Program-made: the position numbers and the translations under genes
The notes under the pieces: model-generated
Seen by the model: the letters and a program-made list of their open reading frames with translations, nothing else
Database searches by the model: none
Told to the model about the DNA's origin: nothing
Origin: a virus
Virus record (IMG/VR): IMGVR_UViG_3300045988_123909
Length of the DNA: 45,869 nt
Reading direction: 5' to 3' (one strand)
Shown here: piece after piece, positions 1 to 45,869 of the stretch
Numbering within the stretch: the first letter of the stretch is position 1
How the letters are laid out: each line of letters opens with the position of its first letter

Positions 1-180
1 CCATCTGCAGGTATCTGTTCTTCTTCAGCTGAAGTATTACTTGAGCCATCTGCAGGTATCTGTTCTTCTTCAGCTGAAGTATTACTTGAACCATCTGCAG
101 ACTCCTGTTCTCCTTCGGTTGAAGTATCACTAGAACCATCTATAGGTTCCTGCCCTTCCCCAGTTGAAGTATCGTTTAGA
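1..180. repeat. 45-bp in-frame tandem repeat, 4 progressively diverging copies (1-45, 46-90, 91-135, 136-180); more copies at 45793..45869
   Basis: Direct reading. The unit is ccatctgcaggtatctgttcttcttcagctgaagtattacttgag, encoding SAEEEQIPADGSSNT on the minus strand. Confidence 0.9.
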
Positions 181-410
181 TTCTCGTTTAATTTCTCGAA
201 ATAGATTCGATAATCTACGATATCTCCCTCGTCGCACTCATCCAAAAGGGCGTAGAGTATTTCGTCTGCATACCGTTTCGGGTCACGGGCGAAACGAGTA
301 AGTTTAGGATATCGAGGGTTTACATCCTCCAGGAGAGCAAGGTCGGCTTCAGCGTGAACAGTACCTCGAAGCTTGTTGAATAATTGTAATTTTTCTCTTC
401 TACTAATCAT
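1..410 (-). CDS. Acidic tandem-repeat protein, N-terminal part (ORF leaves the window at position 1; continues at 45687..45869 if circular)
   Basis: ATG at 410-408 on the minus strand. Hand translation gives MISRREKLQLFNKLRGTVHAEADLALLEDVNPRYPKL...YFEKLNENLNDTSTGEGQEPIDGSS, followed by 15-aa D/E/S-rich repeats. The frame stays open to the window edge. Confidence 0.6.
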   Translation of the reverse strand, partial: MISRREKLQLFNKLRGTVHAEADLALLEDVNPRYPKLTRFARDPKRYADEILYALLDECDEGDIVDYRIYFEKLNENLNDTSTGEGQEPIDGSSDTSTEGEQESADGSSNTSAEEEQIPADGSSNTSAEEEQIPAD

Positions 411-493
411 ACCTTATATATTATAAAAGGTGCGCCACCTCTTGTGGCGACACACCTTAAAATTAACTAATAAACTAAATAAAATGAGAAACG

Positions 494-1300
494 CTAAGAA
501 ATCGTCGCCTTACCAGTTGAAGAACCTGAAGCCGTATTCTGCTTTGTGCCAGGAGCCGTATCTGAATGAACGGCAGCCGCGGCAGCTGTCACACCAAGAG
601 GATCCTCAGCATACAGGCAAGGAAGGTCTACAGATGTGCGCTTAAAGGTGAAGGTGGTGTATCGGCCGTCCTTATCATCCTTAGTCTCTGTATTATTGAG
701 AATCATAGGGCGCTCAGGTTCGCCGACGATATACCATTGGGTATCCTTTACATGCTTATAAAGAATAATAAACTTACCACCAGCATACTGCTCAATGAAG
801 TTATAGAGATCCACACGAGTGCCACCCATGATGATTACCAGGTTATTCTCGCCAGATGTCGTGATATCTCCCTTCTCTGTCGTAGCCGTGAACGTAGGAA
901 TATCGTGTGCATCGAAGAGATATGCCTTCAGAGTGTCGGAAGTAGCCGTCTTAAACGGTATTGCATTGACCATGCGGTCTTTATCCGGCTGAGGGAAGGG
1001 CTGCGACAGGTCAACTAAAGTCGTAGGAACCAATACCACCTGGTAAGCAATGGCAGAACCATGGGTATCTCGGTCTGTCACATCTTCGATAGATGTCAGC
1101 GCAACGAACGAAGCCATAGAGACTCCTGTGCCACCTATACCGAAGGTAGATGTAGGATCAGATAACATCTGCAGAAGTGAAACGATGCCAAGCAGCATAA
1201 TGAGCGTCATGAAGAGAAGACGGCCCTTATGCTGGGCATAATGATAACCCTTGTTAGGGTTATAAGTACGAGAACGTACTGGAATATTGTTTTTCTTCAT
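494..1300 (-). CDS. Hypothetical virion-module protein with N-terminal transmembrane or signal-anchor segment
   Basis: 268-aa ORF with ATG start, directly downstream of the capsid gene. Hydrophobic stretch LLFMTLIMLLGIVSLLQML near the N-terminus. Confidence 0.55.
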   Translation of the reverse strand: MKKNNIPVRSRTYNPNKGYHYAQHKGRLLFMTLIMLLGIVSLLQMLSDPTSTFGIGGTGVSMASFVALTSIEDVTDRDTHGSAIAYQVVLVPTTLVDLSQPFPQPDKDRMVNAIPFKTATSDTLKAYLFDAHDIPTFTATTEKGDITTSGENNLVIIMGGTRVDLYNFIEQYAGGKFIILYKHVKDTQWYIVGEPERPMILNNTETKDDKDGRYTTFTFKRTSVDLPCLYAEDPLGVTAAAAAVHSDTAPGTKQNTASGSSTGKATIS

Positions 1301-1322
1301 AATTTTTTCTGAAAATGTAGGC

Positions 1323-1339
1323 GAGGTACGCCGTACCTC
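1323..1339 (-). terminator. Small hairpin after the capsid gene (gaggtac-gcc-gtacctc), possible attenuator or terminator
   Basis: 7-bp stem with 3-nt loop, 36 nt downstream of the capsid stop. Followed on the minus strand by a T-containing tract. Confidence 0.3.
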
Positions 1340-1374
1340 ACCTACGAGTTAACAATATATATATATAATAAGGA

Positions 1375-3402
1375 CTAACGGCCACCAGGAACATTAGGCT
1401 GAACAGCCTTGTTAATGGTTCGCTTGCCACCTACGCGACGTTCGAGCTCACGGAACTTCTCGTCCTTGCCGAGAATAACCATGATGTAGTCGCCAGCCTG
1501 GCTAGGAGTCCATGCTGCGGTAATATTTGCAAACTTGCCACTATTGGCGATGGTAAGCTGGTGCTGGGCATCATCCTCACCAATCTCGATGCAGTAAGCT
1601 ACGCCAGCCTTCGCATTCGTGATATTCTCGATAGTGGTTGCTGTAGTAGCAGCATCTGTAATCTGCCAGAAGCCGTTTGCACCGTTGATCTCTGCACCAA
1701 TAACAGTTGCAGGGAGGTTGGTAAAGATCTGCTGGAACTCGTAATCGTTGGCATCCATGGCAGCCTTGCTGTCAAACTTGCGGCCAGTAAAGGCTGCGCC
1801 ACAACCTTCCTTCCAGGTACTCCAGGCACGAACCATCTCCATCTGTTCCTCCATCTTCACGGCGAACATCTCGCCAGGGAGGTTCTCTACGAACTGAATA
1901 TTGCCAGGGACGTCCATGAACATCCAGCAAGACTTGCCCTCGTATGGGAGCCACTTAATCTGAATGGTAGAGTCTGGGACGCGGTTCTTGTAGCCGTTAG
2001 GACCGGTAAAGTCCTGATCCTTGCCATAAGTCTCGCGGCAGTTAGCAAGCCACCAGTCAATATGGTTTTCATTGAGATAGAGAACATGGTTATCGATGGT
2101 CATGCCCTCAGAGAGGTGAGTCTTAACGTCGGTAATGAACTCCTTAACCGCATCCAGCATATTAGCTGAAGTATAAGTATTGTAGCTCTTATTAGCAAAT
2201 GGCTTAATGCTGTAATCGTGGATGTAACGGAGCAAGGTGTACCAGATACCTGTACCTGCATTGAGGTAGCTTGACGCCTGTCCTACCTCTGGCTTGACGT
2301 AAATACCACGCATACGACGCTGGTTCTGCTCGTCCTGAGCCTTCTTCAAGAGGTTGAGAAGGCAGAATTCAACCATAGACCACTTGATAGGATCGGAGCC
2401 CTCCTTATTGAGATAAGCGATATACTTACGCTCAAGTTCCTTCATTGGGCCAAACTTAACCTTAATCATGGCGTCATCAACATAGCCCATCTCGTTTTCG
2501 AGCTGCATGCCACCCTTGTAGATCTCACCTTCCTGGTAGCCCTGAGATACCTCATCGAAGAATGCGTTGAAGAGAATGTCACGATCCTGAACACCATAGC
2601 GAACAGGGAAAAACTCTGTAAGATTACGAAGTTCAAGGATTCGGGCAATAAGCGCATCCTGGCGAAGGATAACGAACTGGTCACCCAGTCCTGCATTATC
2701 CACGCCTGAGTAATTTGTGGCAAACTGGCCGGAAGCGAGAGCTTTGACGTTACCGAGCTCGTTGCGTACCTGGTGATACTTGTAGCGTTCCTGGAGCGAT
2801 CTCGCGAACGCCATCGCTTCGGTACGGAATGCCTTGCCGTCTGTCTCCTCGTTTGGCGCAGATGCTAAGGCTATCTCAGGATTAGCGACAATGCGGTTCC
2901 AGCGCTTTTTCATATCGAACATAGAATGCTCGATACCGAAAAGGTAGTTAGCGTTAGTTTTGAAACCGTTAATAGGAATAGAAGGAGCAGTAACATGAGC
3001 AGCAGGTTTGTCATCTGCTGTACTATTAGCCATCTTCTTCATATTCTCAGCGAGAATGTTGACAGCCGTAGAGAGTTTCTCGAACGATACATCCTGGCTG
3101 TTCTCGTTCTTCTTTCCTGCATCATCATCGTCGTCGCCACTTCCATCGCCGTCAGGATCATCATCCTTTGACTTGTTAGCCTTTGAGACAATGGCATAGA
3201 GCTCATTGATCTGCTTCTGATGCTCAGCCTGCTCGGCTGCACTATTCTCCTCAGCGAGGTCATCCATGAGAGTACTCTGGTACTCTTTCTGGTACGCCTC
3301 GCAAAGAGCCTTATACTCATCTGCGGTAAGGCTCTTATTCTCAAACTTCTTAGTAAAACCAAGACTCTCGAGAACCTTGTTTAACTTTGCTTTGAAATTC
3401 AT
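1375..3402 (-). CDS. Putative major capsid protein with N-terminal coiled-coil/poly-acidic (scaffold-like) extension
   Basis: 675-aa ORF immediately downstream of the prohead protease. The N-terminal ~130 aa are helical and very acidic (DDDPDGDGSGDDDDD). Call rests on size and position in the head module; no motif-level proof. Confidence 0.6.
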   Translation of the reverse strand: MNFKAKLNKVLESLGFTKKFENKSLTADEYKALCEAYQKEYQSTLMDDLAEENSAAEQAEHQKQINELYAIVSKANKSKDDDPDGDGSGDDDDDAGKKNENSQDVSFEKLSTAVNILAENMKKMANSTADDKPAAHVTAPSIPINGFKTNANYLFGIEHSMFDMKKRWNRIVANPEIALASAPNEETDGKAFRTEAMAFARSLQERYKYHQVRNELGNVKALASGQFATNYSGVDNAGLGDQFVILRQDALIARILELRNLTEFFPVRYGVQDRDILFNAFFDEVSQGYQEGEIYKGGMQLENEMGYVDDAMIKVKFGPMKELERKYIAYLNKEGSDPIKWSMVEFCLLNLLKKAQDEQNQRRMRGIYVKPEVGQASSYLNAGTGIWYTLLRYIHDYSIKPFANKSYNTYTSANMLDAVKEFITDVKTHLSEGMTIDNHVLYLNENHIDWWLANCRETYGKDQDFTGPNGYKNRVPDSTIQIKWLPYEGKSCWMFMDVPGNIQFVENLPGEMFAVKMEEQMEMVRAWSTWKEGCGAAFTGRKFDSKAAMDANDYEFQQIFTNLPATVIGAEINGANGFWQITDAATTATTIENITNAKAGVAYCIEIGEDDAQHQLTIANSGKFANITAAWTPSQAGDYIMVILGKDEKFRELERRVGGKRTINKAVQPNVPGGR

Positions 3403-3453
3403 AAATCAATCATTTAAATATTAAAACAACTTAGATCAAACAAAAATAATATA

Positions 3454-4437
3454 TTAGCTAAATCCGTAAAGGCTCTGCGTCCCCATATAGGCCTCTCCCA
3501 GTTCTGCCACCTCTGCAATCGCCTCCAGTAAGGTGCGCTTACCGTCGATGAGACCGACTTCTTCGGCTGGAGCGGTATACAGGCTCTCTCCCTGAAGTAC
3601 CGGGGCGTCATCATCCAGTTCTGCCAGTTTGGAACGCTGAGATTTCACTTCTGCCAGGAACTGTTCATTCATCGGATCAAGAACATTCTTAATATAGTCT
3701 TCAGACTTACCGTCCTTCAGGTCCTCGAAAATCTTATTCTTCCGGCTAGAATTGGTAGCCTTCGCTACAATCTTCTTCAGCCCTAACTTCTCGAAGTATG
3801 GCTCAAAGTTCCAGAAGGAACACATAGTACCGATGCATCCAACGAAGTCATGATTCGTTGTTGCGTAAAGTTTCTGACCATGACAGCCGATGTAATAGGC
3901 TGCCGATGCGCAGTATTCTTCATAGATGGCAATGATAGGTTTCTTGGCGCTTCGCAGAGTCTCGCTCAATCGATCCATGTACCATGCCTCTCCTCCTGGA
4001 GAATTGATATGAAGGAGATGAGCGGATATCTGCGGGTTGTTCTCAGCGGCAATAATATCCTGTTCCAGCTGTTTGGAAGAGAAATACCAGTAGCTGTTTG
4101 CTGTCACAACTCCGAATACACGATGATATGCGATTGTACCATCATCCAGAGATGGCGAATTGTATTCATCCGTAAGCTGTACACTTTTCGTTTCATCTCT
4201 CTGCGATACCTTGGCAGATATCGCTAACAGCGCTTCATGCGTCTCGTACTGATAATATGTATGAGTCTTGAGATACTCCCGGATCTCAGGAATACTCATC
4301 GCCTGTTCGGCTTTTTTCTGTTCGAAGCTTACCACCGTGCCATTCAACGGAAAAGCAGCTACCATCAGCTGACGGTAGGCATCCTCAGTAATCCATAGAG
4401 GTAGAGTGGAAAGCAGAAGGGTCTGTATTTCGTCCAT
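3454..4437 (-). CDS. Prohead (head maturation) serine protease, ClpP/S49 (SppA-like) family
   Basis: Motifs INSPGGEAWY and ASAAYYIG are typical of S49/ClpP-fold peptidases. It sits directly upstream of the capsid gene. Start moved to the internal ATG at 4437 (MDEIQTLL), because the longer ORF overlaps the upstream gene. Confidence 0.75.
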   Translation of the reverse strand: MDEIQTLLLSTLPLWITEDAYRQLMVAAFPLNGTVVSFEQKKAEQAMSIPEIREYLKTHTYYQYETHEALLAISAKVSQRDETKSVQLTDEYNSPSLDDGTIAYHRVFGVVTANSYWYFSSKQLEQDIIAAENNPQISAHLLHINSPGGEAWYMDRLSETLRSAKKPIIAIYEEYCASAAYYIGCHGQKLYATTNHDFVGCIGTMCSFWNFEPYFEKLGLKKIVAKATNSSRKNKIFEDLKDGKSEDYIKNVLDPMNEQFLAEVKSQRSKLAELDDDAPVLQGESLYTAPAEEVGLIDGKRTLLEAIAEVAELGEAYMGTQSLYGFS

Positions 4438-4490
4438 CTTAATTAAGTTTTCTACAAAGGTACATATATATAATATGTATATAAAAGACC

Positions 4491-4841
4491 TTAAAGCAAT
4501 GGGTTCGCAAGCATTTTGCACTTAACGATAAGCTTCGCCTTATTCAGATGTCTGACGAGCTGAACCTTCGCCGGGATTGTTTCCGTACCTATCTCGTACG
4601 TACGTGCATCAGGAAGTCCAACACTTGCGAGCGTGACGATAGCGCTGCGAGGAACCTTTAGTTTGTTAAAAATGCTCTCGTCCGCTATATCGACAATAAA
4701 TGTCTTACTACAATCCCAGTACACACCTCCATTTTCCTCTGTCATTGAAGGCTCGAATGTGAACGGATCGGCGCTGAGGACTATGTTTCTTTCTGTGCCT
4801 CCGAGAGAGGAAATCATTAAAAGACAGGAAAACTCTTTCAT
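4491..4841 (-). CDS. Hypothetical protein (head module)
   Basis: ORF in the track. The ATG at 4841 (MKEFSCLL...) is preferred over the longer extension. Confidence 0.45.
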   Translation of the reverse strand: MKEFSCLLMISSLGGTERNIVLSADPFTFEPSMTEENGGVYWDCSKTFIVDIADESIFNKLKVPRSAIVTLASVGLPDARTYEIGTETIPAKVQLVRHLNKAKLIVKCKMLANPLL

Positions 4842-4915
4842 AATGTTAAATTTTAGAGCGATTATTACTAATTTTTGAGTGACAGAAATTTGCACTCAGT
4901 ATGTATTAAAAATAA

Positions 4916-5443
4916 TTAAATACCCCGTTTTTTTTGGTATTTTCGAGGTGTTTTCGGAAAAAGCCGCTGGCGGTAGCGATAAAAGTTCTTCAGGAGCGCA
5001 TCGGGCGATATAGACCTCAGAGAGTATCTCCTGATGAAATTGTCTACCACATCCTGGTTCCGTAACGGCCTGCCCAACTCTTCATTCTCAATCATGAGTC
5101 GGTGAAACTCGAAATTGAAGAGAAGTCGAATATGCTCTTCGATTTTTTTCGCCGCATTACTGGATAGATAATTGAAGTAAGCCGGATCCTTACCAGGATG
5201 TCCATCCATCTTTGAGCGCCGTGAAGGCAGATATATCTTGAGATTACAGTCTTGCATGACGTCATGATGAGAGTCTGGCTTGGCCATACAATTCCACACC
5301 ACATGATACAGATCTGTGGTGTATGGTATTTTTACTCCGCCTGTTTCTGGCTCAATTTCTAGCTTTTTTTGAATATACTCTGCCAAATAGGGCTCAATTC
5401 TAACAGACGCTGTTCGTTTCGAGAGACGTTTTTTTCTTTCCAT
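4916..5443 (-). CDS. Hypothetical basic protein, first gene of the late/head operon
   Basis: 175-aa ORF with ATG start and a K/R-rich C-terminus. It follows a TAtcTTTG promoter box and the iteron region. Confidence 0.5.
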   Translation of the reverse strand: MERKKRLSKRTASVRIEPYLAEYIQKKLEIEPETGGVKIPYTTDLYHVVWNCMAKPDSHHDVMQDCNLKIYLPSRRSKMDGHPGKDPAYFNYLSSNAAKKIEEHIRLLFNFEFHRLMIENEELGRPLRNQDVVDNFIRRYSLRSISPDALLKNFYRYRQRLFPKTPRKYQKKRGI

Positions 5444-5465
5444 ATCGTTTTTGCTTATTTTAGCT

Positions 5466-5812
5466 TCCTACCGTCCTACAATCCTACAAATTGCAGGCTT
5501 ACGAATGCAAAGATACTAAATTTCAGCGAGTTACACAAATTTAATCAAACATATTTTAGTCCTACACACTCATTTTTTCGCTTCCTACACGTCCTACAAT
5601 CCTACAAAATGGGATATTTTGTAGGATGAGATCTCCGAAAGCACCAAAATGCGAAAATTTCCTATTTCCTACAACGTCCTACAATCCTACAGCATTTCCT
5701 ACAAAAACACAAAAACACAAAAATACACATAACATACTGATAATAAGATAAATAGATAATAATAATAGTTTGAAAAGAAATGCATTTGTAGGATTGTAGG
5801 ATTGTAGGAAGG
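5466..5812. repeat. Iteron array: about 12 direct and 4 inverted copies of TCCTACA(A), often as TCCTACAATCCTACA, flanking an AT-rich tract; putative origin or regulator-binding region
   Basis: Direct copies at about 5467, 5474, 5482, 5560, 5583, 5592, 5600, 5667, 5677, 5685 and 5697. Inverted copies at 5616-5626 and 5787-5812. AT-rich aaaaacac repeats lie at 5700-5785. Confidence 0.7.
5508..5515 (-). promoter_or_regulatory. Bacteroidota-type -7 promoter box (TATCTTTG on minus strand) for the head operon
   Basis: Plus-strand caaagata is the reverse complement of TATCTTTG, about 65 nt upstream of the ATG at 5443. Confidence 0.5.
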
Positions 5813-5919
5813 CATTTTTCTGAAAATCATTTTCAAAACTTCGTTTTCTCGGTTATTTTTGAAATTTTAGGGGGTACGGGGGATTTTTCGCATCTGAAAC
5901 ACACATAAATGTAAAGAAA

Positions 5920-5953
5920 TACCCACGCTCGCCCTCCCGGGCTTACGTGGGTA
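5920..5953 (-). terminator. Putative intrinsic terminator of the replication operon
   Basis: Stem tacccacg / cgtgggta (8 bp) with a GC-rich inner stem. Followed on the minus strand by ATTTCTTT. Lies about 125 nt downstream of the primase-helicase stop. Confidence 0.45.
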
Positions 5954-5992
5954 AAAATATGCAAAATTCAACTCAAATTTATGTGGAAAATC

Positions 5993-6024
5993 TTTGGTTT
6001 TCTCGAATATTTTTTGTATCTTTG
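5993..6024 (+). promoter_or_regulatory. Canonical Bacteroidota promoter on the plus strand (TTTG - 20 nt - TATCTTTG), pointing antisense into the primase-helicase 3' end
   Basis: tttg at 5993-5996 and tatctttg at 6017-6024, with a 20-nt spacer. No convincing plus-strand ORF lies downstream. Confidence 0.4.
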
Positions 6025-6078
6025 TATCGTTAAATTGGAGTAATCTACATCTTATATAAGATAGTTTTTCAACTCTTA

Positions 6079-9000
6079 TCAGAACGGTTTATCCCCATTC
6101 TTGCCGGCGTCTGTTTCATCAAATGGTATACTGCCAGGCTTGTACTGCTGGGTATTAATATCAGTATTAGCCTCTTCATTCACTCCTGAAGTGCTCAGAG
6201 CGACGCTCTCGGCGGGGATTTCTCCTCGTCTGAAGTCGATATTATACATCTCCATGAACTTATCGTAGTCGATGATAATTGCACTTGTAGATGTAGAGCG
6301 CTCCTTACGCACTCTTACCATCGTTTCCTGGTCATCCGGCTTAGCAACCTCGACGGTCTCCTCCCATGCGAAGCGCCGAGATGGTACGGTTCCAATATAT
6401 GATGGATGTGAGCGAAGATTCTGCTCAAGGGTAGATAATGTCGTATTCTCGCTATTGTAGCCACTCCTGTCGTATATGGAATATACGCTGCTTAGGCGCA
6501 GGAAGAGGATATGTGTGCCCGGGTCGAAACCGAATGTCTTCTTGTCTCCGTGAGAATCCTTGCCTGTAACGCTCTTAGGCTGCTCGATGAGCATCTCTCG
6601 GCCAACGAGTACCTGTTTTGTGTCGATCATGTTGTTGACTGCATTGAAGAACATAGCGAGCTTGTCTGTGCTTCGGATCAGAGAAAGCTGGAACTTAATC
6701 TTCTCCTGCACAAGGGCGAAAAACTCATCATACGTAAACGGCAGTTTAAGCTTAGAATATTGCTCTACAAGTTTCACCATTCCGAGGAAGAGGGAAGCCG
6801 TCTTCATGAGTCGGTCCATCTCTCCGGAATTGATTACATCACTCTTGAGCTCGCTGTATGCCTCCTGCTTGAGCGCACGAAAATGGTCCATGACTGCAGG
6901 TCTGAGCGACAGCACTTCTAGTAATACGTTGGATAGCCCTATATTCTTCTCTATATTCTTGAGCTCCTCAAACAGCTTAGTCTCCTCCGGTGTCCTGTTC
7001 TTAGGCTTAGGGACCTCGCAAATGATGACGCGGCTCATCAGGGCATTGTCATCTCGCTGAGGGGTCTCCTGACCGCAAATAACCACCGGCGCAAATACCT
7101 TATCATTCTCGATATCCCTTCCCGAGGTTCCACGGCGTTTCTGCTTTCCGTCTCCATCGTACACAATACCCTTCAGCGCCTGAAACTTGGTATCTGAGAT
7201 ATCCTTGTTGTTGTACTCGTCTAGTACGACTGGCACGTCGCGAAATGTACCCATAATGGTACTCATGGCCGCATCAGTACCTGTATTGAGGTTGAATATC
7301 GGAATGGTAGGACTTATGAACAGAGATCGAATTGAAATTGCAATCTGAGTCTTACCTGAAGACATCGGGCCCATAAAGAACGGAGCCGTAAAGAGTCGGT
7401 CTAGGCAGTGAATATTACTTCTGAAGGCGCACATCAGCGCGAAAACTATCGCCCATTTACCATTATCATTGATTTTGTACACCTTATTCATTAACGATGC
7501 CCATTGTTCGAACGTGACCTGCTTGTTAACAGGTATATCTTCATACACGAGCTGCGATATCAATTCATACTTGTCAGATTGCCTTCCAGATCCGGCATAT
7601 ATAGTAGAGAAGGCAGGGAGATAGTAGTTCATATGATTATGGGTCACTACGCCTAGCTCATTAACCTTCTCGAACACATATTTTCCACTTTCGTCTTCAT
7701 GCGCTATACCGTTGGCGAAGGCGAAGAACTGCTCATCGGTCTTTCGACTCATTCCTTCAGACTGCTGATTGCCGTATGTTTGAATCTCTCGGCACTGAAC
7801 GAAATGGCGGCTCATATACTCCTTGATACGCCTCCACTGCCACTCTTTGCCGTCCATGAAATTCACACCTTCATAGTTGATAAGAACATCCTCGATAGTA
7901 CTCATCTTTTTAAGAGAGCTCGATAGGACTTCAATATACAACGGCTTATCGAAATATCGGCGGTTAACCTTTAATACTCGCTTATTCTGCTCGAAATCCT
8001 CGTTGAAGATATGGAGCAGAGGAACCATATAAAAGTCTGCGACCTGCGAGAAGCCACGTCCATTCTTGTTCTGGAACATGTAACAGACCGGTATTCCCTG
8101 CTTATTCAGACGGGGATAATACTTGCACTCGCGAAACATCTGGGCGTACTCGCCTTCCCTTGCATAGCTAGGAACCTCATCACCATCGAAGTCATCATCA
8201 TACAGATCGTCTTTCAGCGCATTTGCCTTCATGACGTTCTTGCGCTTACTGACGAATGGTTTACGGATCTCGTCAAACTGACCCTTAGATAATCCCAACT
8301 TACTGCAGTAATGATTCTTGTTTACGGTGATGACTGTCTCTTCTGCGTAGCTTGTCAGTTCTATACACCTGGTAATGATTGGAACCTTGTCGCCCAGGAA
8401 ACCAGACAGCAAATCTCCATGTATACGTATATAGAAGTCGATGAAGGATTCTACCTTATCTTTATGCATAACTCTGATTTGCGAGATTCCTGCCTTGAAC
8501 ATTTCGGCCAGAGCGGAGAGATAGCTGCTATCATCGCCTGTCGTCGTATCTATGCTGCAGCCTTCTTCAGTTGTGGCTAGATAGCAGCAGATTCGGCGTA
8601 GGTTTTGAATATCGGTGGCAGACGGAGTACCAGCTATGTATACGATCGGATTATCACCATATGACTCCATGAAGGTATCGATAGATGATGTTACGATAGC
8701 AGGCTCATTATTCCTCAGATTATCCTTCAGATCGTCAAGTCCAAAAATACCCTGTTGCATATCTTCTTTCTTAATACTATCAACATTGCGTCGGATATCC
8801 CGAACTTTATCTTCCAAGATTGTCATCTTTGTATCGAAGTCCTTAGTCATGCTCTTCATATACTCAAGACGCAGTCCGACGTCCTGCACGCATGCTACTA
8901 GGTTGGCGATAGTATTCATGGCTGAAGCGATTGTAGCCTCGTCCTTGCATCCGCGAGGAACCAGCATTCTTTTCATCGCCTTCGGAAATGTTTCAGTTGC

Positions 9001-10068
9001 ATCGATTAACTTCTGTTTTACGCCATCCTTACAGAGCTGACCGTAGCTGTCTGGATCATATCCCTTCGGCAAGCGAACGCACCTGACGCTCGCTCCTGCC
9101 GTCAATAACAGTTCACTATTCTTGACGGCAGCCTTAATCCCTGCGCTGTCCGCATCGTAGATCATTACAACAGACTGAGTGAAGCGCATAATGAGTTTTA
9201 CCTGGTCATCGGTAAATGCTGTTCCCGATCCACCGATAACGTTCTCGACCCCATATTTATGTAGAGTGACAACATCGAACTGCCCCTCTACGAGATAAGC
9301 AAAACCCTCTTTCGCTATCGCCCTTTTTGCTTGGAATAGTCCGAAAATATGCCGACCTTTTCTGAAAATGGGCGTCTCTCCGGTATTAACATATTTGCCA
9401 ACTTTATCGTTCGGAGTAACAATTCTTCCGGAAAACGCAACGACTCTTCCAGACACGTCGTAAAACGGGAACATTACGCGGTCTCTGAAGAAGTCATAGT
9501 TTCTCCCGTCTTGAGACTTGCCTACGACTCCAACATCTTCCAATATCTGCAGACTGTACCCATTCTCCACGAGATACTTCATCGCTACATTACCATTCGG
9601 AGCATAGCCCACTCCATATTCTGCAAGCACCTTATCTGTATAATCGTAACCGCGTTTTTTAAGGAAGCTCTCCGCTTGCGAGATATTGCCCTGGTAGAAC
9701 TTTGCGGCAGCAGCAATGGCTATACGACGAGACTCAAGCAATTTATACGCAGCGTTTTCTTCCGGAGTAGATTCTTGTTCCGGAAACTCAACATCAGCGA
9801 GCTTGCAAGCTATTCGCAATGCCTCGTTAAAAGTTATCTGGTTGTATTTCTGCAGAAAGTCCAGAACGTCTCCATGCTCACCACACACGAAACAATGGTA
9901 CGTCTGTCTAGCCTTATTAACCATCATAGAAGGATGACTATCATTATGGAACGGACAGATACCCTTGTAGTTAATGCCCGCCTTCTGAAGATTAATATAG
10001 GCGCCTATCACATCAACAATATCAAGTTTACTCTTGACATCGCTAATGAAGTCTGAGTTGATTTTCAT
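6079..10068 (-). CDS. DNA primase (DnaG-type CHC2 zinc finger + TOPRIM) fused to a P-loop NTPase/helicase domain
   Basis: N-terminal CPFHNDSHPSMMVNKARQTYHCFVCGEHGD is a CHC2 zinc finger. TOPRIM motifs are LVEGQFDVVTL and MIYDADSAG. C-terminal Walker A is GPMSSGKTQ and Walker B is VVLDEYNN. Confidence 0.85.
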   Translation of the reverse strand: MKINSDFISDVKSKLDIVDVIGAYINLQKAGINYKGICPFHNDSHPSMMVNKARQTYHCFVCGEHGDVLDFLQKYNQITFNEALRIACKLADVEFPEQESTPEENAAYKLLESRRIAIAAAAKFYQGNISQAESFLKKRGYDYTDKVLAEYGVGYAPNGNVAMKYLVENGYSLQILEDVGVVGKSQDGRNYDFFRDRVMFPFYDVSGRVVAFSGRIVTPNDKVGKYVNTGETPIFRKGRHIFGLFQAKRAIAKEGFAYLVEGQFDVVTLHKYGVENVIGGSGTAFTDDQVKLIMRFTQSVVMIYDADSAGIKAAVKNSELLLTAGASVRCVRLPKGYDPDSYGQLCKDGVKQKLIDATETFPKAMKRMLVPRGCKDEATIASAMNTIANLVACVQDVGLRLEYMKSMTKDFDTKMTILEDKVRDIRRNVDSIKKEDMQQGIFGLDDLKDNLRNNEPAIVTSSIDTFMESYGDNPIVYIAGTPSATDIQNLRRICCYLATTEEGCSIDTTTGDDSSYLSALAEMFKAGISQIRVMHKDKVESFIDFYIRIHGDLLSGFLGDKVPIITRCIELTSYAEETVITVNKNHYCSKLGLSKGQFDEIRKPFVSKRKNVMKANALKDDLYDDDFDGDEVPSYAREGEYAQMFRECKYYPRLNKQGIPVCYMFQNKNGRGFSQVADFYMVPLLHIFNEDFEQNKRVLKVNRRYFDKPLYIEVLSSSLKKMSTIEDVLINYEGVNFMDGKEWQWRRIKEYMSRHFVQCREIQTYGNQQSEGMSRKTDEQFFAFANGIAHEDESGKYVFEKVNELGVVTHNHMNYYLPAFSTIYAGSGRQSDKYELISQLVYEDIPVNKQVTFEQWASLMNKVYKINDNGKWAIVFALMCAFRSNIHCLDRLFTAPFFMGPMSSGKTQIAISIRSLFISPTIPIFNLNTGTDAAMSTIMGTFRDVPVVLDEYNNKDISDTKFQALKGIVYDGDGKQKRRGTSGRDIENDKVFAPVVICGQETPQRDDNALMSRVIICEVPKPKNRTPEETKLFEELKNIEKNIGLSNVLLEVLSLRPAVMDHFRALKQEAYSELKSDVINSGEMDRLMKTASLFLGMVKLVEQYSKLKLPFTYDEFFALVQEKIKFQLSLIRSTDKLAMFFNAVNNMIDTKQVLVGREMLIEQPKSVTGKDSHGDKKTFGFDPGTHILFLRLSSVYSIYDRSGYNSENTTLSTLEQNLRSHPSYIGTVPSRRFAWEETVEVAKPDDQETMVRVRKERSTSTSAIIIDYDKFMEMYNIDFRRGEIPAESVALSTSGVNEEANTDINTQQYKPGSIPFDETDAGKNGDKPF

Positions 10069-10082
10069 ATTTCTTATTTTGT

Positions 10083-10469
10083 TTAGTCGAACAGATTGAG
10101 CTGTAGAGAATCGAATGCTTCAGATATCGTAATATTGAAGTATGCTGCCACAGCTTTATACTCTTCTGGTTTTATAGCCTTACGGCCGAAGAAAATATCC
10201 CAGTATCTTACTTGGTTAATACCAGTCTCCTTAAAAAAGAACTTGCTTGGATGGAAGTCCTCAAGATGACGGAAGCGACACTCAAGCAACTTCTTCAGGC
10301 GATTCTCCTTAACAACCTGATGTTTGTCGTCCAACCTATGGCGAAGCGCATATAATCGAACGGCCATTACGGAACGATTGAGTTGTCGTGCCATATCCTC
10401 AAGACTCATTCTTCCGTAATTCCCAACCAGGTATGCAATTTCGTTTTTGTTCCATTTTCTATTACTCAT
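10083..10469 (-). CDS. Hypothetical DNA-binding-like protein
   Basis: The track ORF starts with GTG at 10475; the ATG at 10469 (MSNRKWNK...) is more likely. The N-terminal W..EI..L...Y....IA..L.RS..AV pattern resembles a Myb/SANT-like or HTH region. Confidence 0.5.
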   Translation of the reverse strand: MSNRKWNKNEIAYLVGNYGRMSLEDMARQLNRSVMAVRLYALRHRLDDKHQVVKENRLKKLLECRFRHLEDFHPSKFFFKETGINQVRYWDIFFGRKAIKPEEYKAVAAYFNITISEAFDSLQLNLFD

Positions 10470-10578
10470 AATCACATATTGGTCTATTATTATACTCGAC
10501 GTATCTCTTTAATTTGAGACAGAACCAGCCATTAATGCAAGCTCTGCCTTCTTTGCAAATTGCGCATTTCTCATACAT
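10462..10578 (-). CDS. Small Cys-rich protein (38 aa), below the ORF-track length cutoff
   Basis: Hand translation: MYEKCAICKEGRACINGWFCLKLKRYVEYNNRPICDYE. The ATG lies 3 nt after the upstream stop. Its stop overlaps the next start as ATGAGTAA, so it appears translationally coupled on both sides. Confidence 0.45.
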   Translation of the reverse strand: MYEKCAICKEGRACINGWFCLKLKRYVEYNNRPICDYE

Positions 10579-10581
10579 AAG

Positions 10582-11136
10582 CTATTTTGTTTTTATATGC
10601 TCCAGGTAATATGCTGCCACCTGCGCTAGTGATCTTAGCTGGAGCTTAGCCTTAATATTCTCCCTATGCCGTTGTACGGTTTTTACAGATATATAAAGAC
10701 GGTCTGCGATCTCCTGGGCGCGCAAGCCTTTAGATATAAGTTCTACTATATCTAACTCACGATCAGTAAGCTTAGAGTCTAGTTTAGGCTTACAGATGAC
10801 ACCCTCCATCCTGCATTCGCCACGCAACGGGCACTTGACCTCCTCAAAATGAAAGAAACCGTCTGCGTCGATATCAGGAGTATGTGCATCATATTCGCCG
10901 AAATTACATCTGCAGAACCTAGATACAATGTTGAATTCGTATACCTTGCGATTTAGTTCGCTCGCCGTATACAGATCACACAGAGCCCTAAAGGTTTGAG
11001 GATATCTGGTTTTAATTAGGTCTAGCATCTCCTCGATAACTTCGCGGCTGTCGGCTGTAAGTTCCTGGACAGGTTTGCCCAGTTGCTTATACATAACATC
11101 ACCTTCTGGTGTATTGTAAAACTCGACTGACTCCAT
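10582..11136 (-). CDS. LuxR/FixJ-type HTH (sigma-70 region-4-like) transcription regulator with Cys-rich middle region
   Basis: C-terminal LTDRELDIVELISKGLRAQEIADRLYISVKTVQRHRENIKAKL is a textbook LuxR-type HTH. Upstream Cys cluster: CRCNFGEY...CPLRGECRMEGVIC. Confidence 0.8.
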   Translation of the reverse strand: MESVEFYNTPEGDVMYKQLGKPVQELTADSREVIEEMLDLIKTRYPQTFRALCDLYTASELNRKVYEFNIVSRFCRCNFGEYDAHTPDIDADGFFHFEEVKCPLRGECRMEGVICKPKLDSKLTDRELDIVELISKGLRAQEIADRLYISVKTVQRHRENIKAKLQLRSLAQVAAYYLEHIKTK

Positions 11137-11138
11137 AC

Positions 11139-11336
11139 TTACTCCTCCGGAAAAAGTTCGCTCTCCTGCATACCTAGATACTCAGCGACAATTCCTCTGC
11201 ATAGAGCGTTCGGCTTGGACTTGCCTTGAATCCATCTGTAGACGGAATTATTAGATACCTTGCATTTCTCCGCAAGTGCTTCTACAACCTTACAACGAGG
11301 GTATGGAAGACTCTTCATGTACTCACTAAAACCCAT
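11139..11336 (-). CDS. Cro/Excisionase-like small HTH protein
   Basis: 65 aa, containing KVSNNSVYRWIQGKSKP (HTH-like). Divergent from the CI-like gene. Confidence 0.55.
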   Translation of the reverse strand: MGFSEYMKSLPYPRCKVVEALAEKCKVSNNSVYRWIQGKSKPNALCRGIVAEYLGMQESELFPEE

Positions 11337-11418
11337 ATTTTTTAAAATTTTTGTTTGAAATCATCATTATGTGCGACATTTTTTGTATATTAGCACCGTG
11401 AAAATTATTAACACGCTG

Positions 11419-11470
11419 CAAATATACAACATTTCAGTGATACCACCAAACATTTCACTGATTATTTTTG
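11419..11470. promoter_or_regulatory. Divergent promoter/operator region of the lysis-lysogeny switch
   Basis: Minus-strand promoter is TTTG (11450-11447) - 20 nt - TATATTTG (11426-11419). Plus-strand -7 box is TATTTTTG (11463-11470). Two 13-nt repeats 21 nt apart: acatttcagtgat (11428-11440) and acatttcactgat (11449-11461). Confidence 0.55.
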
Positions 11471-11504
11471 TATTTTTCAGCATTTTGTTTGAAAATAAGA
11501 TATT

Positions 11505-11840
11505 ATGAGTACAGAAACAACAGCAGAAACTATCAATGAGCGCGTAAATAGCATCATTGAAAAAGAGGGTCACACCATCGCTACATTTGCTAAGAAAATC
11601 GGTGTGCCATGGACAACGATCAAAAACATCGTATCTGGGCGAAATGCTCCTAGTTACGATATTATCGTGAAGATCATTAACGCGGTAGATTGGGTTGATG
11701 CCAACTACCTGGTAATGGGTGAAGAACTCACGAAAGGTAATCAGGGAAACCTGTTGACAATCGTTGAGAGACAGAACAAGACTATCGAGAGCCAGCAGAA
11801 GACTATTGATAGGCTTACCAAAAAGATGTTAGAAAACTAA
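11505..11840 (+). CDS. XRE/CI-like HTH repressor
   Basis: N-terminal INERVNSIIEKEGHTIATFAKKIGVPWTTIKNIVSGRNAPSYD is an XRE-family HTH. Lies on the plus strand next to the integrase. Confidence 0.75.
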   Translation: MSTETTAETINERVNSIIEKEGHTIATFAKKIGVPWTTIKNIVSGRNAPSYDIIVKIINAVDWVDANYLVMGEELTKGNQGNLLTIVERQNKTIESQQKTIDRLTKKMLEN

Positions 11841-12293
11841 GATTTAATTGCACCGTTTTTGCGTAAAATGAGTTATTTTGCCAAACATTTGTTCTACAAC
11901 AATCACACAACTGTTTGAGCATCTGTAACTTGTTTGATACGCAACTCGGTGCATTTTCGGTGTTGTATATGTAAAAACCAGAAAAGCCCTAGTTGATTAT
12001 CAGGCAGTTATAACGTATCATGCCGGCATATAAAATCTGTTATTTTTTTCTAAAAATAGCGTAACTATTTGATATTTAAGAAATAAGAACAAAATAAAAC
12101 TAACTTACTCGGCGAAAAATCGGTGAAGATATAAAGAACTGCGCATGTAGGCGACATTATTGTTTTGTTTGATTATAGTAATGCAATAACATAAAAAAGA
12201 CGGATCCATGAAATATATCTTTGGACGGTGCGTTATATATATAATAAGGTATAATAATATTAACTAGGGCGTTTCACTAAGAAAATTAGAGAA

Positions 12294-13475
12294 ATGACCA
12301 AAAAAAATTATGTTTGCAAAAACAAAGAGAACATCCAAGAGATTATAGGATGGACTACCCCAAAGTTGCATCAGGCCTCTGAATGCTATGTCGCCTTCAA
12401 AGCTTTCGATCCTTCTTATGGAAAATTGCGACTAAAGAAAATTATGCTCGGACATATCACGGGCAAACGAAATCAGAGGGTATACGGTGAAGCTCTCATT
12501 AAGCGCATTACCCAGAAGCTTCTTGAAGGATGGAATCCATGGATAGAGGAATCCAACCGAGAAGAGTATTCCTTATTCGCTGATGTTTGTGGCAAATACA
12601 GAGTGTATCTAGCGAAAATGGTAAAAGAAGGTGGACTGAAGCCTGGCACTCGGCGCAACTATGAGGGTAAATTAGACTTCCTGCAAAAGTGGTTAAACGG
12701 CGATGAACATATTACTTATATATATCAGTTCAATAAAACTCTAATCAGTAAGTTCCTAGATTATGTACTGGTCGGACGAAATAATGCTCTAAGAACAAGA
12801 AATAATTATATCGGCTGGCTAAAGTCCTTCTCCAGCTATCTTGTCGAACGAGGATATATCCAGAAAAATCCAACTGACGGCATTAATGTAACGACGAAAC
12901 TACAGCATAAAAATCGAGACGTTATACCTAACGATGTCCTGCGACAGCTTAAATCCTACCTTGAGAAAGAAAACAAACACTTCCTGCTTGCATGCTATTT
13001 TCTCCACTATCTGTTCGTTCGCCCTGGAGAAATGTGCAGTCTGCGAATCAAGGATGTATCAATAAAGAAAAAGACGCTCTCTCTAAGCGGGGCTAACACT
13101 AAAAATGGTCGAGACGCCGTGGTTACTATCCCGAACCACGTTATCGAGCTGATGAAAGAGTTAGGCATATTCTCAAGACCTCAGAATTATTATATTTTCG
13201 GTAATAATTTTCGCCCAGGATTAGAAGCACTGAAGGCTAGGACCTTCTCGCTATATTGGGACAAAAACGTCAGAAAAGCACTAAATCTGAATGCTTCGTA
13301 TAAGTTTTATAGTCTCAAAGATACTGGCATAACTAATATGATAAAATCTAAAACAGACCTGCTGTCTGTTAGAGATCAGGCAAGGCATTCATCTGTCGAT
13401 ATTACCAATATATATACGCCACAGGACTGCAAAGAAGCAAACAGCGCACTTATCGACTATGAAGGTGTATTTTGA
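12294..13475 (+). CDS. int: Tyrosine recombinase / phage integrase
   Basis: 393 aa. N-terminal SAM-like region. Catalytic-region motifs FVRPGEM (Arg), ARHSSVDIT (His/Arg) and NIYT (Tyr). Confidence 0.85.
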   Translation: MTKKNYVCKNKENIQEIIGWTTPKLHQASECYVAFKAFDPSYGKLRLKKIMLGHITGKRNQRVYGEALIKRITQKLLEGWNPWIEESNREEYSLFADVCGKYRVYLAKMVKEGGLKPGTRRNYEGKLDFLQKWLNGDEHITYIYQFNKTLISKFLDYVLVGRNNALRTRNNYIGWLKSFSSYLVERGYIQKNPTDGINVTTKLQHKNRDVIPNDVLRQLKSYLEKENKHFLLACYFLHYLFVRPGEMCSLRIKDVSIKKKTLSLSGANTKNGRDAVVTIPNHVIELMKELGIFSRPQNYYIFGNNFRPGLEALKARTFSLYWDKNVRKALNLNASYKFYSLKDTGITNMIKSKTDLLSVRDQARHSSVDITNIYTPQDCKEANSALIDYEGVF

Positions 13476-13481
13476 TAAAAT

Positions 13482-13510
13482 GATTGTAGGAGATTTGCTC
13501 TCCTACAATC
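13482..13510. terminator. Perfect 11-bp hairpin between the convergent int and RT genes, built from the TCCTACAAT iteron motif
   Basis: gattgtaggag (13482-13492), 7-nt loop, ctcctacaatc (13500-13510). Further copies tcctact and ttcctacaaa follow up to 13526. Confidence 0.55.
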
Positions 13511-13518
13511 CTACTTTC

Positions 13519-14838
13519 CTACAAATCACGCGGATAGCACTCTACATGTATGCGCCCGTCGATGATGTACATCTCAAGTTCATAACCTTCGTCGAGCATT
13601 TTTGAAATTTCATTTTCCGTTGGAATATCTTTTCTCTCTTCTGTTTTATGATTCAATATTTCGTTTGCCATATTCTTATATTTCATATCAATATTATATC
13701 TTTTCTTGAGCTGTACAGACCTATAATGACCTTTAATTACAAAGAATTTCCATGCTTCCTCGTCTAGCTCATCCTTTATGATTTGTCTCTTCATTCCGTA
13801 TTCGTTGTAATGGCCGAAGATTCCCAGGTATGAATTAACCGACTGAATGGCATGGTTGATGGCTTCAATATCTCCATTTCTGGCAGCATCATTAAGCTTA
13901 CGTACAGACTTCCTGAAGTTGTTAATGGTATTGTTAACCGAGTATATTCTGTCTCGCTTAATGATAGCTCCAACAAACCTGACACCTTTAGAGTAATGCT
14001 GGAAATAAAATTTCTTCTCATTCAGCCGCAGGCCTAAAGATGCAAGCGTCTCCCTTATCATCGGCATCAGGCGAAAGAGCGTCTCTTTCCGTCTCGCCAC
14101 CAGAACCATATCATCTACGTATCTGACATGATGCTTGCAGTAATAATCTATCTTCCAATCGAGTTTCGATAACAGGAAGTTAGCAAAGAGCTGAGCAAAG
14201 AGGTTGCCGATAGCTACGCCTCTGTCTTCTCCATTCGTGAACAGAGACTTCTCTTTAGGCAGAAACTCCCAGAGATAATCGGCGCTTCTCTTCTCGCAAT
14301 CCTTCTCGGGATGGTGCATAACCACCGTATTGCATAGCCAACGGAGATCTTCCCTGTCATCCCCATGGTAATTCCTTACGATGAAATCATCTACCATCTT
14401 AGCAAGAAGCGGCTTATAGATGCTCATAAAGAATCCCTTCAGATCGATCCCCATCACGTAGGCATCTTCTGTATAATTCTCGCTCACTTCCATAATATCC
14501 TCCTGAAGCTGCCTGATACCAGCCAGCTGGCCCTTGCCTTTCCGGCAGTTGTATGTACGGTCAGAAAACTGAGACTCAAACAGGGGTTCGAGTCTCAGTG
14601 CGATATAGTGGTGGATAATGCGGTCACGAAACTGACCAGCGAACACTTCGCGGTAGCGAGGGTATCTAACAACAAAGCAGATAGATTTGCCAATCTTATA
14701 TTGACGTGAATTGATTTCATCGAGCAACTGAACGAGGTTACTCATATAGTTCATTTCAAATTCCGTAGCGCCGACTGTTTTCCGCTTATGACGGCGGCAG
14801 TCGAAATATGCTTCTAAGAGAATGCTAAAATCTATCAT
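13519..14838 (-). CDS. DGR reverse transcriptase
   Basis: RT motifs GIDLKGFFMSI, IGNLFAQLFANF and YVDDMVLV (YxDD). Immediately downstream of the TR and avd. Confidence 0.9.
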   Translation of the reverse strand: MIDFSILLEAYFDCRRHKRKTVGATEFEMNYMSNLVQLLDEINSRQYKIGKSICFVVRYPRYREVFAGQFRDRIIHHYIALRLEPLFESQFSDRTYNCRKGKGQLAGIRQLQEDIMEVSENYTEDAYVMGIDLKGFFMSIYKPLLAKMVDDFIVRNYHGDDREDLRWLCNTVVMHHPEKDCEKRSADYLWEFLPKEKSLFTNGEDRGVAIGNLFAQLFANFLLSKLDWKIDYYCKHHVRYVDDMVLVARRKETLFRLMPMIRETLASLGLRLNEKKFYFQHYSKGVRFVGAIIKRDRIYSVNNTINNFRKSVRKLNDAARNGDIEAINHAIQSVNSYLGIFGHYNEYGMKRQIIKDELDEEAWKFFVIKGHYRSVQLKKRYNIDMKYKNMANEILNHKTEERKDIPTENEISKMLDEGYELEMYIIDGRIHVECYPRDL

Positions 14839-14871
14839 TTTAATATCTGTCTGCTTGTATCTTCTTAATTT

Positions 14872-14984
14872 AATGCTGACACCGGGCGAACATGATTCTT
14901 ATCCTTAACCTTATTGTTCCAGTTGTTGAGGTTGCCGTCGCCAAAGTTCAGATTCCACGCGTTCGCAGGACTGTTCTCGGTTGA
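14872..14984 (-). repeat. DGR template repeat (TR)
   Basis: Gap-free alignment to 15586..15698. The 17 mismatches all fall at TR adenines on the coding strand. The TR reads AAC/AAT-rich in the VR frame. Confidence 0.9.
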
Positions 14985-15104
14985 CGCCGCAAATTTCTTG
15001 TTCTTAACTATATATGATAGGATGCGGCCCATTTAATTAAGAAAGGTTGCTCTCTCGGCTTGACGTATCTCGCCGACCCTGGCTTAAATCACTCAAGCTG
15101 TAGT

Positions 15105-15500
15105 CTACTGTCTGGAACTCATCTCAGCAGCCTGCGCTCTAAGGAGTGATCCTTTCCATGCTGTGCATTGTTTTCCGACGTCCTCTCTCAAACGAAGGAG
15201 GTTCGCGAGTCTGTTTGTACCCATTATCCACCTTTGTTCTCCAGCAACATCTATCAAGGTCGATATGACTTCGAGATTGGTTTGAAGTTGAGCGAGATGT
15301 TCGATACGAACACTCAGATCGCTGAGCATATACGCTTTGGCGATATGATTCAGACTATCAATAAGCATATTACATAGTCTGTCTCCAAAAATCGGACGTT
15401 GTGACTTTGGAAAATTCTTAACCACACCTATAGTTATATCAAGCATCTGCTTTACATCTAGATATATTCTCGTTTTACTTGCCAACCTTGTCGCTGCCAT
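15105..15500 (-). CDS. avd: Avd-like accessory variability determinant (four-helix-bundle / 23S rRNA IVS protein family)
   Basis: 131 aa, all-helical and basic. The pattern NFPKSQRPIFGDRLCNMLIDSLNHIAKAY is typical of this family. Located between the target gene and the TR. Confidence 0.8.
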   Translation of the reverse strand: MAATRLASKTRIYLDVKQMLDITIGVVKNFPKSQRPIFGDRLCNMLIDSLNHIAKAYMLSDLSVRIEHLAQLQTNLEVISTLIDVAGEQRWIMGTNRLANLLRLREDVGKQCTAWKGSLLRAQAAEMSSRQ

Positions 15501-15530
15501 ATTTCCTTGTTTTAAATACTCTACTGGAGA

Positions 15531-15554
15531 TGTCCTCGACTTTAAGGTCGAGGA
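15531..15554 (-). promoter_or_regulatory. Hairpin downstream of the VR (gtcctcgac - 6 nt - gtcgaggac): DGR target-recognition stem-loop and/or terminator
   Basis: 9-bp perfect stem, about 30 nt 3' of the VR end and the stop codon on the coding strand. Confidence 0.5.
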
Positions 15555-15575
15555 CGATTAACTATTAACTACTAA

Positions 15576-16343
15576 CTATCGTAAAAATGCTGACACCGGG
15601 CGAACACGACCCTTATCCTTAACCTTATTGGACCAGTTGCTGAGGGTGCCGCCGCCAAAGCGCAGAAACCACGCGAGCGCAGGACTGCCCTCGGTAGATG
15701 ACCAGTACCAGATTGCATCTAGCTGCTGAGCTCCATTAATGAGTGACAGCGCATAGTTGATCTTTGCTTTATTAGCATACATCATCAGTAATTCCCCAAT
15801 CGATGGCAGCCACCAGTATCCGGCGGTCAGACCTTTACCATTACTGTTCGCTCGACTATACAGTCTACAATAGCCTGGAGCGTAGGCAGCAGTATTCGTT
15901 ACGTGCGAATCGGACGATGCTCTGATTGCGGCATCCGTATGCTGCCGGCCATTAAAATCCAGCATGGCAGCGAGTCGGTTATTCCCGGTAACCTGAGCAG
16001 TAAAAGTGTCGTCGCTGCCGTAGTTAGGAAGGTCTGCCTGTACCTCTGCGCTCGACCATGGTAGCGCATCTGCCTGTGTTGGAGCGACAACCAGATGACG
16101 GCCACCTTCAAATATTACTACGCCATCCGCTATTTCTCCGCCAGCTTCCAAGCTTGGCCACTGTGCTGGAGCAACCATGAGCGGATATCCATCATATGCA
16201 CGATGATACATGATGAAGACGCCATCATACAACTGAGCCATATTCTTTTCGAGATAAGGCTTCATAGTGTTAAGACTTGCATTAGTAACGGCCTGGCCGT
16301 TAGCAGACAGCCAATCGCTGATTTTTCTTGTATTTATAGCCAT
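15576..16343 (-). CDS. DGR target protein, DUF1566/C-type-lectin-fold-like, with the VR at its C-terminus; probable receptor-binding tail protein
   Basis: 255 aa. GYWWLPSIGELLMMY and WYWSSTE...W...F motifs resemble DUF1566 or FGE/CLec-fold DGR targets. It is the last gene of the tail-fibre block. Confidence 0.8.
   Translation of the reverse strand: MAINTRKISDWLSANGQAVTNASLNTMKPYLEKNMAQLYDGVFIMYHRAYDGYPLMVAPAQWPSLEAGGEIADGVVIFEGGRHLVVAPTQADALPWSSAEVQADLPNYGSDDTFTAQVTGNNRLAAMLDFNGRQHTDAAIRASSDSHVTNTAAYAPGYCRLYSRANSNGKGLTAGYWWLPSIGELLMMYANKAKINYALSLINGAQQLDAIWYWSSTEGSPALAWFLRFGGGTLSNWSNKVKDKGRVRPVSAFLR
15586..15698 (-). repeat. DGR variable repeat (VR), the last 37 codons of the target gene
   Basis: See TR. 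VR encodes TEGSPALAWFLRFGGGTLSNWSNKVKDKGRVRPVSAFLR. Confidence 0.9.
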
Positions 16344-16367
16344 AATATTATGTATTTTAAATGATTA

Positions 16368-16664
16368 TTACTTATTTTCCTCTTCTACCGATACCGCATT
16401 GCTGATAGCGGCATTCACTGCGTCAATGAAGCAGGGAGCGGTAGTGCGTTCAACGAGTTCCTTGATGATTTCCACTTCGTCATCGGTGTACTCAGTCTCG
16501 TCACTTCCGTTCCACATCTTCACAGCAAGAGCCTGTCCTGCCAGCCCCAATCCTGCTCCCTGCGAGTAGATGATGTTTGCAATCTGCTTGCGTGCGTTAA
16601 CTACCTGACACCGGTTCTTGTCGAGTGTCATAAATACTTCGAGATGTTCTAACTTAACTTTCAT
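16368..16664 (-). CDS. Hypothetical protein (tail-fibre module)
   Basis: 98-aa ORF with ATG start, tightly packed between fibre genes. Confidence 0.5.
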   Translation of the reverse strand: MKVKLEHLEVFMTLDKNRCQVVNARKQIANIIYSQGAGLGLAGQALAVKMWNGSDETEYTDDEVEIIKELVERTTAPCFIDAVNAAISNAVSVEEENK

Positions 16665-16684
16665 ATTAATTTTTGCTTTTATGA

Positions 16685-17827
16685 TTATCTATCCGACCAA
16701 TTTAAATCATTTTCTCCGCTCCAGAAGATACCACGACCGAAATAGGTCTTATCATCCTGACTAGGAGTAAGTATTTCTGGGTGTATATATACAAGATTTA
16801 TTGTTTCTCCACCATGAAGTTGATGCCATCCACCGACATCACAGAAATATATACCATTATTACGGTCATTGGCATTTATTGCCATCCAACGCTTACCTGT
16901 TCCTCCAGGTACAAACTCGTAATAATATGTAGCAATTGCTCTAAGAGGACTGAATACTACTATATCAATAGGACATCCGGACAAATTTTCATTAGGACTA
17001 TACAATGGAATTTTGTATACGGTTTTATTGTCATAAGAAACACGCTCTAGAGGCACAGGTATTCTTTCGCTATCGTATCCGTCAGGATAAACTTGCATAA
17101 CATCCCCAGATACTACTGCCAATGTACTCTCCCGATGACCAAAAGCACCTCGACACCATACATTACCAGCATAGAAACGCCAACCCCTTTTCTTCGCAGA
17201 ATTATATCCTTGATTATAAATATCTGCATCAAATGTTATACGGCCAGAACTATCAAAATATATTGAACCAGCGTTTTTCTGTCCATCAGAACTAACCGCA
17301 GTCAATCTATGAAAAGAGCCTGTCACACCCTTCAGTTCTCCTGCGAATATACCATTAGACGCATATAACGAACCATCTTTCTTTACGCTGAATGGAGCAT
17401 CAGCCCCATTCGGTGCGCCAAGCCACAGAGCGTAATCATTATCATTACTAACAACCCTAAACGAGCCAAACATTGCGCCACCTGACGGATTGTACAGATT
17501 GATCTGATTGCTTCCGAGCATATTGATGGTAGCGTTCTCGGCAAGAAGAAGATGAGTTGCTATTGATTTATATTGGCTCATCTTTGTCCAATGCCCATCA
17601 GTCAAACTAGGCGAAGAAGTTGCATCGTCATACGTTTTAGTACATTGATACCACTTGCCTTTAACACACACAACATCAACGTATGCTTCTTCTCCTGCAC
17701 CCGAAAGATACTTATAGCTGCCCGATTCAAAACCGTCATGTTCACGCATAAGAGCACCTTTTTGCCCTTTGTCTCCTCTCAGAGAGAAGGAGATTGAGCC
17801 AGTTACTTCTACTAAAACCTTTGCCAT
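16685..17827 (-). CDS. Putative tail fibre / receptor-binding protein
   Basis: 380 aa, rich in G/S/N/Y. Call rests on position in the distal tail block. Confidence 0.5.
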   Translation of the reverse strand: MAKVLVEVTGSISFSLRGDKGQKGALMREHDGFESGSYKYLSGAGEEAYVDVVCVKGKWYQCTKTYDDATSSPSLTDGHWTKMSQYKSIATHLLLAENATINMLGSNQINLYNPSGGAMFGSFRVVSNDNDYALWLGAPNGADAPFSVKKDGSLYASNGIFAGELKGVTGSFHRLTAVSSDGQKNAGSIYFDSSGRITFDADIYNQGYNSAKKRGWRFYAGNVWCRGAFGHRESTLAVVSGDVMQVYPDGYDSERIPVPLERVSYDNKTVYKIPLYSPNENLSGCPIDIVVFSPLRAIATYYYEFVPGGTGKRWMAINANDRNNGIYFCDVGGWHQLHGGETINLVYIHPEILTPSQDDKTYFGRGIFWSGENDLNWSDR

Positions 17828-17835
17828 AAGCTGTA

Positions 17836-18915
17836 CTATATAGTTCCTGTTATCGAATACACCGCACCCTTATAGGCTCTGATACCAGCTTCGGTAATCG
17901 TAAACGTATTTCCCGATTCGGTGATTGCTGAATTGATAGGCACACCTGCGTTGGAATAGAGCGACATAGAAAATGTTACTCCAGTCTCATTTTCGGTTGA
18001 ACCTCTCTTGCGCATATATGGCTTATAGACAATTTTGCCGCCTGAGTTTTGAACGAAGTTCTCAGCTACAGGGTTGTTGTTGCCGTCCGTAGGGTTCGGA
18101 TAAAGAATGTACTCGTCTGATACGTCATTGATAGTCTGTGTGTCGGAAGCATAGAAACCACCAGCCTTCCATGCTTCGCACTTTACGATGATGGACGAAT
18201 CCACGTCCGTCTCGTTGATGGTAAATGTAGCGGAGTCACTATCTTGCCTGAGTGCCCATCCACCGCTAGCATCTGGCAGATACCACTTGAATGTATATCC
18301 AGTAGATGTAGTCATATTGCCATTCGTAACCTGCGCCTTGACAGTACAGGTTCCACCTTTCTCCGTAATCGTGAAGAGATTCCTGTCTGACGTTGCGATG
18401 ATGTTCACACGCTTGGAATCAATCACACCTTCGGCTATATATACTGGGTACATAGCTTGAAGTTTCACATTTGTGTTTGATATGGATATATCAACCTTAC
18501 AGATAATAGTGAATGAATCGCCACCATTGATATTGACAAGGTTCTTATTGACCGTAAGGGTCGGATTGCCGCTAGCATCAGACCCCTCCGTGAAATGACC
18601 TGCCGCACCGCCAAATGAATTCGTTGAAACGTGCGATGCATTGAAAGTCAGCGCAACACCTGCGACAATCCACGTTGGAGTGCCTCTAGTGAGGTCAAAC
18701 GAATTGCCCGCACCCTGTTCCGCCGAATATGCCTGCATAACCAGCTTTGGCTTCGTTGCACCGCTCGCCTCGAAGTTAGGCACAACGTTGGAAGGTGACG
18801 CAGGGTTGCCGTCATAATTCTGATACACGTCTCCTGTAGTACATTGCAGAATAGTGTGCAAGGTAGTACCATTACTTGTAACGGTAATCTGTCCTGTAAC
18901 TGTAGCTTTACTCAT
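17836..18915 (-). CDS. Putative tail fibre / Ig-like-repeat tail protein
   Basis: 359 aa, T/S/N/G-rich with beta-like composition. Its start overlaps the upstream stop as ATGAGTAA. Confidence 0.5.
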   Translation of the reverse strand: MSKATVTGQITVTSNGTTLHTILQCTTGDVYQNYDGNPASPSNVVPNFEASGATKPKLVMQAYSAEQGAGNSFDLTRGTPTWIVAGVALTFNASHVSTNSFGGAAGHFTEGSDASGNPTLTVNKNLVNINGGDSFTIICKVDISISNTNVKLQAMYPVYIAEGVIDSKRVNIIATSDRNLFTITEKGGTCTVKAQVTNGNMTTSTGYTFKWYLPDASGGWALRQDSDSATFTINETDVDSSIIVKCEAWKAGGFYASDTQTINDVSDEYILYPNPTDGNNNPVAENFVQNSGGKIVYKPYMRKRGSTENETGVTFSMSLYSNAGVPINSAITESGNTFTITEAGIRAYKGAVYSITGTI

Positions 18916-19279
18916 TGTTTACCTCACTTTCTTCTTTAGTATCTGTATTTTCGTTACCTGTATTCTCGGAAGACGGATTGTCGCTGCCGCCAGAACTGAT
19001 ATTGCCATTATCTTGGGTATCGCCATCGCCGCCGAACTCAACTGGGGTATAGCAGGTGGCAGGAGTATCAGTAGTTCCCTTGATTTCCGCAAGAGCATCG
19101 CTCTCTACTACAAGTGAGCCGCCGACATTGGCTGCCCTCTCGTTGAGGTTCACACCTTTCACACCATTCAGCTCACTCTGATAGAGCAGACAGTTTCCGT
19201 CACTTGTCATTGTCAGCGGTACTCCGCTTTTGATAATGGTCTCTGCGACCTGCTTAGTTACCTTAACGTAGTATTTCAT
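18908..19279 (-). CDS. Hypothetical tail protein with acidic/low-complexity C-terminus
   Basis: The track ORF starts with GTG at 19306; the ATG at 19279 (MKYYVKV...) is preferred. Confidence 0.45.
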   Translation of the reverse strand: MKYYVKVTKQVAETIIKSGVPLTMTSDGNCLLYQSELNGVKGVNLNERAANVGGSLVVESDALAEIKGTTDTPATCYTPVEFGGDGDTQDNGNISSGGSDNPSSENTGNENTDTKEESEVNNE

Positions 19280-19305
19280 AATTTTGATTTTTTTAAAGTT
19301 AAACA

Positions 19306-20553
19306 CTATCCGTTATACTCGTCAATCTCCCTTGATATGATGTATTTTCCGCCCTCATCCACAAGGGCATTTCCGTTCTCGTCAACAATCAGCTCGTAAG
19401 CACCTCGGTCTTCGATAGACAGACGAATGCTCTTCTTAGCCTCAAATGGGCACTGGAATGTCTCGCCATAACCTAACGTCTCTGCACTCTGCGTCATTGT
19501 AGTAACACCATTATTTGTGCTCTTGCCGTATGTTATCTTCTGCCATTTTGCTCTCAGCACTTTTTTCCAAACGGATGGTTCGATAACTCCATTGTTGTCG
19601 CTGACAATAGCTCGGCAGGCAACTGATGTCGCATCTTCATTGAGTCCGAAGCCATCGCCGATGAACTGAGCCGTGAGCGGCGGTATGGTTCTATTGATGT
19701 ACGTAACCTTCCGAGCATCAGCATCACGGGGCGAGGAGGGAATACTGCCGCTATAGATATAGCACGCTCTCAACTCATATCCGATACCTTCGCCTATCAT
19801 ATCACAATCAATAGTGATAGAGGAAATCTGCCCGTTTGCACCCTTGGTCATTGCCGTAATCTCGTAATTCTCGGCATCGTCAACAGATGATATAAGCTGC
19901 TTCGTACCGTTGTCAAGAATGCGATACCACCATATTCTCGTCTTGCTGTCTGCTGTCTTATCCTTGGCTCCAACCATAATCTTGGCGGTAAGAGTTTTAG
20001 ATGCAGCGTGCTTGATAGGATTCCACAGCACTGTAGGTGGACTATCAAGCATAATCTCAGCTCTCGCATTGGTACAATCTTCAAGATAGAGAGCCTTGTT
20101 AGCCACGAACGTGTACTTATATCCGCAAACTGGGTCTGTCCAGCTTCCTTCAAATCGCATTGTTCGTGGCTTGCCTAGAACGGAGTTCTGCTTGATATAG
20201 AGAGTTCCCTTATCCGAACCTTCCCTCACAGCTTCATATCCAGCCTTCACACTTGCATTCTCACTTGTAGCTACTACCACGATGCCGCTAGATGTCACCT
20301 CCGACCACTTGAATGTATCCAACTGACTATTGAAGACAGGTGTTTCTCCTGGGTTATCGGGGTCGATGAGATGGCAGGAAGGAAACATCGTGCAAGGTCG
20401 AATGGTGAAGTCGGGCGAGAATGAGCCTTCAATACCATCATACTGCTGTCTGTTGATGATATTGCCAACAATCTCTATGTTGCAGGATTGAGAGTAAGCC
20501 GTAGGCTGTATCTCCATCATCTTGTCAACACTAACCGCTAATTCTTTAGCCAT
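19306..20553 (-). CDS. Hypothetical tail/baseplate protein
   Basis: 415-aa ORF in the tail block. Confidence 0.5.
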   Translation of the reverse strand: MAKELAVSVDKMMEIQPTAYSQSCNIEIVGNIINRQQYDGIEGSFSPDFTIRPCTMFPSCHLIDPDNPGETPVFNSQLDTFKWSEVTSSGIVVVATSENASVKAGYEAVREGSDKGTLYIKQNSVLGKPRTMRFEGSWTDPVCGYKYTFVANKALYLEDCTNARAEIMLDSPPTVLWNPIKHAASKTLTAKIMVGAKDKTADSKTRIWWYRILDNGTKQLISSVDDAENYEITAMTKGANGQISSITIDCDMIGEGIGYELRACYIYSGSIPSSPRDADARKVTYINRTIPPLTAQFIGDGFGLNEDATSVACRAIVSDNNGVIEPSVWKKVLRAKWQKITYGKSTNNGVTTMTQSAETLGYGETFQCPFEAKKSIRLSIEDRGAYELIVDENGNALVDEGGKYIISREIDEYNG

Positions 20554-20583
20554 ATTCTATTTATTTTAAAAATTCAACATTAA

Positions 20584-23328
20584 TCAGAAACTAACACTCA
20601 CATCTTCGGAATACATCGTCTCTCCATCCCTGATTTCGGCATCACATCGGAATGTCACACTACCTATCTTGAATGCAGCACCGCCAAGGTCTTCATAGGT
20701 CAAATCAACCGACAATCCGCAGTTGGCGTGAGAGAGTGCCCATTTATTATCTGCCGTTGGATTTCCGCTGTCTCTAGTCCATACAACATTGACCATAGAA
20801 TCGGTCACATCTTGATTGTAGAGCCTTCCGACTACTGATAGAGTAGTGAATACTTTCCAAGAGCCATCAGTATTCGTTGCCATCAAGTCGTTGAGACGGA
20901 AGTTCCACAGCTTCGATGATAGCATTTCGAGCGTGAAATAAGGGTTGCCTTCAACGAACGCCCAAGCGGTAGATGAGTAGGTTGGCGGCTTTGTTGTCTT
21001 GTCTTCTAAACACTTCCACTTGCACCCGAGGTAATAGACGGTATCAATCGTTCTGTCACCATTGCGGTAAGGATTGTCGCCTTGCGCCACAGCCAAGCTC
21101 CACACACCTCTGTCTCTTGTCGTGTAGATTGGATTGCCCTGATAGTCTATCTGCTGGAATGATGCAGCCATCATCCACTTAGCATAGAAGGCTCCATCAC
21201 GCTTGTTGGCGGTAGGGAAGTCTTGGAAGAGGAACGATAGTGCATCTGGCAGCTTACCCATCGCAAGAGAGTAGTTCGTCTTGTCTATGATAGGCTTAGT
21301 AACGTGGTCGAGCCATACAAGCAACCCCTCAGACGATGATATGTACCAGCAGCTCTGTCTGTCTTCGTCCACCGCATTTCCCCATCGTATCAATCTTGCC
21401 AGCTCGCAAGGTGGATAGTTCTTCTTACTAGGACATTCATCATCGGGGTAGCAGACTACCGTAATGGTATTCGTTACGGTGTTAACCGATAGTACTCGCA
21501 GCCACGTATCATAATACTTGCCGTTCTCTGCCAGAGTATTGATGGAAGCTAAGACAACATCATTCTCCTTGAATGCCGTAAAGTCGTTATCCCATCGCTT
21601 CTGCAACTTCAAATCATAGGTTACATTACCACCTTCCGTTGCCGCAGGAGTCCCCATCACCGACTCAACTATACCGCTCTCGGTAAAGACGAAGTTACTC
21701 TCCATAGCTGTCTGTCTGTTCACGATAAGCTCCTTAGCGATAATGGAACTGCGAGACGTAATACTCTCGAACTCAGCGTTTCCACGTTCATCGATACGTC
21801 CTCCCGAACCTGTAAGTATTCCAGGAATAAAACCACCAAACTGTGCGCCTGAAAGAAACTTGATCAGAGCGCTTGCCGTATCTTCGATATCCTTGCGGAG
21901 AATCTTCCTGCTAGCCTTGCCATTTTCAGAAAAATCATCGGTTTCATCGGCATATCCTGCCTTGATTTTCTTGTCGAGATAGGTAATGTATCCGTTGAAT
22001 TCCGATAGTGCGTCCAGCACATCAATATTCTTATGACTATGACCAACGCCACCTCCGCCAGTATAAGAACTGGACAGTTGCCCTACAAAGTGGGTAAAGA
22101 TAGCTGCCAGCGTGGTTACTCCCCACTCTTCTGAATATGGGTTCTGAACCGGGAAGAGAGCCCCGCTACTGAGCGTCAGCCTTGAGCATTCAACAAGTCG
22201 CGGGGCGATAGTAAAATTTCCCAGATCCGGCAGCTGAATATCCAGCTGCTTGAAGCTTCCTACTTCCGAGCGCGAAATATTCAGGTACGGACGGGCATCT
22301 GAATATTTATAGGTGAAGGTGTAGTTCGAAGGCAGCTCCTTCGCCTCGTAGTTCACGTCACTATCGGTAACGGTTATCTTACGAAGAGAATTGCCATGGT
22401 AAACATACTTACCCAGAGACGGGAAGAAATCGAGCATCCACAGGCGCTCCTTCTTGTCCAGGAACCCGGTATTCTTCTTAAATTTGCGGGTGGTATCTAC
22501 GCGATATTCCTCAGAGTCTTCCTCTATTTCTGCCACATTGTGGGTATGTTCTGCAGTATTTTCGCTGTTGCCGTAAGCGCGGAAACAGTCTACACCTCCC
22601 AACGAATTTTCGAAGAGGAACCACTCTTCCTCCTCGCTCTTCATATCGCTGGCATAGTATTGCTGTACGTAGGTAACCCGCTCTCCAGCCTGCTCTACCC
22701 AGATTTCGTAAACATGGGGCAGAATGCCATCATCGCCTAATAGTTTGGCTATGATGGCGTATTGTACCGGAACAGTATATACCTTTCCTGCCTCCAGGCT
22801 TGCCAGCGTCAATACCTTCTCTTCGTAGCCGTGTCCGGCCGGTATATATGCCTTACACTTCACCTCGCTAGCTTCAGCTGCACAGTAAGTGAGAAATTCC
22901 GGAGAGTAATAGGTTACCCCCTTCGTCTGCGGTTGCCAGGTGAGGAAGTTGGTTTTCAGAAAATTTGCTGCCGAATCTGCCAGCCTGTCTACGCCTGCAC
23001 GTATCACGGAGAAGGAAATCTCCTTCTTACTGCCTTCGCTGCCAACCTCGTAAACCGTTGCCACAAAGGCTTTCATGATATTCGGCTGGATATAAGGTTC
23101 AATACTGTCCTTCACCTCGAAACTGAGCAGAGGAAGGATGATATCCTTGACGGACACCGTAATTCGGTTCTTATCGTTCGGCGTATAGGTATGCTGAACG
23201 ATGTTTGTGCTTGAGCCTTGATACCGTAGGGCGAAAACCACATCTGTCTTCGAGCTGCAGTATATCTCGAAGGTATTCATGGAGCCTACCATGCTCAGAG
23301 CATCTGGATGTAATAAAACCTGTATCAT
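20584..23328 (-). CDS. Large tail/baseplate or fibre protein
   Basis: 914 aa, second gene downstream of the tape measure. Contains a GGGGVGHSH segment. Confidence 0.55.
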   Translation of the reverse strand: MIQVLLHPDALSMVGSMNTFEIYCSSKTDVVFALRYQGSSTNIVQHTYTPNDKNRITVSVKDIILPLLSFEVKDSIEPYIQPNIMKAFVATVYEVGSEGSKKEISFSVIRAGVDRLADSAANFLKTNFLTWQPQTKGVTYYSPEFLTYCAAEASEVKCKAYIPAGHGYEEKVLTLASLEAGKVYTVPVQYAIIAKLLGDDGILPHVYEIWVEQAGERVTYVQQYYASDMKSEEEEWFLFENSLGGVDCFRAYGNSENTAEHTHNVAEIEEDSEEYRVDTTRKFKKNTGFLDKKERLWMLDFFPSLGKYVYHGNSLRKITVTDSDVNYEAKELPSNYTFTYKYSDARPYLNISRSEVGSFKQLDIQLPDLGNFTIAPRLVECSRLTLSSGALFPVQNPYSEEWGVTTLAAIFTHFVGQLSSSYTGGGGVGHSHKNIDVLDALSEFNGYITYLDKKIKAGYADETDDFSENGKASRKILRKDIEDTASALIKFLSGAQFGGFIPGILTGSGGRIDERGNAEFESITSRSSIIAKELIVNRQTAMESNFVFTESGIVESVMGTPAATEGGNVTYDLKLQKRWDNDFTAFKENDVVLASINTLAENGKYYDTWLRVLSVNTVTNTITVVCYPDDECPSKKNYPPCELARLIRWGNAVDEDRQSCWYISSSEGLLVWLDHVTKPIIDKTNYSLAMGKLPDALSFLFQDFPTANKRDGAFYAKWMMAASFQQIDYQGNPIYTTRDRGVWSLAVAQGDNPYRNGDRTIDTVYYLGCKWKCLEDKTTKPPTYSSTAWAFVEGNPYFTLEMLSSKLWNFRLNDLMATNTDGSWKVFTTLSVVGRLYNQDVTDSMVNVVWTRDSGNPTADNKWALSHANCGLSVDLTYEDLGGAAFKIGSVTFRCDAEIRDGETMYSEDVSVSF

Positions 23329-23394
23329 CTTAAAATAGCTTTGGTCATATTTGCAAAGTTAAGATAATACAGGTATATAACAAAGGACAAAGCC

Positions 23395-25557
23395 CTACGA
23401 AATCGGTATGCATTCCAACCAGACGGTCGTACAATGATACACCCATTTACTGTGACGGAACATCGTTGCGTGTCGGGTTTTCTGGCTTACGTATGATTTC
23501 TGCAGGCCATACTTCTGGCCAACGTACTCAGCTGAAGGGAGAGGAGGATAGATAATCTTGAATGTGCGGTCCCGGTTATCTCCGGAATTCCAGTAATCAC
23601 CCTCAGATACCTCTACCGTCTCTTCGAATCCGAGCCACTCATATTTGCAGTTCATCGCCGGCATTACGGCTTCCAGCCTCTTCGCCTCGCTAACAGGAGT
23701 AGTGAGAGCGATGGTTCTGAGCTCGCTTTCCGTTGGTTCGCTCTTTCCTCCGAGGGTAAACTTCAGCTTGTTGAAGAAGAAACTCACACCTCTGATCACA
23801 ACCTTTGCGTAAGAAGGAAGGTTCTGCTTCTGCGACTGGGAGAGGAGCAGTTTTACCTTGAGTTCCTGGAGTGAATTTCTGAGCAGGAGATCATACTGCC
23901 GGTAAAACTTCTCAAAGATGCCATCCTCGCCATTATATACCAGGGAATAGCCGAACAGTTTCCGGGGTGTAGGATTTCCTGGCCGATGCGTACCAAATTT
24001 ATCAGAAACTGATACATGGATATCGTATGCCGTCACGGTTCCGCAAGGCATGTCATCGGTTCCCATGTATGGGAAGGCGAGCATGACTGGAGTTGTGACT
24101 GCATCTTCGCTGGTTTCTGAGTTGTCTTCCGTTGCCACCTTCATCGAAGAGTTGAGCATAGCGTAATCTCCGACATACAGCCATCTGCCCATATCTCTCG
24201 TGATAGTCTCTCCGTCCGCTTCCTGTTTGTACTGCAGCATTCTTACTTCCGGTATCATCTCCGGTATCTCCACGTCTTGCGTATCAATATCATCTTCGCC
24301 GGCATCATAACTCTGGGAACACTCCCCTATTTTGGCTTTCACCTTATAGTTGCCGGAAAATCCGTCCTTGTAGAAACAGCCTTCTTCGTTGCTGAAGTAG
24401 GCGCCAGAATTATTCGCTATCATATCCTTGATATTGTCATAGCTGTCTTCTGCATCGCTATCTACCTGGTGTTTCGCACGCAGGACCACGCGCTTGTAAT
24501 CGGATGCAGTCTTATAAGATAAGGTAGGCTCTTCGGTCATCTGACGGGTGAGATCCGCAACCGGAACGCTATCTACCGCATCTCTCAGGAAGATGATATC
24601 TGCAGTATGTGTTCCCTCGTCAGACACGAACTCACAAAGAAACTTTTTCCGAAAAACTGAGAGGAAATCTGATACCGACACGTCCGGAAGAAGATCCTCG
24701 ATGCGGATATGTCCGTTCACCATCACGTCTATCACATTATTAAGCAACACCATCTTGTTGAATGGTTCCGTCTTGGTAAAGAAATTCTCCTTGAGGTCAT
24801 AACCGAAGTATTTAAAAACACGCTTGAGAACGTAGTTGGCACGGATGAACGGGGATATATAATAGCCCTTATCCAGACTGATTGGTATCTCGTTTACATA
24901 TTCCGTATCCGGATATGCGTTCCAGAAGGTATTGGACCACATGTTGCAGAGAACTAATCCTTGTTCTTCCGGGGCAGTCACATACTCGTAGCCGCCACCT
25001 TTCTTGTATCTCCAGTACTTGGCATTAGGAAGTTTAGTTCTCATGCCCAGCTTGTTCAGTATCTTATAGGTATATCCCTTATCCATGCCAGAATCGTCGG
25101 TAAGCAGAACCGGGAAGATATCATAGTTCTCGTTCTCACCTCCTACGAGAGATCTGCAGAACCTGATGCACTCATCTACGGTTGTGCACCCCGGTATCAT
25201 CTCGTCCTTGAAGATGCTCTTCAGCTTTACATTCTGTATCTTCGAGTAGAAGGATCCGTCGTTGATATAGAATGAAGAGGAGATGTTTCCCTTGTGCTGT
25301 GCCGAGAGAACAATCTGCCTACATTGGGCGAAATACTCGCCGTCTTCGATGCTTACGTTCGCAGCCACCATCTTATCCCTCATACCGAAGGTATCGGGAT
25401 AGTTCAGTATCATGCGGTTGTAATCGCTTGCCGGAATATCCAGTGGGGAGGTCGTTTCCCCGTAATCGTTGAAGAACGGGTTGGTACGTTCTACCTCCAG
25501 CTTGGCGTTTTCGCCAAGCTGGTAGGCCTTTCCTTTATCCAGATTTGTTATTTTCAT
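23395..25557 (-). CDS. Distal tail / tail-tip protein
   Basis: 720 aa, directly downstream of the tape measure gene. Confidence 0.5.
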   Translation of the reverse strand: MKITNLDKGKAYQLGENAKLEVERTNPFFNDYGETTSPLDIPASDYNRMILNYPDTFGMRDKMVAANVSIEDGEYFAQCRQIVLSAQHKGNISSSFYINDGSFYSKIQNVKLKSIFKDEMIPGCTTVDECIRFCRSLVGGENENYDIFPVLLTDDSGMDKGYTYKILNKLGMRTKLPNAKYWRYKKGGGYEYVTAPEEQGLVLCNMWSNTFWNAYPDTEYVNEIPISLDKGYYISPFIRANYVLKRVFKYFGYDLKENFFTKTEPFNKMVLLNNVIDVMVNGHIRIEDLLPDVSVSDFLSVFRKKFLCEFVSDEGTHTADIIFLRDAVDSVPVADLTRQMTEEPTLSYKTASDYKRVVLRAKHQVDSDAEDSYDNIKDMIANNSGAYFSNEEGCFYKDGFSGNYKVKAKIGECSQSYDAGEDDIDTQDVEIPEMIPEVRMLQYKQEADGETITRDMGRWLYVGDYAMLNSSMKVATEDNSETSEDAVTTPVMLAFPYMGTDDMPCGTVTAYDIHVSVSDKFGTHRPGNPTPRKLFGYSLVYNGEDGIFEKFYRQYDLLLRNSLQELKVKLLLSQSQKQNLPSYAKVVIRGVSFFFNKLKFTLGGKSEPTESELRTIALTTPVSEAKRLEAVMPAMNCKYEWLGFEETVEVSEGDYWNSGDNRDRTFKIIYPPLPSAEYVGQKYGLQKSYVSQKTRHATMFRHSKWVYHCTTVWLECIPIS

Positions 25558-25569
25558 GTTCAGAAGATT

Positions 25570-28500
25570 TTATTTTTTAGCAAATTTTCTCGCCTGGTTT
25601 CGCAATTCCTGCTTGGCGTCCAGATCCGAGAGTGATACAAACGAGCGAATTCCGTCTCTCTTGAGCTCTCTGAGCAGTTCCAGGAGCTCGTCATTATTGC
25701 GTCCCGACGTAGCATTTCCTGCATCGCGATGCGCAGATTCCTGCGTCCGGACGTAAAAATCTGCCCCTCCCGGAGCGATTTCCTGACTGATCCGGGCAGA
25801 CTGGCGGGCGATGCTTCCACCCAGCGCCCTGCCCTGCATGGCCATCAGATACTTGCTCATATCGAAGGTTCTTATCTGTCCGGCACGCTGGGCTGCATCC
25901 ATCAGGTTGATGAGCGGAGCGATGGTAGGGTTCTCCAGGGCTGCATTCGATGCCACCCACTCCTTGCTCCTGCCTCTAGGTCCCTCGCCTACGATAACGG
26001 TAGGATGATCTACGTACCCGCGCTTACCAGGTGCATACTCGGCGTTGAAGTGTTTGCCATCCTGCTCGCGCTCTACGTCGATGCGTCCGCCACTCTCGCG
26101 TCCGCTTGCCACACGGGAACCGGCAGAACTGGTTCCGCTAGCTGATCCGTTGAGGGTCATACGCTTCACCTTCTGGCGCTCAGCATTTGCTACAGCCAGC
26201 TGGGCTGCACCGGTCACACCCATCAGAGCTGCAGCAACACTTCCGGCAATCGGGCCCAACTCGCTGTACGCCTTCATGATAGATACTGCAGTATTAGAGA
26301 TAATCTGAGCTACCTGCATGGCGAAGTTTACGTCAGCATACTTTTTCTGTATCTTCAGCTTCTCGTTGGCTTTTTTCTTCTCCAGTTTCTCCTGGAGTGC
26401 CGTATTTCCCTCGGCAGCCTTAATCTCTGCATCATACTTTGCATCGACGTTCGCCATCTCGGCATTCTGCAGCGAAGTCACGGCATTACTGAAGAGGTTT
26501 GTATAGTACTCCGCCTGCTTTGCGAAGGACTCTTTCTTCAGCTGCTGCACTTTCTGCTCATATTCCTGCTGAGTGATATACTGGTTGTCGAGTGCCTGCT
26601 GAAGTAATTCAAGTTGACGGTCGTATTCACTCTGCTGGTCGAAACCGAGAGCCTGCCTAGCCTGCTTCTCCTTGTCAGCCTGCTGGGCAAGCTGCTCATT
26701 ATGCTTGGCTGTATACTCCGCCTCTATCTGAGTCTGTATATCCTTATATGCCTTCTCCAGCTGGGTAGTATCTTCCCCGTTCTGCTTGGCCATGTTGAGC
26801 GCAGCCTGATAATATCCCTTCAGCACTTCCAGTTTCTGGTCGCGTTGCTGTTCCAGGGTCAGTTCCTGCTGCATTTCTCCTTGCTCCATTACCTTCGCCA
26901 GGGCATCCTGGTAAGCCTGTTCTACTGCAACCTGCTGGTCGAAATGAGCCTGTTCTGCAGCCCGGAGGTTCGCCTGCTGTTTATCCTGGAGCGCTTTCTT
27001 CTTTGCGCCATCCGCAATTCCGATATTCTGCGACTGCTCGCTATACGAGGTTTCGATGGCGAGGATGTTGGCGGTATGCTGGGTCTTCAGAGCCTGCATG
27101 GCGAGGTCGTACTTATCTTGAGACACCTTCTTCCGAGCGAGAGCCATGTTCCAGTTGTTTACGTCCTGCTGGTAATCCTGATTGGCTGCATCGATATCTG
27201 CCTGTCGGTTTTCAGAAAACTTCTTCGATGCGATATCGTCGGGGTTAGGCTGTGTGGTGGTAGTAGTATTTACGGTTCCGGTATGACCGCCACCACCTTT
27301 TCCACCACCTCCGATGCCGCTGTCCGGAACTTCCGGCTCTGACGACTCCTTCACGGTCTGCGTCATGATACCCTTTCCGAAGGCGCCTGTAATGGTATGA
27401 ATCTGTGCATCGAGTTGTTTGATGCTATTCGATATCGAATTGACCTGCGACTGGAAGTGACCGACTGCATCGCTCTGTGTGTTACCTACCGCGCCCCAGG
27501 ATGTGGTATAAGAAACACCCTGTGCTGATTTTGCGCCGGAAAGGTTCTTCTTTGCGCCGGCAAGTTTAACCTCCAGCTCAGCTCGCTGCTCGGCAAGACT
27601 CTGTATCTGCTTCTTAGCGCCCTGTACCTCATAGAGTTTCACCAGATTGTTGATGTAAGCCTTCAGAGCCTTATCCGATGCCCTGAACTTCTTTGTAGTC
27701 TTGTCGATGGTAGCATTATATTGAGGAACTATCTTGTTGAGAGCGTCCACGGCCTTGTATCTTTCGTCCATGGATAGTTTTTCATCTTTCGCTACCTTTA
27801 CCAGGTTCTCCAGTTTCAGTTTTTCCTCCACAACCTGTTTTTGTGCCACTGCCCTGATATTGTTGAGCGCCTTCTGTGCCAGCGTTGACGCATCGGCTGC
27901 CTTCTTCATATCCCAGAGCTTCATGGCGAGGATAGCCACTCCTGCAGCAATCAGGCCGAAGACGCTTGCCTTCATGGTGGCGTTCATCGATGCCCATGCT
28001 GCCTTTGCCTGGGTAACCCTACCTGTAAGCAGGAGGAAAACCGCCTGCAACAGTTTCATGAGTCCGGTTCCGGTAGCACAGATTACGTTCCATGCCTGCT
28101 GCGCTGCGGCAGCACCCTTGGTTACAACGATATTTGTCTTGATGGCGTTGCTGGTAGCAATCGCTACAACCGTGAAGGCTGTGAGCAGAATGCCGAGCGT
28201 CTTTACCACGCCCTGATGCTTTACGCACCAGGATATGAGACTGATGGTGTTCAGCTGCATATCTGCATAGGCATCATCCCATTGTTCCTTGAGCGGGAGG
28301 ATTTCGTCTCCCAGAGCCTTCTGGGCGTTCTGCAGTTCTACCGTCTTCTGGGCTGCCCGGTCGGCTGCGCTGATATAGGTCTCTCCTGCCGCAGCCAGCT
28401 GGGTATCTACAATCTCTGCCACAGCCTTCATGAAATCGCCCGTCTCCTTGGTCTTCTCCGAGATTTCTGCTGCAGAGATTCCCAGGTTATCGAGGATCAG

Positions 28501-29337
28501 AGGAGATTTGCGGCCGAGACCGGTCACGATGCTGTCGGTCATGTAATCTACCGACTGACCCGTCTGCTGCGCCTTCAGCTGGGCAAACTCCAGATACTTG
28601 CCCAGATCTTCCAGCGGAATGCGGAAATCGTTAGCCTTTACGGCAGCCGTCATCAGCTGAACATCGTTTACGGTTCCCTTGGTTGCCTTGCGGAGATTAT
28701 CCAGCAGGCCTTCCTGGTTCAGGTCGTTGAATGCCTTGGTTACACCGTCTGCCTGCTCTGCCATCTCAAGACCGCCATTAACGAGCTCTGCGATGGAATC
28801 CGTGAACTCCCTCACTTTTTCTCCAAAGAGCTCTGCACCTTTGGTCAGCATATTACCCAGAAGCACACCATTCACGGTATCATCAGATGCAAGTTCTCCA
28901 AAACTCTTGGCGTTCTGCTTCAGTTCTGAGATACGCCCGGAAACATCTTTCAGGCGTTGCTCCAGCACACCATAGGCCTCTGGATTGAGCGACTGCACGG
29001 TATTATCCAGTTCCTTCTGCAGGCTCTTCTGCTGTTTCTTCAGCTGCACCATGCTCATATCCAGGATATCGATTTTGCTTGTCTGTTCGCCTATACGGTC
29101 GGTAAGTGTGCGGATCTCCTTACTGGTTTCCGTATATTGCTTCTTTAGGTTCCTGTAGGCTTCCGTCTCTTTTCTTCCGGCTGCCTCCAGGCTGATCATC
29201 TGGCTGAGTCGTGCCTTATTCTCTGAGCGCAGCTTCTTGCTCTGCTGCTCCAGGTTGTAGATGGCTTTCTGTGCATCGGCAGTCTTCACATCTACAGTAT
29301 ATCGGATTTCATCTTCCGTTAAATGTTTATTTGCCAT
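25570..29337 (-). CDS. Tail tape measure protein
   Basis: 1255 aa with long coiled-coil A/Q/K/E-rich regions. Central hydrophobic segments and a glycine-rich stretch GGGGKGGGGH. Confidence 0.85.
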   Translation of the reverse strand: MANKHLTEDEIRYTVDVKTADAQKAIYNLEQQSKKLRSENKARLSQMISLEAAGRKETEAYRNLKKQYTETSKEIRTLTDRIGEQTSKIDILDMSMVQLKKQQKSLQKELDNTVQSLNPEAYGVLEQRLKDVSGRISELKQNAKSFGELASDDTVNGVLLGNMLTKGAELFGEKVREFTDSIAELVNGGLEMAEQADGVTKAFNDLNQEGLLDNLRKATKGTVNDVQLMTAAVKANDFRIPLEDLGKYLEFAQLKAQQTGQSVDYMTDSIVTGLGRKSPLILDNLGISAAEISEKTKETGDFMKAVAEIVDTQLAAAGETYISAADRAAQKTVELQNAQKALGDEILPLKEQWDDAYADMQLNTISLISWCVKHQGVVKTLGILLTAFTVVAIATSNAIKTNIVVTKGAAAAQQAWNVICATGTGLMKLLQAVFLLLTGRVTQAKAAWASMNATMKASVFGLIAAGVAILAMKLWDMKKAADASTLAQKALNNIRAVAQKQVVEEKLKLENLVKVAKDEKLSMDERYKAVDALNKIVPQYNATIDKTTKKFRASDKALKAYINNLVKLYEVQGAKKQIQSLAEQRAELEVKLAGAKKNLSGAKSAQGVSYTTSWGAVGNTQSDAVGHFQSQVNSISNSIKQLDAQIHTITGAFGKGIMTQTVKESSEPEVPDSGIGGGGKGGGGHTGTVNTTTTTQPNPDDIASKKFSENRQADIDAANQDYQQDVNNWNMALARKKVSQDKYDLAMQALKTQHTANILAIETSYSEQSQNIGIADGAKKKALQDKQQANLRAAEQAHFDQQVAVEQAYQDALAKVMEQGEMQQELTLEQQRDQKLEVLKGYYQAALNMAKQNGEDTTQLEKAYKDIQTQIEAEYTAKHNEQLAQQADKEKQARQALGFDQQSEYDRQLELLQQALDNQYITQQEYEQKVQQLKKESFAKQAEYYTNLFSNAVTSLQNAEMANVDAKYDAEIKAAEGNTALQEKLEKKKANEKLKIQKKYADVNFAMQVAQIISNTAVSIMKAYSELGPIAGSVAAALMGVTGAAQLAVANAERQKVKRMTLNGSASGTSSAGSRVASGRESGGRIDVEREQDGKHFNAEYAPGKRGYVDHPTVIVGEGPRGRSKEWVASNAALENPTIAPLINLMDAAQRAGQIRTFDMSKYLMAMQGRALGGSIARQSARISQEIAPGGADFYVRTQESAHRDAGNATSGRNNDELLELLRELKRDGIRSFVSLSDLDAKQELRNQARKFAKK

Positions 29338-29340
29338 AAC

Positions 29341-29763
29341 TTATGATTTTTGTGGGTTGAGTGAATTTTCCAGTTCCTGACGTATACTGTTCCGTACTTC
29401 GTCGTTGAAGCCATAGCGAAGCTTGGGGAACGTTTCGTGATACAATACACCCCAGACTACGCGGTTATAGAGTGCCAGGTTCCTGCGCTTGAACTTGCTG
29501 ATGCGGTCGTTGCGCTGCCGGTACTGCATATCCAGAAAACGGAGATAAGGAAGGATGCGCACGAAGATGGTGCGGTTCTCGCCCGATATCTGACTGTCGA
29601 ACGAGTGAGCGGAAAGCGTGGTGAGCAATCGGCCGGTACGGCGCTTGTAATGATTGCGCACCACGTTCTCCTGGGTGGAGTATATCTTCAGGATACCTGC
29701 CTGAAGAGTCTCGTGAACGAATTTCTTTTTAACAAGACTGTCTGTTACCATATTCTTATACAT
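29341..29763 (-). CDS. Hypothetical basic protein upstream of the tape measure (possible tail assembly factor)
   Basis: 140-aa ORF whose stop lies 3 nt from the tape measure start. Function not recognisable. Confidence 0.5.
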   Translation of the reverse strand: MYKNMVTDSLVKKKFVHETLQAGILKIYSTQENVVRNHYKRRTGRLLTTLSAHSFDSQISGENRTIFVRILPYLRFLDMQYRQRNDRISKFKRRNLALYNRVVWGVLYHETFPKLRYGFNDEVRNSIRQELENSLNPQKS

Positions 29764-29786
29764 TACTAATTAGTAATGCAAATATA
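29761..29786 (-). promoter_or_regulatory. -7 box TATATTTG followed immediately by an 18-bp perfect palindrome cattactaattagtaatg that contains the ATG of the 140-aa gene
   Basis: Plus caaatata at 29779-29786. The palindrome at 29761-29778 equals its own reverse complement. Confidence 0.6.
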
Positions 29787-29819
29787 GTAACAGACAGACG
29801 AAGGGCAAAGGACTGTACC

Positions 29820-29993
29820 CTATCTCTTGAGGATACAGATCCGATATAGAGGATACCCCACCAGCGGGGTAAGGATGGTACAGAACAGAAGATAGAGTAC
29901 CCAGTAGGCGGGAACCCTGCTCTTAACCAGGAATGGCATCAGTACTACCGCTATAATGGCGGAGTAACCTTGTATATACGTTATCAGTCCCAT
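29820..29993 (-). CDS. Small 2-TM membrane protein (57 aa), below the ORF-track cutoff
   Basis: Hand translation: MGLITYIQGYSAIIAVVLMPFLVKSRVPAYWVLYLLFCTILTPLVGYPLYRICILKR. Has its own TATCTTTG box at 30030-30037. Confidence 0.5.
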   Translation of the reverse strand: MGLITYIQGYSAIIAVVLMPFLVKSRVPAYWVLYLLFCTILTPLVGYPLYRICILKR

Positions 29994-30029
29994 AAGCTGT
30001 ATATTTTAATGTGTTACTAATTCTCGGGT

Positions 30030-30037
30030 GCAAAGAT
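30030..30037 (-). promoter_or_regulatory. -7 promoter box (TATCTTTG on minus) with conserved downstream box CACCCGAGAATTAGTAACA
   Basis: Plus strand reads tgttactaattctcgggtgcaaagata. Confidence 0.5.
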
Positions 30038-30079
30038 ACACCACTTTTTCTGAAAAACCAAATTTATGCTCCAGAAAAA

Positions 30080-30103
30080 ATGGCCACCCTCACGGGCAGC
30101 CAT
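30080..30103 (-). terminator. Putative intrinsic terminator after the 71-aa gene
   Basis: Imperfect hairpin atggctgcccgtgagggtggccat, followed by TTTTTTCT on the minus strand. Confidence 0.45.
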
Positions 30104-30173
30104 CCTTAATTAGAGATCTGACTAAATTTAAATATTTGTCACTTATTACATGATAGACTAGAAAAACTATTTT

Positions 30174-30389
30174 CTATTTCCCTGAGAGTATTTTACCCAG
30201 TTTCTTGTACATCTCCTTGAGCTGTTCATCGGTAATGCCCGAGATGTACATGCCGTTCATGCTGAGCATGTGTTCACGCGCTGGCTTGCCGGCGTTCATT
30301 ACTTCGCACTCCTCGAAGATAGGGTGCATTCTTTCTTCCTCCACGTTGGCTGCAACATTAGCTGCAGCATTTTTATTCTGATTTTCCAT
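30174..30389 (-). CDS. Hypothetical small protein (71 aa)
   Basis: ORF with ATG start, second gene of a two-gene cassette. Confidence 0.45.
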   Translation of the reverse strand: MENQNKNAAANVAANVEEERMHPIFEECEVMNAGKPAREHMLSMNGMYISGITDEQLKEMYKKLGKILSGK

Positions 30390-30424
30390 AATCTGCTTAA
30401 TTAAATTATTTGTTACTATCGTTA

Positions 30425-30925
30425 TTATTCCACTCCTCCATCTTTAGGCTTTGGTCGGCTCCATCCTTCCGGGTACATTTGCTGAGAGTCTTCGGCAAGA
30501 TTTGCCCCCCCAGAATTGCGGTAAGCCTCGAAAATCTTGTGCCGCTCGTTCTGAAGTTGCAGGTTTTTCAGAGCATGCTCGCTTTTCAGTTTAGCATACT
30601 TCTCATTGAATTCCTTGTTCGCCTGGCTGAGGGTTTCGCGGATGTTGCACTCAGTCTTCTCAAACATCTCCTGCTGACGGTTGACCTGAATCTTGTATTC
30701 CAGCTTTTCCGTCTGAAGCTTACGGTTAGAGACCGAACAGAAGGTCTTCTGATCGTCAAGGTCCTGCTGAAGTTCTGCGCGCTTATGCTCATACTCCTCG
30801 CGTTCCTTATTAATAGCCTCGGTGTTCTTTACTAACTGAGCATGGAATATCTCAGTTGCCATTATCTCTTTAGCAGTTTCTACTGCTCTGTCCAATACGG
30901 TCTTGATATCTTTTTCGTTACTCAT
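30425..30925 (-). CDS. Hypothetical coiled-coil protein (166 aa)
   Basis: ORF with ATG start and E/K/Q-rich heptad-like sequence. Promoter box lies upstream at 30982-30989. Confidence 0.5.
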   Translation of the reverse strand: MSNEKDIKTVLDRAVETAKEIMATEIFHAQLVKNTEAINKEREEYEHKRAELQQDLDDQKTFCSVSNRKLQTEKLEYKIQVNRQQEMFEKTECNIRETLSQANKEFNEKYAKLKSEHALKNLQLQNERHKIFEAYRNSGGANLAEDSQQMYPEGWSRPKPKDGGVE

Positions 30926-30981
30926 TTTAATGTGAATTTAATTGTTCTCATAATTCTTTTTGTGTTAAAATTCTCACGGTG

Positions 30982-30989
30982 CAAAGGTA
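30982..30989 (-). promoter_or_regulatory. -7 promoter box (TACCTTTG on minus) with conserved downstream box CACCGTGAGAATTTTAACA
   Basis: Plus strand reads tgttaaaattctcacggtgcaaaggta. Confidence 0.5.
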
Positions 30990-31037
30990 CGAAATCTTTG
31001 CTGTGCGTCAAAGGACAAACATATGAGTGATGTTTGG

Positions 31038-31481
31038 CTATTTTTCACTCATTTCTTCTATCGGGCGCCAATATACCGCGAAGGTGTTGCACTTCATGAA
31101 GCAGTCGGCATCGCTATCCTCGGTCCAGATGAAAGGAATGCCGCCATCATAGCGCATTCCGTCTGCAAGCATTACGCTCTCGTGGTGGTCATCGGGCGTG
31201 CGGGGATCATGGAACCTTACCTTGGCTCCATTCTTGAAGCCGGCAGCAACCTTCAGAAACTCTCTCGATTTGAAGATATACATCCTGTTCTTGAATATCA
31301 CGAACTGCAGCAGACCGCTATGTGTCATGTGGCATACCTGTTCACTCAGCTTCAGACCATCTTCGTGAGAGATAGAATTGCAATCCTCGAAGCCTACACG
31401 GGTAATCGTGGCGTCGGGATAGAACATCTTGTACTCGGCAAGACGTTCCGCTACATCTGTAAGCATATCAATCTTAGCCAT
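31038..31481 (-). CDS. Hypothetical soluble protein (147 aa)
   Basis: Start set to the ATG at 31481 (MAKIDMLTDV...), 2 nt after the stop of the upstream gene. The track ORF extension overlaps that gene. Preferred over the antisense 192-aa plus-strand ORF. Confidence 0.5.
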   Translation of the reverse strand: MAKIDMLTDVAERLAEYKMFYPDATITRVGFEDCNSISHEDGLKLSEQVCHMTHSGLLQFVIFKNRMYIFKSREFLKVAAGFKNGAKVRFHDPRTPDDHHESVMLADGMRYDGGIPFIWTEDSDADCFMKCNTFAVYWRPIEEMSEK

Positions 31482-31483
31482 AA

Positions 31484-31726
31484 CTACATCACCTCCCCTC
31501 CCATAATGAAGCCACCTAATACAGCTGCTGCCATGAAGGCGAAGAAACCTGCCATGGTCATAGCTACTTCGCCATACGTAACCGTCTCCCCGCAAAGGTA
31601 GGAGAAGGTCTCTCTCTTGGTCTTGGCGAGCTTCCTGATTTCACACTTGAGGGCCTTCATGCCCTCCTCTACGCTGATGCCTGCAGGGCGCGCCTGAGCA
31701 TCACTAATTAAAATAGAATTCTGCAT
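31484..31726 (-). CDS. Hypothetical tail-anchored membrane protein (80 aa)
   Basis: C-terminal hydrophobic segment AMTMAGFFAFMAAAVLGGFIMGG. ATG start. Confidence 0.5.
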   Translation of the reverse strand: MQNSILISDAQARPAGISVEEGMKALKCEIRKLAKTKRETFSYLCGETVTYGEVAMTMAGFFAFMAAAVLGGFIMGGEVM

Positions 31727-31730
31727 ATTG

Positions 31731-31933
31731 CATCATCTTATAACCATTAACAGCCGATTGTACAAAAGGGTGGCGGCTGCATTCCCCGTTGGTTATAAGA
31801 CGATGACTTATCCGGAAGGACAAATGAAATCTTACGGTTCATGCAGCCGCCATTTATTGCGAGAATAATTTCTCCAATTAGGAAAATATATTTTCCCAGT
31901 TAGGAAAAACATTTTTCCCGATTAGGCATAAAA
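31731..31933 (-). promoter_or_regulatory. Structured leader: two interleaved long inverted repeats plus 3 x ~21-bp direct repeats
   Basis: IR-A is 31731-31746 / 31790-31805 (15 of 16 match). IR-B is 31771-31782 / 31841-31852 (12 of 12). Direct repeats at 31869-31933 have core TYCCNRTTAGG. A candidate -7 box TACCTTTG lies near 32022-32029. Confidence 0.5.
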
Positions 31934-32128
31934 AAAGCCTGCGGCCAGAAGCCATAGGCGATAACGGACGCCTTGCCGGATAGTTTACTATCGTCTTGCA
32001 ACCGTCGGCAAAGGTAAGAAGAAAATCCGGAACCGCCAAATAAAAATCGGGAAATTTTTCTCACGATGAGAATAATTAACACTTAAATATGCTGTAGAGC
32101 ATAAAAATGAGGGGTTTGGGGAATGAAA

Positions 32129-32156
32129 AGCCCCGATGCGCTGCTGCACCGGGGCT
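32129..32156 (-). terminator. Intrinsic terminator, type A hairpin (copy 1)
   Basis: agccccgatgc-gctgct-gcaccggggct, followed on the minus strand by TTTTC. The 39-nt block 32121-32159 is identical to 32915-32953. Confidence 0.7.
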
Positions 32157-32162
32157 GATATG

Positions 32163-32621
32163 TTATTGTTCGCCTTTCTGGTAAATTGGAGGAATCTTAT
32201 TCAATACGAATACCACAGCAAGACCGATAACGGTGGTTACGCCTATAATGCCGGCCACGGTATCATGACCATTCATGGCAAGGCTATAGGATATAAACCC
32301 GAAGAAGAGGATGAGTATGGTGGCAAGAACCTGCCCCAGCGTGCTCTGGAAAAACTTCTTCTTCACAATGGTCTTCTCCATGTCGATGCGATGATCTACC
32401 TGCTTCTCGGTCATCGACATGATACGGTCGGTAGAACCCTTCAGCGTCTGCTCGTATGCCTTGAAATCTTCGGGCGAAGGAAGAGGTCCGCTGTACGACC
32501 GCTCCTCAATGGCGAGCATCGTAGAAACAATCACCTTCCGCTTGTCTTCCGGAAGTTCCTCCAGGATATCGTTGATATTGGCAGGAATCATCTCTCCGCT
32601 ACGATCTTTCTTATCTGACAT
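32163..32621 (-). CDS. DUF2335-like membrane protein
   Basis: YSGPLPSPEDFKAYEQTLKGSTDRIMSMTEKQVDHR matches the DUF2335 signature as I remember it. Two C-terminal TM helices. Confidence 0.6.
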   Translation of the reverse strand: MSDKKDRSGEMIPANINDILEELPEDKRKVIVSTMLAIEERSYSGPLPSPEDFKAYEQTLKGSTDRIMSMTEKQVDHRIDMEKTIVKKKFFQSTLGQVLATILILFFGFISYSLAMNGHDTVAGIIGVTTVIGLAVVFVLNKIPPIYQKGEQ

Positions 32622-32796
32622 AAGCCGACTTCTGCTTTAAGTTCATAACCTTTCTCATATCATTACCGATGGCCTCCCAGTCCTTTCTCAGATCTGAAGC
32701 ATTATCGCCCTTCAGATAATCGTTGAACAGGCTGTTGTCTCCGCCCAGTCTTCCCAGGCTGATTAACCCTTCCAGTAAATTATTAAGTATTCTCAT
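32611..32796 (-). CDS. Hypothetical small protein (61 aa), overlapping the DUF2335-like gene start
   Basis: Start moved to the ATG at 32796 (MRILNNLL...), because the longer form would begin at or above the predicted transcription start. Confidence 0.45.
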   Translation of the reverse strand: MRILNNLLEGLISLGRLGGDNSLFNDYLKGDNASDLRKDWEAIGNDMRKVMNLKQKSAYVR

Positions 32797-32845
32797 ATCT
32801 TTCTTATTTTTGAGTGTCCACGTTCTGTTACTAATTCTCACGGTG

Positions 32846-32853
32846 CAAATATA
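32846..32853 (-). promoter_or_regulatory. -7 promoter box (TATATTTG on minus) with conserved downstream box CACCGTGAGAATTAGTAACA
   Basis: Plus strand reads tgttactaattctcacggtgcaaatata. Confidence 0.5.
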
Positions 32854-32922
32854 CTATTATTTTCTGAACAGAACAAACGAAAGCGGGTATTTAACACAAA
32901 AAACTTGAAAATGGGAATGAAA

Positions 32923-32950
32923 AGCCCCGATGCGCTGCTGCACCGGGGCT
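32923..32950 (-). terminator. Intrinsic terminator, type A hairpin (copy 2)
   Basis: Identical to 32129-32156. About 20 nt downstream of the stop of the 133-aa gene. Confidence 0.7.
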
Positions 32951-32969
32951 GATGTGTGAATAGATAACC

Positions 32970-33371
32970 CTATGCTAACTGCAAAGAGCTAATGCGTTGT
33001 CCAATCTCCTGGACGGCACGATTGAAAATATCTTTCTGCTCGGAATTGAGCGTATAAACATGACCACGAACCTCTGAGCCATTGAGACGCTGAGAGAGCC
33101 ATGCAGCGCTTTTACCGAAATATTTCTGTGCGATGTATCGAAGTGGAAGCAACTTGTAATCTGCCTCTGCAAGCTGCTCACGCAAAGTGGCAACCTCCAG
33201 CTTCAGGTTTGCGACTCTATCTACAACCACCTCACTAATATATTTCTTATCCTCCTCCGTAGCATTTGCGCTGAGATAGCGATGAATCTCGTCTCTGCGC
33301 TCTTTGCTCTTGGCATCCTGCTTACTAGCCAATGCCATATACTCTGCCATTAATTCTTTGATATTATCCAT
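32970..33371 (-). CDS. DUF5053-like protein with N-terminal coiled-coil extension (133 aa)
   Basis: C-terminal YFGKSAAWLSQRLNGSEVRGHVYTLNSEQKDIFNRAVQEIGQRI resembles the Bacteroidota DUF5053 pattern. Paralogue at 34747..34998. Confidence 0.6.
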   Translation of the reverse strand: MDNIKELMAEYMALASKQDAKSKERRDEIHRYLSANATEEDKKYISEVVVDRVANLKLEVATLREQLAEADYKLLPLRYIAQKYFGKSAAWLSQRLNGSEVRGHVYTLNSEQKDIFNRAVQEIGQRISSLQLA

Positions 33372-33398
33372 ATTCTTATATTTATATTGTTTAAAGAA

Positions 33399-33417
33399 CC
33401 TCCCCTCTTAGGGGAGG
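33399..33417 (-). promoter_or_regulatory. Perfect GC-rich hairpin (cctcccc-tctta-ggggagg) in the leader just upstream of the DUF5053-like gene
   Basis: A 7-8 bp stem about 28 nt 5' of the ATG at 33371. An analogous hairpin (ccctcc-acgaa-gggaggg) sits around 35022-35039 before the paralogue. Confidence 0.45.
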
Positions 33418-33422
33418 ACTTT

Positions 33423-33575
33423 TTAGTTTTTTCTTTGCTTGTAGAGCTTAGAAAGGTCTGCGAGTCTCAAATCAATCTGTCTCTCGTAATCGAAGACCAA
33501 GTCTTTCAGTTCGAGAAGAGCCTTGATTTCATCTTCCTTTCTTTTAATTTCTTGCTCTAACTCTTTTTGTGTCAT
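33423..33575 (-). CDS. Small coiled-coil protein (50 aa), below the ORF-track cutoff
   Basis: Hand translation: MTQKELEQEIKRKEDEIKALLELKDLVFDYERQIDLRLADLSKLYKQRKN. Lies between the promoter box at 33622-33629 and the hairpin. Confidence 0.4.
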   Translation of the reverse strand: MTQKELEQEIKRKEDEIKALLELKDLVFDYERQIDLRLADLSKLYKQRKN

Positions 33576-33621
33576 ACGCTCAAAATCTAATTGTTAAACA
33601 TCTAGTTATCTATTCACGATG

Positions 33622-33629
33622 CAAAGGTA
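33622..33629 (-). promoter_or_regulatory. -7 promoter box (TACCTTTG on minus)
   Basis: Plus strand reads cacgatgcaaaggta. Confidence 0.45.
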
Positions 33630-33724
33630 CATAAAATTCTTTTAACGACCAAATAAAACATAAACTTTCTTTTATGTTTAACTCATTTTTAACATCTTGA
33701 TACGGGAAATAAGCGGAAAAAGCG

Positions 33725-33732
33725 TATCTTTG
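33725..33732 (+). promoter_or_regulatory. -7 promoter box TATCTTTG for the 195-aa membrane protein gene (copy 1)
   Basis: Part of an approximately 75-bp block that is nearly identical to 35170-35245. Confidence 0.55.
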
Positions 33733-33772
33733 CAGAAAAGAAATGTTTCACCTATTAATATATATATAAGGT

Positions 33773-34360
33773 ATGGAAAAGATAATAAGTAATAAGGCGG
33801 CATCCTTTGCCAGCATGGAGCTTGCCAGATATGCGCTGGAACGGGCAGACAAGAGAGCGAGCAGCATACTGGAGCAGTATCGCAAGTCAACCGACCGCAA
33901 CTATACGCTGGCAGGTTTCATCATGACGGTGTTCATGGCACTCACGGCTTTCCTTGCCACGGAAAAGATGACCATGGTGCTGATAGCAATCACTCTCCCT
34001 TTATGGGTAGGAACCGGAACGGCGCTGCTTATCCTATTCTGTAAGGTGATGTGGGTACACGACTTTATGGCGCTGGGAGATGATGCTGCCACGATGCTGA
34101 GAGATGACCTGGTAGACGTGGCCATGAACAAAGGATTGCAGGATGACGATAAGGCAAACGATGAATACCTGCATCATCTCGTAATATCATCCATCAGGCG
34201 TACTCATAACGACACAGAGTATAACCGCGCCTGCCTTAACAGAAGGAACCGATACGTAAAACGAGCGATGACCGCAATCATCGCCTCGGTAATAGTGAGT
34301 GCAACGACTACGGTCATCCTGCTGGCCCTATCTTTTCTTGGGGTTATTCCCATGACTTGA
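33773..34360 (+). CDS. 3-TM membrane protein (195 aa), paralogue 1; possible SLATT-like / superinfection-exclusion-type effector
   Basis: N-terminal helix, two adjacent TMs, a ~70-aa soluble helical region, then a C-terminal TM. One of only four plus-strand genes. Confidence 0.65.
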   Translation: MEKIISNKAASFASMELARYALERADKRASSILEQYRKSTDRNYTLAGFIMTVFMALTAFLATEKMTMVLIAITLPLWVGTGTALLILFCKVMWVHDFMALGDDAATMLRDDLVDVAMNKGLQDDDKANDEYLHHLVISSIRRTHNDTEYNRACLNRRNRYVKRAMTAIIASVIVSATTTVILLALSFLGVIPMT

Positions 34361-34424
34361 AGTGTCCGGATAACTGTTCGGATCTTCTGGCCAACCATCC
34401 TCATTGTAGTTTGGTTTCATAATC

Positions 34425-34550
34425 AATAAAAAGGGCCCGTGCATCCGGAGAGCAGTCCTTCAGCACGAGCCACACAGCTGTATTTCTTTTCACTTGTTAT
34501 GTACAAACTCTGCTCAATCTGCACACAACCTTAGTTTAATGTCATCATTA
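34425..34550 (-). ncRNA. Candidate ~125-nt sRNA or leader: canonical promoter to intrinsic terminator (copy 1)
   Basis: Minus strand has TTTG (34588-34585) - 20 nt - TATCTTTG (34564-34557). No ORF longer than 5 codons. The hairpin 34471-34434 is followed by CTTTTTATT. The unit is convergent with the 195-aa gene. Confidence 0.35.
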
Positions 34551-34624
34551 CGCCTGCAAAGATAGCACTTTTCTCTGGAACCATCAAACATTTTACTGAT
34601 TATTTTCAGAAAACGGCAAGAAAA

Positions 34625-34651
34625 AGCCCCGATGCATCTCGCACCGGGGCT
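34625..34651 (-). terminator. Intrinsic terminator, type B hairpin (copy 1)
   Basis: agccccgatgcatctcgcaccggggct, followed on the minus strand by TTTTTCTT. Downstream of the 83-aa DUF5053-like gene. Confidence 0.65.
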
Positions 34652-34746
34652 GAGTTGAGTTATTGAACATGTTAGCTATGCTAACTGCAATGCGCCACAA
34701 GGCTATGGCGACTTCTGTCTTATGGGGAACGATGGCCCCAGCCTCA

Positions 34747-34998
34747 TTATATCCTGTCCGCAGCCGCACGCAAGCGATTGGAAACATCGCAAAGTGCCCC
34801 GCGGAGCATAACCTTCTCCTCTTCGGTAAAACCGCCTACACCACCATTTCCATCAATACCATCGAGCTTATGATAAAGCCATGATGCTGATTTCCCGAAA
34901 TAGGTATGTGCTATCTCGCGCCATGATACCGTCATCTGGATATCCTGTATGCGCTGCTTTACTGTGCTGTCCTTAGCCTGCTTCATTGTTACTTCCAT
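34747..34998 (-). CDS. DUF5053-like protein (83 aa), paralogue 2
   Basis: YFGKSASWLYHKLDGIDGNGGVGGFTEEEKVMLRGALCDVSNRLRAAADRI. Confidence 0.6.
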   Translation of the reverse strand: MEVTMKQAKDSTVKQRIQDIQMTVSWREIAHTYFGKSASWLYHKLDGIDGNGGVGGFTEEEKVMLRGALCDVSNRLRAAADRI

Positions 34999-35071
34999 AA
35001 TCTTATGCTTTTAGATGCCCTCCACGAAGGGAGGGATTTTGTTAATACTTGGTGTAATGCTCGGGTGGCCG

Positions 35072-35079
35072 CAAAGATA
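35072..35079 (-). promoter_or_regulatory. -7 promoter box (TATCTTTG on minus) for the 83-aa gene
   Basis: Plus strand reads ggccgcaaagata. The downstream box CGGCCACCCGAGCATTACAC partly matches the shared box. Confidence 0.45.
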
Positions 35080-35184
35080 CTACTATTTTTCGTAGTAGCC
35101 AAATATTTAATACGAAAAATCGTAGTATTAACTATGTTTAAGTTTTCTGTATGTGAAAAGGTAGAAAATGAGCGGGAAAAAGTG

Positions 35185-35192
35185 TATCTTTG
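35185..35192 (+). promoter_or_regulatory. -7 promoter box TATCTTTG for the 195-aa membrane protein gene (copy 2)
   Basis: Same conserved block as 33725-33732. Confidence 0.55.
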
Positions 35193-35230
35193 CAGAAAAG
35201 AAATGTTTCACCTATTAATATATATAAGGT

Positions 35231-35818
35231 ATGGAAAAGATAATAACCGGCAAGGTTCGCAAGAACTTGAACGAGCACACAGCCCGCATCATCCTGGAGC
35301 GCTCAGACAGATTGGCAAGCAGCACGCTTGAGCAGCTCCGCAAATCTACCGATCGCGCCTACACCATGACAGGGTTCCTGCTCACGGTGTTCATCGCCCT
35401 CACGGCATTCGTATTCTCCAGCCCGTCTTTATGGCAGCTCTCTACTGCTGTAGTTCTATGGTCAGGCATCTTTATTGCGCTATACATCATGGTAAACCAG
35501 ATTCTGTGGGTTCACCCTTTCAGGCATACAGGCAACGAGCCCAGGAACATGATACAGGAGGAGAACATCGACAGGCTTCTGAAGAATGGACATAACCAGG
35601 AAGAGATGAACGCCATATACTCCGTCAACACCCTGCTCGATGCCATCAGCTATAACCAGGAAATCATCGACCGCAACAGGAGTATTCTTGCCAACCGCTG
35701 CGACCATATAGAAAAAGCGATGACGGTGATCAAGTGTACTGTTATTGTCGCCACCATCATCACCGTCATCTCGTTTCTAGCCTCTGCTCTTGGGATGTAT
35801 CACGGTTCCGCCATTTGA
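35231..35818 (+). CDS. 3-TM membrane protein (195 aa), paralogue 2
   Basis: Same length and topology as 33773..34360. The first 60 aa are 36/60 identical by hand alignment; the rest is much more diverged, though a WVH motif is retained. Confidence 0.65.
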   Translation: MEKIITGKVRKNLNEHTARIILERSDRLASSTLEQLRKSTDRAYTMTGFLLTVFIALTAFVFSSPSLWQLSTAVVLWSGIFIALYIMVNQILWVHPFRHTGNEPRNMIQEENIDRLLKNGHNQEEMNAIYSVNTLLDAISYNQEIIDRNRSILANRCDHIEKAMTVIKCTVIVATIITVISFLASALGMYHGSAI

Positions 35819-35879
35819 GCGGTCGTCTCCACCTCCACGCTGAGGAATCCAGTCGTCATCGTCTGTTGGTTTCATAATC

Positions 35880-36005
35880 ATAAAAAAGGGCTCGTGCATC
35901 CGGAGAGCAGTCCTTCAGCACGAGCCACACAGCTGTATTTCTTTTCACTTGTTATGTACAAACTCTGCTCAATCTGCACACAACCTTAGTTCAATGTCAT
36001 CATTA
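35880..36005 (-). ncRNA. Candidate ~125-nt sRNA or leader (copy 2)
   Basis: TTTG (36043-36040) - 20 nt - TATCTTTG (36019-36012). Perfect 9-bp hairpin 35926-35918 / 35897-35889, followed by CTTTTTTAT on the minus strand. Confidence 0.35.
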
Positions 36006-36080
36006 CGCCTGCAAAGATAGTACTTTTCTCTGAAACCATCAAACATTTTGCTGATTATTTTCAGAAAACAGCAAGAAAAG

Positions 36081-36105
36081 GCCCCGATGCATCTCGCACC
36101 GGGGC
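36081..36105 (-). terminator. Intrinsic terminator, type B hairpin (copy 2); probably ends the lysis operon
   Basis: gccccgatgcatctcgcaccggggc, followed on the minus strand by CTTTTCTT. Confidence 0.6.
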
Positions 36106-36300
36106 TTCCTGATAATTTTGATAACTTTATAAACTTGGAAAACCGTACTCTACAACAAGAATGATAGATTTCCATATGAGAATGAGAACACACGCCTGTG
36201 CAATGTTATAAGATCATATTACTATAACTAATAATCATGAGTATAAAAAAGATACATCTAATATAAAATTCAGCCAAACTATACCTATAAACACTTAAAC

Positions 36301-37104
36301 CTATTTTCTAAACATAATAATCTTGGGATAAGAGAGCCGGGAGTGCGGGTTCTGACTTACCACCTCCATGCGCACACCCTTGGTCCCATAGCGAAAGAAG
36401 AGGAACCTCTTCGGCACACGATGAACAACCATCTGAAGGGTATCGCGACTCTCGATATGCACCTGCATGCTGTCGCCCTCAATTTCGCCCCGCAGGGTTA
36501 TCCATGGATCACTCCAGGAAACCGTCTGCGAGACGTCGGGCGGTCGGCAGGAACCGGAAAGAAGCCGACTGCATGTATCGTGAGGAACCGGCCGGATGGC
36601 TGCCCTCACGTCTACCTGGGTGGTGGTAGAGGTTGTAGCTGCCGCCATGATCCGGCTGTTCTTTATCTTGAGTTCCTTCCTGTTAACGGCAAGGAGAGAG
36701 TCCGGACTGCGTTTCAGATCAGACGTCTTCAACGTGATGGCTGGCACGGAAGCTCTTGGCCTGCCTGACTGCGTGCGGCCTATCTCTACCTTGCCGTTGT
36801 GAAGAAGGATATCCTGATTCTCTTTCGTGCGCTCCGTTTCGCCCCTGAGGTCGTGACACTCCTTGAATGCCACAACCAGGGCGAGCGGAATCAACACTAG
36901 AAAAATAACCTTAATAAAACCTATAAACCTATTCACAACAAAAATAACAACAAATAACAAAAAACACTTAAAACTTATACACACTTCCGCCGGATCGTCT
37001 TGATAATCGAGGTAATGGTGGTGAGGTACGTAGGATCTGTAGCGTACTTGCACCCTACCCCGTCGCATATCTTCTGGGCAAACTTGAACGGGTCCTTGCG
37101 GCAT
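36301..37104 (-). CDS. Membrane-anchored protein downstream of the endolysin (spanin-like lysis accessory candidate); start uncertain
   Basis: 267-codon open frame. The only upstream in-frame ATGs (37104, 37068) lie inside the endolysin 3' end in another frame; a GTG at 36936 is the alternative. Long hydrophobic stretch CFLLFVVIFVVNRFIGFIKVIFLVLIPLALVVAF, then a soluble domain. Confidence 0.4.
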   Translation of the reverse strand: MPQGPVQVCPEDMRRGRVQVRYRSYVPHHHYLDYQDDPAEVCISFKCFLLFVVIFVVNRFIGFIKVIFLVLIPLALVVAFKECHDLRGETERTKENQDILLHNGKVEIGRTQSGRPRASVPAITLKTSDLKRSPDSLLAVNRKELKIKNSRIMAAATTSTTTQVDVRAAIRPVPHDTCSRLLSGSCRPPDVSQTVSWSDPWITLRGEIEGDSMQVHIESRDTLQMVVHRVPKRFLFFRYGTKGVRMEVVSQNPHSRLSYPKIIMFRK

Positions 37105-37496
37105 GGCCAGGCATCCTTATAGCCCGGCTTCTGGAAGAGACGTTCATGTTCCTTCAGGCAGTCGCCTACAGAGTCGAAATCCTTGAAGGCACGCATCACG
37201 GTATAATACCAGAGATTTTTGCCTGCTACCTTGCACACGGATACGATACGGTCTGGCTCCTTGAACTTCTGTTTAGGAGTCTTGAAGTATTCGTGAGTCT
37301 TCACCATGACGATATCTCCGTCCCACTGGCTGCCCTTGGTAATACCGAAGAGGTTAGCCTTACCGATAACCCGCGAACCCCATCCTGTCTCAAGCATCGC
37401 CTGGGCAGTAACGAAGGCAGGATCTATTTCTGTTTTTGCCTCCACGGCCGCAGCATACACCTGACGGGCGAAGGCTAATTGAGTTTTACTTGCCAT
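36975..37496 (-). CDS. Endolysin, GH73 glucosaminidase (FlgJ-like) family
   Basis: Motifs AQAMLETGWGS, NLFGI and YATDPTY. Confidence 0.8.
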   Translation of the reverse strand: MASKTQLAFARQVYAAAVEAKTEIDPAFVTAQAMLETGWGSRVIGKANLFGITKGSQWDGDIVMVKTHEYFKTPKQKFKEPDRIVSVCKVAGKNLWYYTVMRAFKDFDSVGDCLKEHERLFQKPGYKDAWPCRKDPFKFAQKICDGVGCKYATDPTYLTTITSIIKTIRRKCV

Positions 37497-37525
37497 ACCT
37501 TTATATATATTATAATAATGTATAC

Positions 37526-38017
37526 CTATGATGCATCATCGGGCGCATCTTTTTCCGAAAAGTTGATAGGCCCGCCGCCGATGTAATCTCCCTTGTCGTT
37601 AAAGTCCTTCATGCGCTTTACGAAGTTCTTCGGAAATATCGGATATATAGCCTGTATGTTCTCGATAATGGAGAATATCTCGCGTACCATCATGAACACG
37701 CAGATGTAAGTTCCTGTCCATTGCATCGCGCCGACAGTAGAGCCCTCTACGGTGGCATGACTTGCAAAATTACTCAGGATCATCAGGAAGATGTAGATTA
37801 CAATCTTCTTCGTGAACCTGGAGAAGAAGGATTCGCTAGACGCATCCTTGTGGATAAGATGCTTCCATACACCAAGGAAGGTATCGATAGAGATGGCTAT
37901 CGCTATCCACTTGGCAAACTCCCAGTCCTGATACACATACTGGAACCCTTCCGACACAGCCGTCAGAGGGAGCGAGGTGATTGCTATCATCGGTATATTT
38001 CGTTTATATTGTTTCAT
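37526..38017 (-). CDS. Holin (phage_holin_4_1-like)
   Basis: 163 aa with about 4 TM segments. The motif REIFSIIENI matches the E..SI.EN signature. Directly upstream of the endolysin. Confidence 0.75.
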   Translation of the reverse strand: MKQYKRNIPMIAITSLPLTAVSEGFQYVYQDWEFAKWIAIAISIDTFLGVWKHLIHKDASSESFFSRFTKKIVIYIFLMILSNFASHATVEGSTVGAMQWTGTYICVFMMVREIFSIIENIQAIYPIFPKNFVKRMKDFNDKGDYIGGGPINFSEKDAPDDAS

Positions 38018-38048
38018 AACATTTCGGCCTTATGTTTTTTAGACATTG

Positions 38049-38056
38049 CAAAATTA
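38049..38056 (-). promoter_or_regulatory. -7 promoter box (TAATTTTG on minus) for the lysis cassette
   Basis: Plus caaaatta, about 32 nt upstream of the holin ATG. Confidence 0.45.
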
Positions 38057-38084
38057 CACAAATATTCCGGAACCGCAAAGGACG

Positions 38085-38663
38085 CTAGCGCACCATCTGT
38101 CGCGACAGCCGGTGAACATCCAGGATATCTGCGCCTGTGGCTGAAAGCATGAGGGTCCAGCCGTAGCTCTGGAGTTCTGCAGATACGAACGGAATAATCT
38201 CGCAGGTAGTAATACTCTCCCGGTCCATCCAGTAGAGTCCTTCCGTCTCCACATCTGCCATGATACGGGCATGAACCTTCGAAAGCATCTGAAGGGTGCG
38301 GTCGTTTGCTATGACTCGCTCGAGCATATCGGCATGAGCAGATAACTTCATTGCTACAGTTACGGCTATGCGCTGGGTACATTGGAAACTCCTGCGCCCA
38401 TCGCTCTGCATATCCACTTCTCCGTAATCTACGAACAGGAAGGAACCGGTAAGCTTATCGATGCGTTGCTTCAGTTCGTCGAACGACTGGCCGTAAACGT
38501 AGTTCTCTATCTCCGGAACCAGCTCTTTCTCGGGCATCTCCTTGATTGCCTTGAGCACGGTAGCATATTCTTCCATACTGCTCTCGCCCTTGTTGGCAAT
38601 ACCCTTCGTAACTCCTGCAGTAGCAGGAAACTTGGCAAAATATTCGAATAAATCCAATAACAT
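38085..38663 (-). CDS. Hypothetical virion-module protein (192 aa)
   Basis: ORF with ATG start in the structural block downstream of the portal. Confidence 0.5.
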   Translation of the reverse strand: MLLDLFEYFAKFPATAGVTKGIANKGESSMEEYATVLKAIKEMPEKELVPEIENYVYGQSFDELKQRIDKLTGSFLFVDYGEVDMQSDGRRSFQCTQRIAVTVAMKLSAHADMLERVIANDRTLQMLSKVHARIMADVETEGLYWMDRESITTCEIIPFVSAELQSYGWTLMLSATGADILDVHRLSRQMVR

Positions 38664-38708
38664 AGGCTTTTATAATTTTGTCGCAGAGAGGTTGTTTCCC
38701 TGCCTTGG

Positions 38709-39569
38709 TTATATAATCTTTTTAACTATCTCCAGAGGTAGTCCTACCTCGTCTGCTATCTTGGCCAACTCCATGCCGGTAGCCTTCAGGCTCTTTACTC
38801 CCTCGATGGTCTTCTTCCTGAGAATGCGGAGATAGGTAAGCACGTTCAGCTGTTCTACCTGACGGGCATTACCCAGTCCATCCTTGGAGAGATCGTAGAG
38901 CGCATCGGTTGCATCGGTAGTAATACTGCTGCCCTCCTTGGGTATAAACTTGGTGAGCAGGGAAAATTCAGTCTTCGAGAAGAGGAAATTATTTACTGCA
39001 GTAAAGTTTAGAGCTATCGCCCGGAGTGTGTTGACAGGCAGTTTCTTGAACTTCAGAGCGAGTTTCTGCGCCTCTTCCGAGGAATATTCCTTCTTATCGA
39101 AGTAGAGTATCGCAGCCAGCAGAGGAAGACTTTCCTCGCCCATATCGAGCAGCTGGCGCGCCTCGATATACTGAAGGGCCGTGAGCGAACAGGTGAGCGA
39201 CTTGAAATCTGTATTGACCTCATAGCCATAATAGGCTTTCTTGTCGATAAAGATAATCGGCAACTGCTGCCGGCAGAAACAGAGATCGAGCACGAACTTA
39301 TCATCTTTCTCCTGGAAGATGAACGAGAGCTGACTGGCTATAGACATGAAGTTCTCCAGGGTTCGCTCATCGCGCTTAATCTTGTTCAGGTTCCATCCCT
39401 TCATGTAGCAGAGAAACAGACATTTCACAGCACCTGGGGAAAACTGCCCACTCTCCATAAGAGAAAGCAGCTCCACCAGCTTCAGATATTGGTCAGAAGT
39501 GAGTAGTTCCCACGAGTTCGGAATTTCATGTTCTATTCCGTTTGCTCTTACGGTTATCGTCTTTTTCAT
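38709..39569 (-). CDS. Hypothetical protein (286 aa) with possible C-terminal HTH
   Basis: ORF with ATG start. The C-terminus MELAKIADEVGLPLEIVKKII looks HTH-like. Confidence 0.5.
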   Translation of the reverse strand: MKKTITVRANGIEHEIPNSWELLTSDQYLKLVELLSLMESGQFSPGAVKCLFLCYMKGWNLNKIKRDERTLENFMSIASQLSFIFQEKDDKFVLDLCFCRQQLPIIFIDKKAYYGYEVNTDFKSLTCSLTALQYIEARQLLDMGEESLPLLAAILYFDKKEYSSEEAQKLALKFKKLPVNTLRAIALNFTAVNNFLFSKTEFSLLTKFIPKEGSSITTDATDALYDLSKDGLGNARQVEQLNVLTYLRILRKKTIEGVKSLKATGMELAKIADEVGLPLEIVKKII

Positions 39570-39573
39570 AAGC

Positions 39574-40506
39574 TTATGGCATTAAATACATATTGTCGTC
39601 CGGACGGTTCTCGGCAGAGAAGGAAAGAAAATCGTTTCCTTCCTGGGCATCGAGGAGCATATCCACATTATGCAGCAGACCTTCCACTTCCCCGTCTAGC
39701 TGTGTGGCGAGCTGCAGCGCACGGCTTGCCTCGTCGCTGCCTGAGCGAGTGGCGGTATTGTCATCGAAGAGATTGCGGATGGTGGCAGGGAACTCCAGGA
39801 TATCGAATCGTCTGAGAGCCTTCGCCACCGTCTTCTTCACCAGGGCACGCTTCAGCATAGGCAGCGCCTTCTGGGCGAACTCAGCAAACGTCTGGTCTTC
39901 TCCTCCCTGTTCGAGCCGGTCGAAGTAGGCGCCTATGCTTTCATCGAGCACCTCCTTCTGGAGAGGGACGCATCGGAAAAAGAAGAGATACGAGAGGTCG
40001 ATAGGATAAATTTCATCGAATTCATCGGCAGTAACTACCTTCAGCTTGCTGAGCATCTTGTAGTAATTGGTCTTGCGCCAGTCTTCCATGGCAAGACGGA
40101 TATCGGAAGGATCATCGGCACTTATCTCTTCAGTAAGTTCGGAAATCAGCGAATCCATCGCATTAAAGTAGTTCTCCATATAGGAGCGCTTCATGCCTTC
40201 CATCTCGTACTTGTAGAGATTGATATCGTTCTTCCTTCGGTTCACGGCATCGAAGATAATCTGAGTAGCTAGCGTAAGGTTCGCCATGGCAGCACGGAGA
40301 AAATCCTTGATGCCACTCTCTTCTTCCTCGATACCGACAATATCTGAGAACGTATTGTTGCCGATGATGGCAACAATACGTTTGCGCGCAGCTACGGCAG
40401 AGCCTTGAAGGCTGTCGAAGTCGGCGCTTGTATCTGCACCAGGTGCGCAGTTGCAGAACTGCGCATAACTGGTGAAGAGATTATTGAGTTGAAATTTCTT
40501 GTTCAT
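39574..40506 (-). CDS. Hypothetical virion-module protein (310 aa)
   Basis: ORF whose ATG overlaps the portal stop (ATGA-type coupling). Confidence 0.5.
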   Translation of the reverse strand: MNKKFQLNNLFTSYAQFCNCAPGADTSADFDSLQGSAVAARKRIVAIIGNNTFSDIVGIEEEESGIKDFLRAAMANLTLATQIIFDAVNRRKNDINLYKYEMEGMKRSYMENYFNAMDSLISELTEEISADDPSDIRLAMEDWRKTNYYKMLSKLKVVTADEFDEIYPIDLSYLFFFRCVPLQKEVLDESIGAYFDRLEQGGEDQTFAEFAQKALPMLKRALVKKTVAKALRRFDILEFPATIRNLFDDNTATRSGSDEASRALQLATQLDGEVEGLLHNVDMLLDAQEGNDFLSFSAENRPDDNMYLMP

Positions 40507-41993
40507 GCCTGTTGCTGGTTAAGTCGTTGGGATGGTGTTATATCTTCCTGTCTCTGCGGAACCTCGCGGTAGAACCCTAGCCTGCAGCCCTGCTTGTAGA
40601 GTTCCGGGAAGTTCATGCGCAACGCCCAGTTGAGCGGTTCTGCGCAGACTTCGTCCTCTGAGGTGAGCGACATGATGTAGATGAGATAATTATAATAGGT
40701 ATCACTTCCACTCTTCGAGATGACTCCATCTTTATCTACTGCAGATATGGCTGCATCGAGACCTACCGAAGACAGAAGGGCTTGTTCGGTACGCTTGTCG
40801 TAGGAAATGAGCGCCTCGATATATTCCTTATACTTGAGGTCAATGGTTTCCACCTTCCACGACTGTTCGTGTCCCTGGGCATCCATGAAGGAGATAGAAG
40901 AGAAACCTTTGCCCTGGTTGTCTGCACCTGACAGATAGGAGCTGAACTTGCGTACCTCGTCACGAACATACCGGACCATGCACGACTCCTTGAAGTCTGT
41001 ACCGATATCGATACCGTTATACTTCAGCAGTTCCATGCCCTTCGACTTGCGCCGCTTATTTTCCTCGCAAAGCTTGGTCATCTGGGTGCGCTTACTCTGG
41101 ATCCAGGCATTAGGAATAATGACGTGAACCTTTGCAGCCAGCGAGTTTTTCAGAAAACTGTTAATGTATCGGGCAGTCTTGTTGCTACCTTGGATGTACG
41201 GGCGAGCTCCCTGATGCGTCTCGTTTGCTCCGTAGAATTCGTCTACTGATTTCTCTCTGTGATGAGAGATCGCAGCATAACGGTAGTTGTCAACTTCGTT
41301 AAAGCTGAACTTCGGATAAACCGAGTAACTCGATAAGCCATAGGCGAATCGCCCTACTACAACCTGTTTAAAGTCTCCGTACGAAATCAATTCTGAAGCA
41401 ACGTCCTGTCGGGTAGTTGCCAATCTGCAGTAACGGTTCTCCATCGCCTCAAGCGCAGCCACCGGCTTACCCATACCTATCACCTTGCCACGGGTGAAGC
41501 GCCATTTCACGAAGAAGTCGCCAAAGTAATAGAAGTTCTTGATGCACGTCTTGCAGAACTCCTCAACTGAAGGAATGCCACGGGAACTCCAGGAGTCGAG
41601 CCATTCCATTACTTCGGGCTGTTCCTCGTACTTGCGTACCAGCTTGCCGTTCTCAATAGCCTGCTTGTATACGGCCAGACCGTGGCCATAGAGCATCTTG
41701 ATCTCCTTGGAATAGAGACGAGGGAGCAGTCGGTTCTCCTTGATTTCCTTAGTCACTTCGTCGCATTGCTGGTTGTTGTGGCCACGCATCAACACCTGAT
41801 ATCCCTGTATGCCCAGATAGTGATGCTGCTGCATCCAGAGCGTACCACCGAATGGAGACTCCAGGAGTGGTGACTGGAAGAGCTGGTCTGCACCAAAGAT
41901 GGAGTCACCTTCACCTAGCTGGAAGGTGAAGGTATTGCCATCGGCAAGGTAGATGCCGGCGTTGCCATACATGTCTATTTCGTATTCTTTCAT
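40503..41993 (-). CDS. Putative portal protein
   Basis: 496 aa from the ATG at 41993 (MKEYEIDMYG...), coupled by ATGA overlap to the upstream gene. Call rests on size and position after terL; no motif proof. Confidence 0.55.
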   Translation of the reverse strand: MKEYEIDMYGNAGIYLADGNTFTFQLGEGDSIFGADQLFQSPLLESPFGGTLWMQQHHYLGIQGYQVLMRGHNNQQCDEVTKEIKENRLLPRLYSKEIKMLYGHGLAVYKQAIENGKLVRKYEEQPEVMEWLDSWSSRGIPSVEEFCKTCIKNFYYFGDFFVKWRFTRGKVIGMGKPVAALEAMENRYCRLATTRQDVASELISYGDFKQVVVGRFAYGLSSYSVYPKFSFNEVDNYRYAAISHHREKSVDEFYGANETHQGARPYIQGSNKTARYINSFLKNSLAAKVHVIIPNAWIQSKRTQMTKLCEENKRRKSKGMELLKYNGIDIGTDFKESCMVRYVRDEVRKFSSYLSGADNQGKGFSSISFMDAQGHEQSWKVETIDLKYKEYIEALISYDKRTEQALLSSVGLDAAISAVDKDGVISKSGSDTYYNYLIYIMSLTSEDEVCAEPLNWALRMNFPELYKQGCRLGFYREVPQRQEDITPSQRLNQQQA

Positions 41994-42316
41994 AACCAAT
42001 TTATTTTGTGAAGTTTGTATCCATCTTGAGGGAAACCCATGTACCTGATGAGAATCCGGTAGCACATCTTTGGCTCTCCATCTTCGTCTGTATAGAGAAG
42101 GTAGTTCTCTCCATCGATGGCGAAACGTTCCTTCGGCAACTGGGTTCGATACTTGCAATGCCTGCGCACCTGAAGCTTTGCGCTCGCCTCGCCTCTCTGC
42201 CTGGAGTAAGGAAAGAAAACCAGGGTAAACTCCCCATCGGGCAGCTTACTGATTTCCCTGGCCCACTGGAGTGCCGTGATGCCATCCATGATGATGTTCT
42301 TACTTGTCTTGCTCAT
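41990..42316 (-). CDS. Hypothetical protein (108 aa)
   Basis: Start moved to the ATG at 42316 (MSKTSKNII...). Confidence 0.45.
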   Translation of the reverse strand: MSKTSKNIIMDGITALQWAREISKLPDGEFTLVFFPYSRQRGEASAKLQVRRHCKYRTQLPKERFAIDGENYLLYTDEDGEPKMCYRILIRYMGFPQDGYKLHKINWL

Positions 42317-42587
42317 AATGATGCGAAGATAGCGAAAAATTATCGGCCTGCAAAAGACCGGCTGCACCTGTTCCCCGTCATATTTCCGAGAATCGTAAGG
42401 TCTGCACCTCTCTTTCCTTTCCCAGCGGTGCGTGCTCGTTTGGGTAAGGTGTTTTTGGGAGTTTTTCTCCCAGCCGGTCCGCTTGGGCTGATTATCAGTA
42501 TTTTAGCATTTATACCCTTTCATTTTCCGTAAATTATTGATATGCCCGCGAAAATTATTACTGCAGAAATGCAGCATTATTCTGCGT

Positions 42588-44351
42588 CTATATTTCGAAA
42601 TTGTCCGGTAAATCGGTAGGATATGTACTTAATTCCGCCTTCACGGCATCAGAATAAAGGCCGTAAAGCAGGTAAATCATCGCAGAAGGCAGCTGCGTGG
42701 TGAGTCCTGCCTGATTCTTCAGTTGCTGTTTCTTCTCCGAACTCTTATCAAGTTCTATCTTCCCGTCCGTTTTCTTCAGAGGGGATATCATGATGGCAGA
42801 GCAGAGGTTCTTACACTCATTCTCATCGATACGGATGACAGGCAGGAGCGGACTGCGTTCGCCGAAGAGCATCTGACAGAGCTTGAACTGCTGCCAATGG
42901 TATATCGTTGGCGCATCTTCGTTATAGAGTATCACCATGAAGCCATACGACTCCAGGGCAGCCTTCAGATTGAGTGAGTCGGTAGTTATCTGTTCCCGCT
43001 CCTCCCTGCGCTTGTTACCGGCACGGTCTGGATAGAGATAGATAGTCTTATTGGCGGCTGCAGATCCGAAGAACTGGTGCACCTCTGCCACGAGGTCGTT
43101 GTAATCCTTTGGCAGGAAGGCAAAGAACTCCTTGATGATGTCGAGACGCCTACCGTAATCTTTCTTCTGAGCAACGATGAGCGACTGGAAGTTGCCAGGG
43201 TCGTATCCCATGTAGAGCGGTTCGTGAGGGTCGTAATGTAGAAGATACTCTGCCGTAAGGATAAACCTATCCTTCAGATTCAGGCGAAGAATGGACTCAT
43301 ACTTATAGCTATCCTTGAACTGATGCTTTGCGTGGTCGTAGTTAATGAAGAACTTATTGGTTACCTCCTTGTGGCGGATGGCGCAGATAGCCGTGAGGAA
43401 CTCGTCCGTATCAAGAGTATCCAACTGAGTCTTGAAGAACTTAGGGCCTAGGATATCCTTGTTGCAGAAGGAGGATGCACGGATATAGTAGATGGCATTA
43501 CGCCTCATATCTGCCAGACGAGGTTTCCATCTCGCCACGAAGGCATTGAGCTTAACAGACTCAAGGCGCATCTTCTCAAGGAGAACAGGGTCTTTCGAGT
43601 CTCGTTCCTGCTGCTTGAGCACGAACAGGCGGTAGAGACTTCTGTTAACTTCCAGGGCAACGGTTGCAATCTCCTCGATAAGTTTCGGGTTCACCTTCTT
43701 TTCATAATCCTCAAACCAGTCATCTTCGCCGAGGTCGACGCGAGCCGTATCACTCACACCCGTAACACCCTCATAATAAGCAGAGCAGCGCACATTGGCT
43801 GGACCTCCACGTAAAGATGGAAACAGTCGGGTTTTGAGTTTTTCTCCACTATTATGCTTCATTTCTTCAACGAAAGCGTGCACGGCATTTCTACCGGCAA
43901 CAGATTCCGGCTGGTCGCTTGATACGAGCTGAAGGTGGGCGCCATTTCGGAATATCACGCTATGCTTAGCATAGGCTATCGGATATCGGGGTTTCCGGAA
44001 GTGGGAAGGCAGCGTGCTCTCTCCTACTACGTAATCAATACCATATTCCAGCATGGATCTCTGTTGCCCGTTCACTACTACCTGACGCGAGAAGTATGCC
44101 TGTATGTTTGGCCAGACGTTGGTCATCAGCGCCACGTAGGTTTTGTGAACCAGGAAGGATAGCTCTCCCGGCATATCGTTGGCAACACGTATCAGGCGAG
44201 GACCCGTCACACCTTCGGTCTTACCTCCGGCACGGGCAACCTCGGCAAAAAGCATGTTGGGGTCGATGATGTTGGCAAGCAGCTGCATGTTGTTCATGTA
44301 GTAATGCTCGAATTCACCGAGTGTATTATCATTCAAAATCAGTTGGCTCAT
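42588..44351 (-). CDS. terL: Terminase large subunit
   Basis: Walker A-like VARAGGKTEGV near the N-terminus, about 587 aa. The C-terminal half is consistent with a nuclease domain. The track start at 44354 is GTG; the ATG at 44351 is preferred. Confidence 0.8.
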   Translation of the reverse strand: MSQLILNDNTLGEFEHYYMNNMQLLANIIDPNMLFAEVARAGGKTEGVTGPRLIRVANDMPGELSFLVHKTYVALMTNVWPNIQAYFSRQVVVNGQQRSMLEYGIDYVVGESTLPSHFRKPRYPIAYAKHSVIFRNGAHLQLVSSDQPESVAGRNAVHAFVEEMKHNSGEKLKTRLFPSLRGGPANVRCSAYYEGVTGVSDTARVDLGEDDWFEDYEKKVNPKLIEEIATVALEVNRSLYRLFVLKQQERDSKDPVLLEKMRLESVKLNAFVARWKPRLADMRRNAIYYIRASSFCNKDILGPKFFKTQLDTLDTDEFLTAICAIRHKEVTNKFFINYDHAKHQFKDSYKYESILRLNLKDRFILTAEYLLHYDPHEPLYMGYDPGNFQSLIVAQKKDYGRRLDIIKEFFAFLPKDYNDLVAEVHQFFGSAAANKTIYLYPDRAGNKRREEREQITTDSLNLKAALESYGFMVILYNEDAPTIYHWQQFKLCQMLFGERSPLLPVIRIDENECKNLCSAIMISPLKKTDGKIELDKSSEKKQQLKNQAGLTTQLPSAMIYLLYGLYSDAVKAELSTYPTDLPDNFEI

Positions 44352-44991
44352 CACTTAGATCCTCCACTATTTCCGCTTCCTGAATATCAGCATCACGAAG
44401 CAATCGTTTCTTTTCTGAACTCTCGATAGGCAAACCATCGATGAGAGATATGTAAAAACCGCGGTTGTACTTGCCGGCAATTTCCTTGAGGTTCTTTTTC
44501 TGAAAACCTAATTCTTCCGGGGTAACTTCTGGAGTAATGAGGAACACAACTCCGAGATCTCTATCCGCCTCTGCCTGTTCGGACGCACGTCTGCGGCATT
44601 CCAGGGCTTGATCCATACAGGCTTTCTGCATTTTATAGTCGCGCTTGGCAGAACAGAGCTTGGCAAGGTCCTCGTACTTGTTGGCAAAATCATTTTCCCA
44701 GACTTTTATGGCCACATTGCAATCTACATTAAAGTAAGATATTGCCTGATTGATACGAGTCATACAGGTGCGCACATCGAGGGATATCTTCTGCTGCGAA
44801 GCAATGCGCTGCTTGAGCTGGCGGGCGCCACGGGTAATATTACGTTCATACTCGTAGATTTCGGCTGCCCATTGCAGCTGCTTCAGAAAGGTCTGTACAT
44901 CCTCTGGAATGCCTTTACCCTCACCTGTAGTCAGAAAGGTGGTAATGAGGTCTGGATGAACGCTCTCCAGCTTTTCTATCTCGCTTTTCAT
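44329..44991 (-). CDS. Putative terminase small subunit
   Basis: 220 aa, helical, overlapping the terL start. The call rests on position only. Confidence 0.4.
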   Translation of the reverse strand: MKSEIEKLESVHPDLITTFLTTGEGKGIPEDVQTFLKQLQWAAEIYEYERNITRGARQLKQRIASQQKISLDVRTCMTRINQAISYFNVDCNVAIKVWENDFANKYEDLAKLCSAKRDYKMQKACMDQALECRRRASEQAEADRDLGVVFLITPEVTPEELGFQKKNLKEIAGKYNRGFYISLIDGLPIESSEKKRLLRDADIQEAEIVEDLSDEPTDFE

Positions 44992-45194
44992 ACGCCAAAC
45001 AACTCCTTTCTAAGTTTCAGTTCTTCGCGATCCTGCATCCGCTCACTCAACAGTTTGATGGCATCGAGGTCGCCGTTTGCTGCCAGTTCGGCTATCTTCT
45101 CGTCTGCCTTGAGTTGAGCCTGTTCTAGTACACCTCCGTTCTTCACCATCGAAACGCAGGTTTCTGCAATCTTTTGTAATTCCGTCTTATCCAT
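44988..45194 (-). CDS. Hypothetical small protein
   Basis: The track start at 45215 is GTG. The ATG at 45194 (MDKTELQ...) overlaps the upstream stop as ATGGATAA. Confidence 0.4.
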   Translation of the reverse strand: MDKTELQKIAETCVSMVKNGGVLEQAQLKADEKIAELAANGDLDAIKLLSERMQDREELKLRKELFGV

Positions 45195-45624
45195 CTGATT
45201 TATCTGATTTGTCACTATACTGTTCCATTACCATCTTGAACATGCGTTCACGTTCCTGATGCCGCTGGAGATTCTCACGGTCGCTGGCACGTTTGTCCTT
45301 ACGGTCGTCTCTTTTAATATAACTCTTATAGCGCTTGATATTGTCGAGCACGTTCTTATGCTTATGAAGAAACTCGGCGGGGTCCTTCTTGAAGAGCTTC
45401 ACGAGTTCATTGAATTCAGACTTGCCCCTCAGCAATGGATGCTTATACAGGAACTTGCCGGTATCGTTGTACGCCTTCAGTTCGTCGAATGCCTGAAGGT
45501 TACGGATGCGGAGTTCCGCCATGGCAGCCACATCATTCGCCTTCGGTTTCTTATCCAGGAGTTCGTCGAGTTTCTTCATCTTGCGCCATGTGTTGATGCG
45601 GTCGTTATAAATGACGGTCGCCAT
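45187..45624 (-). CDS. Hypothetical basic protein (145 aa)
   Basis: The track start at 45630 is GTG; the ATG at 45624 (MATVIYND...) is preferred. Confidence 0.45.
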   Translation of the reverse strand: MATVIYNDRINTWRKMKKLDELLDKKPKANDVAAMAELRIRNLQAFDELKAYNDTGKFLYKHPLLRGKSEFNELVKLFKKDPAEFLHKHKNVLDNIKRYKSYIKRDDRKDKRASDRENLQRHQERERMFKMVMEQYSDKSDKSDG

Positions 45625-45686
45625 CTGCACGTCCTCGTTATAGAGGTTATCCCAGTCGATGTTAGGATATTCCGCTTCTTTTTGGA

Positions 45687-45869
45687 CTACTTTTTTTTTG
45701 AGTCCTCACCAGGGGCGGCAGTATCTGGCTGTTCTGATTCCTGTTGGTTTTCGCCTTCAGGAGTTTCTTCTTCGGTTGAAGTATTACTTGAGCCATCTGC
45801 AGGTATCTGTTCTTCTTCAGCTGAAGTATTACTTGAGCCATCTGCAGGTATCTGTTCTTCTTCAGCTGA
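45687..45869 (-). CDS. Acidic tandem-repeat protein, C-terminal part (continues from 1..410 across the window junction)
   Basis: Hand translation: ...SAEEEQIPADGSSNTSTEEETPEGENQQESEQPDTAAPGEDSKKK, with stop TAG at 45689-45687. Confidence 0.55.
   Translation of the reverse strand, partial: SAEEEQIPADGSSNTSAEEEQIPADGSSNTSTEEETPEGENQQESEQPDTAAPGEDSKKK

Follow-up and report, generated by a model that had tools for sequence, protein, structure and literature searches.

The window, that is the whole stretch of 45,869 nucleotides of viral DNA that was analyzed, has a terminal overlap of 77 nt and therefore represents a complete circular genome of 45.8 kb. Its minus strand carries a target gene, avd, a template repeat (TR) and a reverse transcriptase (RT) gene in this order (Table 1), and every part of this arrangement, which had been proposed in a first-pass annotation made from the sequence alone, was found. 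Pfam identified an integrase adjoining the RT gene, and tape-measure and tail genes are located upstream. A prophage copy of the phage lies beside aspS, and there are matches to Prevotella MAGs.

Table 1. Features of the target-avd-TR-RT region, listed along the minus strand with positions of the window.
Feature	Position	Strand	Remarks
Target gene	15576..16343	-	ORF; 255-aa variable protein; last gene of the tail module
Variable repeat (VR)	15586..15698	-	codons 216-252 of the target (255 aa), in frame
IMH-like 3' end of VR	15586..15606	-	21 nt, TGTTCGCCCGGTGTCAGCATT, same in TR; homology stops here
Hairpin/cruciform candidate	15532..15555	-	GTCCTCGAC-CTTAAA-GTCGAGGAC; 30 nt downstream of VR
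avd, accessory variability determinant	15105..15500	-	131 aa; Pfam bAvd, E 6e-16
Upstream hairpin in the avd-TR gap	15058..15098	-	13 bp with internal loops; 13 nt 5' of U (RNAalifold)
U strand	15030..15044	-	UUUCUUAAUUAAAUG; inverted repeat I7; pairs with D; followed by invariant G 15029
S helix, 5' strand	15023..15028	-	GCCGCA; pairs with 14986-14991
S helix loop	14992..15022	-	small hairpin 15008-15020 (CUAU-CAUAU-AUAG), then A-rich single strand
A-rich conserved single strand	14992-15007	-	UUAAGAACAAGAAAUU
S helix, 3' strand	14986..14991	-	UGCGGC; stops 1 nt before the TR 5' boundary
TR	14872..14984	-	113 nt; 35 adenines; 10 AAY codons
D strand	14861..14875	-	CAUUAAAUUAAGAAG; partner of U; begins within the final 4 nt of TR/VR homology
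TR-RT intergenic gap	14839..14871	-	33 nt; conservation over the 3' two-thirds is the lowest in the cassette
Reverse transcriptase gene	13519..14838	-	439 aa, YVDD; Pfam RVT_1; PHROG 1423, E 3e-75

Using a computed re-alignment and a repeat search (family D1), the ungapped correspondence between TR and VR at an offset of 714 was reproduced. The tabulated alignment contains exactly 17 mismatches at the positions originally reported, and all 17 are a T on the plus strand of the TR, corresponding to an A on the coding strand, as the claim of adenine specificity had stated. At these sites the VR contains G in eight, T in five and C in four cases. Considering the 35 adenines among the 113 nt of the TR, the probability that all 17 mismatches are located at an A is about 7e-11. 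At the protein level the exchanges result in ten amino-acid changes and one silent change, the same numbers as counted before, and eight of the ten changed codons are AAC or AAT in the TR. The last 21 nt of both repeats (14872-14892 and 15586-15606), which had been described as an identical GC-rich end, are indeed identical with a G+C content of 57% compared to 46% for the window, and these IMH-like columns showed no variation among relatives. A search on both strands revealed no VR-like copy elsewhere in the window, in line with the single VR noted previously.

The hairpin downstream of the VR has a 9-bp stem which every relative retains; one of them (L030) shows a compensatory GGC/GCC change and another (L018) a wobble pair. 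Reading the sequence directly, no T-run follows this hairpin. In comparison with the DGR target hairpins described by Guo et al. 2011 the length of the stem and the distance to the VR fit, whereas the loop differs, as it consists of 6 nt and is not of the GRNA type. Both target-site elements of a diversity-generating retroelement (DGR), an IMH and a hairpin or cruciform downstream of the VR, are thus present.

The two proteins assigned to the cassette in the first-pass annotation, an Avd-like protein and a YVDD reverse transcriptase, were confirmed by profile searches. The Avd protein scored 59.3 bits with Pfam bAvd (cut-off 40) and matched PHROG 3206 'Avd protein of DGR'; the match to NCBIfam DivGenRetAVD (E 9e-9) was under the cut-off of that model. 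Hence, an accessory protein adjoins TR and RT. The RT is intact and passed the threshold of Pfam RVT_1 (E 3e-18). Its best relative in the PDB is the RT of the Bordetella phage, bRT (8ub7, E 6e-22), compared with 7e-9 for a group II intron and 3e-7 for a retron-type enzyme. In a residue-level alignment K18, F55, R63, I210, G211 and Q216 correspond to K29, F66, R74, I181, G182 and Q187 of bRT, and the counterparts of bRT D138 and D215/D216 are also present. A215 replaces S186 of bRT, so that the sequence reads IGNLFAQ, with A at the place before Q that S usually takes in DGR RTs. The NCBIfam models for group II, retron and DRT enzymes all remained far under their cut-offs with this RT, and NCBIfam holds no DGR RT model. 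Judged by the PDB match and the aligned residues, the enzyme is a DGR-clade RT with an intact YxDD motif and conserved template and dNTP contacts; both its catalytic residues and those linked to adenine mutagenesis are kept.

Variation at TR-adenine sites, which the adenine model predicts for populations, was found in public contigs. In eight related sequences with variable flanks the TR was 100% invariant, and the VR varied at 25 of the 35 TR-A columns versus 3 of the 78 others. Within IMG/VR, 35 of 37 loci ascertained by their RT contain a TR/VR pair in which A accounts for 75% or more of the mismatches, and for 90-100% in nearly all of them. Between the most similar pairs that are not identical, 0.45-0.5% of sites in the flanks differ versus 17% in the VR. 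Among 47 homologs with at least 86% identity, the ten Asn-templated codons specify 8-13 residue types (entropy 2.2-3.35 bits), and the target protein is represented by 4093 distinct sequences in one 90% cluster. An ordinary partial gene duplication with one-base differences arisen by chance, without a retroelement, would explain the mere existence of the repeat and nothing else. This origin is refuted by the base specificity (P about 7e-11), by the variation among relatives, where one copy is invariant and the other hypervariable, and by the independent recurrence of the pattern in dozens of relatives including the IMG/VR loci; RT and Avd are moreover adjacent, and the probability left for a duplication is practically negligible.

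Between genomes the cassette displays the pattern of ongoing mutagenic retrohoming, with VR heterogeneity at TR-A sites and an invariant TR. The invariant TR, the change of the VR at TR-A sites and a difference of 0.5% in the flanks against 17% in the VR argue that the element is active in nature, and from this comparison between strains the copy in the window is presumably active at present. Dead copies do occur: in L053, which has the same VR as L052, the RT is split into two ORFs, and L016 contains a TR/VR pair mismatched by recombination. That the copy in the window is likewise a recently inactivated relic, whose VR was altered at an earlier time and which no longer diversifies, is nevertheless very unlikely, since its RT is of full length with all catalytic residues, and avd, TR, IMH-like end and hairpin are intact. 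In addition, strong purifying selection is visible among relatives on the TR and the 120-nt leader, and VRs differ between genomes only 0.5% apart in their flanks. Taken together, the cassette is almost certainly a complete DGR of the avd-TR-RT type in a 45.8-kb temperate phage of gut Prevotella.

A connection to Hankyphage, as suggested before, could not be substantiated, since the RT matches included no Hankyphage record. Among named phages the Bacteroides uniformis phages Bacuni_F1, F2 and F4 (MT635598, MT806186, MT806185; Hedzet et al. 2021, PMC8143477) are nearest, and they are also the closest cultured relatives. They show the same order of target, bAvd, TR and RT, a DUF1566 target of about 253 aa and a recombinase nearby, as in the window. 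Their RTs are 50-54% identical to the RT described here over 87% of the length. In both cases the TR adjoins the start of the RT gene, with an overlap in these phages and a gap of 33 nt here. Across the cassette there is no similarity at the nucleotide level, and the sequences of TR and U:D differ. The hosts differ as well, B. uniformis for F1/F2/F4 and, based on the MAG and prophage association, Prevotella for the phage in the window.

The target protein starts with helices at its N-terminus, continues with a small beta domain and ends in a lectin-like domain of the DUF1566/Lcl_C type. Pfam Lcl_C was matched with an E-value of 9e-7 under the gathering score, a profile match to this domain had E 0.05, and homologs of the target have a precomputed PF07603 match. 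An initial AlphaFold model (pLDDT 45) could not be used; the one underlying the analysis is confident (pLDDT 88). Using this model, Foldseek retrieved 4EPS (E 1.5e-5), the C-terminal domain of Legionella Lcl (8Q4E, E 2.3e-4, TM 0.62 on the target) and phage tail-fibre/DUF1566 proteins in BFVD (E 2e-12); the matches to canonical C-type lectins were all non-significant (E > 1). The VR is therefore located at the C-terminus of a C-type-lectin-like scaffold. The tentaclin type, an N-terminal VR-bearing C-lec domain together with Ig domains, was rejected, because here the VR sits at the C-terminus and a chain of Ig domains is absent from the model. In sequence and fold the target resembles the C-terminal domain of Legionella pneumophila Lcl (DUF1566, PF07603; 8Q4E), a collagen-like adhesin which, unlike the target, is not diversified by a DGR. 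VRs of the DUF1566 type are a known class of DGR targets ('category d', Wu et al. 2018). Likewise, the Bacteroides 'domain group 1' (bioRxiv 10.1101/2024.11.15.621889) has a C-terminal VR on a variant C-type lectin fold similar to 4EPS/4QB7. These variable proteins are mostly prophage-encoded (Macadangdang et al., bioRxiv 10.1101/2024.11.15.621889), about 50% of the available adenines are mutated per VR, compared with 17 of 35 here, and in both cases adenines near the ends are unmutated. 'Domain group 1' was catalogued in Bacteroides, where some members, which carry Msl, diversify the adhesins of pilus tips, whereas the DGR in the window belongs to a Prevotella phage tail module and has Avd only.

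Because the target gene occupies the distal end of the tail module, recoding of the VR most likely alters receptor specificity. The DGR may also be real while the target binds no host receptor, acting as an adhesin for mucus, other cells or immune components, or as a lysogenic-conversion factor akin to Type V pilus tip proteins. Such a role would be compatible with a Bacteroides fimbrial protein (4EPS) as the best solved structural match and with the annotation of the Bacuni_F1 homolog as 'putative fimbrial tip protein', and the literature on gut phage DGR targets does not settle the receptor-binding role. On the other hand, the gene directly follows tail and tail-fibre-like genes in the same orientation, with neighbours matching tail PHROGs, its N-terminal sequence contains neither a signal peptide nor a lipobox, and the C-terminus of long phage tail-fibre proteins has the same fold (the BFVD matches). 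Both forms of this alternative taken together are unlikely.

The short distance between TR and RT, already pointed out in the first-pass annotation, is a trait of the whole clade and no defect. Spacer-like RNA elements appear to be located instead in the 120-nt gap between avd and TR, which would explain the short TR-RT gap. This avd-TR gap is invariant among close relatives and highly conserved in a clade with 75% RT identity. It contains the U strand, whose pairing with D (U:D) is supported by compensatory changes both among close clades and among 14 lineages, and the S helix, with compensatory changes in five of seven pairs across lineages and 91% of cells paired. In the 14 lineages, with segments cut by sequence anchors that we chose and with two S3' anchors corrected by homology, U:D and S jointly had 82% of cells paired and compensatory changes in 14 of 19 pairs. 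None of 500 shuffles reached the observed value, and slid controls were paired in 24-47%. Folding of the region as a single sequence gave no higher stability than shuffles (z = 0.04), and RNAalifold did not recover U:D because of a gap in the alignment. The small hairpin in the S loop is compensated in L030 (CCAU/AUGG), and the motif GUUAMGAA is found again in clades whose RTs are only about 40% identical. In the upstream hairpin 98.5% of cells are paired with six wobble-compatible one-sided changes; compensatory changes were not found, and the outer stem is broken in L030. This hairpin is a candidate for a protein-binding stem-loop like the one bound by Avd.

Bordetella phage BPP-1 (mtd-avd-TR-brt; bioRxiv 10.1101/2023.10.23.563531) shares with this cassette the gene order, Avd and the adenine-specific transfer from TR to VR, and likewise has a C-terminal VR on a lectin-like fold. 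In both systems the repeats share a GC-rich 3' end of identical sequence, and a hairpin follows the VR. Between both RTs the residues of the active site and those contacting the template are conserved; the RT in the window is 111 aa longer, with an insertion behind motif A and an extended C-terminus, and the target here is a DUF1566-type protein in place of Mtd. In BPP-1 the 140-nt TR-brt spacer holds the Avd-binding stem-loop, the primer and the stop strand (bioRxiv 10.1101/2023.10.23.563531) as well as the thumb ring and the bRT-binding stem-loop (Handa et al., bioRxiv 10.1101/2023.10.23.563531; 8UB7 series). Here, the conserved covarying elements occupy the 120 nt that precede the TR and not a downstream spacer, which differs from the BPP-1 architecture with all spacer elements downstream of the TR. 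In both systems two neighbouring helices, bridged by one strand with a G linker, close the TR loop; in the window these elements are U:D, G15029 and the S helix abutting the TR 5' end, and the strand connectivity is circularly permuted relative to template:primer, G57 linker and stop duplex of BPP-1. The same A[UC]G-G-GC motif and the same U:D and S helices were found in B. uniformis phages F1/F2.

Since the covarying helices of the avd-TR gap match the BPP-1 core in permuted order, the spacer function may be located upstream of the TR. We tentatively suggest, with a confidence somewhat short of even, a clade-wide upstream 'spacer' RNA with a permuted BPP-1 core in DGRs of Bacteroidota phages. 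The clade would comprise F1/F2 and rumen Bacteroidaceae/Prevotella prophages with RT identities down to about 36%, and the order would be upstream hairpin, 13 nt, U, invariant G, S helix, TR and D. At the same level of confidence, cDNA synthesis would be primed in cis from the predicted G15030 opposite G14876 and stopped by helix S where the TR has its 5' boundary. In this scheme we propose U as the equivalent of the BPP-1 primer strand, the 3' strand of S as that of the stop duplex and G14876, just 5' of D, as the first templated base; deduced purely from topology, a priming role of U can only be presumed. A description of a spacer arrangement upstream of the TR was not found in the literature searched.

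The U:D and S helices could be real and serve another purpose, such as occlusion of the RT start and translation control, or processing or stability of the transcript. In several distant lineages D covers the RT start codon, in the window D is located 23 nt upstream of the RT ATG, and a second conserved complementarity (CUAUCAU/AUGAUAG) involves the RT start codon. It speaks against such a purpose that in every lineage the two helices mark out the TR on either side to within 1-5 nt, and that one invariant G joins them as G57 follows the primer nucleotide in BPP-1. A G also always precedes D, like G117 of the BPP-1 TR, although the anchor pattern required this G. We consider this explanation rather unlikely. 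A scaffold role and another purpose of the helices are mutually compatible.

Assuming the mechanism known for the family, RT and Avd would bind a transcript spanning the 3' end of avd, the TR and the 5' end of the RT gene, in which U:D (15030-15044 with 14861-14875) would close the 3' end of the TR loop and S would abut the TR 5' end. The RT would copy the TR into cDNA and place random bases wherever the template has an adenine. The step after cDNA synthesis would be guided by the GC-rich 3' end common to both repeats and by the hairpin beyond the VR, and the ten AAY codons would recode surface residues of the lectin-like C-terminal domain.

Tens of thousands of DGRs from gut phages have been catalogued, and of the gut phage genomes with an RT more than 85% have a TR-VR pair; as a DGR this cassette adds little, because such cassettes are common in gut phages. 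With dozens of public relatives, an invariant TR and hypervariable VRs it is suited to study the diversification of receptor binding in Prevotella phages, for which cultured models are scarce. If the spacer is indeed located upstream of the TR, the priming scaffold of DGRs tolerates circular permutation, and this arrangement would help to define the minimal RNA for compact engineered DGR mutagenesis tools. DGR detectors and RNA-motif surveys, which presently look downstream, would then have to change their search for spacer elements.

In favour of the RNA core, a valley of synonymous diversity was also observed at the 3' end of avd and the 5' end of the RT gene. In the RT gene the first 40-50 codons show suppressed synonymous variation, with a diversity of 0.10-0.14 in codons 1-40 compared with 0.2-0.45 later, and the gene contains a conserved hairpin candidate at 14771-14804.

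The template repeat (TR, 14872-14984) and the variable repeat (VR, 15586-15698) of the diversity-generating retroelement (DGR) align without gaps at an offset of 714, exactly as the first-pass annotation had described, and the pair was also returned as family D1 in a repeat search. The 17 mismatches fall precisely on the positions that it listed, and each of them is a T on the plus strand of the TR, corresponding to an A on the coding (minus) strand; the VR carries G at 8, T at 5 and C at 4 of these sites. With 35 A in the 113 nt of the TR, the probability that 17 random mismatches all hit an A is 7e-11. The VR lies in frame in the target gene, starts at codon 216 of 255 and differs from the TR by 10 amino-acid changes and one silent change, as had been counted before, and in the template 8 of the 10 altered codons read AAC or AAT. 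Both repeats share the same 21 nt at the coding 3' end. A scan of both strands for a third copy, in which only non-A positions were scored, revealed no second VR in the window. Experiments with Bacteroides DGRs found a density of about 50% at adenines and unmutated adenines near the ends, and the VR of the window, with 17 of the 35 TR adenines changed, matches on both points. The call of a complete DGR was correct and well described.

The cassette is encoded on the minus strand in the order target, avd, TR, RT. The reverse transcriptase (RT) passes the Pfam model RVT_1 and matches PHROG 1423 (E 3e-75). Its best solved relative is bRT, the RT of the Bordetella phage BPP-1 (8ub7 series, E 6e-22), compared with E 7e-9 for group II intron maturases and E 3e-7 for retron-type RTs; the NCBIfam models of group II, retron and defence RTs all scored far under their cut-offs. 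The residues K29, F66, R74, I181, G182 and Q187, which contact the template or the incoming dNTP in the cryo-EM structure of bRT (Handa et al., bioRxiv 10.1101/2023.10.23.563531), have identical counterparts in the 8ub7 alignment. The catalytic aspartates are kept in a YVDD motif, and the sole difference among these residues is S186 of bRT, which is A215 in the window RT (IGNLFAQ). The accessory variability determinant (Avd) reaches 59 bits with Pfam bAvd at a cut-off of 40.

The target, the VR-bearing protein of 255 residues, gave a sub-threshold Pfam match to Lcl_C/DUF1566, and its many homologs have a precomputed PF07603 hit. Sequence searches with target and Avd against the PDB produced no significant match. 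An AlphaFold model of the target built from close homologs was unusable (pLDDT 45), whereas a second model with a diverse alignment from an all-library search reached pLDDT 88. Among solved structures this second model matched the Bacteroides ovatus fimbrial protein 4EPS (E 1.5e-5) and the C-terminal domain of Legionella Lcl (E 2.3e-4), and among viral models crAss-like DUF1566 proteins and the C-terminal part of long tail-fibre proteins (about E 2e-12); canonical C-type lectins appeared with non-significant E-values only. Variable proteins similar to 4EPS are a recognised class of Bacteroides DGR targets (Macadangdang et al., bioRxiv 10.1101/2024.11.15.621889), and VRs of the DUF1566 type form a recognised class in the survey of Wu et al. 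Membership of the target in the tentaclin family was considered and rejected. The target gene closes the tail module, and its product lacks a signal peptide; receptor binding is thus its most likely role, with other adhesive roles as alternatives.

Positions of the cassette genes and of the RNA and DNA structures discussed in the text
Feature	Position	Strand	Remark
Target	15576-16343	minus	first in cassette order
avd	15105-15500	minus	between target and TR
RT	13519-14838	minus	after TR
Helix U:D	15030-15044 with 14861-14875	minus	inverted repeat I7; covariation
Helix S	15023-15028 with 14986-14991	minus	covariation; ends 1 nt before TR
Short hairpin in the S loop	15008-15020	minus	compensatory change in L030, a related cassette locus
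41-nt upstream hairpin, candidate	15058-15098	minus	13 nt 5' of U; wobble-compatible changes only
Hairpin in RT coding sequence, candidate	14771-14804	minus	wobble-compatible changes only
Perfect 9-bp hairpin without T-run	15532-15555	minus	past target stop codon, 30 nt beyond the homology end

To follow the element in natural populations, IMG/VR was scanned with a VR pattern containing N at each TR-adenine position. This search, whose pattern itself biases the result, yielded 7 related contigs with 92-98% identity to the window; their TRs are identical to that of the window (113/113 in all), and their VRs are all mutually different. Three VRs escaped the N-pattern by a single non-A substitution or a one-codon deletion. 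In the multiple alignment of the cassettes the TR and the 120-nt gap between avd and TR (the leader) contain 0 variable columns, RT and avd about 3% and the VR 24%. Variation in the VR was expected at positions matching TR adenines, and this was borne out among the related contigs: 25 of 35 TR-A columns are variable compared with 3 of 78 other columns. Loci were also gathered by the RT protein alone, which avoids the bias of the VR pattern. Here 35 of 37 usable loci contained a TR/VR pair with at least 75% of the mismatches at A, and nearly all lay at 90-100%. In the closest non-identical genome pairs the flanks differ by 0.45-0.5%, compared with 17% of the VR sites. Among 47 target homologs with at least 86% identity, the ten Asn-templated codons hold 8-13 residue types and 2.2-3.35 bits of entropy, set against a mean of 0.24 bits outside the VR, and one 90%-identity cluster of the target comprises 4093 distinct sequences. 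These natural-population data are evidence for repeated mutagenic retrohoming at the level of the lineage rather than of this particular copy, and the window evidently carries a complete, active DGR.

Two related loci deviate from this pattern. At L016 the TR (2635-2742) and VR (3356-3463) differ, on top of the adenine changes, by a non-adenine block (CAGAAT against GGAGTC) and by G/A and T/G exchanges. The VR looks as if its template had been the TR type that a sister lineage carries, which suggests that recombination swapped the TR or the VR between cassettes. In L053, a locus from a Logan assembly (7506-8826), the RT is split into two ORFs of 141 and 311 aa. Its VR is identical to that of the intact locus L052 and the flanks differ by 1 in 3076 nt. 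Either this copy was inactivated very recently or the assembly is wrong at this point.

Window positions 1-77 and 45793-45869 are identical, so the window is a circularly closed assembly of 45,792 bp; the overlap looks like a k-mer artefact of the assembler rather than a biological terminal repeat. The genome encodes a primase-containing protein, a tape-measure protein, tail proteins and a tyrosine integrase adjoining the RT; no tRNAs were found in the window. The primase region (PHROG 6444, E 2e-108) is at the N-terminus of a 1329-aa protein (6079-10068, minus) with a long C-terminal part. L052 is a near-identical cassette in a 783-kb bacterial contig and represents a prophage copy. The similarity between the window (12032-12294) and L052 (10312-12768) stops about 260 nt past the integrase, and two small ORFs and aspS follow in the bacterial contig; judged from this boundary, the probable site of attP is the interval from the HTH gene (11505-11840) to the integrase. 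Relatives of the RT with 85% identity occur in two uncultured Prevotella genome bins. Integrase, prophage copy beside aspS and Prevotella bins together place the element in a temperate phage of gut Prevotella.

The nearest named phages by RT are the Bacteroides uniformis phages F2 (54%), F4 and Bacuni_F1 (50.5%), whose annotated cassettes have the same order with a TR that reaches the RT start. A suggested link to Hankyphage was not supported, as no Hankyphage record was among the RT matches. A near-identity search of the cassette against GenBank phages matched a fecal contig without annotation, by an overlap on the integrase side alone, and covered no part of the DGR. The fecal phage contig MT835875 is 92% identical over window 37-13629, and its similarity ends in the 3' end of the RT gene (13519-13629). 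This stretch looks like a mosaic boundary, and the end of similarity inside the RT gene argues for a different cassette, or none, at this position in MT835875.

DGRs are very common in gut phages, and the layout found here is already known from the cultured B. uniformis phages. The interest of this DGR lies in its unusually clear population signature and in a covariation-supported, possibly permuted RNA scaffold. The TR is separated from the ATG of the RT by 33 nt, the distance noted in the first-pass annotation. This gap measures 33-44 nt across close and intermediate relatives, and in a distant clade and the Bacuni phages the TR abuts the RT start; its shortness is therefore a trait of the clade. 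The leader is near-invariant even in a lineage with 75% RT identity, whereas most of the 33-nt gap varies. In avd, synonymous diversity drops from 0.3-0.4 to 0.15 over the final 20 codons, and in the RT it is 0.10-0.14 in codons 1-40 and 0.2-0.45 later.

Two helices that involve the leader, U:D and S, are supported by covariation, and the D strand begins in the last 4 nt of the TR/VR homology. In eight close-clade haplotypes U:D shows 90% pairing with three compensatory pairs, compared with 33-59% in slid controls. Both helices were then evaluated in ungapped segments from 14 distinct lineages, among them rumen Bacteroidaceae and Prevotella bins; RT identity in this set falls as low as 36-41%. 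The segments were cut by sequence anchors alone (a motif A[UC]GGGC that occurs once, the GC closest to the TR on its 5' side, and, where the TR ends, NNG with C[AG] after it). Jointly, U:D and S showed 82% pairing and two-sided changes in 14 of 19 pairs (41 cells), values reached by 0 of 500 shuffles; slid controls gave 24-47% pairing. A single G always links U and S, and the cultured phages F1/F2 have the same core, yet with other sequences. The hairpin in the S loop is followed by an A-rich single strand, whose GUUAMGAA motif recurs in distant clades.

Folded as a single sequence, 14700-15110 did not exceed shuffled controls in stability, no compensatory changes were found in the two candidate hairpins, Rfam gave no match in the window, and an all-against-all helix scan of a 26-sequence alignment detected no additional convincingly covarying helix. 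RNAalifold missed U:D in this alignment owing to a one-column gap. Its long-range proposals, GAGAG/CUCUU and CUAUCAU/AUGAUAG, are invariant in the 26 sequences and thus carry no covariation signal. The first would join GAGAG (about 15052-15056) to RT codons 7-8, the second the leader (15011-15017) to the RT start codon (14832-14838), as a pseudoknot with U:D.

In BPP-1 the spacer Sp comprises 140 nt between TR and brt. It contains an Avd-binding stem-loop, a primer strand whose last nucleotide is A56, and G57; an Sp strand pairs with avd sequence just 5' of the TR as the 'stop' duplex, and Sp also has a short stem-loop with adenosines after it, a single-stranded thumb ring and a bRT-binding stem-loop. 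The TR 3' end thereby enters the template:primer helix, the partner strand ends at the priming nucleotide and runs on through a G-containing 2-nt linker into the stop helix, and the partner of the latter leads within a few nt to the TR 5' end (bioRxiv 10.1101/2023.10.23.563531). The window follows the same cycle: the TR 3' end leads to D, U ends at G15030, G15029 is the linker, and S5' pairs with S3', followed by 1 nt and the TR. The two RNAs differ in the choice of the helix that a loop closes and of the one that opens into the remaining transcript. In BPP-1 the stop strand is followed by the stem-loop, A-minor adenosines and thumb ring, and these find a parallel in the hairpin and the A-rich strand that come after S5' in the window. 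By this analogy the RNA core of the window would be a circular permutation of that of BPP-1, equivalent to an Sp moved upstream of the TR, with cDNA primed at G15030 opposite template G14876 and terminated at the edge of helix S.

The helices themselves are well supported, and the priming role is what we infer from them. We propose the permuted core, with priming at G15030 and the stop at S, tentatively and as somewhat short of probable; it possibly explains the short TR-RT gap. Inspection of the stretch from the last mutated adenine to the D strand showed no template:primer hairpin of the BPP-1 kind, nor was the TR 3' end seen to be complementary to the leader or to the 5' part of the RT coding sequence. 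Control of RT translation by the helices is a viable alternative, given that in some lineages the RT start codon lies within D. No upstream-spacer arrangement was described in the literature searched. The survey in the cryo-EM paper sought stem-loops 3' of the TR and pairing between upstream and downstream sequence (bioRxiv 10.1101/2023.10.23.563531), and would have classed U:D as a 'stop duplex'.

Downstream of the VR, the perfect 9-bp hairpin is kept in all relatives and shows a compensatory change in the most divergent one. It shares stem length and distance with the target-recognition hairpins of Guo et al. 2011; these have a GRNA tetraloop, which its 6-nt loop does not fit. The conserved string TAGTTAGTAGTTAATAGTTAA (15558-15578) overlaps the target stop codon and reaches the hairpin. 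It contains stops in all three frames and is kept even in the clade with 75% RT identity.

Two reading frames run through the TR itself. In L039-L045 (about 3195-3500), cassette loci with about 40% RT identity, the RT frame is open upstream across the whole TR, and the likely RT start codon falls in the D strand, a few nt at most from the TR end. In the window a 55-aa ORF (14865-15032, minus) opens with an AUG in the U strand and continues across the TR. The Bacuni_F1 counterpart is annotated as a 'putative DUF1566 domain protein'. Although its ATG and frame are conserved, the ORF is probably a by-product of the coding origin of the TR.

Follow-up and report, generated by a model that had tools for sequence, protein, structure and literature searches.

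Two tandem prophage cassettes that each oppose a three-transmembrane protein gene to a convergent unit with a structured leader RNA and a small ORF

Why should two tandem phage modules be almost identical at their edges and strongly diverged in between? The locus that raises this question lies in virus record IMGVR_UViG_3300045988_123909, the whole 45,869-nt stretch of which is referred to here as the window. A sequence-only reading had described two tandem paralogous modules, each with a DUF5053-like gene divergent from a membrane protein gene, and near-identical flanks around a diverged core. Both the modules and this pattern are real. The ORF list contains two 195-aa plus-strand ORFs (33773-34360 and 35231-35818), whose products are 37% identical over 191 aa by BLASTP (E 1e-39), whereas the flanking blocks are 90-96% identical. 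The earlier hand count of 36/60 identical residues at positions 1-60 was reproduced, with ~26% identity in the remainder. Nucleotide identity between the modules is distributed as follows:

5′ block, 33710-33791 versus 35169-35249: ~80 bp, 90% identity, 98-100% from 33715 onward
Membrane genes, codons 7-60: 65%
Membrane genes, codons 61-195: 52%
Spacer past the membrane-gene stop codon: 48%
3′ block, 34411-34652 versus 35866-36107: 242 bp, 95.9%, ungapped
Outside both blocks: 39-51%

Divergence is thus strongly non-uniform, unlike that expected from a recent duplication with uniform divergence.

The anatomy of the locus is clear. The modules are portable cassettes of the prophage, each made of two convergent transcription units that overlap at their 3′ ends, unit A on the plus strand and unit B on the minus strand. 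Unit A has these features:

33713-33791, plus strand: 5′ conserved block of cassette 1, near-identical to 35172-35249
33773-34360, plus strand: membrane protein of allele type 1 (T1), 195 aa, an ORF with 43 close homologues
35172-35249, plus strand: 5′ conserved block of cassette 2, with its -7 box at 35185-35192
35231-35818, plus strand: membrane protein of allele type 2 (T2), 195 aa, 37% identical to type 1

The 5′ block comprises a predicted Bacteroidota promoter, an AU-rich leader and the membrane gene's first six codons; in cassette 1 the -7 box TATCTTTG is at 33725-33732 and the six codons read MEKIIS. Across dozens of phages the block hardly varies, whichever allele type it precedes. 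The type 1 protein has an N-terminal cytoplasmic helix, a TM1-TM2 hairpin, a helical soluble segment and a C-terminal TM3. In its AlphaFold (AF2) model (pLDDT 78.6) a long N-terminal helix continues into TM1 and is succeeded by TM2, after which the helical soluble segment leads to a long helix ending in TM3. No match to the type 1 protein was found in Pfam, PHROG, PDB or BFVD. The three-TM protein family, with 98 representatives at 50% identity, all of about 175-200 aa, is undescribed, and T1 and T2 are two old allelic lineages of it. Tandem copies consist of one T1 and one T2 in 11/11 cases. Diversifying selection had been offered as one cause of the diverged core; pN/pS within each allele type (T1 0.19, T2 0.17) places both under purifying selection instead.

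The 3′ block had been read as regulatory sequence flanking the membrane gene on its 3′ side. Instead it holds the terminator of the upstream gene followed by the full-consensus promoter and ~125-nt structured leader RNA of a convergent small gene, that is, the predicted start of a separate minus-strand unit. That unit, and the 30-32-aa ORF starting at the block's edge, had been overlooked. The features of unit B are:

34557-34588, minus strand: full-consensus Bacteroidota promoter (TTTG-N20-TATCTTTG) for leader RNA 1, by pattern scan
34426-34550, minus strand: structured leader RNA 1, ~125 nt, with a putative 5′ end placed from the promoter position
34328-34420, minus strand: small ORF 1, 30 aa by translation, MKPNYNEDGWPEDPNSYPDTSSHGNNPKKR, overlapping the membrane gene's last 11 codons
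36012-36043, minus strand: full-consensus promoter for leader RNA 2, by pattern scan
35881-36005, minus strand: structured leader RNA 2, 96% identical to copy 1
35777-35875, minus strand: small ORF 2, 32 aa by translation, MKPTDDDDWIPQRGGGDDRSNGGTVIHPKSRG, overlapping the type 2 gene's last 14 codons

The full consensus TTTG-N18-21-TAnnTTTG occurs at 15 sites in the window versus 0.43 expected. The unit B promoter sits directly after the preceding gene's terminator, and its -7 box, from which the transcription start is predicted, lies at a fixed distance from the RNA in 64/64 distinct RNA copies. Leader RNA 1 consists of a variable hairpin 1 (34496-34530), an invariant GC-rich hairpin 2 (34434-34471) and a U tract (34426-34433); in leader RNA 2 the hairpins are at 35951-35985 and 35889-35926. 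The fold is strand-specific, as copy 1 gives -43.3 kcal/mol (z -4.66) on the minus strand versus -22.2 (z -0.29) on the plus strand, and copy 2 gives -42.2 kcal/mol (z -4.68) versus a plus-strand z of -1.38. Covariation supports hairpin 1: compensatory (double) changes affect 8/10 of its pairs, with 99.2% of cells paired, a result matched by 0/500 shuffles and compared with 27-49% paired in slid controls. Hairpin 2 is terminator-like, would end most transcripts, and is kept in lineages where all else has diverged. No matching family for the leader RNA was found in Rfam.

Immediately past the leader RNA lie the small ORFs, which encode acidic, Trp-containing peptides of 30-32 aa and end inside the membrane gene's 3′ end. 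Small ORF 1 is open in 51/51 distinct nucleotide variants, and small ORF 2 in all variants. Across the non-overlapping codons of small ORF 1, pS is 0.176 and pN 0.0099 (pN/pS 0.056); variation falls mainly at third codon positions, and the selection signal is present in its own frame only and absent from the others. The small ORF is under purifying selection, and the micropeptide is presumably translated. Over its final 32 codons the membrane gene itself has half the synonymous rate seen elsewhere in the gene. The least variable part of the cassette is 35801-35860 (pi 0.01). All divergent lineages inspected for such an ORF (L046, L056/L068, L174, L175, L177, L178, L180, L181, L182, L184, L185 and L186) have a convergent one of 26-46 aa that either overlaps the 3′ end of the membrane gene or follows closely after it. 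An acidic-Trp motif recurs in several of these ORFs, and independent gene callers predicted some of them. The small peptides are of low complexity and very different between lineages (acidic-Trp versus Pro/Lys-rich), observations that count against the main reading given below.

These data bear on a purely historical account, in which gene conversion homogenised the flanks after a duplication, these have no function beyond promoter and terminator, and chance produced the small ORF and the RNA fold. Gene conversion does occur in phage tandem repeats, and the flanks of T1 and T2 cassettes are undifferentiated. However, the same flanks are kept in dozens of single-copy phages, and the RNA has diverged by 0.016 versus 0.19 at the adjoining gene's synonymous sites. 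Moreover, the compensatory substitutions distinguish RNA classes, the small ORF has its codon-position bias, and hairpin 2 persists where lineages otherwise diverged. The covariation and pN/pS results already contradict this account, which we therefore consider very improbable.

What, then, keeps the flanks alike? The units bordering the cassettes are:

32970-33575, minus strand: unit of a 50-aa coiled-coil-like ORF (orf50; 33423-33575) and a DUF5053-like 133-aa gene (32970-33371), with its promoter at 33622-33653 and terminator at 32923-32950
34747-34998, minus strand: DUF5053 protein, 83 aa (Pfam PF16476, E 3e-30), with its own promoter at 35072-35103
34625-34651, minus strand: intrinsic terminator of the upstream DUF5053 gene, by terminator scan, repeat family D3
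36081-36105, minus strand: terminator hairpin at the end of the transcription unit on the lysis side (junction hairpin, copy 4)

As first suggested, the two neighbours on the minus strand encode DUF5053 proteins, which score above the Pfam threshold (E 1e-17 and 3e-30). The proposed partnership with the membrane gene did not survive a census of 87 distinct cassettes, in which the divergent neighbour was the 83-aa DUF5053 in 32, orf50 in 23, HicA in 20 (HicAB taking the place of DUF5053) and the 133-aa DUF5053 in 5, with T1 and T2 each combining with every neighbour type. The 83-aa DUF5053 gene is a neighbouring cassette and not a fixed partner. The four copies of the D3 junction hairpin mark the cassette junctions, and MT835559.1 uses the same junctions with its cassettes arranged in another order. 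The cassette exchange between conserved flanks that had been suspected is seen directly among related phages, including empty sites and altered orders. RNA classes A/B/C occur with both alleles (T1 29/7/1; T2 21/8/1), and the RNA distance between T1 and T2 cassettes equals that within types, 0.016; RNA classes therefore assort independently of allele type. Given also that the flanks are far more conserved than neighbouring synonymous sites, functional constraint plus recombination explains the pattern. The flanks are near-identical because they are functional non-coding elements, which also supply homology for recombination. Through this recombination, membrane alleles, RNA classes and the adjacent cassettes are each exchanged without regard to the others.

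The cassettes lie in what had been called a moron island, and the region is indeed built of self-contained promoter-gene-terminator units, with six full-consensus promoters in 4 kb. As also noted before, the membrane genes are two of only four plus-strand genes in the ORF list. The island is located just downstream of the lysis genes (holin 37526-38017, endolysin 36975-37496, DUF6549 36301-37104), and in sibling phages this site is occupied by HicAB or by a candidate defence gene that is PDC-S02-like. The position immediately downstream of the lysis genes, and three TM helices like those of class I holins, would suit a lysis role as holin, antiholin or lysis-timing factor. However, the membrane genes run in the opposite direction to the lysis genes, from a promoter of their own, with terminators in between. 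Among otherwise collinear phages they are absent, single or double, elsewhere they adjoin a repressor gene or come after a terminase gene, and no holin family was matched. We regard a lysis role as scarcely credible.

As the membrane protein has no informative homologue, it is context that points to its role: it is probably expressed in the lysogen for exclusion or defence, with the convergent unit as its counter-regulator. The promoter and leader of unit A would drive the 195-aa protein, a moron product that would be made in the lysogen and serve in exclusion or defence, with specificities that differ between T1 and T2. Most unit B transcripts would end at hairpin 2; those that read through would both cover the 3′ end of the membrane mRNA in antisense and encode the micropeptide, the cognate partner of its membrane allele. 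To this whole reading, a portable cassette with a membrane protein counter-regulated by a convergent RNA/micropeptide unit, we assign about an even chance.

A doubtful but serious alternative is a generic module, in which promoter, leader RNA and hairpin 2 would travel together to express or insulate any cargo placed after them, as a conditional terminator or attenuator, and would be unrelated in any specific way to the membrane gene. The small ORF would then be minimal cargo, and its overlap with the membrane gene would be incidental, two independent morons being packed side by side. Unrelated cargo does occur behind this promoter and leader RNA, for example a 338-aa PDC-S02-like gene in L147 and an 80-aa TM protein in L096, with no membrane-family gene nearby, so the RNA may be a general expression leader. 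In total 16/85 distinct leader copies are without a membrane gene of the family, an ATG follows the U tract by 5-20 nt in every context, and RNA class and the 5′ leader of the membrane gene show no covariation. Moreover, three phages (L031, L045 and L079) have lost the promoter, RNA and small ORF start and retain an intact membrane gene; unit B is thus not indispensable. Against a generic module, distant membrane homologues in wholly different upstream contexts (an S24 or HTH repressor gene, or a different three-way-junction RNA) keep a convergent small ORF at or beyond their 3′ end. The micropeptide also diverges in step with the membrane allele, and the lowered synonymous rate at the membrane gene's 3′ end weighs on the same side.

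The three phages without unit B also count against a strict toxin-antitoxin relation. In a toxin-antitoxin-like or abortive-infection pair the three-TM protein would be a SLATT/PycTM-like membrane-disrupting effector. Its antidote would be the acidic micropeptide, the convergent RNA acting in antisense like that of 3′-overlapping type I systems, or both, and phage infection would relieve the inhibition. The N-terminal helix plus two-TM hairpin, the convergent promoter geometry with obligatory 3′ overlap and the HicAB in the neighbouring slot of sibling phages would agree with this. So would sub-threshold NCBIfam SLATT_1 matches in 5/63 relatives (best E 1.6e-4), weak PADLOC PycTM matches in 6/63 (best E 7.5e-4) and a precomputed weak Pfam PycTM match for P0226. 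However, no member reaches a curated threshold, Pfam SLATT is unmatched, and PDB and BFVD yielded no structural neighbours of the membrane protein. It has a third TM helix and 195 aa versus under 60 aa for type I toxins, and no nucleotide cyclase or other signal generator is nearby. We think such a pair distinctly unlikely.

How does the cassette compare with known systems? Phage morons are independent promoter-gene-terminator units in prophages (PMC3594210). The cassettes are likewise self-contained, with their own consensus promoters and terminators, lie between conserved phage genes, and are present, absent or reordered in close relatives with junction sequences conserved. Unlike those morons, each is a convergent pair with 3′ overlap and a structured leader RNA, and two allelic lineages share common control regions.

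Bacillus subtilis txpA/RatA and bsrG/SR4 are type I toxin-antitoxin loci with 3′-overlapping convergent antisense RNAs. The cassette resembles these prophage loci in setting a membrane gene opposite a strongly promoted, highly structured convergent RNA, whose read-through must pair with the membrane mRNA's 3′ end. It differs in its 195-aa, three-TM protein in place of a peptide under 60 aa, in a convergent unit that encodes a conserved micropeptide and is dispensable in some phages, and in a main RNA body outside the membrane gene. With the two-TM SLATT/PycTM effectors of CBASS, Pycsar and allied defence systems it shares the N-terminal helix, two-TM hairpin, further helices and weak sub-threshold profile matches; the C-terminal TM helix is extra, all matches are below the curated cut-off, and the conserved partner is a micropeptide gene in place of an adjacent cyclase, SMODS or other signalling enzyme.

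P22 SieA, lambda RexB and T4 Imm are prophage superinfection-exclusion membrane proteins. The cassette protein has no detected sequence or fold similarity to them; like them it is a small multi-pass inner-membrane protein, predicted to be transcribed independently of lytic operons and sometimes encoded beside a repressor gene, as in L178, and two heterotypic copies would fit distinct specificities. Lastly, SR1/SR1P, RNAIII/hld and SgrS/SgrT are dual-function small RNAs, which double as messages for a peptide. In the cassette, unlike in these, the ORF is downstream of a terminator-like hairpin and so needs read-through; like them, unit B would join a ~125-nt structured RNA and a conserved ~30-codon ORF on one transcript, both under purifying selection.

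The two 195-aa plus-strand ORFs that the sequence-only reading had paired are real and align end to end, with 37% amino acid identity (E 1e-39). The first 60 residues include 36 identities, as previously counted, compared with roughly one in four beyond them. We refer to the two allele types of this membrane gene as T1 and T2:

33773-34360, plus strand, membrane gene of type T1
35231-35818, plus strand, membrane gene of type T2

DNA alignment of the modules is sharply non-uniform. The 5′ block (33710-33791 versus 35169-35249) is 90% identical overall and 98-100% identical from 33715 on. Within it, a -7 box of the Bacteroidota kind (TATCTTTG, 33725-33732 and 35185-35192) is followed by an AU-rich leader and codons 1-6 of the membrane gene. 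The 3′ block (34411-34652 versus 35866-36107) is 95.9% identical and gap-free. Identity is 65% over codons 7-60 of the membrane gene, 52% over codons 61-195, 48% in the spacer following the stop codon and 39-51% beyond the blocks. The contrast of near-identical flanks around a diverged core therefore holds, and identities of 90-96% in the blocks against 39-65% elsewhere are not those of a recent duplication with uniform divergence.

The 3′ block had been taken for the 3′ regulatory flank of the membrane gene. Instead, it is a separate and complete transcription unit on the minus strand, in which the terminator of the upstream gene is followed by a promoter, an RNA of ~125 nt and a GC-rich hairpin (hairpin 2) with a U tract. 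An ATG 5-20 nt past the U tract starts a short minus-strand ORF. The components of the two copies are as follows:

34625-34651 and 36081-36105, minus strand, intrinsic terminator of the upstream gene, first part of the unit
34557-34588 and 36012-36043, minus strand, full-consensus promoter TTTG-N20-TATCTTTG, found by pattern scan
34530-34548 and 35985-36003, minus strand, very short upstream ORF in the leader RNA, with equivalents in the other RNA classes
34328-34420, minus strand, small ORF 1, translation MKPNYNEDGWPEDPNSYPDTSSHGNNPKKR
35777-35875, minus strand, small ORF 2, translation MKPTDDDDWIPQRGGGDDRSNGGTVIHPKSRG

We also considered that the 3′ block might be coding on the plus strand and rejected this, because MT835559.1 has an interruption in the 31-codon candidate frame and indels between variant classes are not multiples of three.

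The minus-strand leader RNA folds at -43.3 kcal/mol (z -4.66), a stability reached by none of 200 shuffles, versus -22.2 kcal/mol (z -0.29) for the plus strand of the same region, and the fold is thus strand-specific. A pattern search of viral contigs for hairpin 2 gave 89 stretches, and the distance to the -7 box was constant in all 64 distinct copies of the leader RNA. These copies fall into sequence classes A-F, which differ mainly in hairpin 1. Covariation in hairpin 1 was tested on an alignment of 22 representatives: 8 of its 10 pairs show pairing-preserving changes on both sides, 99.2% of the alignment cells are paired and the observed covariation was reached in 0 of 500 shuffles. Sliding the partner by 1-3 columns, as a control, lowered pairing to 27-49%. 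Moreover, the abundant G-U pairs are compatible with the minus strand only. Hairpin 2 (GGCUCGUGCUGAAGGAnUGCyCUCyGGAyGCACGrGCC) is essentially invariant among copies that were themselves gathered by matching its core, and is also retained in lineages whose unit has otherwise diverged. Rfam gave no match at the gathering score anywhere in the window, and only chance-level matches at E≤10 within 33600-36200. Near the 5′ end of every RNA class lies a very short upstream ORF (3-24 codons, e.g. AUGAUGACAUUAAACUAA), which could be due to chance or be part of an attenuation mechanism.

Three other readings of this element were weighed. Hairpin 2 is not the membrane gene's own terminator, as no U tract follows it on the plus strand and it is conserved also in phages that lack the membrane gene. 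Pairing of the leader RNA with the 5′ leader of the membrane mRNA was rejected, as that 5′ leader hardly varies, irrespective of RNA class. A lambda-like late promoter with a Q antitermination leader is unlikely, given the position of the element downstream of the lysis genes, its presence in two copies and its orientation facing the membrane genes.

Synonymous sites between T1 and T2 are saturated at 37% amino acid identity. The leader RNA differs by 1.6% and is thus ~10 times more conserved than adjoining synonymous sites, so that the flank identity is explained neither by neutrality nor by a recent uniform duplication. It reflects functional constraint together with recombination that homogenises the shared control regions.

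Each small ORF terminates within the final 11-14 codons of the membrane gene that faces it, giving a coding overlap of 33-42 nt. The ORF is open in 51 of 51 distinct nucleotide variants. In T1 cassettes, those of its codons that lie outside the membrane gene have a pS of 0.176 and a pN of 0.0099 (ratio 0.056), a signal absent from the other two frames, and the common polymorphisms are all synonymous and at third positions. Synonymous diversity is halved in the last 32 codons of the membrane genes (~0.09-0.10 versus 0.18-0.25 elsewhere), and 35801-35860 is the least variable part of the T2 cassette. Since the ORF is always open, has this low ratio in its own frame and coincides with low synonymous diversity at the 3′ end, these patterns of variation show coding selection on the small ORF. 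The peptides matched no PHROGs family.

An exhaustive profile search recovered 98 representative clusters of the membrane family, all of about 175-200 aa. A convergent ORF of 26-46 codons lies at or spans the membrane gene stop in every divergent lineage examined for one, a count made within this family alone. Among these related phage loci, the ORF is preceded by the same leader RNA in L046, L056 and L068 and by a different, three-way-junction RNA in L177 and L175 (z -4.7 and -7.0). In L178, L181 and L174 it comes immediately after a repressor gene of the S24 or HTH type and had previously been called by independent gene callers. It is also found in L180, L182 (just downstream of the stop), L184, L185 and L186. 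Several of the peptides carry an acidic stretch and then Trp (NEDGW, DDDDW, DDDEW, DDEDW, EKEEW, EDEEW), and others from divergent lineages are Pro/Lys-rich. This distribution suggests that the pairing of membrane gene and small ORF predates the present phage group. The three-way-junction RNA faces distant membrane homologues at two loci:

L177, 5625-5750, minus strand, conserved CCGUAG...AAUCGGGUUAAGG...ACCUUUGGGC
L175, 855-985, minus strand, conserved CCGUAG...AAUCGGGUUAAGG...ACCUUUGGGC

Both copies show compensatory changes in the basal stem, are followed by a Pro/Lys-rich small ORF and have no Rfam match.

We sought the identity of the membrane protein by profile and structure. The AlphaFold model (AF2, pLDDT 78.6) has a cytoplasmic N-terminal helix continuous with TM1 (15-61), TM2 (68-92), a helical soluble region and then a long helix ending in TM3 (125-188), in agreement with the three-TM topology proposed from the sequence. 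No match above threshold was found in Pfam, PHROGs, NCBIfam or PADLOC, nor by sequence search of the PDB, and Foldseek, which had been suggested as a check, returned nothing at E<0.1 from the PDB or BFVD. A resemblance to SLATT effectors had also been raised. The SLATT core consists of two TMs with flanking cytoplasmic helices; the N-terminal helix, TM1-TM2 hairpin and helical region of the model might correspond to it, but the model has TM3 in addition. Among 63 family members none matched Pfam SLATT_1-6 at E≤0.01, and 5 matched NCBIfam SLATT_1 below threshold (best E 1.6e-4), the window proteins not among them. PADLOC PycTM profiles (PDLC02363-5) gave sub-threshold matches to 6 of the 63 relatives (best E 7.5e-4) and weak ones to the window proteins (E 0.029 and 0.082), all possibly owing to hydrophobic-segment bias, and one relative (P0226) has a weak precomputed match to Pfam PycTM (PF18967). 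No cyclase or signalling enzyme lies near the membrane gene in the window or the related loci examined, where it is flanked by DUF5053, HicAB, DUF2335, lysis or repressor genes. As the profile matches are sub-threshold and no such enzyme is nearby, a SLATT identity may serve as a lead and not as a classification. One public source names T2 a VIT1/CCC1 transporter, which we rejected given that no Pfam VIT1 match occurs in the 63 members and no PDB sequence match exists; another names T1 a ‘sterol desaturase’. These automatic names are mutually inconsistent and unsupported. A search of the literature for DUF5053, prophages of S. copri or prophage-borne SLATT proteins yielded no specific result.

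Diversifying selection had been put forward for the core. Within types, pN/pS is 0.19 for T1 and 0.17 for T2 (pS about 0.19); each type is thus under purifying selection, diversifying selection has left no sign, and T1 and T2 are old lineages. Cassette exchange between conserved flanks, the other mechanism proposed, is borne out by recombinant N-termini (e.g. MEKIISNK then VRKNL), by empty cassettes, by deletion of the RNA unit in some related phages and by a different cassette order in MT835559.1. In the empty cassettes the coding core has been lost precisely, and the membrane promoter with codons 1-4 runs straight into the beginning of the 3′ block or into the terminator:

L100, empty cassette
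L117, empty cassette
L024, about 4347-4606, empty cassette
L083, about 4154-4254, empty cassette

No evidence was found for integron-like or other site-specific capture: the mosaic boundaries coincide with the limits of conserved functional blocks, which, like the recombinant N-termini, fits homologous recombination. Full flanks are present at 64 phage loci, of which 29 have T1 alone, 16 T2 alone and 11 both; tandems of T1 and T2 occur in either order, and two copies of the same type in none of the 64. Leader RNA class assorts independently of the membrane allele (T1: A 29, B 7, C 1; T2: A 21, B 8, C 1), and for class A the distance between types equals that within types, at 0.016.

The minus-strand neighbours exceed the Pfam gathering cut-off for DUF5053 (PF16476, 26.6 bits) with 63.8 bits for the 133-aa gene (32970-33371) and 104 bits for the 83-aa gene (34747-34998), as their provisional naming had implied. 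DUF5053 is not an obligate partner, as the divergent neighbour varies among 87 distinct cassettes: the 83-aa DUF5053 gene in 32, a 50-aa coiled-coil-like ORF (33423-33575, minus strand, in the window) in one unit with the 133-aa gene in 23, HicA/HicB in 20 and the 133-aa gene in 5. T1 and T2 each combine with each of these neighbours. In MT835559.1 the DUF5053 slot holds a pair (L001:4183-4875) that is HicA/HicB-like as judged by sequence and has no PADLOC match.

Other cargo was also seen. At L147:2850-4061 (plus strand), a 338-aa protein is driven by the promoter, leader RNA and hairpin 2 described above. The N-terminal domain of this protein matches PDC-S02, a candidate defence family in PADLOC (E 2e-14), and a 63-aa TM ORF is convergent with its gene and overlaps the 3′ end. 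In L096 the same promoter and leader precede a small ORF that is here 80 aa long (1640-1882, plus strand); it keeps the acidic MRKIIGYDDDEW start but ends in a TM helix. This ORF is convergent with and overlaps a 68-aa single-TM ORF (1859-2065, minus strand), a miniature of the same arrangement.

The window is a temperate phage of Segatella/Prevotella, encoding a tape-measure protein, holin, endolysin, integrase, primase and reverse transcriptase and no tRNAs, and the related loci come from Segatella copri genomes. Segatella (Prevotella) copri is among the most abundant human gut bacteria, and to our knowledge almost nothing is known of the expression of its prophages. The 439-aa reverse-transcriptase ORF (13519-14838, minus strand; phrog_1423, E 3e-75) adjoins the integrase (12294-13475, plus strand) and, by analogy with Hankyphage-like Bacteroidota phages, may belong to a diversity-generating retroelement.

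The moron island proposed for this region is indeed made up of self-contained units. Consensus promoters and terminators flank each unit, the cassettes are variably present between conserved phage genes, and related phages differ in how many copies they carry (0, 1 or 2) and in which order. The full Bacteroidota consensus TTTG-N18-21-TAnnTTTG occurs at 15 sites in the window versus 0.43 expected by chance, 6 of them within 32.0-36.1 kb, which provides a ready map of likely transcription units. Sites from the pattern scan elsewhere, and the four near-identical copies of the terminator hairpin, are:

5508-5539, consensus promoter
5993-6024, consensus promoter
11419-11450, consensus promoter
30031-30062, consensus promoter
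38049-38079, consensus promoter
32129-32156, 32923-32950, 34625-34651 and 36081-36105, minus strand, terminator hairpin AGCCCCGGTGC...GCATCGGGGCT with U tract

A similar promoter-proximal sequence (TTTTCTGAAAATAAT) follows each hairpin copy, and these copies are the junctions at which related phages reorder cassettes. Another moron-like unit (32163-32841, minus strand) comprises a 76-aa protein and a DUF2335 membrane protein (phrog_3996, ‘moron, auxiliary metabolic gene and host takeover’), with its own promoter (32846-32877) and terminator. GC-rich hairpins at 33399-33417 and 35018-35035, 20-30 nt upstream of both DUF5053 starts, are scored as plus-strand terminators. One possibility is that they end membrane-gene transcripts that have run antisense through the DUF5053 genes; alternatively, they could be 5′-UTR regulatory hairpins.

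Taken together, the locus comprises a pair of convergent, 3′-overlapping units with consensus promoters, a structured minus-strand RNA and a micropeptide gene that looks translated. It recombines in a modular way, and elsewhere the hotspot holds HicAB or a candidate defence gene. In a lysogen, the membrane gene would be expressed from its own promoter and its product would act at the membrane as a moron protein, with superinfection exclusion or an abortive-infection effector as the obvious candidate roles. Two specificities are suggested by the strictly heterotypic tandems. The convergent unit would fire from its strong promoter and mostly terminate at hairpin 2. Read-through RNA, which must overlap the membrane gene given the 33-42 nt shared by the coding regions, would be antisense to the 3′ end of the membrane mRNA and encode the micropeptide, which has diverged in step with the membrane allele and may bind the protein's cytoplasmic face. 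Because three phages have an intact membrane gene without the convergent unit and the leader serves other cargo, a strict toxin-antidote relation is less likely than modulation, and the leader may be a general conditional-terminator module.

It is quite possible, though less likely than not, that the three-TM protein and its convergent, 3′-overlapping micropeptide gene form a previously undescribed two-component system. If so, a riboregulatory leader RNA would accompany the pair here. The system would be conserved among prophages of Bacteroidota and would represent a novel type of defence, exclusion or addiction module in prophages, with specificity in matched membrane-protein and peptide alleles and expression set by convergent transcription through a conditional terminator. 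The membrane family, leader RNA and micropeptide are all undescribed in the libraries searched, and T1 and T2 each represent >1,400 unannotated sequences in public assemblies. What had appeared as a conserved 3′ flank resolves into three unannotated elements, namely a consensus promoter, a covariation-supported RNA absent from Rfam and a micropeptide gene under purifying selection, whose pairing with the membrane gene seems conserved far beyond this phage group. This offers a concrete candidate, open to testing, for a novel membrane system of prophages and a novel riboregulator of Bacteroidota, and a worked example of defence-hotspot cassette exchange that uses functional control regions as recombination handles.

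Lastly, we compared the cassette with known systems. It resembles SLATT/PycTM effectors in outline, but meets no profile threshold and lacks their genomic partners. It also recalls type I toxin-antitoxin loci with convergent, 3′-overlapping antisense RNAs, in that it has a convergent consensus promoter and a structured RNA with a predicted transcript overlap; unlike them, it encodes a 195-aa three-TM protein in place of a hydrophobic toxin of <60 aa. It is similar to dual-function small RNAs and behaves as a classical moron does. We rate it as a moron of prophages or a cassette of a defence hotspot, whose control is probably antisense or riboregulatory.

Follow-up and report, generated by a model that had tools for sequence, protein, structure and literature searches.

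We describe here two copies of a roughly 130-nt RNA in a 45,869-nt stretch of viral DNA (IMG/VR record IMGVR_UViG_3300045988_123909; the window hereafter). Judged from its covariation, this RNA belongs to an undescribed family with a well-supported secondary structure. It lies between its own promoter and a small gene whose place is taken by other genes in related phages. The explanation that we favor, if tentatively, is that promoter, RNA and terminator make up a portable gate, one that would mostly yield a stable small RNA and would conditionally permit read-through into the gene behind it, its cargo. What the sequences directly support is the presence of the promoter motifs, the covarying fold of the RNA, the identity of the folding strand, the coding status of the small open reading frame (ORF), and the exchange of cargo.

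Two tandem modules behind the lysis genes of a temperate phage

Two tandem modules, offset by 1455 nt, occupy 33.7-36.1 kb of the window. Each consists of a plus-strand -7 box with a gene for a 195-aa protein of three predicted transmembrane helices (the 3-TM gene), and a minus-strand unit convergent with that gene. The minus-strand unit runs from an upstream terminator (T0) to a promoter, a stretch of ~130 nt with no conserved ORF, a hairpin with its U-run, and finally an ORF that starts MKP. The features, in which SL2 and SL3 are the two hairpins of the RNA, are as follows.

33773..34360, plus strand: 195-aa 3-TM gene, allelic type 1; own -7 box at 33725-33732
34328..34420, minus strand: small acidic protein gene, copy 1; 30 aa, starts MKP
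34421..34433, minus strand: terminator U-run, copy 1; also the A/U-rich spacer ahead of the small ORF
34434..34471, minus strand: SL3, copy 1, the intrinsic terminator hairpin; apical loop CUGCUC at 34455-34450
34496..34529, minus strand: SL2, copy 1; 14-bp stem, 6-nt apical loop GAGCAG at 34515-34510
34423..34552, minus strand: predicted structured RNA, copy 1; ~125-130 nt, ends placed from promoter and U-run
34557..34588, minus strand: promoter of RNA copy 1; -33 TTTG, 20-nt spacer, -7 TATCTTTG
34625..34651, minus strand: T0, copy 1; 12-bp GC-rich hairpin and U-run, from the terminator scan
35231..35818, plus strand: 195-aa 3-TM gene, allelic type 2; own -7 box at 35185-35192
35777..35875, minus strand: small acidic protein gene, copy 2; 32 aa, starts MKP
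35926-35889, minus strand: SL3, copy 2; loop at 35910-35905
35984-35951, minus strand: SL2, copy 2; loop at 35970-35965
35878..36007, minus strand: predicted structured RNA, copy 2; covariance-model score 153.9 bits, 94% identical to copy 1
36012..36043, minus strand: promoter of RNA copy 2, from the promoter-pattern scan
36081..36105, minus strand: T0, copy 2, after the lysis cassette; from repeat comparison and terminator scan

A sequence-only reading of this DNA had already noticed that the unit recurs, and the second copy is indeed present at the 1455-nt offset, with 94% identity over 254 nt (copy 2 at 35853-36106) and a U-A pair in the stem where copy 1 has U-G. The conserved block is longer than the range given there, as it includes T0 (34651-34625) and extends to 34398. 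Against this 94%, the flanking 195-aa membrane proteins are only 37% identical to one another. The first T0 closes the DUF5053 gene (34998-34747); it lies inside the 254-nt repeat, where it marks the 5' limit of the cassette. A third T0 copy lies at 32950-32923.

The setting is that of a temperate phage. Genes for a holin (PF05105) and a glucosaminidase (PF01832) lie just upstream of the modules on the minus strand, the modules are flanked by DUF5053 and DUF2335 genes, and the terminase and portal genes have distant similarity to those of Porphyromonas prophages. The slot, after these lysis genes and before the DUF2335 membrane gene, is the same in the window and in a related contig (L174). 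Genome records that carry the hairpin are those of Segatella (Prevotella) copri, and a copy of this prophage is present in strain OF03-3 (contig QSCI01000001).

Promoters and terminator

The minus-strand promoter is as the sequence-only reading had it, with TTTG at 34588-34585, 20 nt, and TATCTTTG at 34564-34557. The window has 15 matches to TTTG-N18-22-TAnnTTTG, two of them the RNA promoters, where shuffles predict 0.62, and the plus-strand -7 box of the 3-TM genes is the same TATCTTTG. The boxes of the RNA promoter agree with the -7/-33 motifs derived for S. copri by dRNA-seq (bioRxiv 10.1101/2024.04.05.588293), and the -7 box is kept in every type of the RNA, including the divergent type E.

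The hairpin at 34471-34434 likewise holds up. A 9-bp and a 3-bp helix enclose a 4x4 internal loop, the tip is a loop of 6 nt, and the predicted stability is -20.2 kcal/mol; in copy 1 the hairpin is followed by C-U5-A-UU. SL3 stability ranges from -17 to -21 kcal/mol among RNA types with a U-run next to it, and a run of 5-8 U is retained in nearly all relatives. The same hairpin had been proposed to lie in an overlap of the two convergent transcripts. The geometry allows this, and a terminator scan found no convincing plus-strand terminator between the 3-TM stop codon and the hairpin. On that strand the types differ: type A has an A-rich tract ahead of SL3, and type B is without a plus-strand U-tract.

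A covarying fold on the minus strand

Relatives were gathered with an exact-pattern scan for the hairpin core (70 viral contigs), a search anchored on the membrane protein (75 more loci), and looser patterns and covariance models that brought in divergent forms. The resulting alignment holds about 60 distinct RNA sequences of types A, A2, B, C, D and E, which are 130-145 nt long, differ from each other by indels, and diverge strongly in their 5' half. The RNA has a predicted folding energy of -44.7 kcal/mol (z = -3.9; none of 200 shuffles folded as well), and copy 1 scores 153 bits with the covariance model.

Covariation is heavy, and the promoter-terminator unit is conserved in the relatives. 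Across the alignment, bases pair in 94% of cells; of the 32 pairs, 21 show compensatory changes, and pairing falls to 32-50% when partners are slid by 1-3 columns. These counts are not independent, because most of the sequences come from one large human-gut dataset and from one phage lineage; independent events are few, namely four loop states and, for SL3, a single divergent lineage. Compensatory double changes affect 11 of the 14 pairs of SL2, and the 9-10-bp and 3-bp helices of SL3 are preserved through compensatory changes in the divergent type E. Between these two helices the 4x4 internal loop UGAA/GGAU is invariant, type E with its altered helices on either side included; plausibly it consists of tandem G-A pairs and offers a site for binding or tertiary contact. 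G-U pairs are frequent in SL2 and in the RNA as a whole. Because these would become A-C on the opposite strand, the minus strand is the one that folds.

Known families do not account for the RNA. Rfam release 15 gave no match anywhere in the window at gathering thresholds, and at E<=10 on 34300-34700 its weak matches fell on T0 or the promoter region, with a single exception (11 bits, E 7.9) that clips the first ~24 nt of the RNA.

An upstream hairpin predicted to kiss the terminator

From one RNA type to the next the 6-nt apical loops of SL2 and SL3 vary in concert, each remaining the exact reverse complement of the other.

Type A: SL2 GAGCAG, SL3 CUGCUC
Type B: SL2 GGGCAU, SL3 AUGCCC
Types C and D: SL2 GGGCAG, SL3 CUGCCC
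Type E: SL2 GCGCAU, SL3 AUGCGC

Complementarity is perfect in 53 of 59 distinct RNAs. Three others have no SL2, and the last three, which we read as recombinants between types, keep only 4 or 5 of the 6 pairs. The kissing helix, which lies outside the two-hairpin model to which the alignment (A5) was fitted, is 97-100% paired with two covarying pairs, and its loop-loop duplex energies are -7.8 to -10.1 kcal/mol. In our reading of the alignment the bases flanking the loops show no complementarity, and the pairing is therefore best taken as a loop-loop contact and not as an ordinary helix in hiding. Collectively, this indicates that the SL2 and SL3 loops form an intramolecular kissing loop, as predicted from their sequences. 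SL2 has the look of an ancient inverted duplicate of SL3. Such an origin would explain how the loop complementarity arose and would not explain its maintenance.

Unusually for a tertiary contact, the apical loop that an upstream hairpin would kiss here is that of the terminator. The sequence-only reading had noticed none of the RNA's chief features, neither the 14-bp stem with its covariation nor the kissing loop nor the internal loop that never varies.

A deflationary account would deny the RNA any function, treating the unit as a promoter beside a bidirectional terminator that was recently duplicated, with youth or gene conversion as the source of its conservation. The two window copies are nearly identical, the relatives belong mostly to one phage lineage, and the A-rich tract before SL3 in type A means that the hairpin could terminate plus-strand transcripts as well, all of which would fit. 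This account is already disfavored by the covariation, with compensatory changes spread over 21 of 32 pairs across diverged types, G-U pairs suited to one strand only, and loop complementarity kept through four states. Nor does type B have the plus-strand U-tract that a bidirectional terminator would use. Furthermore, the proteins encoded between the conserved flanks retain only 37% identity, which implies that the flanks are constrained and not merely young. We give this account very little credence.

A small acidic protein gene behind the terminator

Both MKP ORFs reported in the sequence-only reading are present, at 34420-34328 and 35875-35777. Its further statement that the RNA region holds no ORF longer than five codons is true of ATG starts upstream of the hairpin and fails for GTG starts, from which frames of 30-33 aa cross the RNA; those frames are broken by indels between RNA types. 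In the window, the MKP ORF begins 13 nt past the terminator hairpin and U-run, and in most copies a further in-frame ATG or TTG lies two codons before the MKP start. We saw no further promoter motif ahead of the small ORF or other cargo in the gap between hairpin and start.

For 33 nt the ORF runs antisense through the final part of the 3-TM coding sequence. In the part that does not overlap, 13 of 18 variable sites are third-codon positions and 11 are synonymous, where 19% would be expected to be so (P about 1e-4), and the common polymorphisms are without exception synonymous. Modules whose membrane proteins are only 36-41% identical still have an ORF of 29-33 aa at the same place, and the family (alignment A6) shares an M-K/R start, an acidic run and then an invariant W. 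By this pattern of substitution and conservation, the MKP ORF is a real small-protein gene under purifying selection. It adds a conserved family of 30-aa proteins that gene callers miss.

The convergent membrane gene and the antisense reading

The 3-TM protein combines its three predicted helices with a soluble part of ~70 aa. Searches of Pfam, PHROGs, PADLOC and NCBIfam returned only sub-threshold noise and no family, and an all-helical AlphaFold model (pLDDT 80) compared with the PDB by Foldseek gave generic long-helix matches only. A weak lead from the ESM Atlas to PycTM was dropped, as no profile search confirmed it.

The position of the RNA relative to this gene is regular, ~60 nt past the 3-TM stop codon at 70 of the 75 loci gathered through the membrane protein, and 71 of 86 distinct contexts have a small ORF together with a convergent TM gene. 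This layout invites the interpretation offered in the sequence-only reading, namely a cis-antisense pair like the type I toxin-antitoxins txpA/RatA and bsrG/SR4, in which the RNA or its read-through product would base-pair with the 3-TM mRNA at its 3' end and govern the stability or translation of that mRNA, the membrane protein being the toxin. The units are convergent, a 3' overlap of their transcripts would be unavoidable, and the small ORF itself reaches 33 nt into the coding sequence. Moreover, a plus-strand transcript that continues through the hairpin would itself present a loop able to pair with that of SL3. In the pAD1 par system, contacts between terminator loops are what starts pairing.

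The interpretation fares poorly when the RNA is compared across phages. RNA variants do not track the two allelic types of the 3-TM gene, and the same RNA with its kissing loop also precedes same-strand cargo with no convergent gene. Two loci (L087 and L160) have an intact 3-TM gene without the RNA, their small ORF lying right behind a different terminator, and two more (L114 and L127) have the 3-TM gene without either the RNA or the start of the small ORF. Conversely, the RNA is found without the membrane gene after deletions (L035, L179, L049, L062, L069 and L078). For L049 and L062 we had considered a different context for the hairpin and rejected it, as in both a deletion has joined the hairpin to the 3-TM gene at its 5' end. 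Complementarity of the RNA to 3-TM translation start regions is no better than in shuffles, and the protein, at 195 aa, resembles no known toxin family. Judged from these contexts, the RNA is not tied to the 3-TM gene, from which it is separable, and a type I system is improbable.

Exchange of cargo and distribution of the RNA

The gene behind the terminator varies among phages. In 7 of 86 contexts the cassette stands before a same-strand gene of 338-340 aa without a convergent partner; these are several type D phage contigs and all E-type copies, and the kissing loop is kept in them. Two of the 86 have an 80-aa fusion as cargo, and six are deletions. In all three cargo forms the start codon is 13-24 nt past the hairpin. 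The 338-340-aa protein matches PADLOC PDC-S02 (E = 1.9e-15 and 2.1e-18) over its N-terminal region only (~125 of 324 profile positions). PDC-S02 is a candidate defense system that has not been validated, and its gene is absent from the window; where present, the PDC-S02-like gene occupies the same slot, upstream of the DUF2335 gene. Cargo and RNA can also part, in that L087 and L160, which have no RNA cassette, show that the small ORF can exist without the leader.

The ToxIN toxin-antitoxin system is laid out as promoter, non-coding RNA, intrinsic terminator and protein gene. The cassette has this same order and one of its cargoes is a candidate defense protein (PDC-S02, E 1e-15 to 1e-18), and one could thus suppose a type III relationship in which the RNA neutralizes the protein encoded downstream. 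However, the RNA is a single unit in which we found no internal tandem repeat. Its core stands ahead of genes for products as unrelated as an acidic peptide of 30 aa and a protein of 340 aa, both of which one RNA is unlikely to bind specifically, and cargo survives without RNA in L087 and L160. We regard a type III system as very improbable.

Covariance-model scans found the RNA in 3 of 121 genomes of the genus and 1 of 151 of the family, and an exact-pattern scan of the family found it in 1 of 301, the family-level positives (1/151 and 1/301) being the same prophage carrier. Among the sampled genomes it was found in no genus of the family other than Segatella, and a pattern scan of metagenomes returned only E-type relatives and chance matches. 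From this distribution, the RNA is a lineage-restricted, phage-borne family that is common in human-gut viral contigs.

A portable leader that may gate its cargo

From the arrangement described above we infer termination, read-through, the regulation of either, and any effect on the 3-TM gene. Under the gate that we tentatively favor, a canonical Bacteroidota promoter would constitutively start an RNA of ~130 nt, which would fold into a single-stranded 5' part of ~25 nt, the 14-bp SL2, a linker of ~35 nt, and the GC-rich SL3. The two apical loops would pair with each other. Most transcripts would stop at SL3 and accumulate as a compact, stable ~130-nt RNA, while a fraction, on some signal or factor, would read through SL3 to give the mRNA of the gene 13-24 nt on. 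Candidate triggers are a ligand, a modification of the polymerase, and an RNA-binding protein, of host or phage origin, acting on the invariant loop. A gate of this kind is the simplest account that accommodates every context in which the RNA was found. The read-through product in the window would encode the acidic protein of 30-32 aa and would be antisense to the 3' end of the 3-TM mRNA; in other phages it would give the PDC-S02-like protein of 338-340 aa. As there is no convincing plus-strand terminator before the hairpin, antisense interplay in the window is likely a side consequence.

A conserved structured RNA between promoter and ORF, with a terminator just upstream of the ORF start, is one mark of an attenuator- or riboswitch-type leader, and that is what we find. 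An attenuator ahead of a small protein had been the second suggestion of the sequence-only reading, and in outline it is borne out by the purifying selection on the ORF, the 13-nt gap, and the existence of a second kind of cargo. Truncated folds revealed no alternative antiterminator pairing conserved across RNA types. A classical 1:2/2:3/3:4 attenuator was considered and set aside, since the 3' half of SL2 and the 5' half of SL3 can pair in types B-D and not in type A. A leader peptide was likewise discarded: types A and B have a 5' mini-ORF of 3-5 codons starting with ATG, and the other types, as we read them, have unrelated frames or none.

A serious rival to this gate is a stand-alone phage sRNA that acts purely in trans, pairing with host or phage mRNAs through its 5' part or linker, or sequestering an RNA-binding protein by way of the invariant internal loop, with its position ahead of the cargo being incidental. 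Its own strong promoter and strong terminator would suit such a role, as would the compact, kissing-locked fold that is typical of stable RNAs. The RNA is also conserved far beyond the neighboring proteins (94% versus 37%), and an orphan RNA persists after cargo deletion (L035, L179, L049 and L062). The 5' part and linker are conserved within RNA types and different between them, a pattern that could equally mark a trans-acting seed. Yet the single-stranded parts, which would bear that seed, are the least conserved between types, and there is no complementarity to neighboring translation start regions. In addition, the start codon of the cargo is always directly past the U-run, with no promoter motif of its own seen. 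On balance we think a purely trans-acting sRNA unlikely, while taking it seriously.

If the leader is indeed a gate, one specific form of it would be a phage-borne sensor, riboswitch-like or relying on factor-dependent antitermination, in which a cellular or infection signal, or a phage protein that binds the UGAA/GGAU loop, would open the kissing-locked terminator and switch on exchangeable exclusion or defense cargo (the acidic protein together with its 3-TM partner, or the PDC-S02-like protein) in Segatella lysogens. We offer this as a possibility and hold it to be rather doubtful.

Relation to known systems

The cassette shares a constitutive-looking promoter, a short terminated RNA and a gene immediately behind it with attenuators, riboswitch platforms, and the pR'-6S RNA-tR' region of lambda, whose terminator is read through under Q. 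Its leader also has a conserved tertiary contact, as do purine and lysine riboswitches with their loop-loop contacts, but here the contact uses the terminator's own apical loop. In contrast to attenuators and riboswitches, we found neither an antiterminator helix nor a ligand-type gene association. The cargo consists of interchangeable phage accessory genes, unlike the metabolic operons of attenuators or the late operon of lambda 6S, and we identified no component like Q, N or put as in lambda-type antitermination.

With txpA/RatA, bsrG/SR4 and pAD1 par the modules share a convergent 3' overlap on a prophage, where the common hairpin could serve both strands and, as in par-type systems, complementary terminator loops could make the first contact. 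They differ in that the putative toxin would have 195 aa, where the usual toxin has under about 60, and was assigned to no family by our searches. The RNA also occurs with same-strand cargo, the 3-TM gene survives without the RNA, and the convergent unit itself includes a gene for a conserved protein. ToxIN, CptIN and TenpIN have the same order of promoter, structured RNA, terminator and protein gene, and a link to phage defense; the cassette, however, has no tandem RNA repeats, its cargo is interchangeable, and its proteins are unrelated to ToxN-type endoribonucleases in all profile searches run.

Phage morons such as lambda bor and lom are a further parallel. Like the cassette, they sit in a post-lysis slot with a promoter of their own and terminators on both sides, vary by presence, absence and cargo swaps among close relatives, and have membrane or defense-like products. 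The cassette differs in its conserved structured leader RNA between promoter and gene; no such shared leader is known from morons.

Few bacteria of the human gut are as abundant as Segatella copri, yet its RNA and phage biology is barely charted. The RNA family described here, carried on widespread prophages and placed before swappable accessory genes of which one is defense-like, may also serve Bacteroidota genetics as a natural and compact promoter-RNA-terminator part. If the sensor reading were true, the family would represent a previously undescribed class of RNA switch, one specialized for the accessory genes of prophages. If the RNA gates its cargo, it would provide a tractable handle on how prophages silence potentially costly exclusion or defense genes, and on when those genes are released.

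Variable cargo behind the RNA cassette

Several related phages and genomes encode a protein of 338-340 aa in the accessory slot behind the cassette (promoter, structured RNA and terminator), and this occurs at loci with a type D RNA (L164, L174, L175, L177, L178 and L183) as well as at loci with a type E RNA (L163, L180, L191, L199 and L207). Over its N-terminal ~125 residues this protein matches PDC-S02, a candidate defence family of PADLOC; no match to it was found in Pfam, NCBIfam or PDB sequences. At two further loci, L166 and L170, the small acidic ORF that lies downstream of the RNA is itself lengthened to 80 aa and acquires a hydrophobic segment at its C-terminus; opposite it, a 68-aa ORF with one TM helix replaces the ~195-aa gene. 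This arrangement is a third cargo form.

L170:3107-3346, minus: 80-aa form of the small acidic ORF

For the 195-aa three-TM protein of the window itself (33773-34360, plus), a language-model look-alike search returned near clusters with PycTM, the membrane effector domain of Pycsar, in 15% of members, and the PycTM-linked placement had a score of 0.93 at rank 8. Profile and fold searches gave no confirmation of this likeness.

Candidate regulators and repeated junctions

Two DUF5053 paralogues are encoded in the window, and a DUF5053 gene precedes the cassette at several, though not all, of the inspected loci (RNA copy 1 of the window, L049, L087 and L160). As candidate regulators, these proteins might act on the neighbouring promoters or RNA. 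The promoter of the shorter paralogue is overlain by an inverted repeat, a candidate operator, and L049 has a comparable palindrome in the corresponding place.

32970-33371, minus: DUF5053 gene, 133 aa
34747-34998, minus: DUF5053 gene, 83 aa
35078-35071: -7 box of the 83-aa gene's promoter
35077-35128: inverted repeat, 21 nt, 90% complementary, 10-nt gap

Another promoter resembles both RNA promoters, sharing their extended upstream element (81% over 53 nt), and the small gene that it drives looks like a putative Cro/CI-type helix-turn-helix regulator. All three promoters may be co-regulated.

11416-11468, minus: promoter resembling the two RNA promoters

Three near-identical copies of a terminator hairpin occur in the window, each ahead of a promoter and each followed by a TTTTCTGAA-type spacer.

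32923-32950: terminator hairpin
34625-34651: terminator hairpin
36081-36105: terminator hairpin

The terminator-promoter junction is a repeated building block of the window's accessory region in its own right.
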